From contig CATNEN010000001.1 in assembly GCA_950097015.1 (NCBI GenBank), positions 5,394,001 to 5,458,000 of the forward strand: DNA of 64,000 nt. The letters run 5' to 3'. The stretch comes from Macrostomum hystrix. Its lineage: Eukaryota > Animalia > Platyhelminthes. Under the pieces are notes generated by a model. That model ran no database searches, was not told the origin of the DNA, and saw only the letters and a list, made by a program, of their open reading frames with translations. A program made the translations under genes and the position numbers. Position 1 is the first letter of the stretch. Each line of letters begins with the position of its first letter. Positions 1-64,000 of the stretch are shown piece after piece.

Positions 1-2114
1 GAAGTTGAAGGCTGCAGGCTACTGTGAGATTGACCGAAGGACGCGTTTGTGGAAGAGAGGACCCGCGGAGGCCGATGAAATTAAACAGGACCGCCTGGTG
101 AACTGGGAGAGAGAAAAAATAAAGAAAGAATCCAGGAGGAGGAAGAGGCGGGTGTCAGTTGACGAGGAGTCCGTGAGCTTCCGGTTCACTGGTCACTATT
201 CTTTGTGTCTGCCCCCTGTCCCAATGAATCTTCGTATGGAGCGTTCCATGAGTCCAAACCCCCCGGCACAAAGTCTCCGCCCCTTCCTTCCTTCCTACCT
301 GTACTTTCTAGCAACCCCAATCTGGTCACAATGCTTCAATCTTGCCGCCCGTTCGTATAAAGTTTGACGCAAACCGTTTTTTCAATAGTTTCATCGGCAA
401 AAAGCGGAAGAGTGCAATGGGGAGTGGCGATGGGTGGTGCGCTCGCGTTCCGCAAGATCCCAGGTCTAACCTATGCTTTTCTCTAGTCTCGCATCTCTTT
501 GCTTTATGGTTATAGTACTCAGCACCACCATAGCTCCATAAAGCGTGCGCACACACAATAAGAAACGTACAGGAGACACACCGGAGTCCTATGCTCATCA
601 ACCAATATCGCCACGGGCTTCAAGCGATGTGCTACTGTTTTATTTTGGCAACTGTAGTCTATACTATCCCAGAGGTTAGTATAGGGGGCAGAGAGAACGA
701 TTGGGCCATGCTGTGTATTGAATGAGTATCTATATCCAGCCGCCCCATCGCGTGAGGAAATATCGACGAACTCGTAGTCGGCCTCGTTGGTTACTTTCGC
801 ATGCAAGGCACGCGATTGATGAAGCGACGTGCTGCTGGAAACGACCAGTCTCGTTTTCTGAAAATGCAAAGAATGATTTTTCTGACCGTTTTTCCATGGG
901 AAAACTACACTAAGTTAGTGTGGACTATATGATTCACGTGTCCAAGATTTTGTTGAAAATAGCAAAGTACGACTAAAAATCTCGTATGCTTAGAGAGTTT
1001 AAATTCAAAGTTTTAAATGCCAAACATTGCGAGGAATTCGCATTCGAGTATTTGTTCCTGTCAAGCACAACAGAGGAAAAAGTTTTCTCACGAAACTAAA
1101 ACCGGGAAACGTATAAACTTCTTGAATTGAAAAAACGATGAAAAACCGGCTTTCTTTTTAACTTTGTTGAAAATCCTTCTGATGTTTTTTAACCTTGCTT
1201 CAATCGCGATACTACTCACAGTAGAACCTTTTTTTCGCGCCTCGCGCCTTCGTATGCGTCCATTCTGTAGACTTGGTATCATTTCGAAGGGGGTTTTCGG
1301 GGTCTACGAACGAAGCTTGATTGCTGCACGCCTTGATTGTCTATGGCCAGGAGCTAATTCTGTCGCTCTGTGAACGACATCTGTGGCCGTAAACTTGCAA
1401 AGCGCTTATTTTTCCAGCAATAGAACAGACTTAGGCTGGCCATACTTCTGTCTCTACTATCAATAGGCATCAATATCTAGGCGCCCCCACTTACCATTTC
1501 CAACTGTCTGATTTGGACCATAGACATTTCAAGCGTGCACCAATGCATGATTATTGCATGCAGACGCTTGAAATAAGCTATTTTTGGTAACCTTCATTAC
1601 TGCACACCAAACATGTCTATGGTCGAAACGTTCCAAAATGATACAATGCCAGTGATAAATGGCTATGAGTGCACGAATGCATAAGAAAATATATCTTTAG
1701 ATGATAATATAAAATGTATACACCCGTTAATGTCAAAACTCATTTATATTGAACTCAAAAAAGTAGGGAAAACTGCCATCTTCTGCTGTAAGCTGAGCTT
1801 AAGGTGAGCCACAATAACCTTCGCAGTGGTTTTATGCAATGCAAATTAAAAAATGAGCGATTTGTCGAAATAAAATATTAGATTAACAGGAACTGCATGC
1901 AGTTACACTCCAAAATAAACTACAACTAATTGAAATTGAAAACTGCAAATAAGAAAACTAAAATATCATGCAACTGTCTTGGTAAAACTGTTACTATAAA
2001 CGCCAAAACATTTTAAAGTTTATTTAATATAAATTATTACTCCCTTAAACATATTGCTACACAGAGAGGAACAAAGCTGGTTTAGATTTCATGTTGAGTA
2101 GAGCTCAAACTTTC

Positions 2115-5100
2115 CTAGAATCCTGGTCGGCTAGTTGCTGTCGGCCTGTTGATGTACGGATTGCAGCCGGGAAAATTGTCCGGACAAACGCACTCAACGC
2201 CCTGATTGGGTGCAGCCAAGCAGATGTACTTGCAGTCGCCGTAGCCGCGACTGTCGGCGCACGGATGCTCGCCGCTCTGAACCTGGTGAGCGGAGGTCGG
2301 ACAGGCGGTATTAGCCACCGTGACGCCCATCAGTCGATTATCCAGACTGCCCAACGGTCCGCGTACGAATGTTCGATTCGAATTGACATTGTGTCCGACA
2401 ACGCGATTTGTGAACCAGTTGGCCAGGTAAAAATCGCCGTCTGAGTAGGCCAGGCCAAATGGCTCTCCAGACCAAGCGAGGCGAACTGGACTGCCGTGTT
2501 CAACGTAGGCGGCGTCTGGCACAGGACGCCAGACACACTGCACGACAGTCTGTGTCGATTCCAGGCGTGCCGTTATGTTAAGAAGAGACCATTTGATGGG
2601 TATTTCGGCGTGAGCATAGCAAACCTCTTCGTTAGGGCTGTCAAAGCGGCGCACAATGTCATTAGGCAGGGAGAAACTGTTGGTGCTGGACAGCTTGACG
2701 TGATTGGCCCCATTCATGCTGGCCATCATGATGCGCGGGTCATTACGATCCCAGTCGGTGTAGTATATTTTTCTGCAAGGATTTAACGGATACTTAGCCT
2801 AGTTGGATAAGATGTGTGATGTATAGATAGCGGCGCTTCTAGAAGCTATGTACAGCAGTTTAAGTCCATGGGCTGTGGACACGACTACCAAGAAAAAAAT
2901 TCGAAGCTGCAATCCGTAATGGGACTACTTGTCTCCGGATATCATTTGAAGACTCACCCAAGAAACGGATCCACAGCAATCCCACGTGGTCTAAAGACTC
3001 CGTCCTTGGGACCGCGAAACAGCACTTTTTTGTTGCTGATGCCCTGTCGATAGGAGATGACGCCAATCTCACCGAATCTCTCGCCTCGAGTCGCCTCCTC
3101 TTTGCTGACGTACTGAGCTGTGTAATAAACATTGTCAGTCTGCCAGTCGACGGCAAGACCTTCAACATTTTCTAAACCGTCGCCGAACGGTACCCAGGAG
3201 CTGCTGGCTGGTCCGCCCATGTCACTGTCGACTGTGTTAGCTTTGTACAGCTTGGAGTGACCATATACTGACCAGATGAGCTGCTTGCGATGACAGTTAT
3301 AGTCCAGCGCAACCACTGGCGACCCGAGCCTCGAGTCGCTCGGACCATCCGACGCCGAAGAAGCTGATGACATGGCAATAAAAAGTCGAGGCTTTTGATC
3401 TCTGTCCTCGCTTTTGGAGTCCTCGGCAGGCATCTGCAGAATGGAGTCACCCTGAGCTATGTAGAGCGTCCGGTCGACCTGTTCGGCAGTCCTACAGAGG
3501 GTCGCCCCTGTGGCTGTTGTCACTTTGAAGCTGCCAGTCGGGCAAGTGCAGACAGACAGCTGAACATGTTCAACTCTTCCGTCAATGGTACGGTGCTCGA
3601 CGGTTTGCTGCTGACATGTGCCCGAGTTGAGCACACAAGCAGAGCAGGAAGCTTGAGTGCGACACTCGGTGTCACCCGTGCCGAAGTAGCCAGTGGAGCA
3701 CACGCATCGATACCTGTTGTCTACCTGGCTGTACTTGCATTCAGAGTTCTGTTTTGAGAAGGAGAAGAGGTTTGTGTTGCATGAAATTTATTTGCTTTAT
3801 AAACAATGTGTAATTGGAATGAAAAAGCCACTAACCTTCACACATCTGTTGTAGAAGTTGCACCCGGGACCATCCGGCTCGCAACGAAGCTTTCCGTCGC
3901 CGCTGAAGCCTTCTCGACAACGGCACTGACGTCGTCCGTCAACTAAAGCGCACTCAGCATTTAAGTGACAGCCGACATTCGGTGTACTGCAGGCCTCTTG
4001 ACGATGCTGGCAGCGACCTTGAATACGCTCCATGCCTGGAACGCACTCGCAGGAGTAGCTCCTGGTTACCAGACTGTACAGACACAGCTCGGTGCCCGGG
4101 TCGCACAACTTCTGCTCAACGCAGCTGGCCTTGTCGCATCGAGTCACACCGTCGCCGGAAAAGCCGCGCGGGCACTGGCAGCCGGGCGTTCTGTAGTTGC
4201 AGAACGCCAACGGGTGGCACTCCTTGCAGGGATTGTCAAGCACAGTCAAATTGACCGTCAGGGTGGCTCCGTATTCGCCCTCCACGTCTGGGAAGCAATG
4301 ATATTGCAGGGCGTCCGATTTGACCACGCGACTAAAGCGAAGCACTTTGCGCTCATTTAGAACGTACTGAACGACTCGATTGCCGTCACTGACCGGTAGA
4401 GGCACTTCTCGGATGTTGGTCCAGATTAGATTGCTCGGTCTCACGGGACCTTGAAGTACTCGGCATGTAATCTCTTGATCTGTTTGGCCCTCGTACAGAC
4501 GGATCTGAAGTACGAGCACTGCCTATGGTGATTCTACGAGGTTCGTGTGACGGAGCAGTAACAAGTCCAATCGTCTAAACAAGATCCCTGCTTTATTTGA
4601 GGCGCAGCCACGGAGAGAAGAACCTCACAAGCACAGTGTACACTGCCTGACGACGAGAAAGTCAGGGCAGATTAACACACCTGTGTGAGCGTGTGCTTAA
4701 GTGCAGATACGTTAAACAGAATTGCCTCTTTGCTGACTACGACTGATGATGCGTCAGTTCCGAAGCTTCCCCTTTTTACCTTTGAAAGGGCACTATGAGA
4801 AACTAAATTCTCGCAGAATACTAGCTCGCACATGACCAGCTTAAATAAAGTAATACGTCGCGAACCTCAGTTTCATTGTCAATCATCAGCTGAGTTTGTT
4901 CCTTGATGCAAGCCGTAGTCTAAAAGGTTAGATTGTTTTGATTGTTTAAATCTAAATAATAAAAATGAATAAAATATGAGTCATGAATTCAAGACGAACG
5001 TTACCTTTGGATTTTGGGACGCATAGCCGAATTGGCAGCGGCAAATGCGACCGTCCGGCCTACTTTCGCAGAGTGCGTTGTCTCCGCACGCCAGCTGGGA

Positions 5101-8100
5101 CGAACCCGAATGACCCGGAGCACATTCGTGGCAGGCGGTCTTGCCGTCGCCGTACTTGCCGTCAGGGCACTTGCACAGCCGAGCTCCAGCGAAACGAATA
5201 TCGGCTTGACAGGTTGCGCCTCTGAGACAGTTGTAATCTGTGACGCAATTGGTGCAGGTCAAGGTCATGGCAGTCTGGTCCAGTCTATCGACGGTATAGC
5301 CCGATCTGCACTGGCAGACACCGGATAGGCACTCCAAAGTGGCATTTAATATCTCCATATCGTCTGGCATGATGCCTTTGTTGCAGTCCTGCATGATTTG
5401 TTATTTATAGTCGCTTTTATGTCAACTGCAGAGTTTGAAACACACAACGAATATATTCATAAACGCAAATTGGAAACTAGTTAGAAAGAGAAAAAAATAC
5501 AACGGGTATCAGCATCAGCAAATATTGAAATTTCGGGTATCAATAATGAAGAATCTGGCAGCTTCCTAGTCCATGGACTTCGCCGTTGGGCACAACAGTT
5601 TTTCTATCTTCTACAATCTACAAAATTACACCAGTGGCCTCGCCGTGGAATCGAGTTCAGGAACCTCTACCCTCGCCCGTTTCGCATTCCAAAAACTGAT
5701 CTTTATTAATCTTACCTGCAAAGAACGGCAGGCAATGCTGCACACTCCTAGTCTATTGGCAGCGAAGCCGTCCCTGCAGACGCAAGCATTGCTAACCGGA
5801 TCGCACAGGGCATTCTCTGAGCAGTCGCTAGGCTGACAAGGCCGAGCTTGGCAGCGACCGGCGGCGACGGTCTTCGGAGGCGGGCAGGTGTCACAGACTC
5901 GACTGGCGTTGCAGAACGCAAACTGGCCAGCATCGGCGCAGGTGGCATTGTCGACGCAAATCTCCGGCAGGCAGACGCTGCCGTTTCCGCGGAAGCCCTG
6001 TCGGCAGACGCAAGTGCCAGCGTTGCCATTGTTACCGGGGCGACAGTCGGCGAATCGGCTGCAGCCGGCCTGCTGACGACAGGCGGCGTCGGTCTCGCGG
6101 ATGCATTTGCTGCTGCTGCACTGGCAGCGATGCTGCACACCAGAGCTCGTGGCCTGCTGCATGCAGGCAAAGCCCTCCACGGAACAAGCGGCCTGTCGTC
6201 GATTTGGAAGCAAAAAAATGTTGTAGATATTTTCACACGAGGGGAATCACCAAGATCCCTGAGCTCGATTCCGCGGCGAGGCCACATTCATTTCGGGCGC
6301 AGCTGCGTTGGGAAGGCTTGAAGGGCTTTTCATGCAATTTACGCCCCTGAGGGCCAATCACCAAGGCAAAGTGAGAGTGTACACTCCCTGACGATGAAAA
6401 AGTCAGGGCAGATTAACACACCTGTGTTAGCGTGTGCCTGCATACGGTATCTGTGTACGTGTGTGCTCAGGAGTCAGCGAAATCGGCAGAATGTCCTCCT
6501 CACTGGATCCGGGTTCAATGTCACCAAAGTATGTGCTATCATTGCCCACAGCCCTCCCGAAAATGTTAATAACTGTAAAGCGATGCGAGAATAACAGTCT
6601 CAGTAGCCCGAACCTGGGGCAGCCGGCAATCGTGACGGTCGGCCACGCAGCGCAGTCCGTCGCCGGAGAAGCCGGAGGCGCAGATGCACTTGTTGAGGAG
6701 ACACTCGGAGTTGACGTCGCACAGTGTTGGACCGCAGATAGGTCGGCAGGAACTTTCCGGCTTTTGACGCCGATAGCCTGGAAGGCATTGACAACGAACC
6801 TGACCTTTCGTCTGTCCGGAATCGTCCGTGACGCACACTGCGCCAGTTCCACAGGCGAGGTCATCGCAGGACAGCCATTTTTTAAGATTGCCAACTAGAC
6901 GAGTAATATGAATTCCTTGCGGCTCGTAGAACATGTCGTAGGTGTGCTCCAGCAGCAGCCGGCCAACTCGAGTTTCTATCTCGCAGCTGGGCGTGAACTC
7001 CCAGCTTTCCGAGAATTCAATCCTCAACTCCAAAACGGGTTGGCCCATGATTAGGACAGTCAGGCTGTAGTTTGCCGGGGAAAGCGACTCGACGCGGACT
7101 AGGTCTCTCTGGACTGACGTAAATTCGTATCGAGTTGTTAGCTTGCGACTGTCTACGATAACCAGATCAATTTCTCTGCTCAGAACGTTGCTGATTGTCT
7201 CAGCCTGAAAAAATGGCAGCAAAAATTAAACGGAGCAAAGCAAGCACACAAAACTCAAGAACACGGGCCTACTTATTTTTGCGAGCGCATCTTCTGAAAT
7301 AAGAATCAAGTCGTCTGCTCTTCAGACCGTTGAGACATTCAGGTCTGAATTCTGGCCTAATGTCAGAATTTTGCCATCAGATCGATCAGTGAGCTAATTT
7401 CACACACCACTATACCCACTATACACAAACTTGTCAATCCTTTAAAATTTATTCGGTGGTCAGACCATCCAAATGTGGACACCTTAATGCCAATTTCTCC
7501 CATTTCGCTGATCAAGCCTCGATATTGGCCTAAACTCAACGATTGCTTGTTGAAGGTCCAGCAGCTCTGTCTAGATAAAAGTCGGTGACCACATAAGTTG
7601 GAGATAATGCAGGCTCATTCGGATGCTGATAAATTTTGAAGGCCTGGCAAGGCCGCACTGAGGCGCAGTGCTAGTTTGTGTATAGGGGTGCATGAAATGC
7701 ACTAGCTCTCATGGGAAAAATCTGAACTTCGGCCAGAACCGTTGAATATCTCAATGGTCTGAAAGGCTGGCGACTTGATTGTTATTTCAGAAGATGCGCA
7801 ACAAAAAGTAGGCCCGTGTTCTTGACTTTCGTGTCAGCAATCAGCACAAAATAGGAAAATCCCCCTTTGATACGAGCGTAGTTCTACTGTTAAAGAGGTG
7901 AGAATTATTAACTTACCTGAATACTGGTGTTGGTAGCCTTCAAGAGCACATTATTCCAAATATATTGCTCGATAGTCCAAATAGCGACTATTGAGGCATT
8001 GTCTCTGGCTATCAATCGAACTCTGCGTCGGAAGGTGTCACCCAGAGCGAACAGGTTCTGTGTGGAGTTGTTGGAACTCACGGCGGTGAGCAGGGCTAAG

Positions 8101-10643
8101 TTGCCCCACACTGGCTCTGAGATTTTTGTCAGGGCGACAGTCTGCTGAAACTGTGAAGCATTGGAAGACTGCTCATCTACTTTAATATTGACATCGAGAT
8201 TGGTTTGGACAATTGAAGCGTTCATATGGACTCTGCCATGGTCCGATCCCTTTGATAGGCTAGTGTAAGTCACTGGCACAGGTCTCCCTGTGTCCAAGCA
8301 CTCCTGACCGTTGCCCAGATGGCTGTTAAGACTCTGACAGCGGCAGCATTTGGTGACGCCGAGAATCCGTACAGCGCCGGAGCCAATGTTCAGACAGCTG
8401 GCCCGACGGTCGCACTGGCTGCAGGGACAGCCCAGCAGCCGGTTGGGTAGGAAGCCCTGCTGCTGAGCGGTCAGGTCCAGACTGCTGCGCATGACCTGGT
8501 CGACTTCGGCCGAGCTAATGCCAGTCGGGTGTGACAAGCGAAACAGCCAGGCGCCTGCGCCACATGAGTTTTAATAATATATTAAAATTAATTTACGGTA
8601 CTTATCAACTTAAGCCTGTCAATCGCATGAACTGGGAAAACTTTTGGTTGTGCCACTGGCCGACGAAACAGATAGTGAATGGTCAACGCAAGCCCGATGC
8701 GATTATCCCATTCTCTAGATTTCTCCCAATTATCCCAATCGCCTGGATTTATTCGCATTATCCAAATCACTCACTAAATTTCTTCCTATTATTCTAATGG
8801 ATAACGGATTAGAACTTCCCGTTATCCTACTCCGTTTAAAATTTATCTGCTTCCATCAATCCCATTGACTACTCCCAATTCTCCCAATGATACAATAGAT
8901 TTAAACCCATTCTCCCAATCAACTTGATTTTATCCCATTCTCCCAATCCACAAAATTTTATCCCATTCTCCCAATCCACTAGATTTTATCCCAGTCTCCC
9001 AATCCAATAGATTTAAACCCAGTCTCCCAATCAACCAGAGTTTATCCCATTCTCCCAATCCAACAGAGTTTATCCCATTCTCCCAATCCACCAGAGTTTA
9101 TCCCATTCTCCCAATCCACCAGAGTTTATCCCAGTCTCCCAATCCACCAGAGTTTATCCCATTCTCCCAATCCACCAGAGTTTATCCCATTCTCCCAATC
9201 CACCAGAGTTTATCCCATTCTCCCAATCCACCAGAGTTTATCCCATTCTCCCAATCCACCAGAGTTTATCCCATTCTCCCAATCCACCAGAGTTTATCCC
9301 ATTCTCCCAATCCACCAGAGTTTATCCCATTCTCCCAATCCACCAGAGTTTATCCCATTCTCACAATCCACCAGAGTTTATCCTGTAAACTAAGAGTCGC
9401 ACGCCTCACCAGACTCTGCCATGTTTGACTGCTCAACAAAGCCGGGCGGCAGACTGAGCGATCCTCCTGGACTCTCTGGCACATCGAAGAATCCGGCCGA
9501 CTGAGCCTCAACCGAGGCCAGGCCGCCATAGTTGATGAAGGCCACAGTGTCCTCTCCGCTATTGACTAGGACAATCTCGCCTAGGCTGCCCATGGCTTGA
9601 CCAGACGGCCTACGAAACGTCACCGCCACAATGGACTGGGGCGAGAAATAGCCCGTAGTAGGATAAGTGAACACCAGATTTGCTGCGTCCTTGTAATAAT
9701 TGGCGAATTTCTTATCGACGCAGCTGGAACCGGACGAGATGATGATAGAACGGGCGTAGAATTCAATTTCGTCATGATGACGATCGCGAAATTCATTCAG
9801 CACCTGAAAGTCGAGTTGACGTGGAAGAATAGTTAGATAGGTGGATAGAAATGTGCACAGCTGCCGCTCTTAAAAGTAGAAAGACCGCAGGGGGTAAATA
9901 TCCAAATGATTATTTTTTTGTATCTCCTAAAATATTCGACCAGTTCGACCAGAAAATGCGGAACATGGGCTAAAATTTTCCACTCTATCCGATTTTAAAC
10001 TAATTCCAGAATCACAAAACAGCAGCAGATGTCTGGTGGCAGGAACCGAATTTGATTCGTCATAGAGGTTTTTACAGAGCAGTGTTACTTGTTCTTGTCA
10101 CCAGCGTCTTCGACAAGAACGATGCTGACTGGGATGACTTTGAAATGACTAGTTCATGGGATACTTTCACGAAAATCGGTCATTCTCTTCGTGAAGTAGG
10201 TTTTCCGTGGTGCTTCCAAAGGCTGTGTACAGGGTCGCTCTTAAATGCTTGCACAAATTTTACATCATTAAATGAATTGAAGCAGATGGAACTTCAATCC
10301 AGTAACCAACCTTAATGTAAGGTCTTAATTTGTACTGCTCAACATCAGGCCGTAAAGCTTTGGGATTTTTGAAGAAGATGAAGCCCGGAATCTTTTTGTG
10401 CAGGAACAGCTCGCGATAGGCTGTGCGATTAGGTCCGAACAGTACAGGGTGAGGCAGCGACAGACGATAAATCTCCGAGCCGACGAAGCGAACTTGGGTT
10501 TCAAGCTGACCCGTATAGCGAACGAATGGATTGGTGAAGAATTTGTGAATGGGCAAGCCGAGTCGCTGGCCAACTGTGGGCTGTGGCGCCCACGACACGA
10601 GCACTGCCACTAGTAGGATCGACGTCAACATTGCTGACGGCAT
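2115..10643 (-). CDS. Nidogen/entactin-like secreted basement-membrane protein (signal peptide, NIDO, EGF, G2-like, EGF cluster, Ig-like, EGFs, YWTD/LY propeller, EGF)
   Basis: Phase-consistent GT-AG exons: 10643-10311, 9803-9410, 8554-7917, 7204-6614, 6192-5716, 5388-5005, 4919-4866, 4504-3836, 3748-2958, 2772-2115. N-terminal hydrophobic signal; NIDO-type end 'SGAWLFRL'; many EGF modules; LY motifs (VEGLAVDW, PRGIAVDP, KIYYTDW, EPFGLA); no TM helix. Confidence 0.8.
6240..6570 (+). mobile_element. SINE family A copy in nidogen-like intron
   Basis: B-box-like CTCGATTCC plus the shared body. More degenerate copies at ~4575-4750 (+), ~44270-44420 (-), ~57560-57700 (-). Confidence 0.8.
7247..7833. 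mobile_element. Fold-back MITE with long (~100 bp) imperfect TIRs and CAC...GTG ends
   Basis: TCAAGAACACGGGCCTACT...GCGCATCTTCTGAAATAA mirrored by TTATTTCAGAAGATGCGC...AGTAGGCCCGTGTTCTTGA. Confidence 0.75.
8900..9385. repeat. 28-bp minisatellite (TTTATCCCATTCTCCCAATCCACCAGAG)
   Basis: Direct tandem array in nidogen-like intron 2. Confidence 0.95.
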
Positions 10644-12744
10644 TGGCGTGGAGCACTCACCGCTGCCTGATAAAGGAATTCGCTAACTTGGAGAGGGATG
10701 ATGTCGATGAATAATTCGCTTTTAATTCAATCCATTGCCCAAACCAAAGAAGGTTTCCTTTTAATGGCTTGCTTTTTCCGTGAAGGCCTTACCGAAGACC
10801 AACTGTAGCATCATGGATTGGTTGGTTCTAACAAGCTATGGCTCTCTCCCATAAGGGAAAGGGGAGAATTTCTTGAAAACACAGACATGACTTGATCCTC
10901 TAACGAGGCATTGGGGCGCCTAAGTTTTCGGTGTACATTCAAGGCATTGGGGTGAAATTTGGGTTGAAAAGATTGGCGTCAGTAACGCCGCTGAATATAG
11001 GATGAATGGATGGCAATGTACAAAGCATGCCTGATTGTGCATCGGACTGTAGGTTTCTATACACACAAGCTTCGAAGATTCATATAGTCAAGAAATGAGG
11101 ACATAAATACTTAACTAAGGACTAAAGAATATATCTATATGGTTGAAAAAAACGGCACGTTCACTACTACTACGGAAATGAACTTACCCTTGATGCAAGT
11201 AAAATGATTTCTTGCTCGTTCTGCTGGAGCAATTCTCGAGCCCTACAAAATAGGAACAAAACTGACCGCAGTTAAGTTAATAGCAATCTCAAGTTGAAGT
11301 TGCTCTCTGGTCAATGAATAGTCACTGTTACCGTTCTTATCAACGTCGTTAAATCTAGTTAATACGACTGGCAAATCACTGCAACTCTCTTTAGGACAAT
11401 TCTATCAGTGGCCTAGTAGCAGGTGAAAAACCTGAGGTAAATTTACACAGAATGCATTTAACTTATTCGTAGATAACAGATTTTCTGTTGGTAAGAACAG
11501 AGCTCAATTTTTATCTTAACCTACAGGTTTAAAATAAATAAAACTCGGAACACAATAGTTCCGAGTTCATATGCTCAGAGGTACAGTAAAGTTAGTATAT
11601 TGAACCGCGAACCAAATTTGTAACTCAGCTAATGCTGGCTGGCTAAAACTGACTGAGCAATTAGGAATTAAGGGCCTTGCTCAACTGGACCAATACAGTT
11701 TCCTTTGGTTGGCCTGAGATTTGAACCACCGACCTCTCATTTCAAAGTTCGACGCTCTAAAAACTGCGCTAGAAAAGAAGCTCCATACGAAACAGAATAA
11801 TTGATTTGAAATCAGCTTTACGAGTCCGTGTCTTCTAAGAAGAGAAATTTATCTTTGGGAATAACCACTGATGGGATATTCTGAGGGGATGCGACACTTA
11901 AGCGAATGCGTTGATTCTGATGGTGAGGGGATTTTATGAGGAGATGTTTAAAGGGCAAGAGGAGATTCTAAAGGATGGGGATATTCCGAGGGTATGGGAT
12001 ACATCAAAGGAAAGAAGAGATCCTAAAGGATGGTGATTTTCTGAGGGGATGGAATATATCAAAGGAAAGAGGAGACTCCAAAGCATGAGGATATTTGTAG
12101 CGGATGCAATATTTAATGGAAAACAGGAAATTCTAAAAGATGGGGATATTCAGAGGGATGGGATATTTTAAGGGAATGGGGAGATTCTAAAGGATGGGGA
12201 TATTCCGAGGGTATGGGATACATCAAAGGAAAGAGGAGATCCTAAAGAATGGGAATATTTTGAGGGGATGGGATAATTCTGATTACGATGCGATGGAGAA
12301 ATTCTGAGGAGATAAAATTAAAGGACAAGATCTTATTGGACTTAGGACTAATTTACCTGAAGCCAATGTGTAAAATGAAGAAGCAATTGGACAATAAATT
12401 ATTGTAAGAGCGGTAGATTTTTAATGTTTTGAGTACAGACGTCTTGAAACAGCTGCCGGAAGCATTAAAGTTAAACGTTGAGTTCATTTTTTTATTTAAC
12501 ATGTCGTCCTTGCCAGCAAGGGTTTTGTTTACATTTCTACATAAAATTATAAAGTAACCAATAGCAACGGAATAAACAAACAAGTTTGAGCACACAATAT
12601 ATTAAGGAAATACTTCTACACGAGTACATACAAAAATAATTATAAACAATTTTTCAGGATAATAAAATAGGACAATAGGCAAAGCTAACTGTCAATCAAT
12701 TTTTTCCTCACAGCTATTATTTATTTTCTTGATTTATATTTATG

Positions 12745-13170
12745 ATCCCATTCTCCCAATCCACAAGACTTTATCTTATTCTCCCAATCCACAAGATTTC
12801 ATCTTATTTTCCCAATCCACTAGATTTTATCCCAGTCGCCCAATTCACCAGATTTTATCCTACTCTCCCAATCCACAAGATTATATCCCATTCTCCAAAT
12901 CCACCAGATTATATCCCATTCTCCCAATCCACTAGATTTTATCCCATTCTCCCAATCCACTAGATTTTATCCCATTCTCCCAATTCACTAGATTTTATCC
13001 CATTCACCTAATCCACTAGATTTTATCCCATTCTCCCAATCCACCAGAGTTTATCCCATTCTCCCAATCCACAAGATTTTACCCCATTCTCCCAATCCAC
13101 CAGATTTTATCCCATTCTCCCAATCCACCAGATTTTATCCCATTCTCCAAGTCCACTAGATTTTATCCCC
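12745..13170. repeat. 28-bp minisatellite, same family as 8900-9385
   Basis: Tandem array just downstream of the TUBGCP4 stop codon. Confidence 0.92.
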
Positions 13171-13251
13171 ATGGACACCTTCACATTCTATCTACAAGAA
13201 AATACAAGCATGCATGTTAGACAGCATAAACTATTGAAATAATGTTTTAGT

Positions 13252-16200
13252 CTATTTATTATCGGAGTCACCAGCAGCAGCGGCAGCAGCAGCAGCAGCG
13301 ATAGCGGCAGGCCTAGCTGTAGAGAAGAACCGATTGAAATCTAGTCTCAGCAGCAGTTGATTAAGATAAGTGGTAGACTGTGCCTGCAGTCCGGTCAGCA
13401 TGCCCAACAGGTGCCAGGCCTGCCGGTGGAAGTCCTGTCCAAGCGCGGTCATTCGCTGCAGCAGCGAGTCCAAATTGTCGCGCTGATTGTCCAACGAGTT
13501 GCGCAATAGGCTGGCAAATTCTAGACAGCTGTGCAACAGTTGCATAACGCAAGCCCGAACCGGACGATTGTGAAGAAACGATTGGGCCGCCAGAGCAGTC
13601 ACAAACTGGTCGTGGGCCACCTGGGGTATGGAATAGAGGGGCGAGACTAGATAAGGGTATTAAGATAGGATATTTCATTTCACCCCTCAATAATTCATGC
13701 TATTTCGTCGGTAATTCATGCTTCCCTTTCGATAAGCAATGCTTTAGACAATTCATGCTCCCCCCTCGACAATTCATGCTTCCCCCTCGATAATTCATGC
13801 TTCCCCCCCGATAATTCATGCTTCCCCTCGATAATTCATGCTTCCCCCTCGATAATTCATGCTTCCCCCTCGATAATTCATGCTTCCCCCCGATAATTCA
13901 TGCTTCCCCCCCGATAATTCATGCTTCCACCTCGATAATTCATGCTTCCCCTCAATATTCATGCTTCCCCCTCGATAATTCATGCTTCCCCCTCGATAAT
14001 TCATGCTTTCCCCTCGATAATTCATGCTTCCCCCTAGACAATTCATATTTCGCCCTAGACAATTCATGTTTCGCCCTAGACAATTCATGTTTCGCCCTAG
14101 ACAATTCATATTTCGCCCTAGACAATTCATGTTTCGCCCTAGACAATTCATGCTTTCCTCCTAGACAATTCATGCTTCCCCCTCGATAATTCATAATTTC
14201 CCCTCGATAATTCATGCTTCCCCCTCGACAATTCATGCTTTCCCCCTAGACAATTCATATTTCGCCCTAGACGATTCATGTTTCGCCCTAGACAATTCAT
14301 GCTTTCCTCCTAGACAATTCATGCTTCCCCCTCGATAATTCATAATTTCCCCTCGATAATTCATGCTTCCCCCTCGACAATTCATGCTTTCCCCCTAGAA
14401 AATTCATATTTCGCCCTAGACAATTCATATTTCGCCCTAGACAATTCATGTTTCGCCCTAGACAATTCAAGCTTTCCCCTCGATTCACCCTGAAATTCAT
14501 ATGATGCTATTACGTTAAAATCTCATTCCTTTCTCTTGGAAATCTTATGCAATGGCTTTCAGAAATCAAGATATTTCCTAGATATCGATTGCTTTTCCAC
14601 ACGAATTCCATGCAGTTTACTTGATATATCATGCCGCTATCCTTCGATATCCAGCGCCATATTCTTTAGTTTAATTTTCTCATTCGAATTGTAATGCTTT
14701 CAAAATACAGAAAAAACTTTTTACTAGTAGTTTTGAAAATAAAATAACGCTAAAAGCTACGGTATGCTCGAACAGCCTTCATTTATTTATTAATCCTATT
14801 GAATATTGCTGGCAAGAATGCTTGAAAAAAGTGACAATTTAAAATGAACAACGCCAATAGCATTGCTCAAAGTATTTATTTATATTTCTGAATCTAAAAA
14901 CGCTGGCAGATTACTCTCGAAAATTCTTTCCTCAGTTTTGTATCGAATAAAACTTGCTGCTGCACTCGAAAAAATAAGTTTTTTTATTCAGATCGATAAG
15001 AATAATTAAGCAAAAAATATTTGCTTTGACAGTAGCTGATTTTCTTACTATTAACAGTTAGTTGTATCAAAAAGGGTGAGATTCGACCAGTGGGGTGAGA
15101 TTCGACCAGTGAGGGTGAGATTCGACCAGTGGGGTGAGATTCGATCAGTGAGGGTGAGATTCGACCAGTGAGGGTGAGATTCGACCAGTGGGGTGAGATT
15201 CGATCAGTGAGGGTGAGATTCGACCAGTGGGGTGAGATTCGACCAGTGAGGTGAGATTTGATCAGTGAGGTGAGATTTGATCAGTGGGTGAGATTCGATC
15301 AGTGGGGTGAGATTCGATCAGTGGGGTGAGATTCGATCAGTGAGGTGAGATTTGATCAGTGGGTGAGATTCGATCAGTGGGGTGAGATTCGATCAGTGGG
15401 TGAGATTCGATCAGTGAGGTGAGATTTTATCAGTGGGTGAGATTCGATCAGTGGGTGAGATTCGATCAGTGAGGTGAGATTTTATCAGTGGGTGAGATTC
15501 GATCAATGGGTGAGATTCGATCAGTGAGGTGAGATTTTATCAGTGGGTGAGATTCGATCAGTGAGGTGAGATTTTATCAGTGGGTGAGATTCGATCAGTG
15601 ATGTGAGATTTTATCAGTGGGTGAGATTCGATCAGTGGGGTGAGATTCGATCAAAGGGGTGAGATTCGATCAGTGGGGTGAGATTGGATCAGTGGGGTGA
15701 GATTGGATCAGTGCCAAGATCAATATAAAAAGTGTTAACACACCTGCAGCTGCTCCACATCGCGCTGTGTCCTGGCGGCGCTGATAAGCGCGTTAAATCG
15801 ACTGTCGATGACGTCAACCTGCAGATAATACACTAGATTATCTACAGCGTGCTGCATGCGGCTTCTCTGAAGGAAATGCGGCCCGAGACGATTCAGGGCG
15901 GCTGCGGCTTCGGCTGAACCCAAGGCGCCACGCTTGGCCGCCATCTGAGCAGCCCAGGACCTCTGCAGGGTGAGCTGAACTCGCTTCACAGTTAGCAGGA
16001 ATCGAAACACTTGGCAGTACCTGGCGTAGGATTATCGATTTTGGTGTATTTTGGCGTGGCTTATTTAGTCTAGAACTGCGTCTAATTGGTTAAAAGTATT
16101 TTCATGCGTACTACATAACAGGGCGATTTCGATTGTTTAAAAGAATATTGCATAAAACAAGCTGCTTGTTACTAATTAGCAAAAAATCTAAAAAACAGGC

Positions 16201-19200
16201 TTATATATGCTTCAATACTGCTTGATTCTGATTGGATAAGAGAACTCCATTGTCTATAAAAAACACGCTCCTCGAGTCTGATTGGCTATAAGAATTTTAT
16301 TATGTACAAAAATCAAGCTTATCTATCCTTAAAAATTGTTTGATTCTGATTGGCTAAAAGAACCTCCCTTAAAAATAAAAACACGTTACTTGCTTCTCAT
16401 TGGTCAATTGAACTATGTTATCAATAGAAAACACGCTTCTTGAGTCTGATTGGCTAATAATACTTTCTTATTAAAAAAAGACGATCCGGTTGATTCTGAC
16501 TGGCTAAAGGACATCTTATCGATAAAAGACATTTCTCAAGTCTGATTGGCTAAACTAGTATTCAATGAAACGAGCAGGTCGTTACTGATTGGCTGTAAGA
16601 CTTTTATTACATACAAAAATCAAGCTTATCTATCCTTAAACACTGTTTAATTCTGATTGGCTAAAAGAACCTCCCTTAAAAATAAAAACAAGCTACTTGC
16701 TTCTCATTGGTCAATAGAACTTTCTTATCTATAAAACAACATGCAGCTTAATTCTGAATCGATAAAAGTAACTCCAGGCTTATCTAATAAAACACGCTGT
16801 TTGATTCTGATTGGCTAAGGGAGATTCCTTATCTCTGTGGCACGTATCTGGTTACAAAAAAGTCAACAAACCACCTCACCTAGCCAGTATATCGTCATTA
16901 AAAAGCAGGTGAAACGGCCACTCGTGCTTAAACTTTAATCCAACCCGAGACCAAGAATCTGTAATTGGCGATTGCGCGTCCGTACTAGTAGGCTGACTGT
17001 CTTCAAGCCAGATTTCGAATCGTTTAAACGCCGGATTGTCTTCTAATCCGACAGTTCTAGCGGCCCGATTAAAAAATGAGGCGAGCTGTTGGCCCAGCAT
17101 CCGATGCGGCAGACGATCTAGCAGTGGGCCGGCTAAATCTATGAATGCCAGATAGAATTCACCGCGACCCATCAGGTAGAAATCTTTGATCGCTTGCAAT
17201 TGCTGCTCCAGGTTATAATCTTCCATTAGAAGGCGCCACAGCTGCTCAGTAACATGCGAGCGAACCTGAAGTAGAAAATAAAGGACACGGTGGATTGATT
17301 TTAGAATCTACCACTCTACTCTACAGTCTACAGGTTCAAAATCAATACTTTAATGTACCTGTTCAGAATATACTAATCTACTCTACCCCAAAATATAAAA
17401 CAATCTCATTTTCCTACTCAGAGTCTACTACTCCACCGAGCCTTTTTAACATTTACCTTTCTACTCTTCCTGTTTAAAATTATCTATCACTCAACACTAC
17501 CCGTTCAGAATCTATCACTCTACTCTACTCGTTCAGAATCGACAACTCTACTTTACCCTTCAGAATCTACTACCCATACTCTACCTGTTCAGAATCTACC
17601 ATTCCACTCTACCCGTAAGGAATCTACCACTTTACTCAACCAGTTCAGAATCTACCACTCTACTCTACCCGTTCAGCATCTACCACTCTACTCAATCCTA
17701 CTCAGTATCTACCGCTCTACTCAAACCTACTCGGTATCTACCACTCTACTCAAACCTACTCGGTATCTACCAATCTACTCAAACCTACTCGGTATCTACC
17801 AATTTACTCAAATTTTCTCAGCATTTAACACTCTACTCAAACCTACTCAGCAACTATCACTCGACTAAAACCAACTCAGTATCCAGGACTCTGCTCAACC
17901 TACTCATCTCCAATCATCCCTAAAATGCTGCAACTCACATCCGCCACGAATTCTTCCAAAGCCAACAAATCAAACTGTGTAGCGGCAGCTAAACTATCTA
18001 AACGATGCTGGAACAGTCGCTCCAGGTTGTTAAGAAAAGCGGTCGATCTAGTCTCGTTGAGTCCGAAGCATCTAACGGCTTCGCCAACGAATAGAATCCG
18101 CTGAGCCAAGGTCAACGGCAGATAGGCTGGCAACAATGTAAATTGCAATTCAGCTTTCTGAGCACCCGTGCTCACAATGATACTGCTTGTGTCTGCGGCG
18201 ACTGCAGAACTTCCAGGTGCTACAGGAGCAGTGGATGCAGTAGCAGCAGCAGCTGATGCTGTCGGCTTCTTCTGTTGATCAACAAGGCGAACGAAGAATT
18301 CGGAATATGGATCGTCTAGCTGGCCCTAGTTCGGTTGGGGAAAGGATAATAGATCCTCATATTTTTTTAATCATTTTTCTTAATAAAAATTATCTAGGCA
18401 TTTGAAATCCCAACCTACAAACTGGTATCCCACAATCTTTACTTTAAACTGGAATCCCATAATCCTAACTTTAAACTGGTATCCCAAAATCCCAACTTTA
18501 AACTGGAATCCCATAATCCTAACTTTAAACTGGTATCCCAAAATCCCAACTTTAAACTGGTATCCCATAATCCCAACTTTAAACTGGTATCCCGAAATCC
18601 CAACTTTAAACTGGAATCCCATAATCCTAACTTTAAACTGGTATCCCATAATCCCAACTTTAAACTGGTATCCCGAAATCCCAACTTTAAACTGATATCC
18701 CATAATCCCAACCTACAAACTGATATCCCATAATCTTAACTTCAAACTGGTATCCCATAATCCTAACTTTAAACTGGTATCCCATATTCCCAACCTTCAA
18801 ACTGGTATCCCATAATTCTAACTTCAAACTGGTATCCCGAAATCCCAACTTCAAACTGGCATCCCATAATCCCAACCTACAAACTGATATCCCAAAATCC
18901 CAACCTTCAAACTGGTATCCCATAGTCCCAACCTACAAACTGGAATCCCATAATCCCAACTTTAAACTGGCATCCCATAATCCCAACCTACAAACTGATA
19001 TCCCAAAATCCCAACCTTCAAACTGGTATCCCATAATCCCAACCTACAAACTGGAAGCCCATAATCCCAACTTTAAACTGGTATCCCATAATCCCAACCT
19101 ACAAACTGGAATCCCAAAATCCCAACTTTAAACTGGCATCCCATAATCCCAACCTACAAACTGATATCCCAAAATCCCAACCTTCAAACTGGTATCCCAA

Positions 19201-22200
19201 AATCCCAACCTTCAAACTGTATCCCAAAATCCCAACCTATAAACTGGTATCCCATAATACTAACTTCAAACTGGCATCCCATAAGCCCAACTTCAAACTG
19301 GCATCCCATAATCCCAACTATATCCCATAGTTCTAAATCCTAACCAATAAAACAGATACTATAATTATAACTGACAGCCAACAAAGTGATTTCTAAATGT
19401 AGAGAGTTGTAAAATGTGCTTTTTGCTTAACGCGCTACTTAAAGTAATGCCATAAGGAACTCTTAGCTACAACATTTAATCTATTTTTAGGAATGAGTCA
19501 TACGCTATTTTTAGAAACAGTCATGTGACATGAAACCGGAGAACCGGTTCTTGACAGCTGTGTTTGCTTGAATTCCAAATATGGTAAAGCAAACAATTAT
19601 GACTCATCGGGTTCTGCGTCTGTGTTTGCACTGTATTCCAAATATGGTAAAAACTCACAATCATGACTCACTAAACAAATATGTGTGACCTAAGTAAACA
19701 CCCGGTAGTAGAACCGGTTTTTCCCCAAGGTTTTGCTATAAATACAAGCGAAAATCCGAGCTAAAAATTCAGACTCGGAGCGGTCCACCGGACTTCAAAA
19801 CACCTTACGAAGAAGAGGACTCATCTCTGAGGGAAAGACAAGTGGTAAGCGCTTTATTAGACAGAGTTACTTATTGCTAGCAATAGTTGTTGAATTGAAC
19901 TAAGTTTACGAGAGCCACATATCGTCGATAAATTTGAGAAAGGCCTCCTTGTTTCCTAGGATACATTCCTAGAGGATTATTGATTGATTTGATTTGAGTT
20001 ATCCGTTATCTTTCGGAGGTAACGAAGAAGACGCCCTTCAGGAGGACCTATCAGAGATATACAAGAGAGATTTCAATTGTTCACTAGGGCGCACGTTTCT
20101 ATTGTGAATTCCGAGCTCGAGGAAACCGAAAAGTAATCTGATTCGCTCTCGTCATTTATTGGCCAACAGACAAACTCAAGCAGCTGCCAAGAAGACAAAG
20201 AAGACAAGACTACAAAGACTCAAGAAACGTAGACTCGAAACCTCACGGTCGACCAGAACAAGAAGAAGGAGAACTTACCGGACTACAAGGATCCAGAAGA
20301 CTATAAACTACTTAAGGAAGAAGAAGCAATCGCAGTAAGTGTCACGTGACTGTTATAAATTCCTAGGCAATTGTTCCCCATTGTCTAGAAGTGGGAGTTT
20401 CGTGTGTCTGATCAACACGCAAAACTCTTCAACTGGTGATCTCGCCCAGGCCCTGCAATCAAGCCCAGGCCGAGATACAAAACATTTTTTGCGGTACCCC
20501 TTTCGAATTGTTTTAACATAAAAAAAGGAAAAAAAATTTTTTGCAACTTATTAATTTTGCTTTTGATTTAAAATAATCCACCGTTTCATAAAAATTTTGT
20601 TGCGTCATCCCTCTGAAAAATTTTGCTGTCCCTACCGGATATTGTTTGCACATAAGCCACACGCGTCACTTCGCTCTATTGTTTGCACACCTGGGAATCG
20701 CGCGACTGAACTCACCGGCTCACATTTCAATAACCCATTTTCAGCGTTGAAAGCGGCATACGTTCCCTGCTTTGTATAAATTTTTCTCCCTTGTCCTGAG
20801 TAAATAATTCCTCTGTGTAAACCATTTTCATTTGCTGATACACACGCACACGCACACACACACACACTTTTTATTCACACTAAATCTTGTCAGAGAAGTC
20901 AATCTGGACGAACCCTTGAACATCGATCCAGAACTTGAATTATTTCCGTTCCCAGTTGCGAATATGGCACGAAGAAACTATCAGGTCCATCGTGACATTA
21001 AGGAAACGGTCGGAATGTATACAATGGATAAAGATTTCAACACATTCATTGATCACTTTGATTTGGTCTCACGCGAATATGGATTACAGAATGCAGAGAA
21101 AGCACTCCTACTACCTCCACTGTTACAAGGAACAGCTCGAGAAATCTATGGAAAATTGACAGCTGCAGTACAACAAGATTATCAAGCTCTAGTTACCCAA
21201 CTGAGAGCACAATTCGCACGATGTGGAACAAACAGATCGGTACTCCTTCATAAACTTCATAATCGAAAAATGAGTCCCACTGAGAGTTTTCTCACCTTTG
21301 TTGATGACATCCGTAAGATCGTCAAAGCATTACATCAGCCTCCACCATTGGATCAAGGAGCTCAACCTATAGGACCTGCCGAATCAGCTGCACGAGAAAG
21401 ACAACGTCTTGAAGACCGGGAACAAAGCTTAATACTTCATGTGATTAATAACGCACAGCCTACTTTGCGAGATAGACTGCTGAGAGAAACTATTAACACA
21501 GAGGAACAACTGCTCCGTTGTGGAATGCAATGGGAAGCTAGCGCACCTCTTATGACTACTCATAATAGTGACACGACACAACTAGCAGAACAATTAAGCA
21601 AACTCATGCAGCAACACCAAACTTCTGCTATTGTACCACAACAGCAGAGATATTCCTATCCACAACCACAACAGAGATACTTGCACACATCAACTTGTTA
21701 CACCTGTGGAAGGATCGGTCATTATGCTAGAGACTGCAGATCACGTGGCAACCCACGTTCATACAATGACAATAGACAGACCAATTGGACTCATCCTCCA
21801 AGACAGCCTTCAAACCGTAATTGGACAAATAGTCGACAACAAGATAGCAGACCATCTAATGCCATCGTACCTTATCGTCAACAAAGAAATCCTCCACCTC
21901 CAAGACAACCAACGCAAGTCCGTCGACAATACACTCAAGCTATTGAGCCTGAATACACTCAAACTATTGAACCAAAGTTCAAGATTGAAGATCTTATGCC
22001 AGACTTTTCCGTCAATGTTCTTGATGAACTTGAGAAACAAAAGAAGGAGCAAGAAATCAATGACCTTCATCTGGACAACGATGGTGCAGCCTATATTACT
22101 ATAATCGAAAGCGACCATTCGAAAGAGCCGCCCATGCCACAAAAGGAAACAGAGGATACAGAAGAAAACAATTTTTACTACAACAATGAGTCAACACAGG

Positions 22201-25200
22201 AAATACAGAACGACAACACAAGCAACGACAGCAGCTGCATAATGGGTTCATTGTTTGAAGAATTATCGATTCCCTCGCCAAGAGAAAGTGTTGCCTTCAA
22301 CACCTGTCAACACATTGAACGAAAACAAGTACAACAACAAATCAAAGGATTATTCAAAATTCCAACGATGAGTGATCTTTCAAAAATTCTGCAAAACAAA
22401 GAAGGCATAGATGAATTGTCCACATCCACAGAAAGGAATAATGAGGACCACAGTGCGAAAAATTCACACAACACGTCTGAAGAAAACATCAGCATGCTAC
22501 AAATTTTAGTCGATGACATCGACTTGACAGAGACACCGCCTTCGACACCCAAGTACAAACCTGATCCCGAATACGAAAACATAACCCCTGTCAATTCATC
22601 TGAAGGACAGAATGGACACGATAAAGCAGTGAATACCGAATCATACTACTCGAAGCACGATAGATCTTCTCAGACTAAAAGTGACTACAATACGTCGATG
22701 GAAAATGATGATGATCATATCTATGATGAACCAACAACATGGATCGACATGAGAACGGATACTACAAGTACCGTACTGCAAACTCTCAATACACCATTAA
22801 CATTCAATATGAAACAACCAACCTGGTATAACCAACAAACCAGACCATCAGGATGCAACAACCCATGGCACTTTTCTATGCGCCTTACTCCACCAATTGG
22901 AGAGACAGAAGACCAACGATATTCAATAAACACCAATAAACCGACACCACCAACCAAAGTGAAGAAAAAGAAACGACACATACTGATAAGATGGTTGTTT
23001 TCAGCCATCGTGATGTTGCTTCTCCCGACAGTTGTACCATCTTCAGTGCCCATGATTTGCCCTACTGATGCCAACATCCAACCAGTCATCTACAAAATAC
23101 CAACGGAAATCAAGTGCAGTTACTTTAAAACTAATCAAACAAAACCTATTCCATTAACGATCGATGTCTACAAAGCAAACACAAAGAAACATAGACAATA
23201 TGGTATTATCTGTTTCCGAGATAAACATGAACTAGAAAAGGTTTGGTACATCCAATGGAATCGCATCCGATTCTGGCAAACAGCACTGCCTGTCACACAA
23301 GAAGAATGCCTCCAGTGGAACCAAACATTATTTTCTAAAGATGGAGAACTTCATGCCGATGAGAAAATTGGAAACTCTCAACTCTTCAGGACCAAGAACA
23401 GTGCGAACGGTAGATATGTCCATTGGAACGAATACATATGGCCACGTTACACCACGACAAACAGTTACTTAATCCGGAAAGTCTTGTTTTACCACAATCC
23501 ATTTGAAAACATGGAATCTCTACAATTATCAATGGAAGATTGCAAGTACAATACAGGGTTCTGCGAAACAGCAAAACTCTGGAACGAAGCAGTATGGCAA
23601 GTACCGCTGGCTCCAACATACCATCAAAATTACAGATGGCAAATTGAACATCGACACAGCCCATACTATGAGATTACAGAATACCAACGACAGTACTTCG
23701 TTGCATGGAAAGTTGAACCGAATATTGATTGTAAATTCCAGAAGTACCATACAATAAAAGGAAGTCTACTGTCAAATACCTTCCTTGCGAGTACGTCGGA
23801 TTTTGCCCTAACTTTTCCAAAAAAAGCCAAGTATCTCCAAATTAACTGCAAGGAGAACTCTAAAAAACTTCTAGTGTCTGAACAAGAGATACCGCTCGAA
23901 TTACGTGATATGGATGAGGATACCTTTATGAGACTGGTCAATGGTACTTATTCAACAAGAACCAACACAGTTCGGAAAAGGAGAGAACTACAAAGACCAT
24001 CAATGGTTTCTGCACGACTACTAGCGGCAAAACTCGCAGCAATGGAACATAACCTACATAAAGAACTAAACTACTTGCACAAATCACTGATCCAACTGAC
24101 TTGTAGAATGCACGAAACTGCACTTAACTATGCACGACAAAACTATTATGTCAATCCAACGTCTACATTCAGAAAAATCACAGGGATTCAAGATGCTTTA
24201 GCTATCCCCATCTCTGGCCATCTGTTGATTTACAAATGTGTGCCACTGCATCATTTTAATATCTTGCCATCAAACACATCAACTACGTGCTACGATAAAC
24301 CCAGAATCGAAGCTTACTACAATGGGAAACGAATTCAAGGATTTCTAGATACTGTGCACAATATAATTGTTGGAACTGCAATCCCGAGACCCTGCACTGA
24401 CGCAGTCAACTATTTCAACATTAATAATAAACTACACAAGGTCTCAACAACTGGGCACATTACAAACATCACTGGTATGCAAGCTATTATCGACGAAACA
24501 TACGAACTATCGGACCTACAGCTCAAGATAAATAAGACCACCTATAAACCATTTGGTGACATCAAACTTGACGAAATCACACCAGGATGGACAATTAATG
24601 ATTTTCTTCAAGTTTTTATCGCCCAACGACAGATGATGAACAAGCTCTTTACCCAACACAACCAACAGGACAAAGAACAATCCTTTTCGACAGGATTCAT
24701 CATACATAACGCAATAGGATCCTTTTGGTCGAATAGCTTTCTCGATTTACTCCAAGGAAAAGGAAGTTACTATCAGGGATTCATCTTCTCCAGTGCATGC
24801 ATTGTATGGATTCACCTTGCACTAATGATCTTTATCACAGCAGTACGATGCGTAGCACGAGCCTATCCAGCAAAACAACGGATTTTCCAAATTGACAAAC
24901 AACAAGAAACTACTATATCCACCGAAAAAATTGAAGAAACTCTACTACAAGATCAAAGAAAACAATTATTGCCAACAACACCAAACACACCTAAACAACA
25001 TGATCTATGGGTGAACAAAAATCCAAACACTTTTCTTCTACTTACATTCACTATTGCCTCTTAATTACAATTTTGTCTACAATTACCACTAACTAATACG
25101 TTCGTAGCTGGTAACTATTGCTACTGCTCGGTGATGGTATTCACTCTCACGCTTTAGGAACAAGTTTTAAATCGAATTATCCACTGTTTCACTATGTTTT

Positions 25201-27039
25201 TGTAAATCTATAAAATTCTACCACACAACTGTTTCAACAAATACGTACATATAAGTATATTCTCCTAAATTTTTATGCCAAATTTTAATTCTCAACAATA
25301 AATTCGGGACGAATTTTTTCGTAAAAAAGGGAGATATTGTAGAGAGTTGTAAAATGTGCTTTTTGCTTAACGCGCTACTTAAAGTAATGCCATAAGGAAC
25401 TCTTAGCTACAACATTTAATCTATTTTTAGGAATGAGTCATACGCTATTTTTAGAAACAGTCATGTGACATGAAACCGGAGAACCGGTTCTTGACAGCTG
25501 TGTTTGCTTGAATTCCAAATATGGTAAAGCAAACAATTATGACTCATCGGGTTCTGCGTCTGTGTTTGCACTGTATTCCAAATATGGTAAAAACTCACAA
25601 TCATGACTCACTAAACAAATATGTGTGACCTAAGTAAACACCCGGTAGTAGAACCGGTTTTTCCCCAAGGTTTTGCTATAAATACAAGCGAAAATCCGAG
25701 CTAAAAATTCAGACTCGGAGCGGTCCACCGGACTTCAAAACACCTTACGAAGAAGAGGACTCATCTCTGAGGGAAAGACAAGTGGTAAGCGCTTTATTAG
25801 ACAGAGTTACTTATTGCTAGCAATAGTTGTTGAATTGAACTAAGTTTACGAGAGCCACATATCGTCGATAAATTTGAGAAAGGCCTCCTTGTTTCCTAGG
25901 ATACATTCCTAGAGGATTATTGATTGATTTGATTTGAGTTATCCGTTATCTTTCGGAGGTAACGAAGAAGACGCCCTTCAGGAGGACCTATCAGAGATAT
26001 ACAAGAGAGATTTCAATTGTTCACTAGGGCGCACGTTTCTATTGTGAATTCCGAGCTCGAGGAAACCGAAAAGTAATCTGATTCGCTCTCGTCATTTATT
26101 GGCCAACAGACAAACTCAAGCAGCTGCCAAGAAGACAAAGAAGACAAGACTACAAAGACTCAAGAAACGTAGACTCGAAACCTCACGGTCGACCAGAACA
26201 AGAAGAAGGAGAACTTACCGGACTACAAGGATCCAGAAGACTATAAACTACTTAAGGAAGAAGAAGCAATCGCAGTAAGTGTCACGTGACTGTTATAAAT
26301 TCCTAGGCAATTGTTCCCCATTGTCTAGAAGTGGGAGTTTCGTGTGTCTGATCAACACGCAAAACTCTTCACTAAAGTTCCGAATGCCCACTACCTAAAA
26401 GTGATAGTTTTTAAGCTACAAAATGAAATTCCCTGTTTCTTTATCCTAAAAGAATTATCCAGGTGATAATAACATTGCATCACTTACCTGAAGCATCCAA
26501 TCCCCAATCTGTCTAAACGCTAATCGATGACAATTCTGCAGTAAGGTATCAAACACCACCTGGGCTGTTGGCAGGCCGCAAGGCATACGGTGTACAATCT
26601 TCTCCATCAGTTGAGTACCTCTGGCGCCGCTTCTATCAATCGTGTCCAAAAGTTCGGCCAAGGCTGGGAATAATAAATGGAATTCTTCTAATCGGCATTG
26701 GACATAGTTCAACGATAGATAAGGATCGGCAATTAGTTCGGCTTCGAGATCAATCAGGCGACTCCGATAAGATTCTAGACAATTGTCTAATGCGTCACTA
26801 AATACTTTGGCGTACAAACCGCAGTTGGGCTTATCAGATTCCAAATAATTTGATCGATCGATTATGAATTCTTGAAATCTTATATAGTAAGCTCCTAGCT
26901 GGCATAGTCTATTGATTAGTGGCACCTCGGACGGACTGACAAATGGTAGATTATCAATTAGACGTAGACTACCCGATTGGTTCTGTTGGATTACAGAACC
27001 GGGACAGCCGTAGAGAGCTAGCAAAAGTTCATGTAGCAT
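13252..27039 (-). CDS. TUBGCP4: Gamma-tubulin complex component 4
   Basis: Exons 27039-26488, 18325-17939, 17265-16880, 16020-15744, 13620-13252, phase-consistent. Motifs MLHELLLALYGCPG, LDDPYSEFFV, IKDFYLMGRGE, DNLVYYLQVDV, QLLLRLDFNRFF. Confidence 0.93.
13750..14480. repeat. 21-bp minisatellite (ATAATTCATGCTTCCCCCTCG)
   Basis: Tandem array in TUBGCP4 intron 4. Confidence 0.95.
15074..15712. repeat. 19-21-bp minisatellite (GGGTGAGATTCGATCAGT)
   Basis: Tandem array in TUBGCP4 intron 4. Confidence 0.95.
17300..17900. repeat. Degenerate ~28-bp minisatellite (CAGAATCTACCACTCTACTCTACCCGTT)
   Basis: Fills TUBGCP4 intron 2. Confidence 0.85.
18405..19330. repeat. 27-bp minisatellite (AAACTGGTATCCCATAATCCCAACTTT)
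   Basis: Tandem array in TUBGCP4 intron 1, next to the LTR element. Confidence 0.95.
19398..20431 (+). repeat. 5' LTR
   Basis: Begins TGTAGAGAG, ends CTCTTCA; direct repeat of 25338-26371 with no differences seen by eye; TATAAATA at 19737-19744. Confidence 0.97.
20434..20450 (+). other. Putative tRNA primer-binding site
   Basis: Starts with TGG 2 nt after the 5' LTR (TGGTGATCTCGCCCAGG). The primer tRNA is not identified; it loosely resembles a tRNA-Trp PBS. Confidence 0.7.
20964..25064 (+). CDS. Gag-Env polyprotein: capsid-like region, CCHC knuckle, low-complexity linker, gB-like class III glycoprotein
   Basis: First ATG at 20964 in ORF 20832-25064. Retrotransposon capsid-like N-terminus; CYTCGRIGHYARDC (CX2CX4HX4C, ~21696-21737); basic stretch plus hydrophobic internal signal (~22961-23045); RKRR at 23973-23984; gB-like C..NPT..G..CVP and CY.KP..G.L..PC patterns; TM at ~24777-24845. 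Confidence 0.85.
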   Translation: MARRNYQVHRDIKETVGMYTMDKDFNTFIDHFDLVSREYGLQNAEKALLLPPLLQGTAREIYGKLTAAVQQDYQALVTQLRAQFARCGTNRSVLLHKLHNRKMSPTESFLTFVDDIRKIVKALHQPPPLDQGAQPIGPAESAARERQRLEDREQSLILHVINNAQPTLRDRLLRETINTEEQLLRCGMQWEASAPLMTTHNSDTTQLAEQLSKLMQQHQTSAIVPQQQRYSYPQPQQRYLHTSTCYTCGRIGHYARDCRSRGNPRSYNDNRQTNWTHPPRQPSNRNWTNSRQQDSRPSNAIVPYRQQRNPPPPRQPTQVRRQYTQAIEPEYTQTIEPKFKIEDLMPDFSVNVLDELEKQKKEQEINDLHLDNDGAAYITIIESDHSKEPPMPQKETEDTEENNFYYNNESTQEIQNDNTSNDSSCIMGSLFEELSIPSPRESVAFNTCQHIERKQVQQQIKGLFKIPTMSDLSKILQNKEGIDELSTSTERNNEDHSAKNSHNTSEENISMLQILVDDIDLTETPPSTPKYKPDPEYENITPVNSSEGQNGHDKAVNTESYYSKHDRSSQTKSDYNTSMENDDDHIYDEPTTWIDMRTDTTSTVLQTLNTPLTFNMKQPTWYNQQTRPSGCNNPWHFSMRLTPPIGETEDQRYSINTNKPTPPTKVKKKKRHILIRWLFSAIVMLLLPTVVPSSVPMICPTDANIQPVIYKIPTEIKCSYFKTNQTKPIPLTIDVYKANTKKHRQYGIICFRDKHELEKVWYIQWNRIRFWQTALPVTQEECLQWNQTLFSKDGELHADEKIGNSQLFRTKNSANGRYVHWNEYIWPRYTTTNSYLIRKVLFYHNPFENMESLQLSMEDCKYNTGFCETAKLWNEAVWQVPLAPTYHQNYRWQIEHRHSPYYEITEYQRQYFVAWKVEPNIDCKFQKYHTIKGSLLSNTFLASTSDFALTFPKKAKYLQINCKENSKKLLVSEQEIPLELRDMDEDTFMRLVNGTYSTRTNTVRKRRELQRPSMVSARLLAAKLAAMEHNLHKELNYLHKSLIQLTCRMHETALNYARQNYYVNPTSTFRKITGIQDALAIPISGHLLIYKCVPLHHFNILPSNTSTTCYDKPRIEAYYNGKRIQGFLDTVHNIIVGTAIPRPCTDAVNYFNINNKLHKVSTTGHITNITGMQAIIDETYELSDLQLKINKTTYKPFGDIKLDEITPGWTINDFLQVFIAQRQMMNKLFTQHNQQDKEQSFSTGFIIHNAIGSFWSNSFLDLLQGKGSYYQGFIFSSACIVWIHLALMIFITAVRCVARAYPAKQRIFQIDKQQETTISTEKIEETLLQDQRKQLLPTTPNTPKQHDLWVNKNPNTFLLLTFTIAS
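25323..25334 (+). other. Polypurine tract
   Basis: AAAAAAGGGAGA, 3 nt upstream of the 3' LTR. Confidence 0.8.
25338..26371 (+). repeat. 3' LTR
   Basis: Copy of 19398-20431 at offset 5940; followed by TSD CTAAA. Confidence 0.97.
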
Positions 27040-27171
27040 TTATGTTCTCTCTGCTGTTGTTAATATTCGAAAATCGATAATCACCTGTCAAATGTTAGAA
27101 ATTATCGATTTTAATATATAAAGATCTGAATTTGTGTTGCCAACAACTCCAGGCACTATGAAGTTTAAATA

Positions 27172-28281
27172 CCTACCTACCTGATGATTTGAGAGGTTGT
27201 TGGTATCTACCTGAGGATCTGAGAGGTTGTTGGTATCTACCTGATGATTTGAGAGGTTGTTGGTATCTACCTGAGGATCTGAGAGGTTGTTGGTATCTAC
27301 CTGATGATTTGAGAGGTTGTTGGTATCTACCTGATGATTTGAGAGGTTGTTGGTATCTACCTGAGGATTTGAGAGGTTGTTGGTATCTACCTGATGATTT
27401 GAGAGGTTGTTGGCATCTACCTGATGATTTGAGAGGTTGTTGGTATCTACCTGAGGATCTGGGAGGCTGTTGGTATCTACCTGAGGATCTGGGAGAATGT
27501 TGGCATCTACCTGAGGATCTGGGAGAATGTTGGTATCTACCTGAGGATCTGGGAGAATGTTGGCATCTACCTGAGGATCTGGGAGAATGTTGGTATCTAC
27601 CTGAGGATCTGGGAGAATGTTGGTATCTACCTGAGGATCTGGGAGAATGTTGGTATCTACCTGAGGATCTGGGAGAATGTTGGCATCTACCTGAGGATCT
27701 GGGAGAATGTTGGTATCTACCTGAGGATCTGGGAGAGTGTTGGTATCTACCTGAGGATCTGGGAGAATGTTGGTATCTACCTGAGGATCTGGGAGAGTGT
27801 TGGTATCTACCTGAGGATCTGGGAGAATGTTGGTATCTACCTGAGGATCTGGGAGAATGTTGGTATCTACCTGAGGATCTGGGAGAATGTTGGTATCTAC
27901 CCGAGGATCTGGGAGAATGTTGGTATCTACCCGAGGATCTGGGATAATGTTGGTATCTAGCTGAGGATCTGGGAGGGTGTTGGTATCTACCTGAGGATCT
28001 GGGAGAATGTTGGTATCTACCTGAGGATCTGGGAGAATGTTGGTATCTACCTGAGGATCTGGGAGAATGTTGGTATCTACCTGAGGATCTGGGAGAATGT
28101 TGGTATCTACCTGAGGATCTGAGAGAATGTTGGTATCTACCTGAGGATCTGGGAGAATGTTGGTATCTACCTGAGGATCTGGGAGAATGTTGGTATCTAC
28201 CTGAGGATCTGGGAGAGTGGTGGTATCTACCTGAGGATCTGGGAGAATGTTGGTATCTACCTGAGGATCTGGGAGAGTGTT
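27172..28281. repeat. 30-bp minisatellite (TGGTATCTACCTGAGGATCTGGGAGAATGT)
   Basis: Homogeneous tandem array upstream of TUBGCP4. Confidence 0.97.
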
Positions 28282-28639
28282 ATCATCAGGGTTGCATATG
28301 CTTGCAGTACGAAGTAAAAAAAACCAGTCACATGTGGTAGAGACTCTTCGTAAAAGCTTGTCTTATTCAGTGGTAAGAAACACATTTGTTTGAGGAATGA
28401 CAGCGCTTTAATAGTAAAAAAATCTGTCTTCTTTTATGGACATTGTATAAAAAATCTGTAAACCGCACTTAGAAAAAATTGTGCAAGAAAAAAGTGGGCA
28501 AAAACAGTCACGGATAATTTAGAACTATTACGATTATAATCAAAGTGCACTTCATTAACATTAGGTGTCTAGGTGTAAGTGGCAGGTTAAAAGTTGCCAG
28601 CATGGAGTTTACCTGTCAACTGAGAGGGATCAGTTAACT

Positions 28640-29130
28640 AAGGGGATAATTTTGATAGCTGAAGGGGATAATTTGCCGATTGGGTGGATAATTGGGGATA
28701 ATTTAACTGTAGGGGATAATTTATCAAACAAGGGGTAATTAGCCGAATGATTGGGATTATTAGGCAACTGTGTGGATAATTTGCTAACAATTGGGATAAT
28801 TTGATAACCTAGGGGATAATTTGCCAAATGTGTGGTTAATTTGCAAACCATGGGGATAATTTGATAACCGAGAGGATAATTTGCCAACTGTGGGGATAAT
28901 TAGCCAACTGCGGGGATAATTAGACAACTGTGGGGATAATTAGACAACTGTGGGGATAATTAGCCAACTGTGGGGATAATTAGACAACTGTGGGAATAAT
29001 TTGCAAACCATGGGGATAATTTACCAACTGTGGGGATAATTTGCAAACCATGGGGATAATTTGCCAAATGTGGGGATAATTTGCAAACCATGGGGATAAT
29101 TTGCTAACCGAGGGGATAATTTGCTATATG
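28640..29130. repeat. 20-bp minisatellite (GGGGATAATTTGCCAACTGT)
   Basis: Tandem array downstream of the LENG9-like gene. Confidence 0.92.
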
Positions 29131-29267
29131 AGATGGGATAATAATAGTCGGGAGTAAAAAGTTGTAAAGTTGACACAACTATATCCTTCATTTTTATCCC
29201 CAAGAAAGGAACTAAAGTTGCTGGTGCATTAAAGCTTTAAAAAAGCTGATAAAATAATTCAAGCAAA

Positions 29268-30404
29268 TCAAGCGACGTTGCCACCAAAAGGCACACTGTG
29301 CAGCACAACAAACGGCACATCAGGACCAGATCGATAAATAAATTCAACCGATCTAGCCAAGAACTCAACCCTACCAGGTTGATCAGCCAGCCAGGCATTT
29401 GAGAATTTGCGTTTCAAATCTTCGGCCGTAGAGTTTGAATTGCACTGCGCGACAGTCAGGTGGGGTCGATAGCCGCCACCGCCATGCGGCTGTTGCAAAT
29501 CCACGCAGTCAGGAAACACTTCGGCTAATATCGATTGAAGCTTCATCAGATTCGGACAGCCAGTTGACGAACATTCTGTTGAACTAGACGATTCCGGTTC
29601 CGTTGGGTCTAGCCAAACTGTGGCACTCTTACCGCCGTGATTGAAATGTCCGAATGTGGCTAGGCTAACTCGAAACGGAGCCAGATTAGATAATTTGGGA
29701 GCCAGCTTAGCCGCGGCTGAGTCCATCTGGGAGGGCTCATAGAATGGATAAGTCAGATTGATGTGGGGCATCCAACGCTGATACTGACGATCGTGTTGTC
29801 TGCGAGATTGAACAATTATATACACAGTTTCATGAGTTTGATTGCTTGAAAAGTTTGTTAAAATATATCACGAGAAAAGAAAAGTGAAAATTATTGGAAA
29901 ATACGGGCAGTAAAAATAAAGAAACAGAGAAGGAATTGGATGAGAAAATGAGCATAATGAGTGAAGGGGAGAAGGCAAAGATGAAGGGGAGAAGGCAAAG
30001 ATGAAGGAGAGAAGGCAAATTTGAAGGAGAGAAGGCAAAGATGAAGGAGAGAAGGCAAATATGAAGGAAAGAAGGCAAAGATGAAGAAGAGAAGGCAAAT
30101 ATGAAGAAGAGAAGGAGAAGATGAAGGGGAGAAGGCAAAGATGAAGGGGAGAAGGCAAATATGAAGGAGAAGAGAAGGGAAAGATGAAGGGGAGAAGGCA
30201 AAGATGAAGGAGAGAAGGGAGAGGGAAGAGGAGAGGGGGGAGAGGGGGAGAAGGAAGAGGAAGGATAAGGGAGATGTAGGAATCCCAGAAAAAGGCAATA
30301 GTTGCTTTCGCTCACTTTCTAATATCCTGAATTGCCTGATAAATCAGAGATTCAGTTGGTGGCATCAGAATAATAGCCGACTGATGCGTTTTAGCACAAC
30401 TCAT
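29268..30404 (-). CDS. 2H-phosphoesterase / 2'-5' RNA ligase-like protein (LENG9-like)
   Basis: Exons 30404-30316 and 29799-29268, phase-consistent. Motifs HQSAIILMPP, RWMPHINLTYPF, FGHFNH, YRPHLTVAQ (two 2H-type motifs). Confidence 0.8.
29960..30270. repeat. Purine-rich 20-bp minisatellite (GAAGGCAAAGATGAAGGAGA)
   Basis: Fills the LENG9-like intron. Confidence 0.9.
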
Positions 30405-31239
30405 ACTTAATAATAGTGAACGCTTTAGCTGAAAATTAATAGTAAAAAACTTATTATTTATTGCTAAACTATTCGATAATTTTATTCCTGGCAGAATCTG
30501 AACTACATACAAAGTGACACTTATTATTTATGATTATGAAATTATGAAAACCAGAGCCGGTTTTTTAACTTTTGCCCACATTTCAACCATCGTTTATTAC
30601 CACACAACAAAACAAGACAATTGCATAGTAAACTGGTACGAGAATCTCACATTACTCACTGTAAGCCATATTGTCGTTTAGCTACTGAATATAAAAACAA
30701 GGAGAAAAGTGTCTTCACTAGAACAGTTTGTTACCATGGGTCTAAATTTATGATATATAGTAACCTAACACCAATTTAGCCATGCGGCAATACAGATCAA
30801 AATAGTCATATCTTGATATATGATGAAAGCAGAATAAAAAACTAAAACATAGTCTTGGCAGTAGTATGTAGAGTGAAATACACACCATTTTGTTGTTCAA
30901 TTTTTTCAATCAGGAATGTTATAACTATTATTAGTTTGTCAGAAATCCATTATGGTGTCAATATCGAGGTGCAGATCGAAAAAAAATATTTGACTAAATA
31001 GCAGAAAACTGTTGACGGGTGCCGTACAATTCATTTGAAGCTTTCTGAATAGCACAACTAGTAAGAAAAAAGTTTGCATGAAGCTTACATGAAATTCTTT
31101 TAAGGCCGACTTTTTAACTGATAGTTAATGCTAACTGACACATTCTGCAACTTAATGTAGCTAAGGTTTTACAAACTTAACTAATTAACGAGACATGATA
31201 CAGTAAAGAGACGAGAAAAGTGAGAGTGGAGATGGGAGA

Positions 31240-32230
31240 GATTAGAGATGGGAGAGATAATTTGGTGGAGAGAAGACTGCGCAGGGGTGAGATGAGGCAT
31301 GGGTGAGATGAGGCATGGGTGAGATGAGGCATGGGTGAGATGAGGCATGGGTGAGATAAGGCATGGGTGAGATGAGGCAGGGGAGATAAGACAGGGATGA
31401 GATGAGACAGGGGTGAGATGCGGCAAGGGAGATTAGACAGGGGTGAGATGCGGCAAGGGAGATTAGACAGGGGTGAGATGAGGCAGGGGAGATAAGACAG
31501 GGGTGAGATAATACAGGGGTGAGATAAGACAGTGGTGAGATAAGACAGGGGTGAGATAAGACAGGGGTGAGATAAGACAGGGGTGAGATAAGACGGGTGA
31601 GATAAGACAGGGGTGAGATGAGGCATGGGTGAGATAAGGCATGGGTGAGATGAGGCAGGGGAGATAAGACAGGGATGAGATGAGACAGGGGTGAGATGCG
31701 GCAAGGGAGATTAGACAGGGGTGAGATGCGGCAAGGGAGATTAGACAGGGGTGAGATGAGGCAGGGGAGATAAGACAGGGGTGAGATAATACAGGGGTGA
31801 GATAAGACAGTGGTGAGATAAGACAGGGGTGAGATAAGACAGGGGTGAGATAAGACGGGTGAGATAAGACAGGGGAGAGATGAGACAGGGGTGAGATGAG
31901 GCAGGGGTGAGATGAGGCAGTGGAGATAAGACAGGGGTGAGATAAGACAGGGGTGAGATGAAACAGGGGTCAGATGAGGCAGGGGTGAGATGAGACAGGG
32001 GTAAGATGAGGCAGCGGAGATAAGACGGGTGGGATGAGGCAGGGGAGATAAGAAAGGGGTGAGATGAGACAGGGGAGATGAGACAGGGGAGATGAGACAG
32101 GGGAGATGAGACAGGGGAGATGAGACAGGGGAGATGAGACAGGGGAGATATGACAGTGGAGATAAGACAGGGGTGAGATATGACAAGGGGTGAAACAAGA
32201 CACAGAGGGATGAGACACGGAAGAGATGAG
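31240..32230. repeat. ~15-17-bp minisatellite (GGGGTGAGATAAGACA) with an internal higher-order duplication
   Basis: Tandem array between TVP23 and the LENG9-like gene. Confidence 0.93.
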
Positions 32231-32426
32231 AAAAGGGAGCGATGAGATACGGGAGAGGAACGACAGTGGAAAACTTAAAATGTTGGAGGGAACCAGCAAT
32301 AGTGTCAAAACAAAGACCTAAACTGTAAGAATAAAATCTGTCAGCAGAATAAACTATGCAGACTGACTGTAACACAATAATGGTCTTTATTGCATTCAAT
32401 AGGAAGCAGAAATAACACAAACAAAT

Positions 32427-34535
32427 TCAACGATTAGATGCGGAAGCTGAACTAGGACCAGATGAAGCTGGCATCGGGAAATCCGGGACCCCCGCAGGCT
32501 GCTGCTGCTGTTGCTGCTCTTTTCCGCCAGAAAATGAATTAAACACAGCCGACAAAGCCTGCTTGCCCAAGAACTCTTTAGCCACACTCGATAGTTCCTT
32601 CTTAGCGCCATATTTGCATCGAATATAGCCGTATAGATTGGCGCCGTTCATTAGAAATGCAACTAGAACAGCCATTATCCAACGAATATTGAGTGTGATC
32701 AGGGCCACAATAAACATTAGAGACCAGACTATCTGGGTACCAATTAGGCTGAACCAGAATAGGCGAGATTCAGCTTTAGATACTAGCTGCTCTGCGCCGC
32801 GGCTGCGCGATTCGTAAACCCAGTGACTTTTGCCGGATTCGTCTACGTAATTCCACCAGCGTAGGCCAACCAGCTTGCGACCCGTGATGTTCTTTACCTG
32901 CGGGTTGGCATTGATTGACAGGTGAAATCAGAACCACATTCCCCACACGTTTCAGATCCCATAGAACCACATTCCCCACACATTTCAGATCCCTATAGAA
33001 CCACATTCCCCACACATTTCAGATCCATTAGAACCACATTCCCCACACATTTCAGATACCATAGAACCTCATTCCCCACACATTTCAGATCCCATAGAAC
33101 CACATTCCCCACACGTTTCAGATCCCATAGAACCACATTCCCCACACATTTCAGATACCATAGAACCACATTCCCCACACATTTCAGATCCCATGGAACC
33201 ACATTCCCCACACACTTCAGATCCCATAGAACCACATTCCCCACACATTTCAGATCCATTAGAACCACATTCCCCACACATTTTAGATCCCATAGAACCA
33301 CATTCCCCACACGTTTCAGATCCCATAGAACCACATTCCCCACACATTTCAGATACCATAGAACCACATTCCCCACACATTTCAGATCCCATGGAACCAC
33401 ATTCCCCACACACTTCAGATCCCATAGAACCGCATTCCCCAGACACTTCAGATCCCATAGAACCACATTCCCCACACATTTCAGATCCCATGGAACCACA
33501 TTCCCCACACATTTCAGATCCCATGGAACCACATTCCCCACACACTTCAGATCCCATAGAACCGCATTCCCCAGACACTTCAGATCCCATAGAACCACAT
33601 TCCCCACGCACTTCAGATCCCATAGAACCACATTCCCCACGCACTTCAGATCCCAAAGAACCACATTCCCCACACATTTCAGATCCCATAGAACCACATT
33701 CCCCACACACTTTAGATCCCATAGAACCATATTCCCCACGCACTTCAGATCCCATAGAACCACATTCCCCACACATTTCAGATCCCATAGAACCACATTC
33801 CCCACACATTTTAGATCCCATAGAGCCACATTCCCCACACACTTTAGATCCCATAGAACCGCATTCCCCACACAATTCAGATCCCCATAGAGCCACATTC
33901 CCCACGCACTTCAGATCCCCATAGAGCCACATTCCCCACACAATTCAGATCCCCATAGAGCCACATTCCCCACGCACTTCAGATCCCATAGAACCACATT
34001 CCCCACGCACTTCAGATCCCATATAACCATATTCCCCACGCACTTCAGATCCCATAGAACCATATTCCCCACACACTTCAGATCCCATAGAGCCACATTC
34101 CCCACGCACTTCAGATCCCATAGAACCATATTCCCCACGCACTTCAGATCCCATAGAACCACATTCCCCACACATTTCAGATCCCATAGAACCACATTCC
34201 CCACACATTTTAGATCCCATAGAGCCACATTCCCCACACACTTTAGATCCCATAGAACCACATTCCCCACGCACTTCAGATCCCATAGGCAGGCTACTTA
34301 CCGTCCAAAAGTCGAGCGATAGCAGTATCAGCACAAAAACAAAAGCCGTTATAAATGAATCTGTGAACAGAGAGCTAAACAGGTACAACAGGAAGGCTAA
34401 CAGGCGAAATAACAGATGAGCGCCGGCTGATAACGGATGAGGAAATCGTTTCGGATGCGGCGGCGGCTCGCCAAAAACGCCGCCCCCGGTGCCGTCGTCC
34501 ATTGTGAGTGGAACTGAGTCGCCGCTAGTCATCAT
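32427..34535 (-). CDS. TVP23: Golgi apparatus membrane protein TVP23 (FAM18)
   Basis: Exons 34535-34302 and 32897-32427. The spliced product contains LDFWT|VKNITGRKLVGLRWWNY and ANLYGYIRC. Confidence 0.92.
32925..34287. repeat. 33-bp minisatellite (TCAGATCCCATAGAACCACATTCCCCACACATT)
   Basis: Makes up almost all of the TVP23 intron (32898-34301). Confidence 0.97.
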
Positions 34536-34808
34536 GGTTTGTAGTTTGATTGATTTTATTTTATTGCTGGAAAAAATCATCGAAAGGAAAAAGTATAAAT
34601 AAGATGATCTAAAAAACTGCTTCATTTAAAAAATGCTAAAAAGAATTTATGCTCGACAAGAAATTACGCAACTTAACTTTGTTATACTTTATATTTTTTT
34701 CATCGCACTACTATTTACAGCTAGTGAGTAGTACGATTAGCAAATATGCATTATCTTAAGTTTAAAAATTCAGTAAACTCTGAATATGGTCAAATTTGAC
34801 AATTCAGT

Positions 34809-36997
34809 TTATTCGGCATCATCAACATCATTGACAACAGACGCCTTTGAAGAAGCCGGCGAAGGTGTTGCTGAGTATTGAACTAAGCCGCAGTTAAATA
34901 TGTCGACATCTTTATTAGCCGATTCATCATTCGATGATTCTTCGAAAATCGGCGACTTCACTGATACTGAAGCAGTCAAACACATCGTCGAAGTTGAACA
35001 TGTTGGCGTCGCTGAAGCATCAACATTCGAGAACGTCACTGCGACATCAACCTCTGAGGACGTCGCTGAAGCATCAACCTTCGAGGACGTTGCTGCGGCA
35101 TCGACCATCGAGGACGTCGCTGCAACATCAACCTCCGAGGACGTCGCTAAAGCATTAAACTTCGAGGACGTCGCTGCAAAATCAACCTTCGAGGACGTCG
35201 ATGAAGTATCAAACTTCGAGGACATCGGTAAAGCATCAACCTTCGAGAATGTCGCTGAAGTATCAACCTTTGAGGACGTCGACGAAGCATCAACCTTCGA
35301 GTACGTGGCTGAAGCATCAACTTTCGAGGATGTCGCTGAAACATCAACCTTCGAGGACGTCGATGAAGTATCAAACTTCGAGGACATCGGTAAAGCATCA
35401 ACCTTCGAGAATGTCGCTGAAGTATCAACCTTTGAGGACGTCGACGAAGCATCAACCTTCGAGTACGTGGCTGAAGCATCAACTTTCGAGGATGTCGCTG
35501 AAACATCAACCTTCGAGGACGTCGATGAAGTATCAAACTTCGAGGACATCGGTAAAGCATCAACCTTCGAGAATGTCGCTGAAACATCAACCTTCCAGGA
35601 TGTCGCCGACGTTGAAGACATCGATGACATCGCCGAAGATGTCGACGAGCCACGCCCGCCGACAACAATGCCCATTAATCGTCGATTCTGACCGGTTCGT
35701 CGTCGCAGATCGTCCGGCTCCGCAGGTCGGCCCATTTTAAACGGCGAACCATCGTCATTGAGATGTCGATCTACTCCGGTATTTTTTCTCTTAGCCGGCC
35801 TGACAGCATCCAACGGTGCCACGCTATCCATATGCAACAGCTGAGCTCCGATCTCATCAGCTGATGACTCCGGCAGTAGCTCCAGAGATCCGCCAGTCAG
35901 GGAGTGGCGAGCTAAGAAATCTGAGTCGCTAGCTGACTCGGCAGCTAGTCGTTTGCGTTCGTCGCGCAGGCCTGCTCGAATTAGGCGATTCAGCTGGATG
36001 TCGTTGGCGCCTCGAGCGGCCGTGTCGCCGGCCAGAGCGGCTAAACGTGGGGCAACATCGGCGCCGCGCTCCTCGTCCGACTTGCCGTGCTCCAATTTGT
36101 ACATGGCGTCGGTTGCTAAGCGACGCTTAGTCTCTCCGTCCTCGGGAGCAATCTGGCCGTTCTCGGTTGGATCCCAGCGTTGCTCTTTGCGGCGGGCGCC
36201 GGAAATGATGACGTAATCAAAATTTCCTGGGTCTGTACGGATCAGATACCTGCGAGAAGCGAAAGATATGATCCGAATCTAGACAATATTTTAATTAACA
36301 AACAGGCCAACTGACCCCTCTACATAAGATCAACTGATAATCTCTACGCGAGGTCAACTGACCCCTCTACGCGAGGTCAACTGACCCCTCTACGCGAGGT
36401 CAACTGACCCCTCTACGCGAGGACAACTGACCCCATAAAACAATATAAACTGATCTATCTAAACGACGTCAACTGACCCATCTACAGGAGGTCAACTGAC
36501 CCCTTTACATGAAGTCAACTAACAAACTTTACTCAACGCAAACTGACCTCTTTAAACTAGGTCAACTGACCCCTCTAAACGCGAGATAAACTGATCTATC
36601 TACACCACGTCAACTGACCACTCTACAGGAGGTCAACTGACCCCCTACTCGAGATGATACAAACACTAATAAACAAAATGAATCGAATCGATAAAATCTA
36701 AACAAACCTCTGATCGCACAGATGGCACTTCATATTAAACTCGTAGATTGGCGTACTAAAGTACATTCCGACTTTCTTCTTCTCGGCATTGTAACGAACT
36801 CCCATAGCAACGTGCCGACCGCAGCCGCCGCACCAGATATTGTACGGCATCTCAAATCTAATAACAATGATACCTTGGCCAATTTTCTTAGCTCGCTCTC
36901 GCAGCGCGTGCGTGCCATGATAGGCGTCAAGGCTGCGATGCAATCTAGGATCAAAATCTGGCGGATAGTACTTGTTTGTGCCTTTGCGTTCTCCCAT
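34809..36997 (-). CDS. YJU2B: CWC16-family splicing factor CCDC130/YJU2B with a repetitive C-terminal extension
   Basis: Exons 36997-36708 and 36249-34809. Motifs MGERKGTNKYYPPDFDP, IRFEMPYNIWCGGC, MGVRYNAEKKKVG, IRTDPGNFDY, DAMYKLEH. Confidence 0.92.
36305..36650. repeat. 23-bp minisatellite (AGGTCAACTGACCCCTCTACGCG)
   Basis: Fills the CCDC130 intron. Confidence 0.9.
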
Positions 36998-37547
36998 TTT
37001 TAAATTAGAGAAAGAACTTCTGATTAGGTTGAAATCAAGTCTGAAAAAAATGTTTAAAATGCTCATTTTGTTAAATATATTGCTATTATGTATACATTAA
37101 TAGTTGGTCCTAACCTTAGCTTAAGGATTAAAGATTATAGGGGGGAGTGGGTGGCAGAGCGATCAAACGCAGCCTTTCTATTTTTAATTGGTTATAAACT
37201 ATAACTTCTAGCTTCTAAACATAAATTCGTGAAACAGTAAAGACGAAGCCATTGTACCATTGATTTAAATTTTATATAGTCATTACACAAAACACAAGAC
37301 AGCTTTAGCACTTTATGTTTAAACGCTTTCATGGTGTTAAAAAAGCACTGAAACCACACACACAGAAAGATGGGCAACATGCTTTAGAAAATGCTTTTAT
37401 ACGACAATAGACGTAGCTTTATGACGCTAGTTACAGATATTTAAGTGCCTAATTAGCTTGAAGATTATGGAAAAGTTGGTTTATAGAAGAACTGATCAGA
37501 GCCAGGTGAAGAGGGACAATAAGGCAGTTACAGAGCACAACCAAATA

Positions 37548-37830
37548 GATCAGGATCAGGTGGACAGGATCAGGTGGACAGGATCAGGTGGACAGGATCA
37601 GGTGGACAGGATCAGGTGGACAGGATCAGATGGACAGGATCATGTGGACAGGATCAGGCGGACAGGATCAGATGGACAGGATCATGTGGACAGGATCAGG
37701 TGGACAGGATCAGGTGGACAGACAGGATAAGGTAGACATGATCCAATGGACAGGACAAGGTGGACATGATAAGGTTGACATGATCAGATAGACAGGATCA
37801 GGTGGACACGATCGTAAAGACAGGATCAGG
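37548..37830. repeat. 14-bp minisatellite (CAGGATCAGGTGGA)
   Basis: Tandem array downstream of NOC4L. Confidence 0.92.
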
Positions 37831-37910
37831 TTCTAAGGACCAGTTAAACAAGATCAGTTAATTGGACTATGAATACTATTATTGAGTTCGGTGACCCGAT
37901 ACGAAGAAGA

Positions 37911-40061
37911 TCATTGCCAGCCATCTAGCTTGCTCAGCAAATCGTCGCCATCGATAGCCGGATCAACTTCTTCGTCGCTAGCGTAGCCAACCTCCTTGAG
38001 AGATTCGGCCTGTTTCAGACAATCTGGCAGAATGGAATCGCAGACCTGATCCCAATCGCGTTCAACGACCTAAAGTTGAAATTACTGTTCACTTAAGAGT
38101 AAATGAACCTTAGAAACTTAGGGCTTATTACCAAATAATCTAGGAAATAATGAAGAATGCTGGAGCTCAGATAACTAAATCAAGCGATTCATTAACGAAT
38201 CTACAGATTCATTACCGAATCTAGAGATGCATTACTGAATCTAGAGATTCATTACCGAATCTAAAGATTCATTACCGAATCTAAAGATTCATTACCGAAT
38301 CTAAAGATTTATTACTGAATTTAGATATTCATTACCAAATCTAGAGATTCATTACCAAATCTAGAGATTCATTACCGAATCTAGAGATTCATTACCGAAT
38401 TTGGAGATTCATTACCGAATCTAGAGATTCATTACCGAATCTAGAGATTCATTACCGAATCTAGAGATTCATTACCGAATCTAGAGATTCATTACCGAAT
38501 CTAGAGATTCATTACCGAATCTAGAGAAGCATTACCGAATCTAGAGATTCACTACTGAATCTAGAGATTCATTACCGAATCTAGATATGTAATACTGAAT
38601 CTAGAGATTCACTACCGAATCTATAGATCTAACACTGAATCTAGAGATTCATTACCGAATCTAGAGATGTATTACAGAATCGAGATATGTATTGCCAAAT
38701 CTAGAGATTCATTATCAAATATCAAGATTTATTATCTAATCTAGAAAATTATTACTGAATCCAGAAATTTTTAATCAAACGTAGAGATTCATTAAATAAA
38801 TTACGAACTTATTAACGAATCCCAGAACTCATAATGATTGTATTTTGTAAATTATTTTTTTCCAGTCAAAAGAGAATCGCCGCATATTTTGTTAACCAAG
38901 CAAGATTTTTCAATAGACCAATCAGCTTCTAACCTGTTTATCGCAGAAGTCTTCCACAACAGACAATGCCCTATTAATCTTCTTAGCAAATTGGCCAACA
39001 GACAGTTCCCAGTGACGCTGGAGAGCTCTCAGCTCCCACAGAGCATAGCCTGAGGCGGCAGACTCAGCCTGTGCTAGGCTAAGAGACATACTGAATTCTG
39101 CTGAAGTATTGCTAGATTCTTGAGCCTGGTCATCCTGCCGATGCACCAGATACTGGCAGTTCTTGTGTCTGCGCAGTAAATTAAGGATTAAACCAATTAG
39201 CATTGGCTGGCAATGACAAGGCGCCATTAGGCAAAGAGTGCTCAATCGTTTAGCAAAAGCTGCCACCCTAGCCGTAGGCAGATTAGTAGCGCTTAGCATC
39301 AAATCCAATTGGCGATAGAATCTACCCCGATGCGGAGATAGCAAGCCGCGCAAGGACACTAATTCGTACAGTCTGTCAAACAGTGGACCATAATCTAGAG
39401 AGTAATTAAACACCAGATGAAATACGCAGGGTGTAGCAGCCAGTGCGACATCTAAGTTGGCATCTTCAAATGATGTCATAACAAAATCGGCTAGCTGCAT
39501 AGCGTTAGTCAATTGGCCAAGAATTTTATCGTTCAGCAGAACCAATAGCTTGCATTGATGACGAGTCTTGTTAGCGCCAGTCGATGGCAGTGGACAATCT
39601 AGATAACGGCGCCATAGCTTTCCATAGGTCTTTCTTAGCTGACTAATAGCCATTAGTTTCTTCTGCATTTGGCTATAAAATTCTGATTTCTTAGACCAGA
39701 ATTTGTGCGCCCGTGAGTCAGTCTCTGGTTCAGTCTTTTGCAGAAGCAGACGATCTTGTCTAGTTAAACGTTTAGGAAAATTGAACGCAGACAAAATGCG
39801 TTCAACGTTAGAATGATAGCTAGCATAGCTATGATCGGAACTTTTATTGGGTAATTGACGCAGCTCAGAATCAATACACTGCATGGAAACTAGAGCCACA
39901 TCTGAAAAGACTAGATGAGATTGCAAATCGGCTAGCAAAGCAATCTGCAGCTTCTCATCCTTACAGACCACTAGGCGAGATATAGCTTCTTCAAAGTCTA
40001 CTCGCCTCAGAACAGTCTGTTTTAGCTGTTGCCAGTCTAGCAGAGTATTTTGTTCTGTCAT
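37911..40061 (-). CDS. NOC4L: Nucleolar complex protein 4 homolog (CBF/Mak21 domain)
   Basis: Exons 40061-38934 and 38069-37911. Motifs LADFVMTSF, LDLMLSATNLPTARVAAFAKRLS, NLLRRHKNC, LWELRALQRHW. Confidence 0.85.
38185..38830. repeat. 20-bp minisatellite (CTAGAGATTCATTACCGAAT)
   Basis: Fills the NOC4L intron. Confidence 0.95.
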
Positions 40062-43000
40062 TGAAGTTGTCTGAAATCGACATATTTTCATCAAATTGAT
40101 AGTTAGGTGTCAAGACAGTGGAGCAATAATAGAAATGCCTTTGATTCTCAGACAACTTTAAAAGCACAATCTCAAAATTTACAATATATCAAGAGAGAAC
40201 ATTGAAAGGATATAGCAACTGGTCTGAATTAATTAATTATGATAGAGTTATTCAAATAGTTCCAAATATCAAAACAAGGCTAGCTATTAAAACCATTAGA
40301 ATAAATGAAAATATCTTCTGATCTCCAGAAATTTATCCTTACTTGAAGACTTTTTGTAGACTTGACCTTTTAGTAACAGAATACAATAAATATATGGCAG
40401 TAATTAAAGTTGCTGTCAGGTCGTTTCTATGACTATGCTTTTTTTTTATGTTCCAAGTGGGGTTTTTACTGCCTGATAATTAATTTATGGAACCTAATTT
40501 ACAGATAGACAAAGAAGAAACAATAAACAATTAGGACTTTATCTACCTAATTGTGGAGTGAGGAATGTAGTTCTAGCTAAAATACCTATCACTAAAATCA
40601 CTAAAATACAAGGTTTAAAGTTTGTGTAGTTATTGAATTAAAAATATCTAGATTAGATTTTTTAATTCCTTAGAAAATTATAGGAATCTTAGATCAGATT
40701 AGGATTTCCTTCTAAAATGTCTTCTAAATGCTTTGCATGCACTTTGATAAAAGGTGTAACTTGAAATCAATAGTAATTATGCACTGCCCAAGTAAGCTGT
40801 ATTATGATGTTTTGATTTTTAAATGTATTGATTTATACTAGTACTTGAAAATTGAAAAAAGAATCATAGACATAGGAAGTCCTGACTTTTTTCTTGCTTA
40901 GTGTTTCACTTTACATGATAGTATAGTTAAAATTTCAATCTATTTAGAGGTTTTCTGATGTTTAAAATAATATCACAATTTTAGTTAAACTTTTAAAGAA
41001 TGTTATAATAGTATTTCCTGAATAAGAATTATTTTTTACCAACTATGCCTTTATTCTTTTTTTATTGATAATTGGGTAAGGAAAGGCAGTATTAAATCAT
41101 TTAATCAAATTAATCAAACAAGCACAGAGATGATTTTGCATTCCTTAAATGTTAAAGCTTAAGCTTGGATAAGTTTAAGCTAAGGTGAAGAAGGATTTTT
41201 AAAGAAGCTAGGGTCAGGGTTAGGGTTTGCAAAAGGCTAGGCCTATACGACTTTCTTTCAGATCAAAGACTTATATTTCATTAACAAAGATATGATAATT
41301 GACAAAAGTGCTCAAAAAATCCTAAATCCTTGCAAGTCCCTTGTTTTTGAATTGGAGGAGGAAACAGAGAACTTTATAGATTTTTGGTATATATAGATAA
41401 GAATTGAATCTCAATTGTCACATTTTATTATTTAGACCATCTTTCTCTATGTATAGGCCTTATATACCCATCTGCTAGCCTGGTACCTAATGGACACCAG
41501 GTGCACAAACTTCTTGCCCACTGCCAGTGAAGATCCTACTGCAGGCAAGATCACTAGATCCCCCTGAGTGGCACTGCCTTGTTTGCAAGCCATTGGTCAC
41601 CAGAGGTTAGCAAAACAGGTGGTAAGTCTGCTTCCTCTGCTTCTTTACTATATCTGCTGGTCAGATACACCTTGCAGCAAAGTCAAGTAAGTCAAAGGCC
41701 CTATATATAGCCACTAAATCTTAAAGTTGAACATTAGTTGAAATTTAGTTCAACTTTCAATTTGGTCTTTTTGTCTGCCACAATCTCATCTGCTGTTAAA
41801 TTGACTTTGGGATGGATGGTGACCCCATTCCTAGTTTTTTACATCAAGGGTCAAGCATTACTTTTATTCTTTGTTTTACAAATTTAACAAAATTACATTA
41901 TCTTAACTGTTGAATTTTTTAAAGCGAAAGAAACCTAACTAAATACAGCTGCAGCTTGCAGGTTCTGACTTAAAAAGGTCAAGATCACCAAAAAAGTATG
42001 AAAATCCACATGTCTAACTTCTTCTCTAAGATGAGATTCAATTCAAGTAAATATTTCACAATTTTGTTAGGGCCTAGCTTGAACTGAACTGAATGCTGAC
42101 TAAATAGAATTTATGCATTAAAATTTTTGAAAGCTATTTAAAATAACGATGCCTCTTAAGTTCTAAGTTACTCAATGTGAAACAAATTTATTGAAGGCTA
42201 ATAACAAGGGTAGTCTGTTAATAACAAACAATTACTTAATTTGGGCTATTTGGCTTAATTTTTAAAACAACAAACACCATGAGAATGCTAGAATAAATTA
42301 TGCTAAAGTAAACTACGCACAAACTCTAGATCGACTTCTGCCCTGCAGTAACCATTGTGCTGTACGTATTCCCCACATCAGTAAAATCACCACTGCACCA
42401 GCTTGCACTGACCGTACGTTAAAATATTTTTTGAATTTGTGTTCACAATGTATCCGTTTGGTTTGCAAGAAACTTCGTTTTTATAACAAAATTTAACCAC
42501 ATTATATTTAGATTATTGGTTACGAGTGCAAAACTTAAAGAATAAGACACTAAAAAATTACAATTAAAGATTTCTGACATGCGCGAACCAAAACACGTGA
42601 CGATTTAAAGTTTTTAGGTTTTGTTATTTCGAGGCCAAAGAGTTTTAAAGTTTACTAAAAAGCGTAAAACCACCTATAATGTGTCCAAACTCGAATCAAA
42701 AGGTTGTAAATAAACATTTTTTCTGTTTCGCAGTGTCGCTACCTGTAAGCTCTCTGGCTGAAATTATAAGAGGCAATACCGGACCTTTGCCGCTTGTGCC
42801 TTTGCTAGCTATCGATAACAGAGCTAGTTTGACAAGATTATGCTATCAGACTATATCTTAGATACCACACCTAAACCTAAAGGGGGTGCCTTCTGGCCTC
42901 TGAGAACTTTTCGCTCTCGTCGAACCATTCCCGTGCTTGCTGGGAACAGAGAACAGATGAGCAGATTGAAAAAGTGATAAAGATCGGTGGAAAACAACCT

Positions 43001-43712
43001 GCTGCAGTCCAATTATTTTTTTCGGGCAGTTGTTGAAGTATGTATAGATTGAATACGTTAAAATGAAATATAAACCGACGTTATCGAACAACGAAAGAAA
43101 GAAATTTATTTTATTGACTACGTTAAAGTTATTGTGAATATAGTCTTTGCAAGCATTTGCACTTTTAGCGAACGACGCACGTTGAATTAGTATATTTTGC
43201 TGAGTGACTCTTATAATAATACTCTTACAATACGAGCTAAAACCACTAACATAAAGACTGTATAAACCTATAATTAGCATATTTTTACTCCATTTTTGCT
43301 GAATTCACTGGTTTCTATAATGAAGTTTTCGTAAAGAAGAAAACATAAAACGAATAATATTCACTAACGCCTTAATTAACACTTTATAGTAGACAGATTT
43401 AGCAAATGAAAAAGTGAATAGGAGTTTTGAATTCCAAAAGATCGTTAACAAAAACAGAGTGCTATGCAAAGTTTTCCACGCAGCACATAACAGCTTTGAA
43501 GTTACTTTCAGTAATAGCTAGGTTTCGATTGCTTATTTTTCTCTTGCCTTAGCTCAGCAGAAGTTAAGTTCTCTGCATAGAATAAGTGGCAGGAGGTACT
43601 CTGCATAAGGTCCATATAGTATTACAGACGATGGTAATGGTACTATGGTTCTATGATGCATAAAAAACTCGATCAAGTCCTGTCGCATCAAGAAGAGGTT
43701 CCCATTTAGGAC

Positions 43713-45431
43713 TTAGTTGCGCTGGCTCTCCCGTCCGGCCCAGAGCTGGCCCTTGATCATTTCATCGCAATCGATACCAATCATCGCTTCGCCGAGATCC
43801 TCGCTGACGCGAGCCAGAAACTCCGGATCTTTGTAGTGCGTCACCGCCTGGACCATGGCCTCGGCGCGCTTCTTGGGATTGGCACTCTTGAAGATGCCCG
43901 AGCCGACAAACACGCCATCCACTCCTAGCTGCATCAGCATGGAGACATCGGCCGGTGTGGCCAGACCTCCGGCTGCGAAATTCACCACAGGCAGTCGGCC
44001 GAGACGCTTCACCTCTTTGAGCAGACCGTGAGGCACCTGAAATCAAAGGAGCGTTCTGTTTTACAACATAACATTCTGAAACAAGCAAGGCAATTCTGCA
44101 TGGAGATGAATAGAAAAGGGGCTATCGCATTTGCCTCTATGATCCTTGTGCTCGAATCGATTATGCCAATGAGAGCAACTCCCCACCTATAAAGAAGCAC
44201 AGCCAGGGGGAGGCAAGGGTGTCGCGGCCCCTCCAAATCGGCTGACGAACATGTGGCGCACACTGGTAGTGGCACCTCAAAGAGGCGCGCCAGCCCCCTA
44301 GAAAAAATCCTGGCTACGCTACTGCACCAGTGACGCCGGCCTGTGTGCGTACTTGTTGAGGAGTAAGCGTGATGAGTATCTGCAGAATCGCCTCCCACTG
44401 ACTGCGGGCCTACTGTCACTAAATGATGTCAACCCAGTTTTTAATGAACCAAACATCGCAATGCTCACCTGCAGCTGCTTAGCATAGGAATACAGCTCGT
44501 CATCGTCCATCACTTTGGCCGCTCGCATCTCTCTATTGAGCGCCCTCGCGTGCCGCACCGCCTCGATGACATTGCCGGTGCCGGCCTCGCCCTTCGTGCG
44601 CATCATCGCGGCGCCCTCCGCAATGCGACGAAGCGCTTCGCCCAGATTGCGACAGCCGCAGACGAACGGAATGCGAAAACTGTGCTTGTCGATATGGTTC
44701 TCCGGGTCGGCCGGGGTCAGAACTGTACGTTGCGTTTAAATAAGTAAATTAGTGTTCATTTTCAATAGCCTACTATTACTACGAAGTTTATTTTTTAACT
44801 CACCTTCCGATTCGTCGATCATGTCGACGCCAATCGCCTGAAGAATCTGGGCCTCAGCGAAATGACCGATTCTGGCCTTAGCCATGACCGGAATGGTGAC
44901 GGCGCTCATGATCTCTTTAATGAGCTTCGGATCGGTCATTCGGGCAACGCCGCCCTGTTTGCGAATATCAGCTGGCACACGTTCAAGGGCCATAACGGCA
45001 CAAGCCTGAAATCGTTTTATTAGTGCTGTTTGAGCCTGCACTTTTCCATGTCTGCCAAATGGGAAAAAATTGTGTCCCTGAGCACTTAATTCCCGAGTCA
45101 GCTTTGAATTAGATACCAACACGAGCTGGGGTAAAAACTCGGGTTGGATGTACGTTGCGGTTCGAGCTTTACGAGGGTACACAGCGAACTATTATTATCA
45201 CTACCAAAGGATATAAGCTTCCAGTCTTGTAAATTTTTAATGGACGCTATGTACTTTAAACTTTAAGTTTTCGTAAAGCATGCAAGAAAGAATTCAGCAT
45301 ACCCCGGCTTCCTCGGCTATCTTGGCCTGCTCGGCGTTGACAACGTCCATAACGAGACCGCCTTTGGTCATCTTGGCGAGGCCAGTCTTCACTGTGTACG
45401 TGCCCACAACAGAATCGCCATTGGTAGTCAT
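43713..45431 (-). CDS. PDX1: Pyridoxal 5'-phosphate synthase subunit PDX1 (SNZ/PdxS)
   Basis: Exons 45431-45303, 45005-44804, 44722-44469, 44036-43713, phase-consistent. Motifs [98 protein letters not shown]. Confidence 0.97.
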
Positions 45432-46086
45432 TTTTAGTGTGATGATAATATTCAACTATAATCTATACTTCTCTAGAGGGATTATTCTTTCTACCTAGGA
45501 CTCCGCGCGACTTCGAATTAATTAATATAAGCGAAAGAAAGTGACTCTTCAATCACCTGGGGGGCTAACTCTTTAAAGACTCGACGTGCCGAGGACAGCA
45601 GCAGCTCGGGGAGGGGGGGCAGAAGCCTCGAGGTGGGTCGCTTCTAATTGGACTAGCTGGGCATCGAGAACTGAACCAACCTCGATGCCTGTACAAACAA
45701 CTTCTTCGAGCTAGAATGTGGGAAGGAATTGTGCGGTTGAAGCGAGTGTGCGGCTGAAACGCAAATAGAATGGAAGCCGTTCGGGTGTGCAGTTGTAGCC
45801 ACACAATCCTTGCTTCCGTTCTATTTGATGACGTGCACAGCTTGTTTTCTCTGCGCCGTTTGGCTCAAGTACACTTTAAGCTAGAATTAGCTAGCATTGA
45901 GTCTTTACTTGAGAATCTACGTAGAACCAGTCAATAAAAAATACGTGTTGACTTAAAAATCTCTAAAGTTAAACCGTGAGAAATCTGCATTTGATCAATC
46001 CAATTTATAAAATTGTGCAAACACGAACAGGAGAAGACCTAAAAGCATTTTTCTGGTGCCAATCTAGTCGCAGTTTAGAAGCAATC

Positions 46087-49000
46087 ATGCCTCAGTTGAA
46101 AGTTGGCCTGCTAGCTATTCAGGGAGCTTTCATTGAGCACCGCAGTCTCCTGGCTGCGGCCGCAGAGCGGCTTCAGCTGCAGAGAAACTTTCCAGACGGC
46201 TGCTCCGTCGAAGCAGTTGAAGTGCGTCGCGGAGATCAGCTGACTGTAGATTTGGACGCACTCATTATTCCTGGCGGCGAAAGTACCACGGTGGCCAAAT
46301 TCATGCTGCAGAATGGTCTTCTTGATGCCTACAAAATCTGGTTTAATGGTAAGTTAAGAACATACTAAGCTACCTGAGGTTTGAAGTCCTCTTGAATTAA
46401 GATGCTAAATATTACTCAAAAAGCTTCTAAATAGTTTTCGAATCGTAGCTCATTGGAATTAATTTTTGTCCCTGAGCAATTGACACTTGATTCCCTTGTG
46501 TCCAGTTCACCCAACTGTTGAATGGGATAGCTATTAACTTTAACTTTTTTTTAACTTTGATTACACCTGCCCCAATCGGGCCAGATGTGCAGCCGACAGC
46601 ACAGCCGCAGCTATTGCGCGGCGCATCTGAAGGCTGCGTACAGCTGTTCAGTCCATGGACTGGGGGGACGCCACACCCACCTTCAATTATCCCAGCTGAT
46701 GCTGGTACCCATTTAACAGCTGGGTGAACTGAAGCAATGCAGAGTTAAGTGTCTTGCTAAAGGACACAAATTGTTTCAGTGGAGTCGGGAATCGAACCCC
46801 CGACCTTCAAGTCGTTAGTCCGACGCCCTAACCACTAGGCTACAACCTCTACGGGATAGCTATAAAATACGGCTGTGCTACTGGATGAGCATATGGCCCT
46901 TTGTGTGATTTCGATATATTTACCATATGCAATTATTACAAAGCATTACCTGACTGACATTGCAGAAACCAATCCGAAGGCCATTGTGTGGGGCATCTGC
47001 GCCGGCTTGATAGCTTTATCAGACAATGTTGTTGACATGAAAACTGGCGGGCAAACTTTGGTTAGTAGCTCGTACGAAATTAAACTGAAGAAGTTCACTT
47101 ATTCATGCAAACTTTATTATCCCGACGCATCTTTCATTTGGAACTTCATAATTTCATAATTAAGCTGGCCTTATAGAGCAGAGTTCAGAGTTCAGATATT
47201 CGAAACATAAAATAAACAAATATCATCCAAACAATAAGTCCATCTAGATTAGACTCCATCAACCCATCGCAGACCCAAAAAACCGCTGTAGAACCCACAA
47301 ACCCTTTGTAGAACCCACAAACCCTTTGTAGAACCCACAAACCCTTTGTAGAACCGACAAACCCTTTGTAGAACCCACAAACCCTTTGTAGAACCCACAA
47401 ACCCTTTGTAGAACCCACAAACCCTTTGTAGAACCCACAAACCCTTTGTAGAACCCACAAACCCTTTGTAGAACCCACAAACCCTTTGTAGAACCCACAA
47501 ACCCTTTGTAGAACCCACAAACCCTTTGTAGAACCCACAAACCCTTTGTAGAACCGACAAACCCTTTGTAGAACCCACAAACCCTTTGTAGAACCCACAA
47601 ACCCTTTGTAGAACCCACAAACTCATTTTTGAACCCACAAACCAATTGTAGAACCCACAAACCCACTGTAGAGTCCACAAACCCATTGTAGAACCCACAA
47701 ACCCATTGAAGAACCCACAAACTCATTTTTGAACCCACAAACCAATTGTAGAACCCACAAACCCACTGTAGAGTCCACAAACCCATTGTAGAACCCACAA
47801 ACCCATTGAAGAACCCACAAACCCATTGTAGAACCCAAAAACCTTTTTGTAGAACACACAAAACCCTTTGTATAACCCACAAACCTATTGTAGAGCCCAC
47901 AAACCCATTTTAAAACCCACAAACCAATATTAGAACCCACAAAAACATAGTTGAACCCCAAAACCCATTTATTCCTAGCAAAACCTCACAAACTCACAAA
48001 CACATCCCACAAAGTCATTGCAATATTGCATAATCCACTTCTACACGTCGCACTGTGACACAAAATATTGCATAAGAGATTGCAAAGCGCTGATTTAGTC
48101 TAATTGTGTCTCTAATTAGTGTGTTTCTAAAGTTCAACGTGCCAGCTCGTTTCTGAAAGCGTTCAGCCAGTTGCTACTGAAGCCTCGATGCGATTATCTG
48201 TTTATCGGAGCGAATCTAAATAGTCAAAAAAGATCAAAGACCAGTCCCGCCAAAGTTTAGTTATGCTTGGCAGCGATTTTTGCAACTAAAAACCTATTAA
48301 ATATTCTGAATTTCCAGAAGACTGGTTTAGTCTTCTAGTTACGTTTAGTAAGACTAGTCACTTCGTCTTAGTGTTTATCTTTTTCAGATTGTTGAATTCG
48401 AAGTCAAATAGTTGGTACTAGAAACTATCTTCAGTATATAATCTTAATTAAAACATTATATCATTTTAGTTGTTCCGACAGTGAAAAGTCAGTATAACGT
48501 TAAAGTTTACGTCACGAGTTAAAATCCAATGCTAATGTAAACGAATTAAGTAGCTAATTGGTTCACCCTGCAGTGTAACATTGAGTGTCATTAGCTTTAC
48601 AAATCGTGAAAATCATGAAAAAATATAGCGTGAAGTGGAGCAAATATTCTGATAAGAAACGTTACCAGTGGGTTTTTAAATCGGTTTATTGGTTTATAGA
48701 TGTATTTTCTTCATTGTATAATTTTGGAGTGATTATGCGGTCTACATATTTTGAATGAATGAATTCATTCTATCTTGCTAACTTGCTAAAATACCCATAA
48801 CTTTGAGCCATAGACATTCGGAGAGGGCAAAGATGATGCATTGTACACTTTTGGAGGGGTTTTTTCCCAGCCACCAATGAAGCCTGATTGTTGCACGCCT
48901 TTACTGTCTATGTCCCGAACCCCGCCAGATCCTGCGGGGTCTTACAGCCTTCCCCAAACTGAGTTCTCTTGCTGCCCCAAGTCAGGCGGTCTACTTTTGG

Positions 49001-50365
49001 ACCATAGACATTTCGGGCGTGCACCAATCGACAAAATAATCGCTACGCGCCTCGGTTAAAAACATTGCAGCACTCATAGCCGTTTATTACTATATCATTG
49101 CAGCACGCTCTGAAAAAAATAGTTGCATGCTTCCACTGTCTGTAGGTAAATGCACCCAAAATCTTGTTTGTTAAAAATGTTGACGTTTTTACTTGCAGTA
49201 GAGTGTTGATATTCTTTCGTTTATTTTTGTTTTTAACACTCAAAACACGCAGATTCGTGGCTTGGCCATAACAACAGACAGAAACTTTTACGGGCGTCAG
49301 CGAGAGAGCTTCGAATGCTCGATTGAGTTGTCGGCGCAGGAAGAATTTGAGCAATGCAGCGGTGAGCCTTTGCTTTCAATCTTAATCTACGCTCGTAAAT
49401 TCGTACTAGCTTTTAAAGCAGGGGTTGGCAAACTCCGGCCCGCGGGCCAGATGCGGCCCTCAAAGCTCCCAAATCCGGCCCGTTGCCCCTTCCAACACCT
49501 ATAGTATACAGTTTCATATTTCCCCTGTCTCATCTCTCCCGTGTGTCACCTCTCCCGTGTCTTATCTCTCCATTGTCTCGTCTGTTCCGTGTCTTGTCTC
49601 TCCTTTGTCTCACCTCTCCTGTGTCTCATCTCTCCCGTATGTCATCTCTCCCATGTCTCGTCTCTCCCGTGTCTCATCTATCCAGTGTCTTATCTCGCCA
49701 TTTGTCTCGTCTCTCCCGTACTTTATCTCTCCTTTGTCTCATCTCTCTCGTGTCTCATCTCTTCTCTCTCTCATCTCTCCTGTTTCTCATCTCCCACCTA
49801 TCTCTGATATATTTCTCTTAGATTTCTACAGTCTGCGCGGCCCGCTGTCGTCTTTTAGGTTCTCTTTTTGGCCCGCTAGCTAATAAGTTTGCCGACCCCT
49901 GTTTTAAAGCAATCAAATATGGTCAATATAAATGACACCTAGACCCGTTTGGGCAAGATTTACAGCCAGTAGCACATCTGCAACAATTGCCCGGAGCTTC
50001 AAAAGGCTGTGTACTGTTAAGTCAATGGACTTGCGGGCCCTGCAGGCAGCATCAAATTGGATAGATATATATATACATTTGTAATTAGCGATAAATCTGA
50101 AATTTTTGATCTGTGAAGAATGCACTACAATAACCTCATTATTCCAGATCCGTTTCCGGGCATATTCATCAGGGCGCCAAAGATTCTGAACATCGACAGG
50201 CCTGACGAAGTCCGGGTGTTGGCCACAGTGAGCACCTACCCAGTGGCTGTTGCCCAAGGCCGCATTTTGGCATGCAGCTTCCACCCGGAACTCACACAGG
50301 ACTGTCGTCTGCACCAGCTGCTGCTGAATATGATTCTGAAGAGCAAGGGACAAAGCCTAGATTGA
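46087..50365 (+). CDS. PDX2: PLP synthase glutaminase subunit PDX2 (SNO/PdxT)
   Basis: Exons 46087-46348, 46966-47060, 49253-49361, 50148-50365, phase-consistent. Motifs GLLAIQGAFIEH, IIPGGEST, WGICAG (catalytic Cys), RNFYGRQRESF, FIRAP, FHPEL (His/Glu of the triad). Confidence 0.96.
46535..46849 (-). mobile_element. tRNA-derived SINE (family B) with a CORE/Meta-like central domain, in PDX2 intron 1
   Basis: On - strand: A box TAGCCTAGTGG, B box GGTTCGATTCC, then TGTGTCCTTTAGCAAGACACTTAAC...CCCAGCTGTTAAATGGGTACC. Related fragments at ~11620-11770 and ~46465-46530. Confidence 0.75.
47280..47965. repeat. 20-bp minisatellite (ACCCTTTGTAGAACCCACAA)
   Basis: Tandem array in PDX2 intron 2. Confidence 0.95.
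49419..49901. mobile_element. Non-autonomous hAT-type MITE in PDX2 intron 3
   Basis: TIRs CAGGGGTTGGCAAAC / GTTTGCCGACCCCTG; 8-bp TSD TTTTAAAG (49411-49418, 49902-49909); subterminal GGCCC repeats; pyrimidine-rich satellite interior. Confidence 0.9.
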
Positions 50366-51259
50366 TATTCGTTAAGGCCAGCTAAAATAACGCTGAATTG
50401 AATAAAATGACTCAAATTTTATGCCTTCTGAGTATGTTTGCTTCAAAAACATCATCTTTTAGTTCGCTTTCATTAGCTTTTATTAGCGAGGTAGTCTTTC
50501 ATTTAAAGACTGACTACCTCATCCTTAACTAATACATCTCGTGATTTCTTCAAAGCATGTTAATCTACCTGATTTTCTTTACAGTACATCGACGTGAAAT
50601 GTTGCTTGAGTCCAAAAAGATTAAGTATTTAATCGTTCCTAAAACTTTGATATTCACTTCATATTCATATGCCATTCTAATATATCTATCTATCTGTTAT
50701 GTGGCAATATACAAGAAATATAGTTTTTCTTGTTTGAATATCAGTAAAAATTACCAAAATTTAAAGAAAAAAAGTAAAAATAACACATAGAGAATTAGTA
50801 AGCATCGATTTTGAGCATATACTCGTAATCAAATTCAGAAGCAGGGACCGTGTTTTTCTAACTAATATTAAAGAGAATATATACTTGATTTAACAAAACC
50901 TGCAGTGTTTAACCTGGATGTGGACATTACCAGATTTTCCTTCCCATTGGGATTAAACCACTTAACTAAATTTGGTTCACAGCAAAGATCGACAGGTAAG
51001 CCCATGCAGTGCAAACGGCATGCTTCAGAAAGGTAATTTAGTTGCAATCAGCAGCCGAAATTGATATTTTTCGCGTCAATGCACAGATAGAATTATTTTA
51101 CACAAAGCGACACATCCAAAACAATGACATTCTTATTAAATTCTACTCAACCGGATGATTCAAACACAGAGGAGTTCTTTTCGTATAAATAAGGTCGCTT
51201 TACAAAGATCCACTGCACCGATATTCGAGCCTCATCGAGAAGAAGAAATCTCATTAACG

Positions 51260-54200
51260 ATGAGCAGCAGAAACGTGACTGCAACAACCATCACTGCTCA
51301 AATTGTTCTGCCCGACTGGGACATTCATGCCCGAGTTGTGCCACTGACCGTCCTTCTGGTATTGCTCATCTTCATCATCGTCTTCGGCAACAGTCTGGTA
51401 GTTCTTGCTGTGTTCTATGAGAGGCGGCTTCGCCTCCCCGGCAACTACTATGTGGTGAGTTTAGCAGTCTCGGACCTCGCCATCGGTCTGGCCGTTGTTC
51501 CAGTATCGGCCCTGTACGAAATCGCGACCCGCTGGCTTCTAGGCGGAGCTCTGTGTCGCATGTGGATAAGCGCTGACATCACCTGCTGCACCGCCTCAAT
51601 CATCAACCTGTGCGCTATCAGCTTTGATCGTTATCGAGCTTTATCTCAGCCAATGCTTTATCCGCAGTACTCAACCGCTAAACGGTCGTGTCTCACCATA
51701 GCTGGAATTTGGATTGCCTCGCTAGCCATCAGCGCACCAACTCTCTTTGGCGTGGCAATCGAACGCAACGCATCAAACCAGTGCCGGCTAGCTAAACGAT
51801 CACCATTTGTTGTGTTCTCAGCTTGCGGCAGTTTCTTCATTCCGCTGTGCATTATGCTGATCCTGTATCGCTGGATATTCAAAATTGCCGACAAGCAGAG
51901 AAAGAAGATCCAGCGCGGACAGTCGGTGGGTTTTAGCAACCTAGCCAACGAGCTCTATGCGAACAGCGGCTCCGAGATGTCTTTGAGCCACAGTCCGGGC
52001 CTGCAATCCTCCGGTAGGCCGCTGCTTTTGAGACAGCAACAGCAGCATCCTAATCGGCCGCATAATTTGCCGGCTTTGATTTTGCAACGTGACTCGTGCG
52101 CCAGCTTCACTGGTATTGGTGTGCCCGCCTTCAAGAGTTCGCCGAAGGGATCTGTGTCGTCTGGTAAGTTTCTTATGTAGTCAAGAAGTCTTGGAATTAA
52201 AACTTGAAATGACGCTTATATTTAAACTGTAGTGGAAACATAAAATATAATTTCTCAGGCGACAGCATCGCCATCGCTTCTTCGTCACACGCCGCTGCCA
52301 TTGCTCAACAGCAAAGGCAAGGCGGTCGACGACCTAAAATGATGGCCAAGAATCCAGTGGCACAAAGACTTCGACGCCTTGGCTCTCACACGAAAGCTGC
52401 GAAGACACTGGGCATTGTAGTCGGAGCATTCGTCTTTTGCTGGGGTCCGTTCTTCTTCACCTATCTGCTTCATGGCGTGTGCCATTCCTGCAATGTGCCC
52501 GACACCCTAGTGAAGTACTTCGTGTGGCTAGGCTACTGCAACAGTTTCCTGAATCCAATTATCTATCCTTGTTTAAACAAAGACTTCCGACGAGCATTCA
52601 AAAAGCTGCTTACTCGACACTATTGTCGGCGGAAATCACTAGATTATTGGAATAGTCGAAGACAGTCTGTGACGCAGCTAATAAAAGCGTCGAGACATCT
52701 AAGGATTAGCATTCAGGTGAGCCGTTTTTGAGAAAGAAAATCCGCTTATGAAAAGAGTGATTTAAAATCATTCTTGGAACAGTCTGTCTCAATATGCATC
52801 CTAAAAACTACAGGACACCAACTACACCGGCTCTTCTGGAACTCCACCTGAGTCGCCCTACAGTTCAAGCCGATCTCCCAGCTTCTTCTCAAGCCGATCC
52901 GGCTCGTTTTTGTCCCCGATGGACGCGTTGAAGCGATCGCGCGCCGATAGTCGACAGTCCTCGGAGGATGATGGCGCCTCGGCCTATCAGGAACTGCTGC
53001 CCGGCGGCCATTCAGCTTCGTGGAGGCGTCGGTTAAGCAGTCGACGCTCTAGCAGTCGACGCTTCTCCTTTTTGTCCTCTTCAAGCGGATACACATGCAA
53101 TCGAACGGATCAGCGCTTGTCATGTGCCTCTACGGATACAAGGTTCGAAAAAAGTGATTGGAAATCTCCCTTTTTTAAGTCTAGCTCCTCTTTTATACCA
53201 TGACACTCAAAAATTCACAGGTCGACAGACATGACAGACAGGGTGGATGGAGGATTGGGCTCGGCAGCGGCAGCCGCAGCGGCCACTGCCGCAGCAACAT
53301 CTTCCAACCTCGGCGGTGGCGGCTGCAGCATCGACGGAAAGGAAACTAGCTCCAACCTGTACTTTCATCATCATCAGTTTCATCGCAGACAGAGCAGCCT
53401 AAAGATGGCTCAGAAGAAACCACAGCAGCAGCAGTACTATCCGTCATCTTCGGGCGCAGCATCAACAAGCGCCTTTCAGCATCAACTGCAGCATCAGCAT
53501 CAGCAACACCAGAATCGCCATCAGATGGAAGATCCAGACGCTATTGTTTGCGAAGAGGATGACCTAGAAAGTCAGCAACAACAACAGCAGGAGCAGCAGC
53601 AGCCTAAAAAACGAAAATCTCGCACAAACAGCCTGCCGGCAATTTTTGAGAAGATCGAAGTGAAACTCTGGCAACGTAGGCGCACGCGAAAGTCGAAAAA
53701 GATTCGAGACTGGCTCGCCAACGATCAGTCTTCAGTCGGTGTCACTGATACGACAGACACTGTCACGGGAGTCAGCAGTTCGGACTCATTTGAAGACTCC
53801 GGACCGCTCGTGGGATCGCGCAAGAAAGAATCGGCATTGTTTCATCATCCGATCAGGCAGGCGAATCACCCATCGTGCGGCATGACTCGCCGCAACACGG
53901 TCAGTGGAAATCGCCCAGAGACGCATCGCAGGCCGAGCCTGCTAGTGAACGATACCCTGATTGATTTCAACAATAGTCAGGACCATCGGCTAAGCATCTA
54001 CACGATTGAGGAGAGTCCACGCCGAGAGAGTGGCTCTTCCTGTAGTGGTTTTAGCTTCTCCAGAACTAGCGGCTTTCGACTGGACAAAGCGGCCGCTTCA
54101 TCCACCAGTGGCGTTGGCGGCGCTGGCAGTAGCGGCGGCTGCTTCGAACGCGAAGGCAGCGAAGTGTCGCAGGGCTCTCAGGGCGACGGCAGCGGACAGA

Positions 54201-54652
54201 CAAGTCCACGATGTGGACGGGCGGCCAAGCGCGAGTCGCTAACCGTGGAGTCCGTGTGGAGCCGCATTAACAAGCCGCGACCAAGCGCTGACTCTAGCAA
54301 TTCTTCAGCGAACGGACACGAGAGGACACCCAGTCCATCGCAGAGCGTCATCAGCCAGTGCAGCGGTTTTGGTCTCGAGCATCTTTACAGCGGCAGCGGC
54401 GGCAGCGGGGGCGTCTGCGGTAACGGCGGCAATGGCGGGGGAAGCGGCTGCGGCGGTGGTTTCGGAGGATTCAACAGTTTCAACAGTAGTCCGCCAGCTA
54501 GCAGCAAAGCCAGCGCCGTTGTAGAGTATGCTGACGGCGCAACGCAAACGGACGGGTCTGCGGAGCCTGCGTCAGCTGCGGAAGAAGCAACCGAGTCTCC
54601 TACGGTGGCACCTCCTGTTTGTTATTTTGTGTATGAGGAGTCTTATGTATAA
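51260..54652 (+). CDS. Aminergic class A GPCR, most like alpha-type octopamine (OAMB) / alpha1-adrenergic receptors, with a long C-tail
   Basis: Exons 51260-52163, 52259-52716, 52814-53142, 53221-54652, phase-consistent. Motifs GN (TM1), SLAVSD, TM3 Asp ([10 protein letters not shown]), [29 protein letters not shown]; ends ESYV. Confidence 0.9.
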
Positions 54653-55525
54653 ATCTAAACTTCTCTATGCTTGCTGAGGAAAAATACGAAATTGTTCCCG
54701 AGTTACGGATTCCGAAGCTGCATTGTTTCCGGAATGTAAATATTTTTTTTCTGTTCAAATTAAAGATAGGCAGCCTGAAGACAAGACAGACAGATCTGCA
54801 AGCATATTTCTATGACAATTTTACTTGCTTTAATCGCACATTTGAATTTTTAATCGGATACCCTACCATTTTTGTCCTGAGCAATAAAAAGCAAAAAAAT
54901 CTGACAAACAGACTTCATTCATTAAAAAAAACTGCATGTTCCCATATTACTACTTATAATGACTGAACTTTTCAGCAAACTTTGAAGCACTTTTTTGCTT
55001 GCGCGAATTTAGTAAAGAGAAGTAAACATACTTATTTATAGGTTTTCATTTTTTAGGTCACGATGATTTTATCGAGACTCAGCTTGCGATGACTGCTTAT
55101 CGAAGGCGAAATAGACTCGTAATTAATGTGTGAACATATTTCCGCAAGCCAAATAACTGCACCCTATTATTAGACATCATAAATTATCGTAAACTGGCTG
55201 ACGATTTATAGTTTCGATTTTAGCTTTTCGTAACTAAAAAAAAATCTAGAATGCTTAATATTATCTTTCTAACGTGACCATTAGCCCGGATCGATGCATC
55301 CGGTTATGTTCTGCGGAGATAGGCAAGAGAATTGTCCAGGCTGAGATATCCCCCAAGCTTATAGAATTTCAGTATTAAAATCGGATTAAGTCCAGAAGTG
55401 CAATCCTACTGCTAGGATCGCAAAGCGAGATAACTGCGGTGAGGGAAGGGAAAGCAAAGTTGAGAATTTAAGAAACTGCTATGAAATAATGATTATATTG
55501 ATACTATTTGCATAAGGTGGATTTA

Positions 55526-55891
55526 ATAATAGTAATAATAATTACAAGAGGGCTGCGGGCAATGGTACATCGTTTTAGTGACATTAGACCCGCAGCCAGC
55601 GAGGAGGCAATTCTGCCCATTTCACTGACTCCTGAGCACACACGCACACAGATACTGTACGCAGGCATATGCTCACACAGGTGTGTACATCTGTCCTGAC
55701 ATTCTTATTGTCAGGCAGTGTAAATTTCACTGTGCCTTGGAGGTTGGCCAATCAAGGGCGTAAATTGCACGACAAGCCCCCAAGCCTTCTCTCCGCGGCT
55801 GCGCCCCAAATAAATGTGGCCTCTCCGTGGAATCGAACTTAGGGACCATGGTGCGAGATGCAAACGCGATAACCGCTCTGCCACCGACCCC
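55526..55891 (-). mobile_element. Full-length tRNA-derived SINE (family A)
   Basis: On - strand: head GGGGGTCGGTGGCAGAGCGGTT (A box) and GTTCGATTCC (B box); (TTA)n-like tail; 15-bp TSD CATAAGGTGGATTTA at 55511-55525 and 55892-55906. Confidence 0.9.
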
Positions 55892-56946
55892 CATAAGGTG
55901 GATTTAGACTGCGTTAGAATACGTACAAAAGATCTTTTGCTGTCAAGTGTGCTCTAAAAACGCCCGTTTTAGTGTTGTTTTAATCCTGCGAGCGAATGTT
56001 TCATTGTTTTGCCACTTCATTCACTTTTCAAGTAGACCAACTAGGGAATAAATTGCTTTTGTCGTGCTGACTTAAAAATGACATCTAAAGTTAAAATCAC
56101 AGAATACAGAATACAAAATCACAGAATGTGGTTTAAAACTTATCAATAGAGATAATTTAGGCCATAGACAGCACGTGAATTTCTGACTGGATTCGCCAGT
56201 CTCTCATCCGAGTTTCTCGGTCAGAAAAGATGCGTGCTGTCTATGGCCCAACAAAATTTTATTATACACGATTACAATTCAAAATTTGCATGTTATTTGT
56301 TTATTTAACATAAAAAGCAGTCTATCAGGCTAGAATACTTCATGTGACTAAGTTATTGTTTTTTATATATTAGTTGTTTCCATGGCTCTTATGAATTACG
56401 AGTATGTCGTGCTTTTGACCCAGGTTATGCAGTTATCAACAAGTATTTGTTTCTAAACTACTGACTTGTTTCCATCTGCAAGGGAATGATAGAAAATTAT
56501 TCTTTTGAATTTCTAAGCCGCAGAGTATGATGGGACAGCCAATCAGAATCGTTGGCTTAAAGCTCTGAGGTAGTGGGTGGCCAAACTTTGCTCACACGCT
56601 TTACTCCAAGTCTTCCAATTGGAGTGCTGTCTACTCTGGCCTTGCATTGAAACTCTCTCGACCAATGTCATCAGTTTCTTGAGGTCTCTATCTGTCCATT
56701 TACCTTCTGTCCAAAGCTTGGTAAGCATATCATCAAGAATTCAATTCCTTGAAGAGGATCTAACACTCTTAATTAAGAAAGAAAAACACACTTCTTTGTT
56801 CATTTTACGCAGCGACGCGGCATCAATAAAAGTTCTTCCTGCAGTTAGTCAGCAAGTCCGAAAACTATTTCACGTTTTTGGCTTCACAAGTAAGCCAAGG
56901 AGTATTTATAGAGGCATAGTTTCAAAAGAATCGTCTAGCAGAAATC

Positions 56947-57480
56947 ATGCTTAAGCAGCTAATACTGTCAGCTGTTTTGCTACTGTCCTTACCGACAATG
57001 GCATCAGTGAGTCAGTCGAGCGAACTAGATCCACAACAGCAGCAGCCGCAGCAGCAGCCGCAGCAGCAGCACCAGCTACGCATGAACATCACTGGCGATG
57101 TACTTCTAGGCGGCCTGTTTCCTATTCACGAATCGGGCCCAGCCGATGGTCCCCGATGCGGCAAAATCAGTGAGAACCGCGGCATTCAGCGCATGGAGGC
57201 CATGGTCTACGCTCTAAGATTGGTCAACGTCAGGCGAAGACAGCTGGGCATGCCATTGTTGGGCGCTAAACTTCTGGATACTTGCACCAGAGACACGTAC
57301 GCTCTGGAGCAGAGCATGGATTTTGTCACCGATCACCTCAGCTCGTTGGATGCCTCGTACGAGTTTCATTGCCCGCAGTCGGCAGCACGAATGAAAGCTC
57401 GACAGCCAGTGGCGGGCGTCATTGGAGCGGCCGACTCGTCCGTCAGTATTATGATCGCCAACATTCTGCGGCTGTTCAAG
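56947..57480 (+). CDS. Metabotropic glutamate receptor (class C GPCR), exon 1; the rest is presumably beyond the window
   Basis: Signal peptide; GDVLLGGLFPIH, RGIQRMEAM, LDTCTRDTYALEQS, GVIGAADSSVSIMIANILRLFK; donor AAG|GTAAGA at 57480/57481. Confidence 0.92.
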
Positions 57481-59414
57481 GTAAGAAAATCTGGTTGCGT
57501 TTTTTGTGTGTTGTGTTCTGCAGAAAACAAAACTGCATACCATCGAGTGCCACCATCGAGTGCCATGTGCTCAAGGCAAGTCTGACCATTCCGCTGAGCA
57601 CATTCCAGTGCCCAGATACCGAACGCAGGTACACACTCACAAGTCACCAAGCCTGTTCTTCGCGGCTGCGTCCCCGAATGAACGCGGCTTCGTCGCAGAA
57701 TCGAGATCAGCAAACTTTGTGCGAGAGTCAAACACTATTTTACGAAAAGTACTATTCTTTATAAAGATAATGCATTGCTGATACCGCCAAATAAAAATAA
57801 ATTTTCTAATAGTCGCCTCAGAGAGATAAGTCATTGAAAGGATCATGTCATCTAGATTTCTGTCATTATAATGCAGTTATTAAAAGCTTTGACATCATCA
57901 ACAGGCTAATAGCGTTGTCATCGAGTGCTTCAATTGTCATCATCGAGAAAAATTTGTGACAGTTGGAAAAAATAGTCGCTGCTATTACGCTCGTATGTTT
58001 TGATTTCCAAGTAAAAATTTGCCCAGTCAACCAGAAGTGTACATGTCTTCATCTAACCCTTTACAACATAAACGGGTTAGTTTATCTGGTCACGTGCCAT
58101 GACTTACGAGGAGTTGCCTAAAAAGAACTTTGCCCTGTTACTACAAAGATCGATGGTCGTATAGATTACTACTGATACTAGCTGGATTTGAATAGCATTT
58201 CTCAGTAATGCTTCTAAATTACGCTGACACACGTGAGGCCTATACTGTTAGATTGGCTTACATAGGAGCAAAAAACCGCAGAATAGGAAAAAAACGGCTG
58301 GTAGAGATTGCTTTCAGACAGCCGACTATAGGTTAGGCTTGAGCTTAGGCATCGAATTGAGCAAGTAGCTTGCAGCTAAATGTGAACCCCGCCCAAAATG
58401 CTATCACGGATGGACAAGCCAAGCCCATGCCCACCCGTGTGAGGTGTCTCCTCCTAACTGACTAGCAAGGCTTTTAAACCACAATGTAGTATAGAATACG
58501 ACCTGGCATGTCATGAAGCAAGGTAATGCAGATCTAAACTGCCATTTTATCCCCAGCTATCTACTATAGCATTCTTGCGTCTCAATACTTCCAAGTTGCA
58601 CTTTGTTCATTCCAATTTCAGCTTGTATTTTTCGCTCTCTATAATCTCTTAAATAGCCTGTTTAATTCACTGTGGCGTTCGATGATGAGACAAAAAGGTT
58701 GACCAAATCACAAAACATAATGAGAGGGGCAAAATAACAGATTAATAGTGTATTTGTGTAGGGCTGCATAGCAAAATAGTTACCGTCTAAACGAGCATAC
58801 GAGCCACAGTAAGTCCTCATATCGGCGACCACGCCCCTGCAGAGAATTTAGCAAGTTCGGAAAATAGCCCACGCCTAATTCTAGAATTTAAAAAGAAAAA
58901 TTCGAAATTAAAAAAAATCTCGCACTTTAGCTACACTAATTGGATAACTAAACGTGCTAGCAACTTTTGCTAAAATAGATACACTAGACTAGCTTTAAAC
59001 AAACCTTTTCCCAATTAATCTGAAGTTGATGAAGCGTTGGCCAGAGCTGATTTGGAGGCATGAGAGGGGAGAGTGGACACTGAATTTAAACACTGCACTT
59101 GCACACGACGAAGGGCAACAGGGGATTTTCAGATTGAATTCAATTCTACAACTTTCAGTGGTCCACTGTGTTTGCACTTCCCAACAGACCCGGTCTAAAC
59201 CACTCTAGACTGAAGCTAATAGCAGCGAGTGCTCTCATAAATAACCAGACTGTCTGTTTAGAGTTAGCAAATAGTTTGCCGAGTGCTATTAGACTTCAGA
59301 ATTACTTGAAATCTATTATAGCTAGCTCTAATAGCTATAATAGCTATAATATAGCTAGCTAGCAGGGAGACAGCAGACTCAAGATACAAAAAGTGAGAGG
59401 CTGAAAGACAGGAA

Positions 59415-59745
59415 GTCAAAGAGACAGAGACAGGGAGTCAAAGAGACAGAGAGACAGGGAGTCAAAGATACAGATACAGAGAGACGGAGAGACAGAGCGA
59501 CAGATACAGAGAGACGGAGAGACAGGGAGTCAAAGATACGGATACAGAGAGACGGAGAGACAGAGCGACAGATACAGAGAGACGGAGAGACAGGGAGTCA
59601 AAGAGACAGAGAGACAGAGAGTCAAAGAGACAGAGAGACAGAGAGTCAAAGAGACAGAGAGACAGAGAGTCAAAGAGACAGATACAGAGAGACAGAGAGA
59701 CAGATACAGAGATACAGAGAGACGGAGAGGCAGAGAGGGAGACAG
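59415..59745. repeat. GAGACAGA-type simple/minisatellite repeat
   Basis: Purine-rich tandem repeat in the mGluR intron. Confidence 0.9.
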
Positions 59746-60476
59746 TGATGAAATCATAGAAGTGAACCGCTAGCTTCTGACTATAATATTTCTCAGTAAA
59801 ACCTGCAAGGTATAGGTGGTTGACGAATTACTGTGAAGGACGACAGTTGCACTTACTGCCATGGTGGAAACTCATTCCGGCAGCAAAGCAATTTCTTGCC
59901 TCGTCTATTCCTTCCTGCCTGCTCTCAATTTTCGATTAATAAGTTGGCAGCAAAGTTCTACAGGTCTTATTCAGGCCCTGCTATTCCGCAGATCAGATTC
60001 TGAGGCTGTGACAAAATTAGCTCTTACTACTCGCAATGAGAACGGCCGAGTCGGGCAACTCACGAGCTAGATGAGAGATGCGAGATAGACCAGCGACAGA
60101 GAAGTAGGCTTCTTCGAGCTACATTCACTTCTATAGGGAGCATTAGGTCGAGTCACGATTAGCCTGACTGTAAGACAAGCTGACGGCAGGATCTCGTCTT
60201 GGAGAGCGTGCCAGTATGCTGGTTGCGTGCACGGCGATGACACGGTCATTGATAAGGATGTAGACCTAAAAGCCGGCGACGCCGTCTTTTGGGGATCAGT
60301 CGGTGTGAGTCGGCGTGAGTCAGTAGCTTGTTCTTAACCTGGTAGTAATTTTTGCTTAAGTATCAGCAAGAGTGTCATAGCAATTTCTTAAGCCTCAGCA
60401 ATGATTCGAAAATTTCACGCTCTTCGATTAAATCTACCTTATTTATGCTCTTTCTTTTTTACTAAGCGAGAGGTCT

Positions 60477-60740
60477 GGGGGTCGGTGGCATAGCGGTTTG
60501 CGCGTTAACGCGAGGGCCAAACTCCAAAGCACAGCGAAGTGTACACTGCCTGACGATGAGAAAGTCATCGCAGATGTACACACCTGTGTGAGCGTGTGCC
60601 TGCGTACGGTATCTGTGTGCGTGTGTGCTCAGGAGTCAGCGAAACGGGCAGAATTGCCTCCTCGCGAGCTGCGGGTCTAGTGTCAGTAAATTATGTGCCA
60701 TTGCCCGCAGCCCTCTTAAAATGTTTATTATTATTATTAA
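60477..60740 (+). mobile_element. SINE family A copy, internally deleted
   Basis: Shares head GGGGGTCGGTGGCA, body (GTACACTGCCTGAC...GTGTGCTCAGGAGTCAGCGAAA) and TTA tail with 55526-55891. Confidence 0.85.
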
Positions 60741-62329
60741 GCGAAAGTTTTGCCAGGAAATTCTAGGAAATATTCGTATTTAAACTTGCCAAATAGTCCT
60801 TTAAGACGAATTGATAAAGACCAGTCTGTACTATGCCAGTCGAACCAGCTATGCACACAGCCAAGCAAATCTTTCGAGTTAATGCAAAACTTCCAGGCAC
60901 CTAGGTTTGAAGGAGCTACACAAGAAGAAGACATTTGGGATTGAATCACGGGTGGTGGAGGGCAAGCTGAAGTGGGATGAGTTTAGTTGGACATTTGCGT
61001 TAGCCATCGATGAAGTAAGTAAATAAGTTTTCCGCTCTTATCCCATTTCACTCCGACCCCACCGAAGAGGGCGAAGTGAGACACTGCTGAGATTTTTTCT
61101 TGGACCAAAGTTGGCTTTGGAAAATTCTATAGATGGGGCTGATATGAAAAACTTGGCTGCGGCAGATAAATGAGAATTATTTGAATAGAATGCGAGTGTT
61201 TAACGGAGATAAAAGTATTCTGGAACCAAATGCTCTAATATCTAATTAACAGTAGACATAATTTTACCGCTCAGAAATTTCATCAATAATCATGTTGGCT
61301 ATAGTATACTATACTATACTATTTATACTATTATTGTAACGTAGAAACTCATATTATGCGTTTTGCATCTATTTAGCATCTAGTATATGCGAGATGCTCG
61401 TATATTGCATGACAGCTTACTAGCCTTTTAAGAACATCTAGCTCTCCTCTTCCCCTTCTCCCCAATCTTCCTCTCCTTACCATCTTGCTGTTTCCACAAC
61501 CTTCATATTCTTCCACTATTTTCGTCTTCTCCTTTTCTCTTCTCCCTCTTCCAACTATTCTCTTTTTTTCTGATCTCGTATTCCCTCCCTACATCTCTCA
61601 TTTCTCTTGTGTGCATCTCCTAAAATTCAGCTTCTTAAAGTCATCTTTCGCAAACACTATTTATAAATATTATCTGGAATGAATAGGAAAATCAATTGTG
61701 ACTGGCTGTGAGAGCATCAGCAGATGATGCATTCCAAATCGTAATCGAATAGGCCAATCTAGCTATGGCCCAAAAAAACCAAGTGATTGCAGACTTACGG
61801 AAATAAGAATTGACGGAATATCATCACACGAGTTCCTGTTCCTGCAAGGCTAGCTTTACCAACACCATCGATCAGGTTTGACGTCAAGCTATACATTGCA
61901 TTCCCTTATAGTGTTATTATCAGGAAAAACCAGGTAAGTATGTAATAATAGTTTTCTAACGAGATCATTTGTCTTCAAAGCAAGCCAAGAATGCAAGAAA
62001 GTTGTTTATACTCTTACATTTGAGTTATTTGCAGCTCGTGATGTATGCTCATGTGCTAGTATTCCTGCTCTGTGACAAATCTCTCTACACTGGTCGCCGA
62101 GTGGTCAGAATATCATCTGTCTTTTTTCCTTTATTGATGCATTTAACATTCTGCTAGTTTATACTGTTCTCTCTTCTCTCGTTTTTTTGGCAGTATGTTT
62201 AACGACAAATAGTTGTATTCAGTAAATACTATAAACTTTGCTGCTTTAACAGTAGGACTGCCAGTTTTTATACCAAGGGGAATTTTATGGCAGTGCCCGA
62301 ATGCTAACAGCGTTGGGTGGAGACTGATT

Positions 62330-62744
62330 GTTTCGCAGACTTGGCGAGGTGCCCTGTCGTTGAGTTGCGCCTAATAATTAGGCTTGATCAGTGAAATTGG
62401 AGAAATTCGCGTCAGGGTGGTCCATAGTTGCCTAGCTCCACCTGTTGTAGCCCTTGAAGGTCCAGCAGTCCGTCTAGATAAAAGTTGGTGACCACCGAAG
62501 ACGGAGATGATGCAAGCACATTCGGGTGACATGCTTTTAAATTTTGAAGGCCTAGCAAGGCCGCACTGAGGCGCATTGCTAATTCATGCGTGTATAGGGG
62601 TGTATGAATTCACTAGCGATTATTGGAAAAATCTGACCTTCGGCCAGAACCATTAAATATCTCGACGGTCTGAAGAGCTGACGACTTGATTATTGTTTCA
62701 GAAGATGCGCAGCAAAAAGTTGGCCGATATTCTTAAGTTTCGTG
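62330..62744. mobile_element. Partial copy (right half) of the 7247-7833 MITE
   Basis: Shared GAAGGTCCAGCAG..GTCTAGATAAAAG, GCAAGGCCGCACTGAGGCGCA and terminal TTTCAGAAGATGCGC..TTTCGTG. Confidence 0.75.
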
Positions 62745-64000
62745 ATCTTAAGTTGCTTCGTTCGGGTGCAGTAAAAAAATTGTCAAGTGGGGAAATCCTC
62801 CTTTGGTAGTTTTACTGCCAGAACTTCATTTTTATCGGTTGATCCGTGCAGTTTCATAGTTTTTATTCTAGTAGATTCTGAAACTCGTAGTAATATTAGG
62901 ATACTATGTTAGGTTAGGATACCAACTAACTGTGGGTCGAATGGTTAGTCCTAAGTGGGTGAAGCTGTCACGATAATATTTAGCTTCAGGCTGGGAAGCT
63001 CCATCCGAAAATGGGGGCTGAAAATGGATGCTGGATGTTTTATCAAATAAGTTCCCGTCTGTCTCAGATGATTTATTCATAAGCTCGCATCGATACAGTA
63101 TAGACCTTCAATGTCTTCAGTTGCTTCGCGGTTTTGAAGCAGACACCAGAAAAGAAATAACGGCTACTTTGCTCACGAGGAACAGTCTATTTTAGTGTCA
63201 GACGAAGCGAGAAGGTAAATTTATCCGGCTAGCTCATCAACTGGTTAGTGCCACTTTTGGTTCTGGGATTCAACTGAGCGAGTTATGATGAAGATTGTCA
63301 ATTACAGCTTTGTGTGTGGCCGATAGCAACATAATTGTCTTCTCGCACGTGGTAATTCCCATCTATCAGCTAATCACTGCTAATTTTTGTCGGTCGATTC
63401 TCGCTTGTCTGGCTTTATTTCACTTTATTGGATTTCCTACAACTTCTTTTTTTTTACTCGGGACGTTGTTACGAGCGACATCTCGCCACTTTTTTATCCT
63501 ATCCCATCCCATATCACAGTCTTTTCACCTGCACTAAATTCCTATAACTTTAGGTAGTACATCAGTATCAAATGAACAAAATTACAAGTTAAAAATAGCT
63601 TATTAATAGCTTAAGCATAAAGTACTTTTGCAAGATCCCATTTCCTTCTCCTTGAATGATTTTTCCGATGCAAGCAAACCTTTTTTATAATTTGCGGCTT
63701 GTGTCGACCTGAAAACACGCTGTGAAACAGGACACACCGACCAATGTCTCTTGCATCAACCTCGGGGTGGACATTTAGCAAAAAGAACTCTAAACAAACC
63801 AAAGAAAATTATTTTTAGTGCAGCAATCGCTTGAAAAGATGAGATAAACAACAGCTTGGTCATCAAATTGTCAGCTGTCGTAGCTGTCGCATGTTAAAGA
63901 AAACGCTTCGACGCAGAAAGCAGATTGCCAGAAAAATACGCTTTAGGAAATAATTTCTAGTTAAGTAAAGGTTTTCATCAGATGACACCTGTTTGATCAC

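Follow-up and report, generated by a model that had tools for sequence, protein, structure and literature searches.

How an LTR retroelement comes to carry gag and env in a single open reading frame with no pol, and whether such an element is an active satellite or a damaged copy, is the question raised by a locus of the flatworm Macrostomum hystrix. The window, i.e., the whole stretch of DNA that was analyzed, is 64,000 nucleotides long, and all coordinates below are positions in it. Our preferred reading, to which we assign a probability of roughly 70%, is that the element represents one defective member of a multi-copy family of gag-env-pol Ty3/gypsy errantiviruses and that a deletion at a 9-bp microhomology probably removed its pol.

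A recent insertion with intact ends

The insertion and its immediate surroundings comprise the following features.

18325..26486, - strand: host intron (GT...AG) of a gamma-tubulin-complex-component gene, with Pfam GCP_N on both flanking exons
19393..19397, + strand: left target-site duplication, CTAAA, 5 bp
19398..26371, + strand: Gag-Env LTR element
19398..20431, + strand: 5' LTR, TG...CA, 1034 bp, 0 mismatches to the 3' LTR
20434..20445, + strand: primer-binding site (PBS), 12 nt, with the same letters and offset as in Mlig_errantivirus_2
20446..20963, + strand: 5' untranslated leader with a presumed packaging signal, assigned from position only
24984..25337, + strand: 3' UTR including the PPT at about 25323-25334, from contig comparison and window letters
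25338..26371, + strand: 3' LTR, identical to the 5' LTR in the LTR alignment
26372..26376, + strand: right target-site duplication, CTAAA, 5 bp

The exact match between the two LTRs ends at both LTR borders, and CTAAA stands on both flanks. The original prediction had proposed a recent insertion with identical 1034-bp LTRs, a CTAAA duplication, a PBS, and a PPT; all of these were seen, and the insertion is very young and intact-ended. The PBS begins 2 nt past the 5' LTR, the purine run AAAAAAGGGAGA, which is the PPT, adjoins the 3' LTR on its upstream side, and the interior between the LTRs is 4906 bp. The pol-less element has kept its cis parts, namely, the LTR, PBS, PPT, and both UTRs, and a strict pattern search of the LTR returned no heat-shock elements.

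The element lies antisense inside a host intron of 8162 nt, and one contig of run X2 joins 18324 to 26487 in the manner of a spliced transcript; runs X2 to X5 are not recorded as RNA. Many introns across the window are packed with minisatellites with units of 14 to 33 bp. Elsewhere in the window, SOR/SNZ (PDX1-like) exons at 44319-45188 (-) lie head to head with a SNO (PDX2-like) piece at 45973-46368 (+), and by similarity the two appear to form a vitamin B6 synthase pair in an animal genome; to our knowledge, this pair is missing in most animals. A 482-codon stop-free frame with no Pfam match (53204-54652, +) lies behind a rhodopsin-type GPCR gene, and an inverted repeat (55523-55749 and 60515-60740; 176 nt, 89% complementary, 4765 nt apart), with related copies at 6380-6528 and 4639-4706, represents either a dispersed repeat or transposon ends.

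A Gag-Env ORF with a gB-type envelope

A single uninterrupted ORF at 20964-25064 (+) encodes 1366 aa and contains a CCHC, a linker, and a gB-like Env, in agreement with the original prediction of one 1366-codon ORF with CCHC, linker, and envelope-like regions. Its regions are as follows.

20964..21950, + strand: Gag, with a capsid-like region and one CCHC knuckle (aa 244-259), from Pfam and homologues
21951..22970, + strand: acidic, S/T/N-rich linker; an in-frame linker of variable length is also present in relatives
22977..23063, + strand: internal signal-anchor segment (aa 672-700) after a KKKKR patch, from hydropathy, with putative signal-peptidase cleavage
23049..24770, + strand: gB-type class III fusogen ectodomain, 12 Cys, RKRR at aa 1004-1007, from Pfam, profile, model, and alignment
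24774..24860, + strand: Env membrane anchor (aa 1271-1299), from hydropathy

The CCHC (Pfam E = 8.8e-7) was the sole Pfam match of the whole-ORF search, and no capsid family in Pfam scored above its own cut-off for Gag. Gag is 51% identical to that of relative P0012 and 31% identical to that of M. lignano P0013 (pairwise E = 1e-24). The Gag-linker-Env fusion recurs in P0012, whose linker is shorter; the linker is a family feature and not the site of the missing pol. At the other end of the ORF, the stop codon lies at 25062-25064, and the first 78 nt of the 3' UTR are read as 26 extra residues; the final 26 codons are read-through into the 3' UTR.

Following the linker, the ORF encodes a hydrophobic segment, an ectodomain split by RKRR, and a second hydrophobic segment, and aa 696-1269 constitute a class III fusogen resembling herpesvirus gB. 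Env scored barely over the cut-off for Pfam PF24664 (27.1 bits; cut-off, 27), a 57-sequence Env profile reached herpesvirus gB with an E value of 2.5e-17, and Foldseek searches with the structure model (mean pLDDT, 77.5) recovered gB (E = 3.7e-19) and nyamivirus-like glycoproteins (E = 1.6e-24), with low whole-chain TM-scores (0.25-0.35; gB, 0.25). The best BFVD matches include a nyavirus glycoprotein. All 12 ectodomain cysteines of the element are kept in the M. lignano protein P0010.

Absence of pol and pol-bearing relatives

The original prediction had reported no protease, RT, RNase H, or integrase, and none of the six frames yielded pol: in tblastn, the pol parts of nine relatives reached an E value no better than 0.039, and a pol profile built from the same nine gave an E value of 0.75 on the element, versus 1491 bits on a control. 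The same searches found no pol remnant in the linker or UTR. The motif matches FVDD and DSG were rejected as traces of pol, being located in Gag or off-frame. As defined in PMC13524379, an intact errantivirus carries a continuous ORF for a Ty3/gypsy POL that includes complete RT and integrase, which is lacking here; with six frames free of pol, the element is therefore a defective derivative and not an intact member, and, with LTR, PBS, and PPT retained, it has the make-up of a non-autonomous element.

The first protein search gave one match among 3361 candidates, a Macrostomum lignano polyprotein, and a longer member of that cluster, P0010 (PAA64473.1), is the closest named relative, with 59% identity to Env aa 696-1343. 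Past Env, the same ORF of P0010 continues into PR (760), RT (1178), RH, and IN (1531), and its coding sequence beyond the aligned end amounts to 3609 nt. The M. lignano proteins P0010, P0002 (ALD16272.1), and P0013 (PAA86625.1; Env identity to the element, 28%) have the signal anchor, ectodomain, furin site, and anchor ordered as in the element. Unlike the element, all three continue into PR-RT-RH-IN within the ORF and have tails with PTAP/PSAP and PPxY or YPxL-like motifs.

Among 84 Env matches in the 50% library, a CCHC was found upstream of Env in the same ORF in 29, a pol part was detected by probes downstream of Env in 22, and the full order CCHC-Env-RT-IN was found within a single ORF in 5. 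The pol probes were silent in 62 of the 84, many of which are short pieces, and Pfam searches of 24 of the 84 revealed a protease or integrase upstream of Env in P0039, P0081, and P0086 that the probes had missed. In the nearest relatives, the pol domains are of the Ty3/gypsy type and follow Env, and Pfam gave no match to a Pao peptidase; no relatives were found among viral and metagenome contigs. Because relatives carry the CCHC-Env-pol order in a single ORF, the Gag-Env fusion would be the inherited 5' part of a Gag-Env-Pol polyprotein and not a new arrangement.

In the available part of their survey, Chary and Hayashi (eLife 2026, PMC13524379) describe nematode, bryozoan, and flatworm elements that have the GAG-ENV-POL order and a gB-type Env, and list 16 copies of Mlig_errantivirus_2, with an 8864-nt interior, in M. 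lignano. The element has the identical 12-nt PBS and 2-nt offset of Mlig_errantivirus_2 and shares the gB-type Env, the position of env after gag, and the multi-copy family with the HSV/gB-type errantiviruses in the portion of that survey consulted (PMC13524379); it differs from Mlig_errantivirus_2 in its interior (4906 versus 8864 nt), its LTR (1034 versus 863 bp), and its lack of pol. The interiors differ by 3958 nt, near the 3609 nt of P0010 past the aligned end, and P0010 may be the Mlig_errantivirus_2 entry, as the supplement coordinates allow. The element has LTRs, a tRNA PBS and a PPT, a homologous Gag, and a gB-type Env between TM segments; Env upstream of pol is seen in the relatives and, for the element's own family, is deduced from the point at which contigs diverge. 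On these similarities, it appears to belong to the already known gag-env-pol flatworm errantivirus lineage. As described in the available text, the pipeline of PMC13524379 retained an element only when all three ORFs were present, a design that leaves out pol-less copies.

Family contigs diverge from the element at a 9-bp junction

The window was compared with contigs from six of the eight runs containing the stretch, representing two studies. Inside the element, family contigs are 99.3 to 99.6% (about 99.5%) identical to the window where long pieces could be compared; X1 shows 5 differences in 1250 and 6 in 1212, and X6 shows 22 differences and 3 gap letters in 3362. One further feature emerged from this comparison.

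24975..24983, + strand: deletion junction, a 9-bp stretch common to env-side and UTR-side contigs, ending at codon 1340

In three of four runs (X1, X3, and X8), env-side contigs match the window as far as 24983, where codon 1340 ends, and then continue for 413, 183, and 900 nt, respectively, unlike the window. From the other side, UTR-side contigs of X1 (three variants) and X7 enter the window at 24973-24975 from other sequence; env-side and UTR-side contigs overlap by 9 bp. A clean deletion relative to near-identical full elements, the pattern that the original prediction had named as speaking against its own reading, is what the divergence at 24975-24983 presents. The pol-bearing kin sharing LTR, gag, and env that had been anticipated are present as near-identical longer copies in the runs, in which the content of pol is presumed. 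The family also occurs in run X7, which carries the label of organism B (X1 to X6 and X8 are organism A), with a more diverged 3' UTR.

No contig spans the junction in any of the four runs among the 12 of 16 records listed, and the X1 depth over 24830-24972 equals that of its one read-through contig alone, so the other four records do not bridge the junction; in X2 and X6, no bridging record is among those listed. The depth of the env-side contig (421.7) is close to the sum of the three UTR variants (455.6), and X1 UTR variants at single-copy depth survive (75-87 versus a flank of 80); this speaks against a widespread pol-less form but leaves room for one or two copies. In our view, assemblers remove a one-copy connector and keep a multi-copy one. 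Since contigs drop rare variants, and those of X1 also lack the element's own letters at 24916-24922, the absent junction proves little for a single copy. The X1 record over the right flank includes 28 LTR letters, below the 31-letter rule, so X1, possibly the window's own source, is not demonstrated to carry the insertion. The 3' UTR cover of X6 and X8, with 5 of 10 values near zero or absent in the bins shown, was excluded. Splicing was rejected as a cause of pol loss, as GT or GC...AG ends are obtained on neither strand, whichever register of the 9-mer is taken.

Depth in X1 is 3000 to 4500 over the LTR, 390 to 750 over the element interior, and 80 in the flank, and the ratios to the flank (env, about 5x; LTR, about 40-55x) serve as rough hints. 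Contigs of X2 and X7 join the window at 25290 from other sequence. We read the X1 depth and these contigs as further subfamilies or solo LTRs that share the LTR and the last 48 nt before the 3' LTR.

In P0010, the point matching the break is PTTP at 708-711, about 50 residues before the protease motif, and its late-domain-like motifs begin there. Motifs of the PTAP/PSAP, PPxY, and YPxL-like types occur between the Env anchor and protease in P0010, P0013, and P0024, two in each, in tails picked by eye, a count reached by 25, 41, and 3 of 5000 shuffles, respectively; the tail of P0091, likewise picked by eye, has one such motif, reached by 811 of 5000. The element ORF has no late-domain-like motif of this kind, with neither PTAP nor PPxY anywhere in it, and if such motifs drive budding, the element would not bud well alone. 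The Caenorhabditis angaria proteins P0091 (CAI5439935.1) and P0100 (CAI5449993.1) end about 146 residues after the start of the Env anchor and represent either pol-less copies or elements with separately framed pol.

Origin of the pol-less element

Because family contigs leave and enter the window at 24975-24983 without bridging, the element is most likely a deletion derivative. Judging from homology and size, the missing stretch would be pol, about 3.6 to 4 kb. The junction is likely confined to one locus; no second pol-less copy was seen in the contigs of four runs, a kind of record that loses rare variants.

From hydropathy and domain order, the parent would produce one polyprotein whose Gag stays cytosolic. 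The first hydrophobic segment would thread Env into the ER, where signal peptidase would cut, furin would cut Env at RKRR, and the second hydrophobic segment would serve as a stop-transfer anchor with Pol on its cytosolic tail. A template switch between the two 9-mers in reverse transcription, or microhomology repair after insertion, would then have removed pol; the data fit both. In the former case, integration could have relied on the enzymes of the parent itself, and a helper in trans is thus not required for one insertion. Since pol comes last, a deletion starting in the tail leaves Gag-Env open, and the intact ORF needs no selection. The element has identical LTRs yet differs by ~0.5% from the commonest contigs, a combination that would be compatible with a separate sub-lineage as well.

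Amplification in trans would make the element part of a low-copy non-autonomous subfamily whose deleted RNA is co-packaged with full-length RNA and copied by its enzymes, and that might thereby supply extra Gag and Env in a system whose three proteins are otherwise made one to one. The retention of every visible cis element, the occurrence of near-identical longer copies, with presumed pol, in the same runs, and the two 1102-aa C. angaria Gag-Env proteins, which lie on different contigs and end without a protease, are consistent with this, and trans-complemented defective ERVs are described as well documented in the available part of PMC10924933. We nevertheless regard such a subfamily as unlikely: the junction is bridged in none of the four runs (12 of 16 records listed) despite the survival of single-copy-depth UTR variants in X1, PTAP and PPxY are missing from the whole ORF whereas P0010 has both just past the matching point, and the 25 best-supported ORF differences listed against contigs number 5, 12, and 8 at codon positions 1, 2, and 3, respectively, and thus show no excess at the third position, a weak argument. 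It is distinctly unlikely that pol-less Gag-Env copies of 1:1:1 single-ORF elements, amplified in trans, raise the ratio of capsid and envelope to enzyme, with the element and the C. angaria pair as cases; if they do, a second genome would accomplish what retroviruses do by frameshift.

The same absence of the junction from the contigs of four runs would be expected if a chimeric read or graph error had fused env to the 3' UTR of a full-length insertion. Such contigs can lose a one-copy junction, however, and the window has no N, an open ORF, and two exact LTRs. Nine shared bases are far below what an overlap collapse needs, and retroviral reverse transcription commonly generates short-homology deletions; we consider an assembly artefact very unlikely. 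Most improbable is a separately evolved bipartite system or a Gag-Env kept by the host to block the family through receptor interference or dominant-negative particles. In its favor, the Gag-Env ORF is uninterrupted and retains the full set of 12 ectodomain cysteines seen in P0010, and co-option of an envelope against its parent element has been proposed, in the part of the source available, for mosquito Anakin glycoproteins (PMC7642597), but, with identical LTRs and longer copies that are about 99.5% identical, there has been no time for the element to evolve separately or for co-option to become visible, and those copies themselves retain gag and env, so there is no pol-only partner to postulate. 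Two readings in the original prediction, an active satellite-type ERV and one half of a bipartite system with a pol partner, accordingly give way to the deletion derivative: Gag-Env is the normal 5' part of a single-ORF gag-env-pol lineage, and the pattern is that of a clean deletion relative to near-identical longer copies.

Comparison with known systems and implications

The nematode NERVs, which Sacco et al. are said to have described in 2022 in J Gen Virol, reportedly have Env before pol and an envelope related to negative-strand RNA virus glycoproteins, as here, but are complete elements of nematode hosts. EAV-HP is one of the pol-less or trans-complemented ERVs. Others, in the portions of the sources available, are grouse alpharetroviral ERVs with the structure LTR-gag-env-LTR (PMC10820513) and the trans-complemented bovine D-type ERVK, ETn/MusD, and recKoRV (PMC10924933). 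As far as these sources describe them, vertebrate elements of this kind resemble ours in having an internal deletion, in keeping the cis ends, and in needing enzymes from a full-length relative; in contrast, they derive from gag-pol-env viruses and exist in several copies, whereas the element's fusion needs no frame rejoining and any amplification of it would be hypothetical. Anakin elements combine Bel/Pao gag and pol with a chuvirus-like glycoprotein downstream, unlike the element's relatives, which are Ty3/gypsy with Env upstream. A literature search outside subscription journals for pol-less gag-env retrotransposons returned vertebrate cases only, none among gag-env-pol elements, and a term search of the available text of Zhou et al. 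2015 (PMC4604429) found no mention of these elements.

Overall, the locus adds a young, probably active gag-env-pol family in a Macrostomum host. With the gag-env-pol order, an ordinary deletion yields a neat Gag-Env element resembling a satellite virus, and surveys that require RT would overlook pol-less copies of this sort. If the junction proves to be multi-copy, it would represent a naturally occurring enveloped retroelement that depends on a helper, in an experimentally tractable flatworm, and would be relevant to how protein ratios are set in single-ORF elements.

Follow-up and report, generated by a model that had tools for sequence, protein, structure and literature searches.

Structure of the element and its insertion site

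The window, by which we mean the whole 64,000-nt stretch of Macrostomum hystrix DNA analysed here, contains an LTR element with one long reading frame for a Gag-like and an envelope-like protein (Table 1). Every Ty3/gypsy boundary mark that was tested for is in place: LTRs, primer-binding site, polypurine tract and target duplication. The two LTRs show no difference over 1034 nt, which together with the intact target duplication indicates that the insertion is very young. The 5' LTR contains TATAAA at 19737, donor-like splice sites at 19845 and 20335, and an acceptor-like site at 20168-20169; a scan of the LTR for a canonical heat-shock element found none. The element lies antisense to a host gene, in the intron that follows the exon listed in Table 1 and about 115 nt from the donor of that exon (26487). 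Pfam supports assignment of the gene to the gamma-tubulin complex family, and we take it to be GCP4-like.

Elsewhere in the window, host coding frames (2115-4522, 29268-29867, 34809-36278, 38922-40109, 51140-52731 and 56920-57585) matched LDL-receptor/EGF repeats, the 2'-5' RNA ligase family, Saf4/Yju2, CBF/Mak21, a rhodopsin-family GPCR and an ANF-receptor domain, and many introns are packed with tandem repeats with units of 14-33 nt. A pair of arms in inverted orientation, each about 225 nt long (55523-55749 and 60515-60740), lie about 5 kb apart and resemble each other at 85-89%; with related pieces at 4639-4706 and 6380-6528, they possibly represent a DNA transposon or MITE family.

Table 1 Features of the element and the flanking host gene (window coordinates)
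Feature	Position	Strand	Remark
Left target-site duplication, 5 bp	19393..19397	+	copy of 26372-26376
5' LTR, 1034 nt, ends TG...CA	19398..20431	+	identical to 3' LTR
Primer-binding site, 12 nt	20434..20445	+	begins 2 nt past 5' LTR
Single Gag-Env ORF, 1366 aa	20964..25064	+	without protease or RT motif
Gag: capsid-like retrotransposon region and one CCHC zinc knuckle	20964..21737	+	
Linker, Q/R/P-rich then acidic, low-complexity	21738..22961	+	
Basic patch and internal hydrophobic segment, aa 667-693	22962..23042	+	predicted internal signal or signal-anchor
Class III gB-type ectodomain (predicted)	23043..24779	+	
C-terminal transmembrane segment, aa 1273-1291	24780..24836	+	by hydropathy
Cytosolic tail (predicted)	24837..24983	+	up to end of similarity to relatives
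Putative deletion joint	24975..24992	+	from end of P0010 similarity and contig exit/entry points
Polypurine tract	25323..25334	+	
3' LTR, 1034 nt	25338..26371	+	
Right target-site duplication	26372..26376	+	
Host gamma-tubulin complex component exon	26488..27039	-	Pfam PF17681, PF04130
Later host exons	within frames 17900-18325 and 16876-17307	-	

A single reading frame joins Gag and Env

The 700-residue envelope stretch singled out by the first-pass annotation is the C-terminal half (the last 700 codons) of a 1366-aa ORF, and the probability of a stop-free frame of 1366 codons by chance is about 1e-36. In its Gag part, a CCHC knuckle lies at aa 245-258, with a Pfam zf-CCHC match at aa 244-259, and the neighbours in the protein atlas are Retrotrans_gag-like; identity is 31% to the Gag of the M. 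lignano protein P0012 and 51% to that of a second relative, P0001. Over 406 codons the linker is free of stops in the ORF frame, whereas the two alternative frames contain 36 and 12. It is poorly conserved (the distance from knuckle to Env is 437 aa in the window and 240 aa in P0001) and contains several Met codons. The proposal that Env had been fused in frame to Gag is borne out by the knuckle and Gag-like neighbours in the same ORF and by the stop-free linker.

The Env motifs quoted in that annotation are all present, ordered and in one frame: KKKKRH at aa 667, a furin-like RKRR at aa 1004-1007 (nt 23973-23984), LTC at aa 1045, NPTSTFRKITG at aa 1064, GHLLIYKCVP at aa 1085, CYDKPRIEAYYNG at aa 1109, IQGFL at aa 1124 and PRPC at aa 1141. 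The N-glycosylation sequons and two hydrophobic segments that it had listed were also found, whereas the start that it gave, 22961, is one base off frame, KKKKRH beginning at nt 22962. The Env part has six N-sequons and 14 cysteines, and the 12 that lie in the ectodomain are each conserved in 96-100% of the alignment rows that cover them (52-73 rows with a residue at the position). Exactly two Kyte-Doolittle peaks occur in the whole ORF, at aa 673-691 and aa 1273-1291; the net charge is +7 before the first hydrophobic segment and +4 behind the second, which on hydropathy places basic flanks on the sides expected for a type I topology. A long helix is predicted at aa 1017-1063, and aromatic residues at predicted hairpin turns (about aa 761-765 and 821-826) are, by analogy, candidate fusion-loop tips.

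Related proteins in Macrostomum and other genomes

A three-sequence profile gave 89 matches among 1.84 billion representatives. The nearest named proteins are Env-Pol and Gag-Env-Pol polyproteins of Macrostomum lignano: P0010 (PAA64473.1), 59% identical to the window Env over 656 aa that take in the whole ectodomain and the transmembrane segment, P0002 (ALD16272.1; 57%) and P0012 (PAA86625.1; 28%). All three have the signal region and transmembrane segment of the window Env, and P0012, with a similar Gag as well, holds Gag, Env and Pol in one 2852-aa chain. Whereas the window ORF stops, P0010, P0002 and P0012 continue in frame past Env into protease, RT, RNase H and integrase, ordered PR-RT-RH-IN and with no Pao peptidase (PF05380). 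A further homologue search returned P0001 only, which is likewise a Gag-Env fusion, has a shorter linker and breaks off within the ectodomain; metagenome contigs, viral contigs and phages were also searched and gave no relatives. A quick tree of 48 of the 91 rows, those covering at least 500 profile positions, grouped the window Env with P0010 (support 99), followed by P0012 and P0013 (support 100). Taken by themselves, the relatives of the element would point to a Macrostomum-like flatworm as the probable host.

Of the 42 relatives that have 150 aa or more upstream, 39 show a hydrophobic segment directly before the ectodomain, compared with 7% of 2720 random windows; the predicted in-frame internal signal segment is a trait of the family. 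The stop-free linker is common to many relatives, and the furin-like motif occurs in only 34 of 54. Behind Env, a Pfam aspartic protease is found in the same protein in 23 of 73 scanned relatives, a set in which 25 had been picked for length. A crude regular expression found no protease motif in 26 of 54 relatives, all of which stop at most 250 aa past the ectodomain; many of these are fragments, and some Gag-Env relatives may end at a genuine stop.

Several single proteins differ in what surrounds Env. In P0021, Env is preceded within the one chain by a NADAR domain (PF08719), and P0022 and P0096 have an aspartic protease upstream, P0022 with protease domains on both sides. Between the Env transmembrane segment and the protease, P0010 contains LYP, PTAP and PPNY (aa 703-721), and P0012 contains PSAP and YPTL (aa 1564-1593), which we take to be late-domain-like, such short motifs also arising by chance. 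They are absent from the window ORF, and those of P0010 lie just past the position of the joint described below.

The envelope is predicted to have a gB-type class III fold

The window Env matched Pfam PF24664 with an E-value of 1.4e-6, at 27.0 bits against a 27-bit cut-off. Searches of the PDB with the single sequence and with the three-sequence profile gave no significant match; success came only with an 80-sequence profile, built from the window ectodomain and 79 relatives (P0010 and 78 of the 89 profile matches), for which herpesvirus gB made up 46 of 48 matches at E ≤ 10 (best 1.3e-16). Because none of 73 relatives scanned for the gB Pfam family reached its cut-off, the match between profile and gB is, as far as tested, not due to true gB sequences within the profile. 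When aligned to gammaherpesvirus gB by HMMER, the family profile matches over the helix and the NP, CVP and C..G.L motifs and more weakly at the N-terminal cysteine pair; this alignment contains the motif correspondence with herpesvirus gB that the first-pass annotation had put forward.

An AlphaFold monomer model of Env had a pLDDT of 83.8 and a pTM of 0.63, and a single-sequence fold prediction had a pLDDT of 30. The annotation had suggested submitting a model of the ectodomain to Foldseek, with gB expected, and all 32 PDB matches listed were gB (best E 6.7e-21, TM about 0.44). With VIA-align, HSV-1 gB gave Z 12.4 and an rmsd of 7.0 over 410 aligned residues, and the ranking was headed by six gB structures, followed by Chandipura G (rhabdovirus) and Bourbon GP (thogotovirus). 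No class I or II fusogen was among the structure matches listed. These comparisons with gB are limited by global TM-scores below 0.5, high rmsd and about 10-15% identity; long proteins with hinges that share 12% identity can be expected to give TM-scores below 0.5. Against viral structure models, the leading matches were rhabdovirus-like, nyavirus (rank 2), entomopoxvirus and herpesvirus gB, and chuvirus-like models first appeared at rank 22 of the 50 listed. A feature search of the atlas leaned towards class III glycoproteins with low recognition and is taken as a lead only.

The Pfam, profile and predicted-structure results support a class III, gB-type fold for Env, with predicted PH-type domains, a long central helix and a beta-rich domain IV. 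The original label of a 'herpes-gB/chuvirus-type class III' fusogen is retained in its gB-type class III part, while 'chuvirus-type' is too specific. Domain order, the long central helix and the NP..CVP..C motifs are common to Env, herpesvirus gB and the fusion glycoproteins of Monjiviricetes, and the Env model is postfusion-like. Env differs from herpesvirus gB in its low identity, in lacking a gH/gL partner and in a clade-specific, aromatic-rich insertion. This Trp/Tyr-rich insertion of about 45 aa (window 23568-23702, aa 869-913) lies in the predicted fusion domain, has a lower pLDDT and is restricted to the small clade of the window Env, in 4-5 of 91 rows.

The element lacks pol

Protease, RT and integrase were sought in the element: neither D[ST]G[AS] nor YxDD occurs in the ORF, and tblastn gave no match to the Pol of the relatives. 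Only 273 nt separate the stop codon from the 3' LTR, and tblastn found no Pol remnant there. This absence of a Pol match makes the copy a derivative of the GAG-ENV-POL errantivirus kind and not an intact member of it.

Similarity to P0010 stops at aa 1343. Four of the eight listed sequencing runs were aligned to the window, and the results given here are among the contigs listed, beyond which lay 863 further pieces. A contig of run X1 exits the window sequence at 24983 into 413 unlike letters, at a depth of 422 compared with 418 over the Env body, and a contig of run X2 ends at 24974. From run X7, a contig of a diverged relative has 859 unlike letters, enters at 24975 and then reaches the 3' LTR. 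Since contigs of other runs leave or enter at the joint, copies of the family in those runs carry additional sequence there, and since the relatives go on into protease where the window ORF stops, the copy is most likely a deletion derivative. We infer that the missing piece is pol, from relatives that are at most 59% identical. The last 26 or so residues of the ORF probably lie beyond the joint and are not a native Env tail; of the C-terminal transmembrane segment and tail described at first, the segment stands at aa 1273-1291 and the tail would be shorter by that much. To judge from the sequence, Gag and a membrane-bound Env could still be produced from this copy, which has no protease, RT or integrase. 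Just past the joint, a hydrophobic ORF of 29 codons in another frame (25007-25096) may be due to chance or may be a remnant of a 3' accessory ORF.

None of the listed contigs bridges the joint, and those of other runs exit there at full family depth, as would also be seen if pol had been dropped by misassembly of a repeat, from an insertion that is in truth full length. Both LTRs and the matching target duplications are assembled, however, with the host gene continuing on both sides, and the exit and entry points appear to share about 9 nt, which a template jump at short homology would produce (a rough bound, the X7 contig being diverged). We regard an assembly error as improbable.

The short form could instead stand for a non-autonomous lineage with multiple copies, its frame maintained by selection, which would contribute Gag and Env to mixed particles and borrow Pol in trans. 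All 1366 codons of the ORF are open and the two LTRs match fully, yet 23 listed ORF sites differ from the form in the other runs; given the identical LTRs, these differences must be older than this insertion. Also in favour of this reading, synonymous changes account for 7 of 12 differences in Gag and the ectodomain and for 2 of 11 in the linker and tail, but the overall 9 of 23 is not above neutral (p 0.05-0.27 depending on the model; best-supported 40 of 266 rows). The lack of a bridging contig among those listed also counts against such a lineage, and a young deletion from an intact parent explains the open frame equally well. A selected short form is on balance unlikely.

An intact ORF without pol inside a host gene might also suggest a domesticated Gag-Env gene, syncytin-like or acting as a restriction factor, but with identical LTRs and an intact target duplication the insertion is so young that we give domestication scarcely any weight. 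With good probability, the copy is a recent insertion of a Ty3/gypsy-type LTR element that belongs to the GAG-ENV-POL kind already published; its envelope is predicted to be class III and gB-type, and an internal deletion has likely removed pol, so that the copy would need a complete relative for its mobility.

Proposed topology and processing of the polyprotein

The family polyprotein would span the ER membrane twice. Gag would be made in the cytosol, the basic and hydrophobic segment would thread the ectodomain into the lumen, and the second transmembrane segment would bring the tail and Pol back to the cytosol. Host signal peptidase would probably cut behind the first segment and furin would cut at RKRR, while the cut signal would keep Gag anchored until the element protease or signal-peptide peptidase freed it; the element protease would release Pol from the Env tail. 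Such an anchor could keep a capsid without an N-terminal glycine at the Env-bearing membrane.

Release of Env from Gag by signal peptidase, as the first-pass annotation had proposed, is plausible from the predicted segments. P0001 and P0010 have clear candidate cleavage sites, and the window offers two weaker, proline-rich ones; across the family, the -3/-1 rule does not discriminate, as 63% of random windows also pass it. Hepatitis C core needs a second cut, by signal-peptide peptidase (SPP), according to the available text of PMC5402940. The proposed tethered Gag is likened to this core protein, which is retained at the membrane after the signal cut until the SPP cut. By this analogy the need for a viral protease would be dispensed with at most for Env release, as a signal-peptidase cut would leave Gag tethered to the membrane. 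A search of the literature outside subscription papers found no test of signal-peptidase processing in gB-carrying elements, and the term 'signal peptidase' does not occur in the available part of PMC13524379. It is also conceivable, though we think it unlikely, that the element belongs to a satellite lineage of a flatworm errantivirus, a lineage with Gag and Env only and no pol, which would spread on borrowed Pol and supply capsid and fusogen itself, its Gag being held at the membrane by the cleaved C-terminal signal as in hepatitis C core, in place of a matrix domain.

In the main rival account of Env processing, Env has a separate message, a spliced subgenomic RNA that carries a start of its own, and the Gag fusion matters mainly for reaching Pol; this account bears on expression alone and does not conflict with the deletion. 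In its favour, donor-like sites are present in the LTR, the linker offers its Met codons, and contigs of runs X3 and X7, from two studies, skip 19845-20169 in the LTR with GT..AG ends and stop at 20334, right before GTAAGT. Read depth over the LTR far exceeds that of the element interior. A contig of run X3 also leaves at the host gene donor, so that X3 behaves like RNA, and together these observations give hints of spliced LTR-borne leaders. Against a spliced env message, none of the 15 joints listed, out of 28, leads into the region before the signal, the loose ends of the LTR contigs match nothing in 18900-26900, the runs carry no RNA record, and many relatives share the stop-free linker. 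We consider it doubtful, and signal-peptidase release from the polyprotein is the reading that we prefer.

Comparison with known elements

GAG-ENV-POL Ty3/gypsy elements with an HSV/gB-type ENV are described for Platyhelminthes, Nematoda and Bryozoa in the text available of Chary & Hayashi (eLife 2026, PMC13524379). As far as that text goes, these elements have the gag-env order and a gB-type Env flanked by signal or transmembrane segments, as in the window, and do not always keep the furin site; the survey kept only elements with all three ORFs, and the entry mechanism of gB-carrying errantiviruses is stated there to be unknown. The cysteine spacing in its nematode C2 domain I-II rows resembles, by eye, that of the window Env. 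One of its entries, Platyhelminthes_Rhabditophora_Mlig_errantivirus_2, is a 16-copy M. lignano element, compared here by layout and primer-binding site (PMC13524379). The 12-nt site in the window is the reverse complement of the listed one, and thus the same primer site, with the same 2-nt spacing, whereas the LTR is about 864 nt in that element and 1034 nt in the window, where the copy lacks pol. The layout and the gB-type Env are not new, having been published, Macrostomum included; both this and the absence of pol had been missed by the first-pass annotation.

Certain nematode ERVs reportedly have one continuous gag-env-pro-pol ORF with a Nyamiviridae-like Env. These non-canonical elements place env before pol (Sacco et al. 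2022, PMID 35550022, as cited in the available text of PMC13524379); env and pol likewise stand in flipped order in the window family, but their hosts are nematodes and their pol is complete, unlike that of the window copy.

Captured fusogens are also reported in Bel/Pao elements, namely Tas (gB-like), the mosquito elements with a chuvirus-like env, and Atlas (class II), in the accessible portions of PMC9094657 and PMC13524379. Tas has a gB-like env, and, in the same portions, the Bel/Pao Env lies within one polyprotein, as in the window family. In Atlas Env is C-terminal to Pol, whereas the relatives of the window element are Ty3/gypsy, with Env between Gag and protease. A Bel/Pao env-bearing element was ruled against for the window, env lying directly behind Gag and the nearest relatives having no Peptidase_A17 (PF05380). 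A single Pao-type protein (P0095) was among the 89 profile matches.

As an element class, this copy adds little, and its value is practical. With Gag and Env uninterrupted in one young ORF, the copy lends itself to the study of how a capsid separates from a class III fusogen made in the same chain, and likewise of whether a gB-type Env fuses cells without gH/gL.

Follow-up and report, generated by a model that had tools for sequence, protein, structure and literature searches.

An intact and transcribed head-to-head PDX1-PDX2 gene pair, predicted to encode a vitamin B6 synthase, in a Macrostomum-like flatworm

Analyses of the window (the whole stretch of 64,000 nucleotides that was studied, to which all positions refer) indicated that it carries an intact PDX1-PDX2 gene pair arranged head-to-head with 655 bp from ATG to ATG. 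The reading that we favour, with a probability of roughly 0.85, is that this is a spliced and transcribed pair, likely inherited from an early animal, and the predicted two-subunit PLP synthase of a Macrostomum-like flatworm. The PDX1 coding sequence on the minus strand comprises 909 nt, encodes 302 amino acids and contains no internal stops, and the PDX2 coding sequence on the plus strand comprises 684 nt and encodes 227 amino acids. The introns measure 297, 81 and 432 bp in PDX1 (phases 0, 1 and 0) and 617, 2192 and 786 bp in PDX2 (phases 1, 0 and 1), with GT-AG borders throughout, and an AATAAA motif is found at 50401, 3' of PDX2 exon 4 (Table 1). A previous sequence-only reading had claimed two intact subunits with catalytic motifs, three spliceosomal introns per gene and divergent start codons 655 bp apart; the open reading frames, Pfam matches and residue alignment bore out the first of these claims, the gene models with all six introns GT-AG the second and the coordinates the third.

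Table 1. Coordinates of the PDX1-PDX2 pair and its parts in the window
Feature	Position	Strand	Evidence
PDX1 coding exons	45431-45303, 45005-44804, 44722-44469, 44036-43713	-	translated model
PDX2 coding exons	46087-46348, 46966-47060, 49253-49361, 50148-50365	+	translated model
PDX1 exon 4, coding part up to stop	43713..44036	-	model and homologue matches
PDX1 intron 3, phase 0, after codon 195	44037..44468	-	spliced out in 4/4 runs
PDX1 exon 3, carries H120, R142, R143, K154, K192	44469..44722	-	Pfam and alignment
PDX1 intron 2, phase 1, after codon 110	44723..44803	-	spliced contigs
PDX1 exon 2, carries K86	44804..45005	-	Pfam and alignment
PDX1 intron 1, phase 0, after codon 43	45006..45302	-	spliced contigs
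PDX1 exon 1: 5' UTR 111 nt, ATG 45431, D29, tagged 5' end 45542	45303..45542	-	
Spacer between transcript 5' ends, 312 bp, candidate bidirectional promoter	45543..45854	.	
PDX2 exon 1: 5' UTR 232 nt, ATG 46087, tagged 5' end 45855	45855..46348	+	
PDX2 intron 1, with opposite-strand tRNA-headed SINE	46349..46965	+	spliced out in 3/4 runs
PDX2 exon 2, carries catalytic C99	46966..47060	+	
PDX2 intron 2, phase 0, after codon 119, with 20-bp minisatellite	47061..49252	+	sequence-predicted
PDX2 exon 3	49253..49361	+	
PDX2 intron 3, with hAT-like MITE	49362..50147	+	sequence-predicted
PDX2 exon 4, carries H201, E203, stop	50148..50365	+	

Domain searches with Pfam placed SOR_SNZ (PF01680) on PDX1 exons 1-3 (42, 125 and 137 bits against a cut-off of 27) and SNO (PF01174) on PDX2 exons 1 and 4 (43 and 56 bits, cut-off 27), the SNO matches of the short PDX2 exons 2 and 3 lying under the Pfam cut-off. 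Using an offset of +5 anchored on the K149 peptide given in PMC3024981, the catalytic residues D24, K81 and K149 of B. subtilis correspond to D29, K86 and K154 of the window PDX1, the P2-site residues H115, R137, R138 and K187 to H120, R142, R143 and K192, and E105 to E110. The C-terminal R288 of B. subtilis, a co-operativity residue whose replacement in R288A still allows PLP to be made according to PMC3024981, has an ambiguous counterpart: it falls by this offset on L293 with a 2-residue insertion close by, and the window R297 corresponds to the terminal Arg found in most named homologues. The Cys-His-Glu triad of PDX2 was identified as C99, H201 and E203, its motifs align with solved PdxT via the M. 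lignano orthologue, and the ESM Atlas matches of PDX2 returned the SNO family and nothing further. The predicted product of the pair is a functional vitamin B6 (PLP) synthase of two subunits, with which the worm would produce its own PLP.

Fourteen sequencing runs from five studies match part of the stretch; none is recorded as RNA, and their RNA nature was deduced from spliced joints, absent intron cover and 5' tags. Seven of the fourteen match a share of 0.46-0.53 of the stretch, the exonic share being 0.43-0.50. In the region 43400-47250, four runs out of four contain single contigs from which every PDX1 intron is spliced out, and three out of four contain contigs that skip PDX2 intron 1, the PDX2 exon-1 contig running on into exon-2 sequence in the transcript-like runs X2, X4 and X5. 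Splice evidence therefore covers four of the six introns (PDX1 introns 1-3 and PDX2 intron 1), and the junction support that had been put forward as a check is provided by contigs. In each transcript-like run the contigs of PDX1 were deeper than those of PDX2, although contig depth is a quantity that cannot rank genes.

Runs X2 and X5, which come from one study together with X1, the run that may be the source of the assembly, and carry different short 5' tags, end at identical bases, 45542 on the minus strand and 45855 on the plus strand, and untagged contigs end at 45505-45533 (PDX1) and 45842-45863 (PDX2). We take the tags to be template-switch oligos of the libraries. Spliced-leader trans-splicing was also considered as the source of the extra 5' letters and was discarded, as the tags differ between runs and there is no genomic AG acceptor at either join. 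The tagged 5' ends of the two transcripts are 312 bp apart, within the 1-kb criterion for bidirectional pairs; the spacer 45543-45854 has a GC content of 0.53 and 17 CpG, the UTRs have 0.32-0.36, and neither 5' UTR contains an upstream ATG on the sense strand.

From this layout we infer that the two genes share the 312-bp spacer as a bidirectional promoter. Such a promoter would couple the two subunits, and a disruption of the spacer would harm both, so that the pair would be hard to break; the pair may persist in animals keeping the pathway because breaking the shared promoter harms both subunits. We consider it rather unlikely, although the least improbable of the alternatives, that each of the two adjacent and expressed genes has a promoter of its own, or that the enzyme adds little B6. 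Separate promoters would agree with the lack of a conspicuous shared symmetric element in the spacer, whose short repeats are of the size expected by chance, but the 312 bp between the 5' ends are under the 1 kb that is quoted as a signature in PMC3514665, and the conserved layout described below and the intact active sites argue for selection.

The introns and the neighbouring genes were analysed with regard to the host DNA. PDX2 intron 1 harbors, in opposite orientation, a tRNA-headed SINE (about 46560-46850), which is also present in hundreds of contigs of the transcript-bearing runs, and PDX2 intron 2 harbors a 20-bp minisatellite at 47287-47943. A 483-bp element in PDX2 intron 3 (49419-49901) has 15-bp TIRs with one mismatch and an 8-bp target duplication and encloses a 16-bp minisatellite akin to one at 31.2-32.3 kb; this MITE is presumably hAT-like. 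The segment 44341-44429 of PDX1 intron 3 matches dispersed repeats at 55574-55651 and 60613-60696; taken together, intron pieces match window DNA at 1.3-1.5, 55.6 and 60.6 kb. On the right the neighbours are a rhodopsin-family GPCR gene and an ANF_receptor (mGluR-like) gene, the nearest long open reading frame on the left is a CBF/Mak21 (NOC4-like) gene, and an EGF/LDL-receptor-B gene lies at the start of the window. The MITE and the minisatellite that had been described as intron cargo were found again, while of the SINEs, given in the plural, one was directly shown; similarly, the GPCR and mGluR-like neighbours were recovered, and the gene called nidogen-like fits an EGF/LDL-receptor-B gene in which the domain search gave no match to nidogen's own domains. 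GC3 is 0.70 in PDX1 and 0.58 in PDX2, and ranges from 0.40 to 0.64 in six neighbouring in-frame coding stretches.

These data bear on whether the pair results from a chimeric assembly or from contamination with non-animal DNA, which we regard as scarcely credible. Run X1, in which one 7,936-nt contig covers 45250-46490, is the sole DNA run with the whole stretch; it may be the source of the assembly and is not independent. Against a chimera, the closest PDX2 is that of M. lignano, the intron repeats recur in the flanking host DNA, many contigs of the same runs carry the intronic SINE, and spliced transcripts came from three studies with 0-4 substitutions per exon piece; contamination is very unlikely.

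The best-scoring named PDX1 matches were sponges, annelids, tunicates and copepods, interspersed with zoosporic fungi. The best PDX2 matches were four M. lignano models with 72-75% identity on exon 4, the full PDX2 showing 75.5% identity to one of them over 229 columns, and no M. lignano PDX1 was present among the best 120 matches. By this PDX2 identity the host is probably a macrostomid flatworm related to M. lignano but distinct from it. The maximum likelihood PDX1 tree (LG+G4, 48 rows comprising named animals and fungi, seven further rows and 14 of the 80 prokaryotic loci) showed that the window sequence clustered with annelids (97/88), within the non-sponge animals (99/94) and within the animals (100/98). 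AU tests rejected the grouping of the window PDX1 with fungi (p 0.0118) and with prokaryotes (p 0.00087). In the PDX2 tree (46 rows, one named fungus only) the window sequence was sister to M. lignano (100/99), and all 21 animal rows fell on one side of a branch with a support of 93/95, which is under the starred level. This tree has long branches and grouped the flatworm with the copepod Tigriopus, contrary to the species tree, a pairing that may reflect those long branches. Both trees were built without plant, algal or named unicellular holozoan sequences; within this sampling, the phylogenetic check proposed earlier placed both proteins among animals (PDX1 100/98; PDX2 93/95).

Intron sites were mapped in 16 other loci with a purpose-written spliced aligner, for which recovery of the window PDX1 model served as control. 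The site and phase of PDX1 intron 1 were common to five of the eight loci that cover it and those of intron 2 to nine of 14; the site and phase of intron 3 were common to three of 16 (L115, L090 and L108), two of them outside the animal clade. The rough chance of all three PDX1 sites recurring is 2e-6. The site of PDX2 intron 2 is common to L085, L095 and L103, and no positional match for PDX2 introns 1 and 3 was found among seven aligned loci, three of which are partial and one poorly aligned. Comparison of intron positions, also suggested beforehand, thus showed that all three PDX1 sites are shared with other animal-type genes.

The clear reading of these sequence comparisons is vertical inheritance of the window genes. 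Gain of the pair by horizontal transfer from a bacterium or a fungus into the flatworm lineage is highly improbable. The window PDX1 is up to 72% identical to Chloroflexota pdxS, Caldilineaceae pdxT lie near the eukaryotic PDX2 in the PDX2 tree, and a precedent is cited for cyst nematodes in PMC4901422; but the animal matches score higher, with up to 78-81% identity, the AU tests reject the fungal and prokaryotic groupings, and prokaryotic pdxT lay on the same strand as pdxS in all 37 loci where it was found (80 examined). Since PDX1 nests among animals and shares intron sites with other animal-type genes, horizontal transfer into the flatworm is rejected. The sequence-only reading had left two options, of which ancestral retention is supported by the PDX1 tree, AU tests and shared intron sites and an old horizontal transfer is rejected (p 0.012 for fungi, 0.0009 for prokaryotes); its description of bacterial pdxS and pdxT as operonic agrees with the 37 same-strand loci.

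Matches to PDX1 or PDX2 were obtained from sponges, an octocoral, annelids, a brachiopod, many molluscs, copepods and tunicates. Database entries carry a PDX2 label for many molluscs, Lingula, Tigriopus, Owenia, Xenia, Lepeophtheirus and M. lignano, and the named PDX2 representatives also include Dermamoeba and Argonauta. The earlier view that a few scattered invertebrate lineages keep the two genes is not supported, as the matches span sponges to tunicates. According to PMC6071262 most animals are without the de novo B6 enzymes, and animals, or most of them, are said in PMC7954711 and PMC6071262 to be unable to make vitamin B6; in the available text of PMC10192322, PMC8789280 and PMC6879607 B6 appears only as a symbiont matter or in a reference. 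Because the genes are widespread and the tree largely tracks animal phylogeny, B6 auxotrophy looks like repeated loss.

The head-to-head layout was then compared across organisms. Metagenome contigs were scanned with a PDX1 motif of animal type, which favours animal-type genes, and this yielded 43 loci, of which 31 were set aside because they were transcript-like or did not include upstream DNA or the 5' end of PDX1, and four were intronless with pdxT on the same strand, resembling prokaryotic operons. In seven of the eight informative intron-containing loci PDX2 was located upstream on the opposite strand, with 339-2,158 bp between first aligned codons; the eighth, L102 of the copepod clade, gave no PDX2 match in 12.7 kb (6.9 kb upstream, 4.5 kb downstream). 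Placed by the PDX1 tree alone, the divergent loci L095 and L118 group with sponges, L085, L098 and L119 with copepods, L091 in a further non-sponge group and L103 at the base of the animal clade. In Owenia, PDX1 (CAH1798748.1) and PDX2 (CAH1798749.1) have consecutive accessions on one chromosome, which indicates adjacency but not orientation. The two Tigriopus genes, whose accessions differ by 11, lie on one 16.5-Mb sequence and the two Lepeophtheirus genes on one 57.6-Mb sequence, only a hint of linkage in either case; in the chytrid Gonapodya, PDX1 and PDX2 are on different scaffolds. Supplement file 4 of PMC2871058 (Davila Lopez 2010) lists SNZ/SNO as divergent in 12 of 64 surveyed species, including Ciona intestinalis and Dictyostelium, its main text crediting the pair to fungi only, and Table 4 of PMC3303733 lists three divergent yeast SNZ/SNO pairs, in line with what the sequence-only reading said about yeast. 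The same adjacency and orientation occur in distant animal groups (the seven loci and Ciona, with adjacency alone in Owenia, by accession), in a small sample.

It is also conceivable, though unlikely, that the genes are ancestral and the head-to-head layout was assembled several times in animals, obligate subunits being favoured as neighbours. The patchy occurrence of divergent SNZ/SNO in ascomycetes and Dictyostelium (12 of 64 species in PMC2871058), the split genes of Gonapodya and the partnerless L102 make repeated assembly plausible between kingdoms. Within animals, however, all seven linked loci share one orientation, from sponge-like to copepod-like, as do Ciona and the flatworm, and this uniformity makes one origin with some losses simpler.

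We lean slightly towards the proposal that the last common animal ancestor made B6 from a one-promoter head-to-head unit that survives in sponges, flatworms, annelids, copepods and tunicates and is maybe the same as the ascomycete and Dictyostelium pair. If so, B6 would be a vitamin only in lineages that lost the PDX1-PDX2 unit, the pair would be among the oldest conserved gene neighbourhoods of eukaryotes, and it would have been overlooked because the main model animals are without PDX1-PDX2. The wide occurrence of the pathway genes, with auxotrophy as an apparent repeated loss, bears on claims of symbiont B6 supply to invertebrate hosts and on aquaculture diets, and a Macrostomum-like worm is a practicable laboratory animal in which PLP synthesis by an animal and the proposed shared promoter could for the first time be tested directly. 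It is the conserved layout that merits further work.

Literature searches outside subscription papers found no paper on 'SNZERR' and none on B6 synthesis in Macrostomum. Sponge SNZ, and how animals gained and lost B6 genes, have reportedly been treated in earlier work. No account of an animal-wide PDX1-PDX2 pair was found in the literature outside subscription papers and the pair list of PMC3514665, and that list may already include PDX1-PDX2. The caveat that novelty drops if the pair is documented applies, given that PDX2 is annotated in M. lignano and the divergent Ciona pair is tabulated in PMC2871058; the single locus is an ordinary member of a known enzyme system, and its interest lies in how old the head-to-head layout seems to be in animals.

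The families and catalytic residues of the window pair are those of the Pdx1/Pdx2 PLP synthase (PdxS/PdxT; PDB 2NV2, 2ISS, 5LNR and 3FEM), from which it differs as an animal copy with spliceosomal introns that is known here from sequence; by molecule names, no animal chain was evident among the 32 matched PDB sequences. The SNZERR and PdxT-like proteins of Suberites, Amphimedon, Capitella, Owenia, Ciona, Tigriopus, Lottia, Lingula and M. lignano are orthologues by tree; they are database labels, to which the window locus adds flatworm transcript 5' ends and the layout. Cyst nematodes are likewise animals whose genome carries SNZ/SNO genes for making B6 de novo, but PMC4901422, citing Craig 2008, gives those genes as horizontally acquired, whereas the window genes appear vertically inherited and, unlike an acquisition of that type, the window proteins do not group with non-animal donors in the trees and AU tests. 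HSPE1-HSPD1 (Irimia 2012, PMC3514665) resembles the window pair in joining obligate partners 5'-5' at <1 kb and in being kept across animals; PMC3514665 gives HSPE1-HSPD1 as having a demonstrated shared promoter, which for PDX1-PDX2 is proposed from layout. In yeast, other ascomycetes, Dictyostelium and Ciona, the genes and divergent adjacency of the SNZ/SNO pair as given in PMC2871058 are the same as those of the window; conservation from sponge-like animals to protostomes, which is not stated in the available text of that source, is seen in the present loci.

The phylogenetic tree of PDX1 placed the intron-containing, long-branch metagenome loci L090 and L108 outside the animal clade, and both genes share with the window PDX1 the phase-0 intron located after codon 195.

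Inspection of the database record P0064, a Lepeophtheirus-like model, revealed a coiled-coil N-terminal part fused to the C-terminal half of PDX1, and this record is probably a chimeric gene model. Four models were found for the PDX2 of Macrostomum lignano, while no PDX1 of this species was present among the best 120 PDX1 matches listed; the extent of the candidates considered, or the annotation, may account for its absence from the list.

Many introns of the window carry minisatellites, a different one in each intron, with periods of 14-33 bp and lengths of up to 1.3 kb; a 28-bp and a 16-bp family were each found at two places. The 1,418-aa open frame is flanked by exons of a gamma-tubulin-complex gene lying on the opposite strand. 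Its C-terminal half was judged by eye to be cysteine-rich and envelope-like, and no Pfam match to a polymerase domain was obtained within the frame.

Repeats and open frame of the window
Feature	Position	Strand	Detail
Intronic minisatellites	8906-59737		
Open frame, 1,418 aa	20808-25064	+	gag-like zinc knuckle (Pfam zf-CCHC)
Yju2/CCDC130-like gene region	34809-36278	-	27/162-bp tandem repeat within long open frame

In the sets compared, the prokaryotic sequences nearest to the eukaryotic proteins were the pdxS and pdxT of Chloroflexota (loci L001-L080), including those of Caldilineaceae, and this closeness provides a lead on where the eukaryotic PDX1 and PDX2 genes came from.
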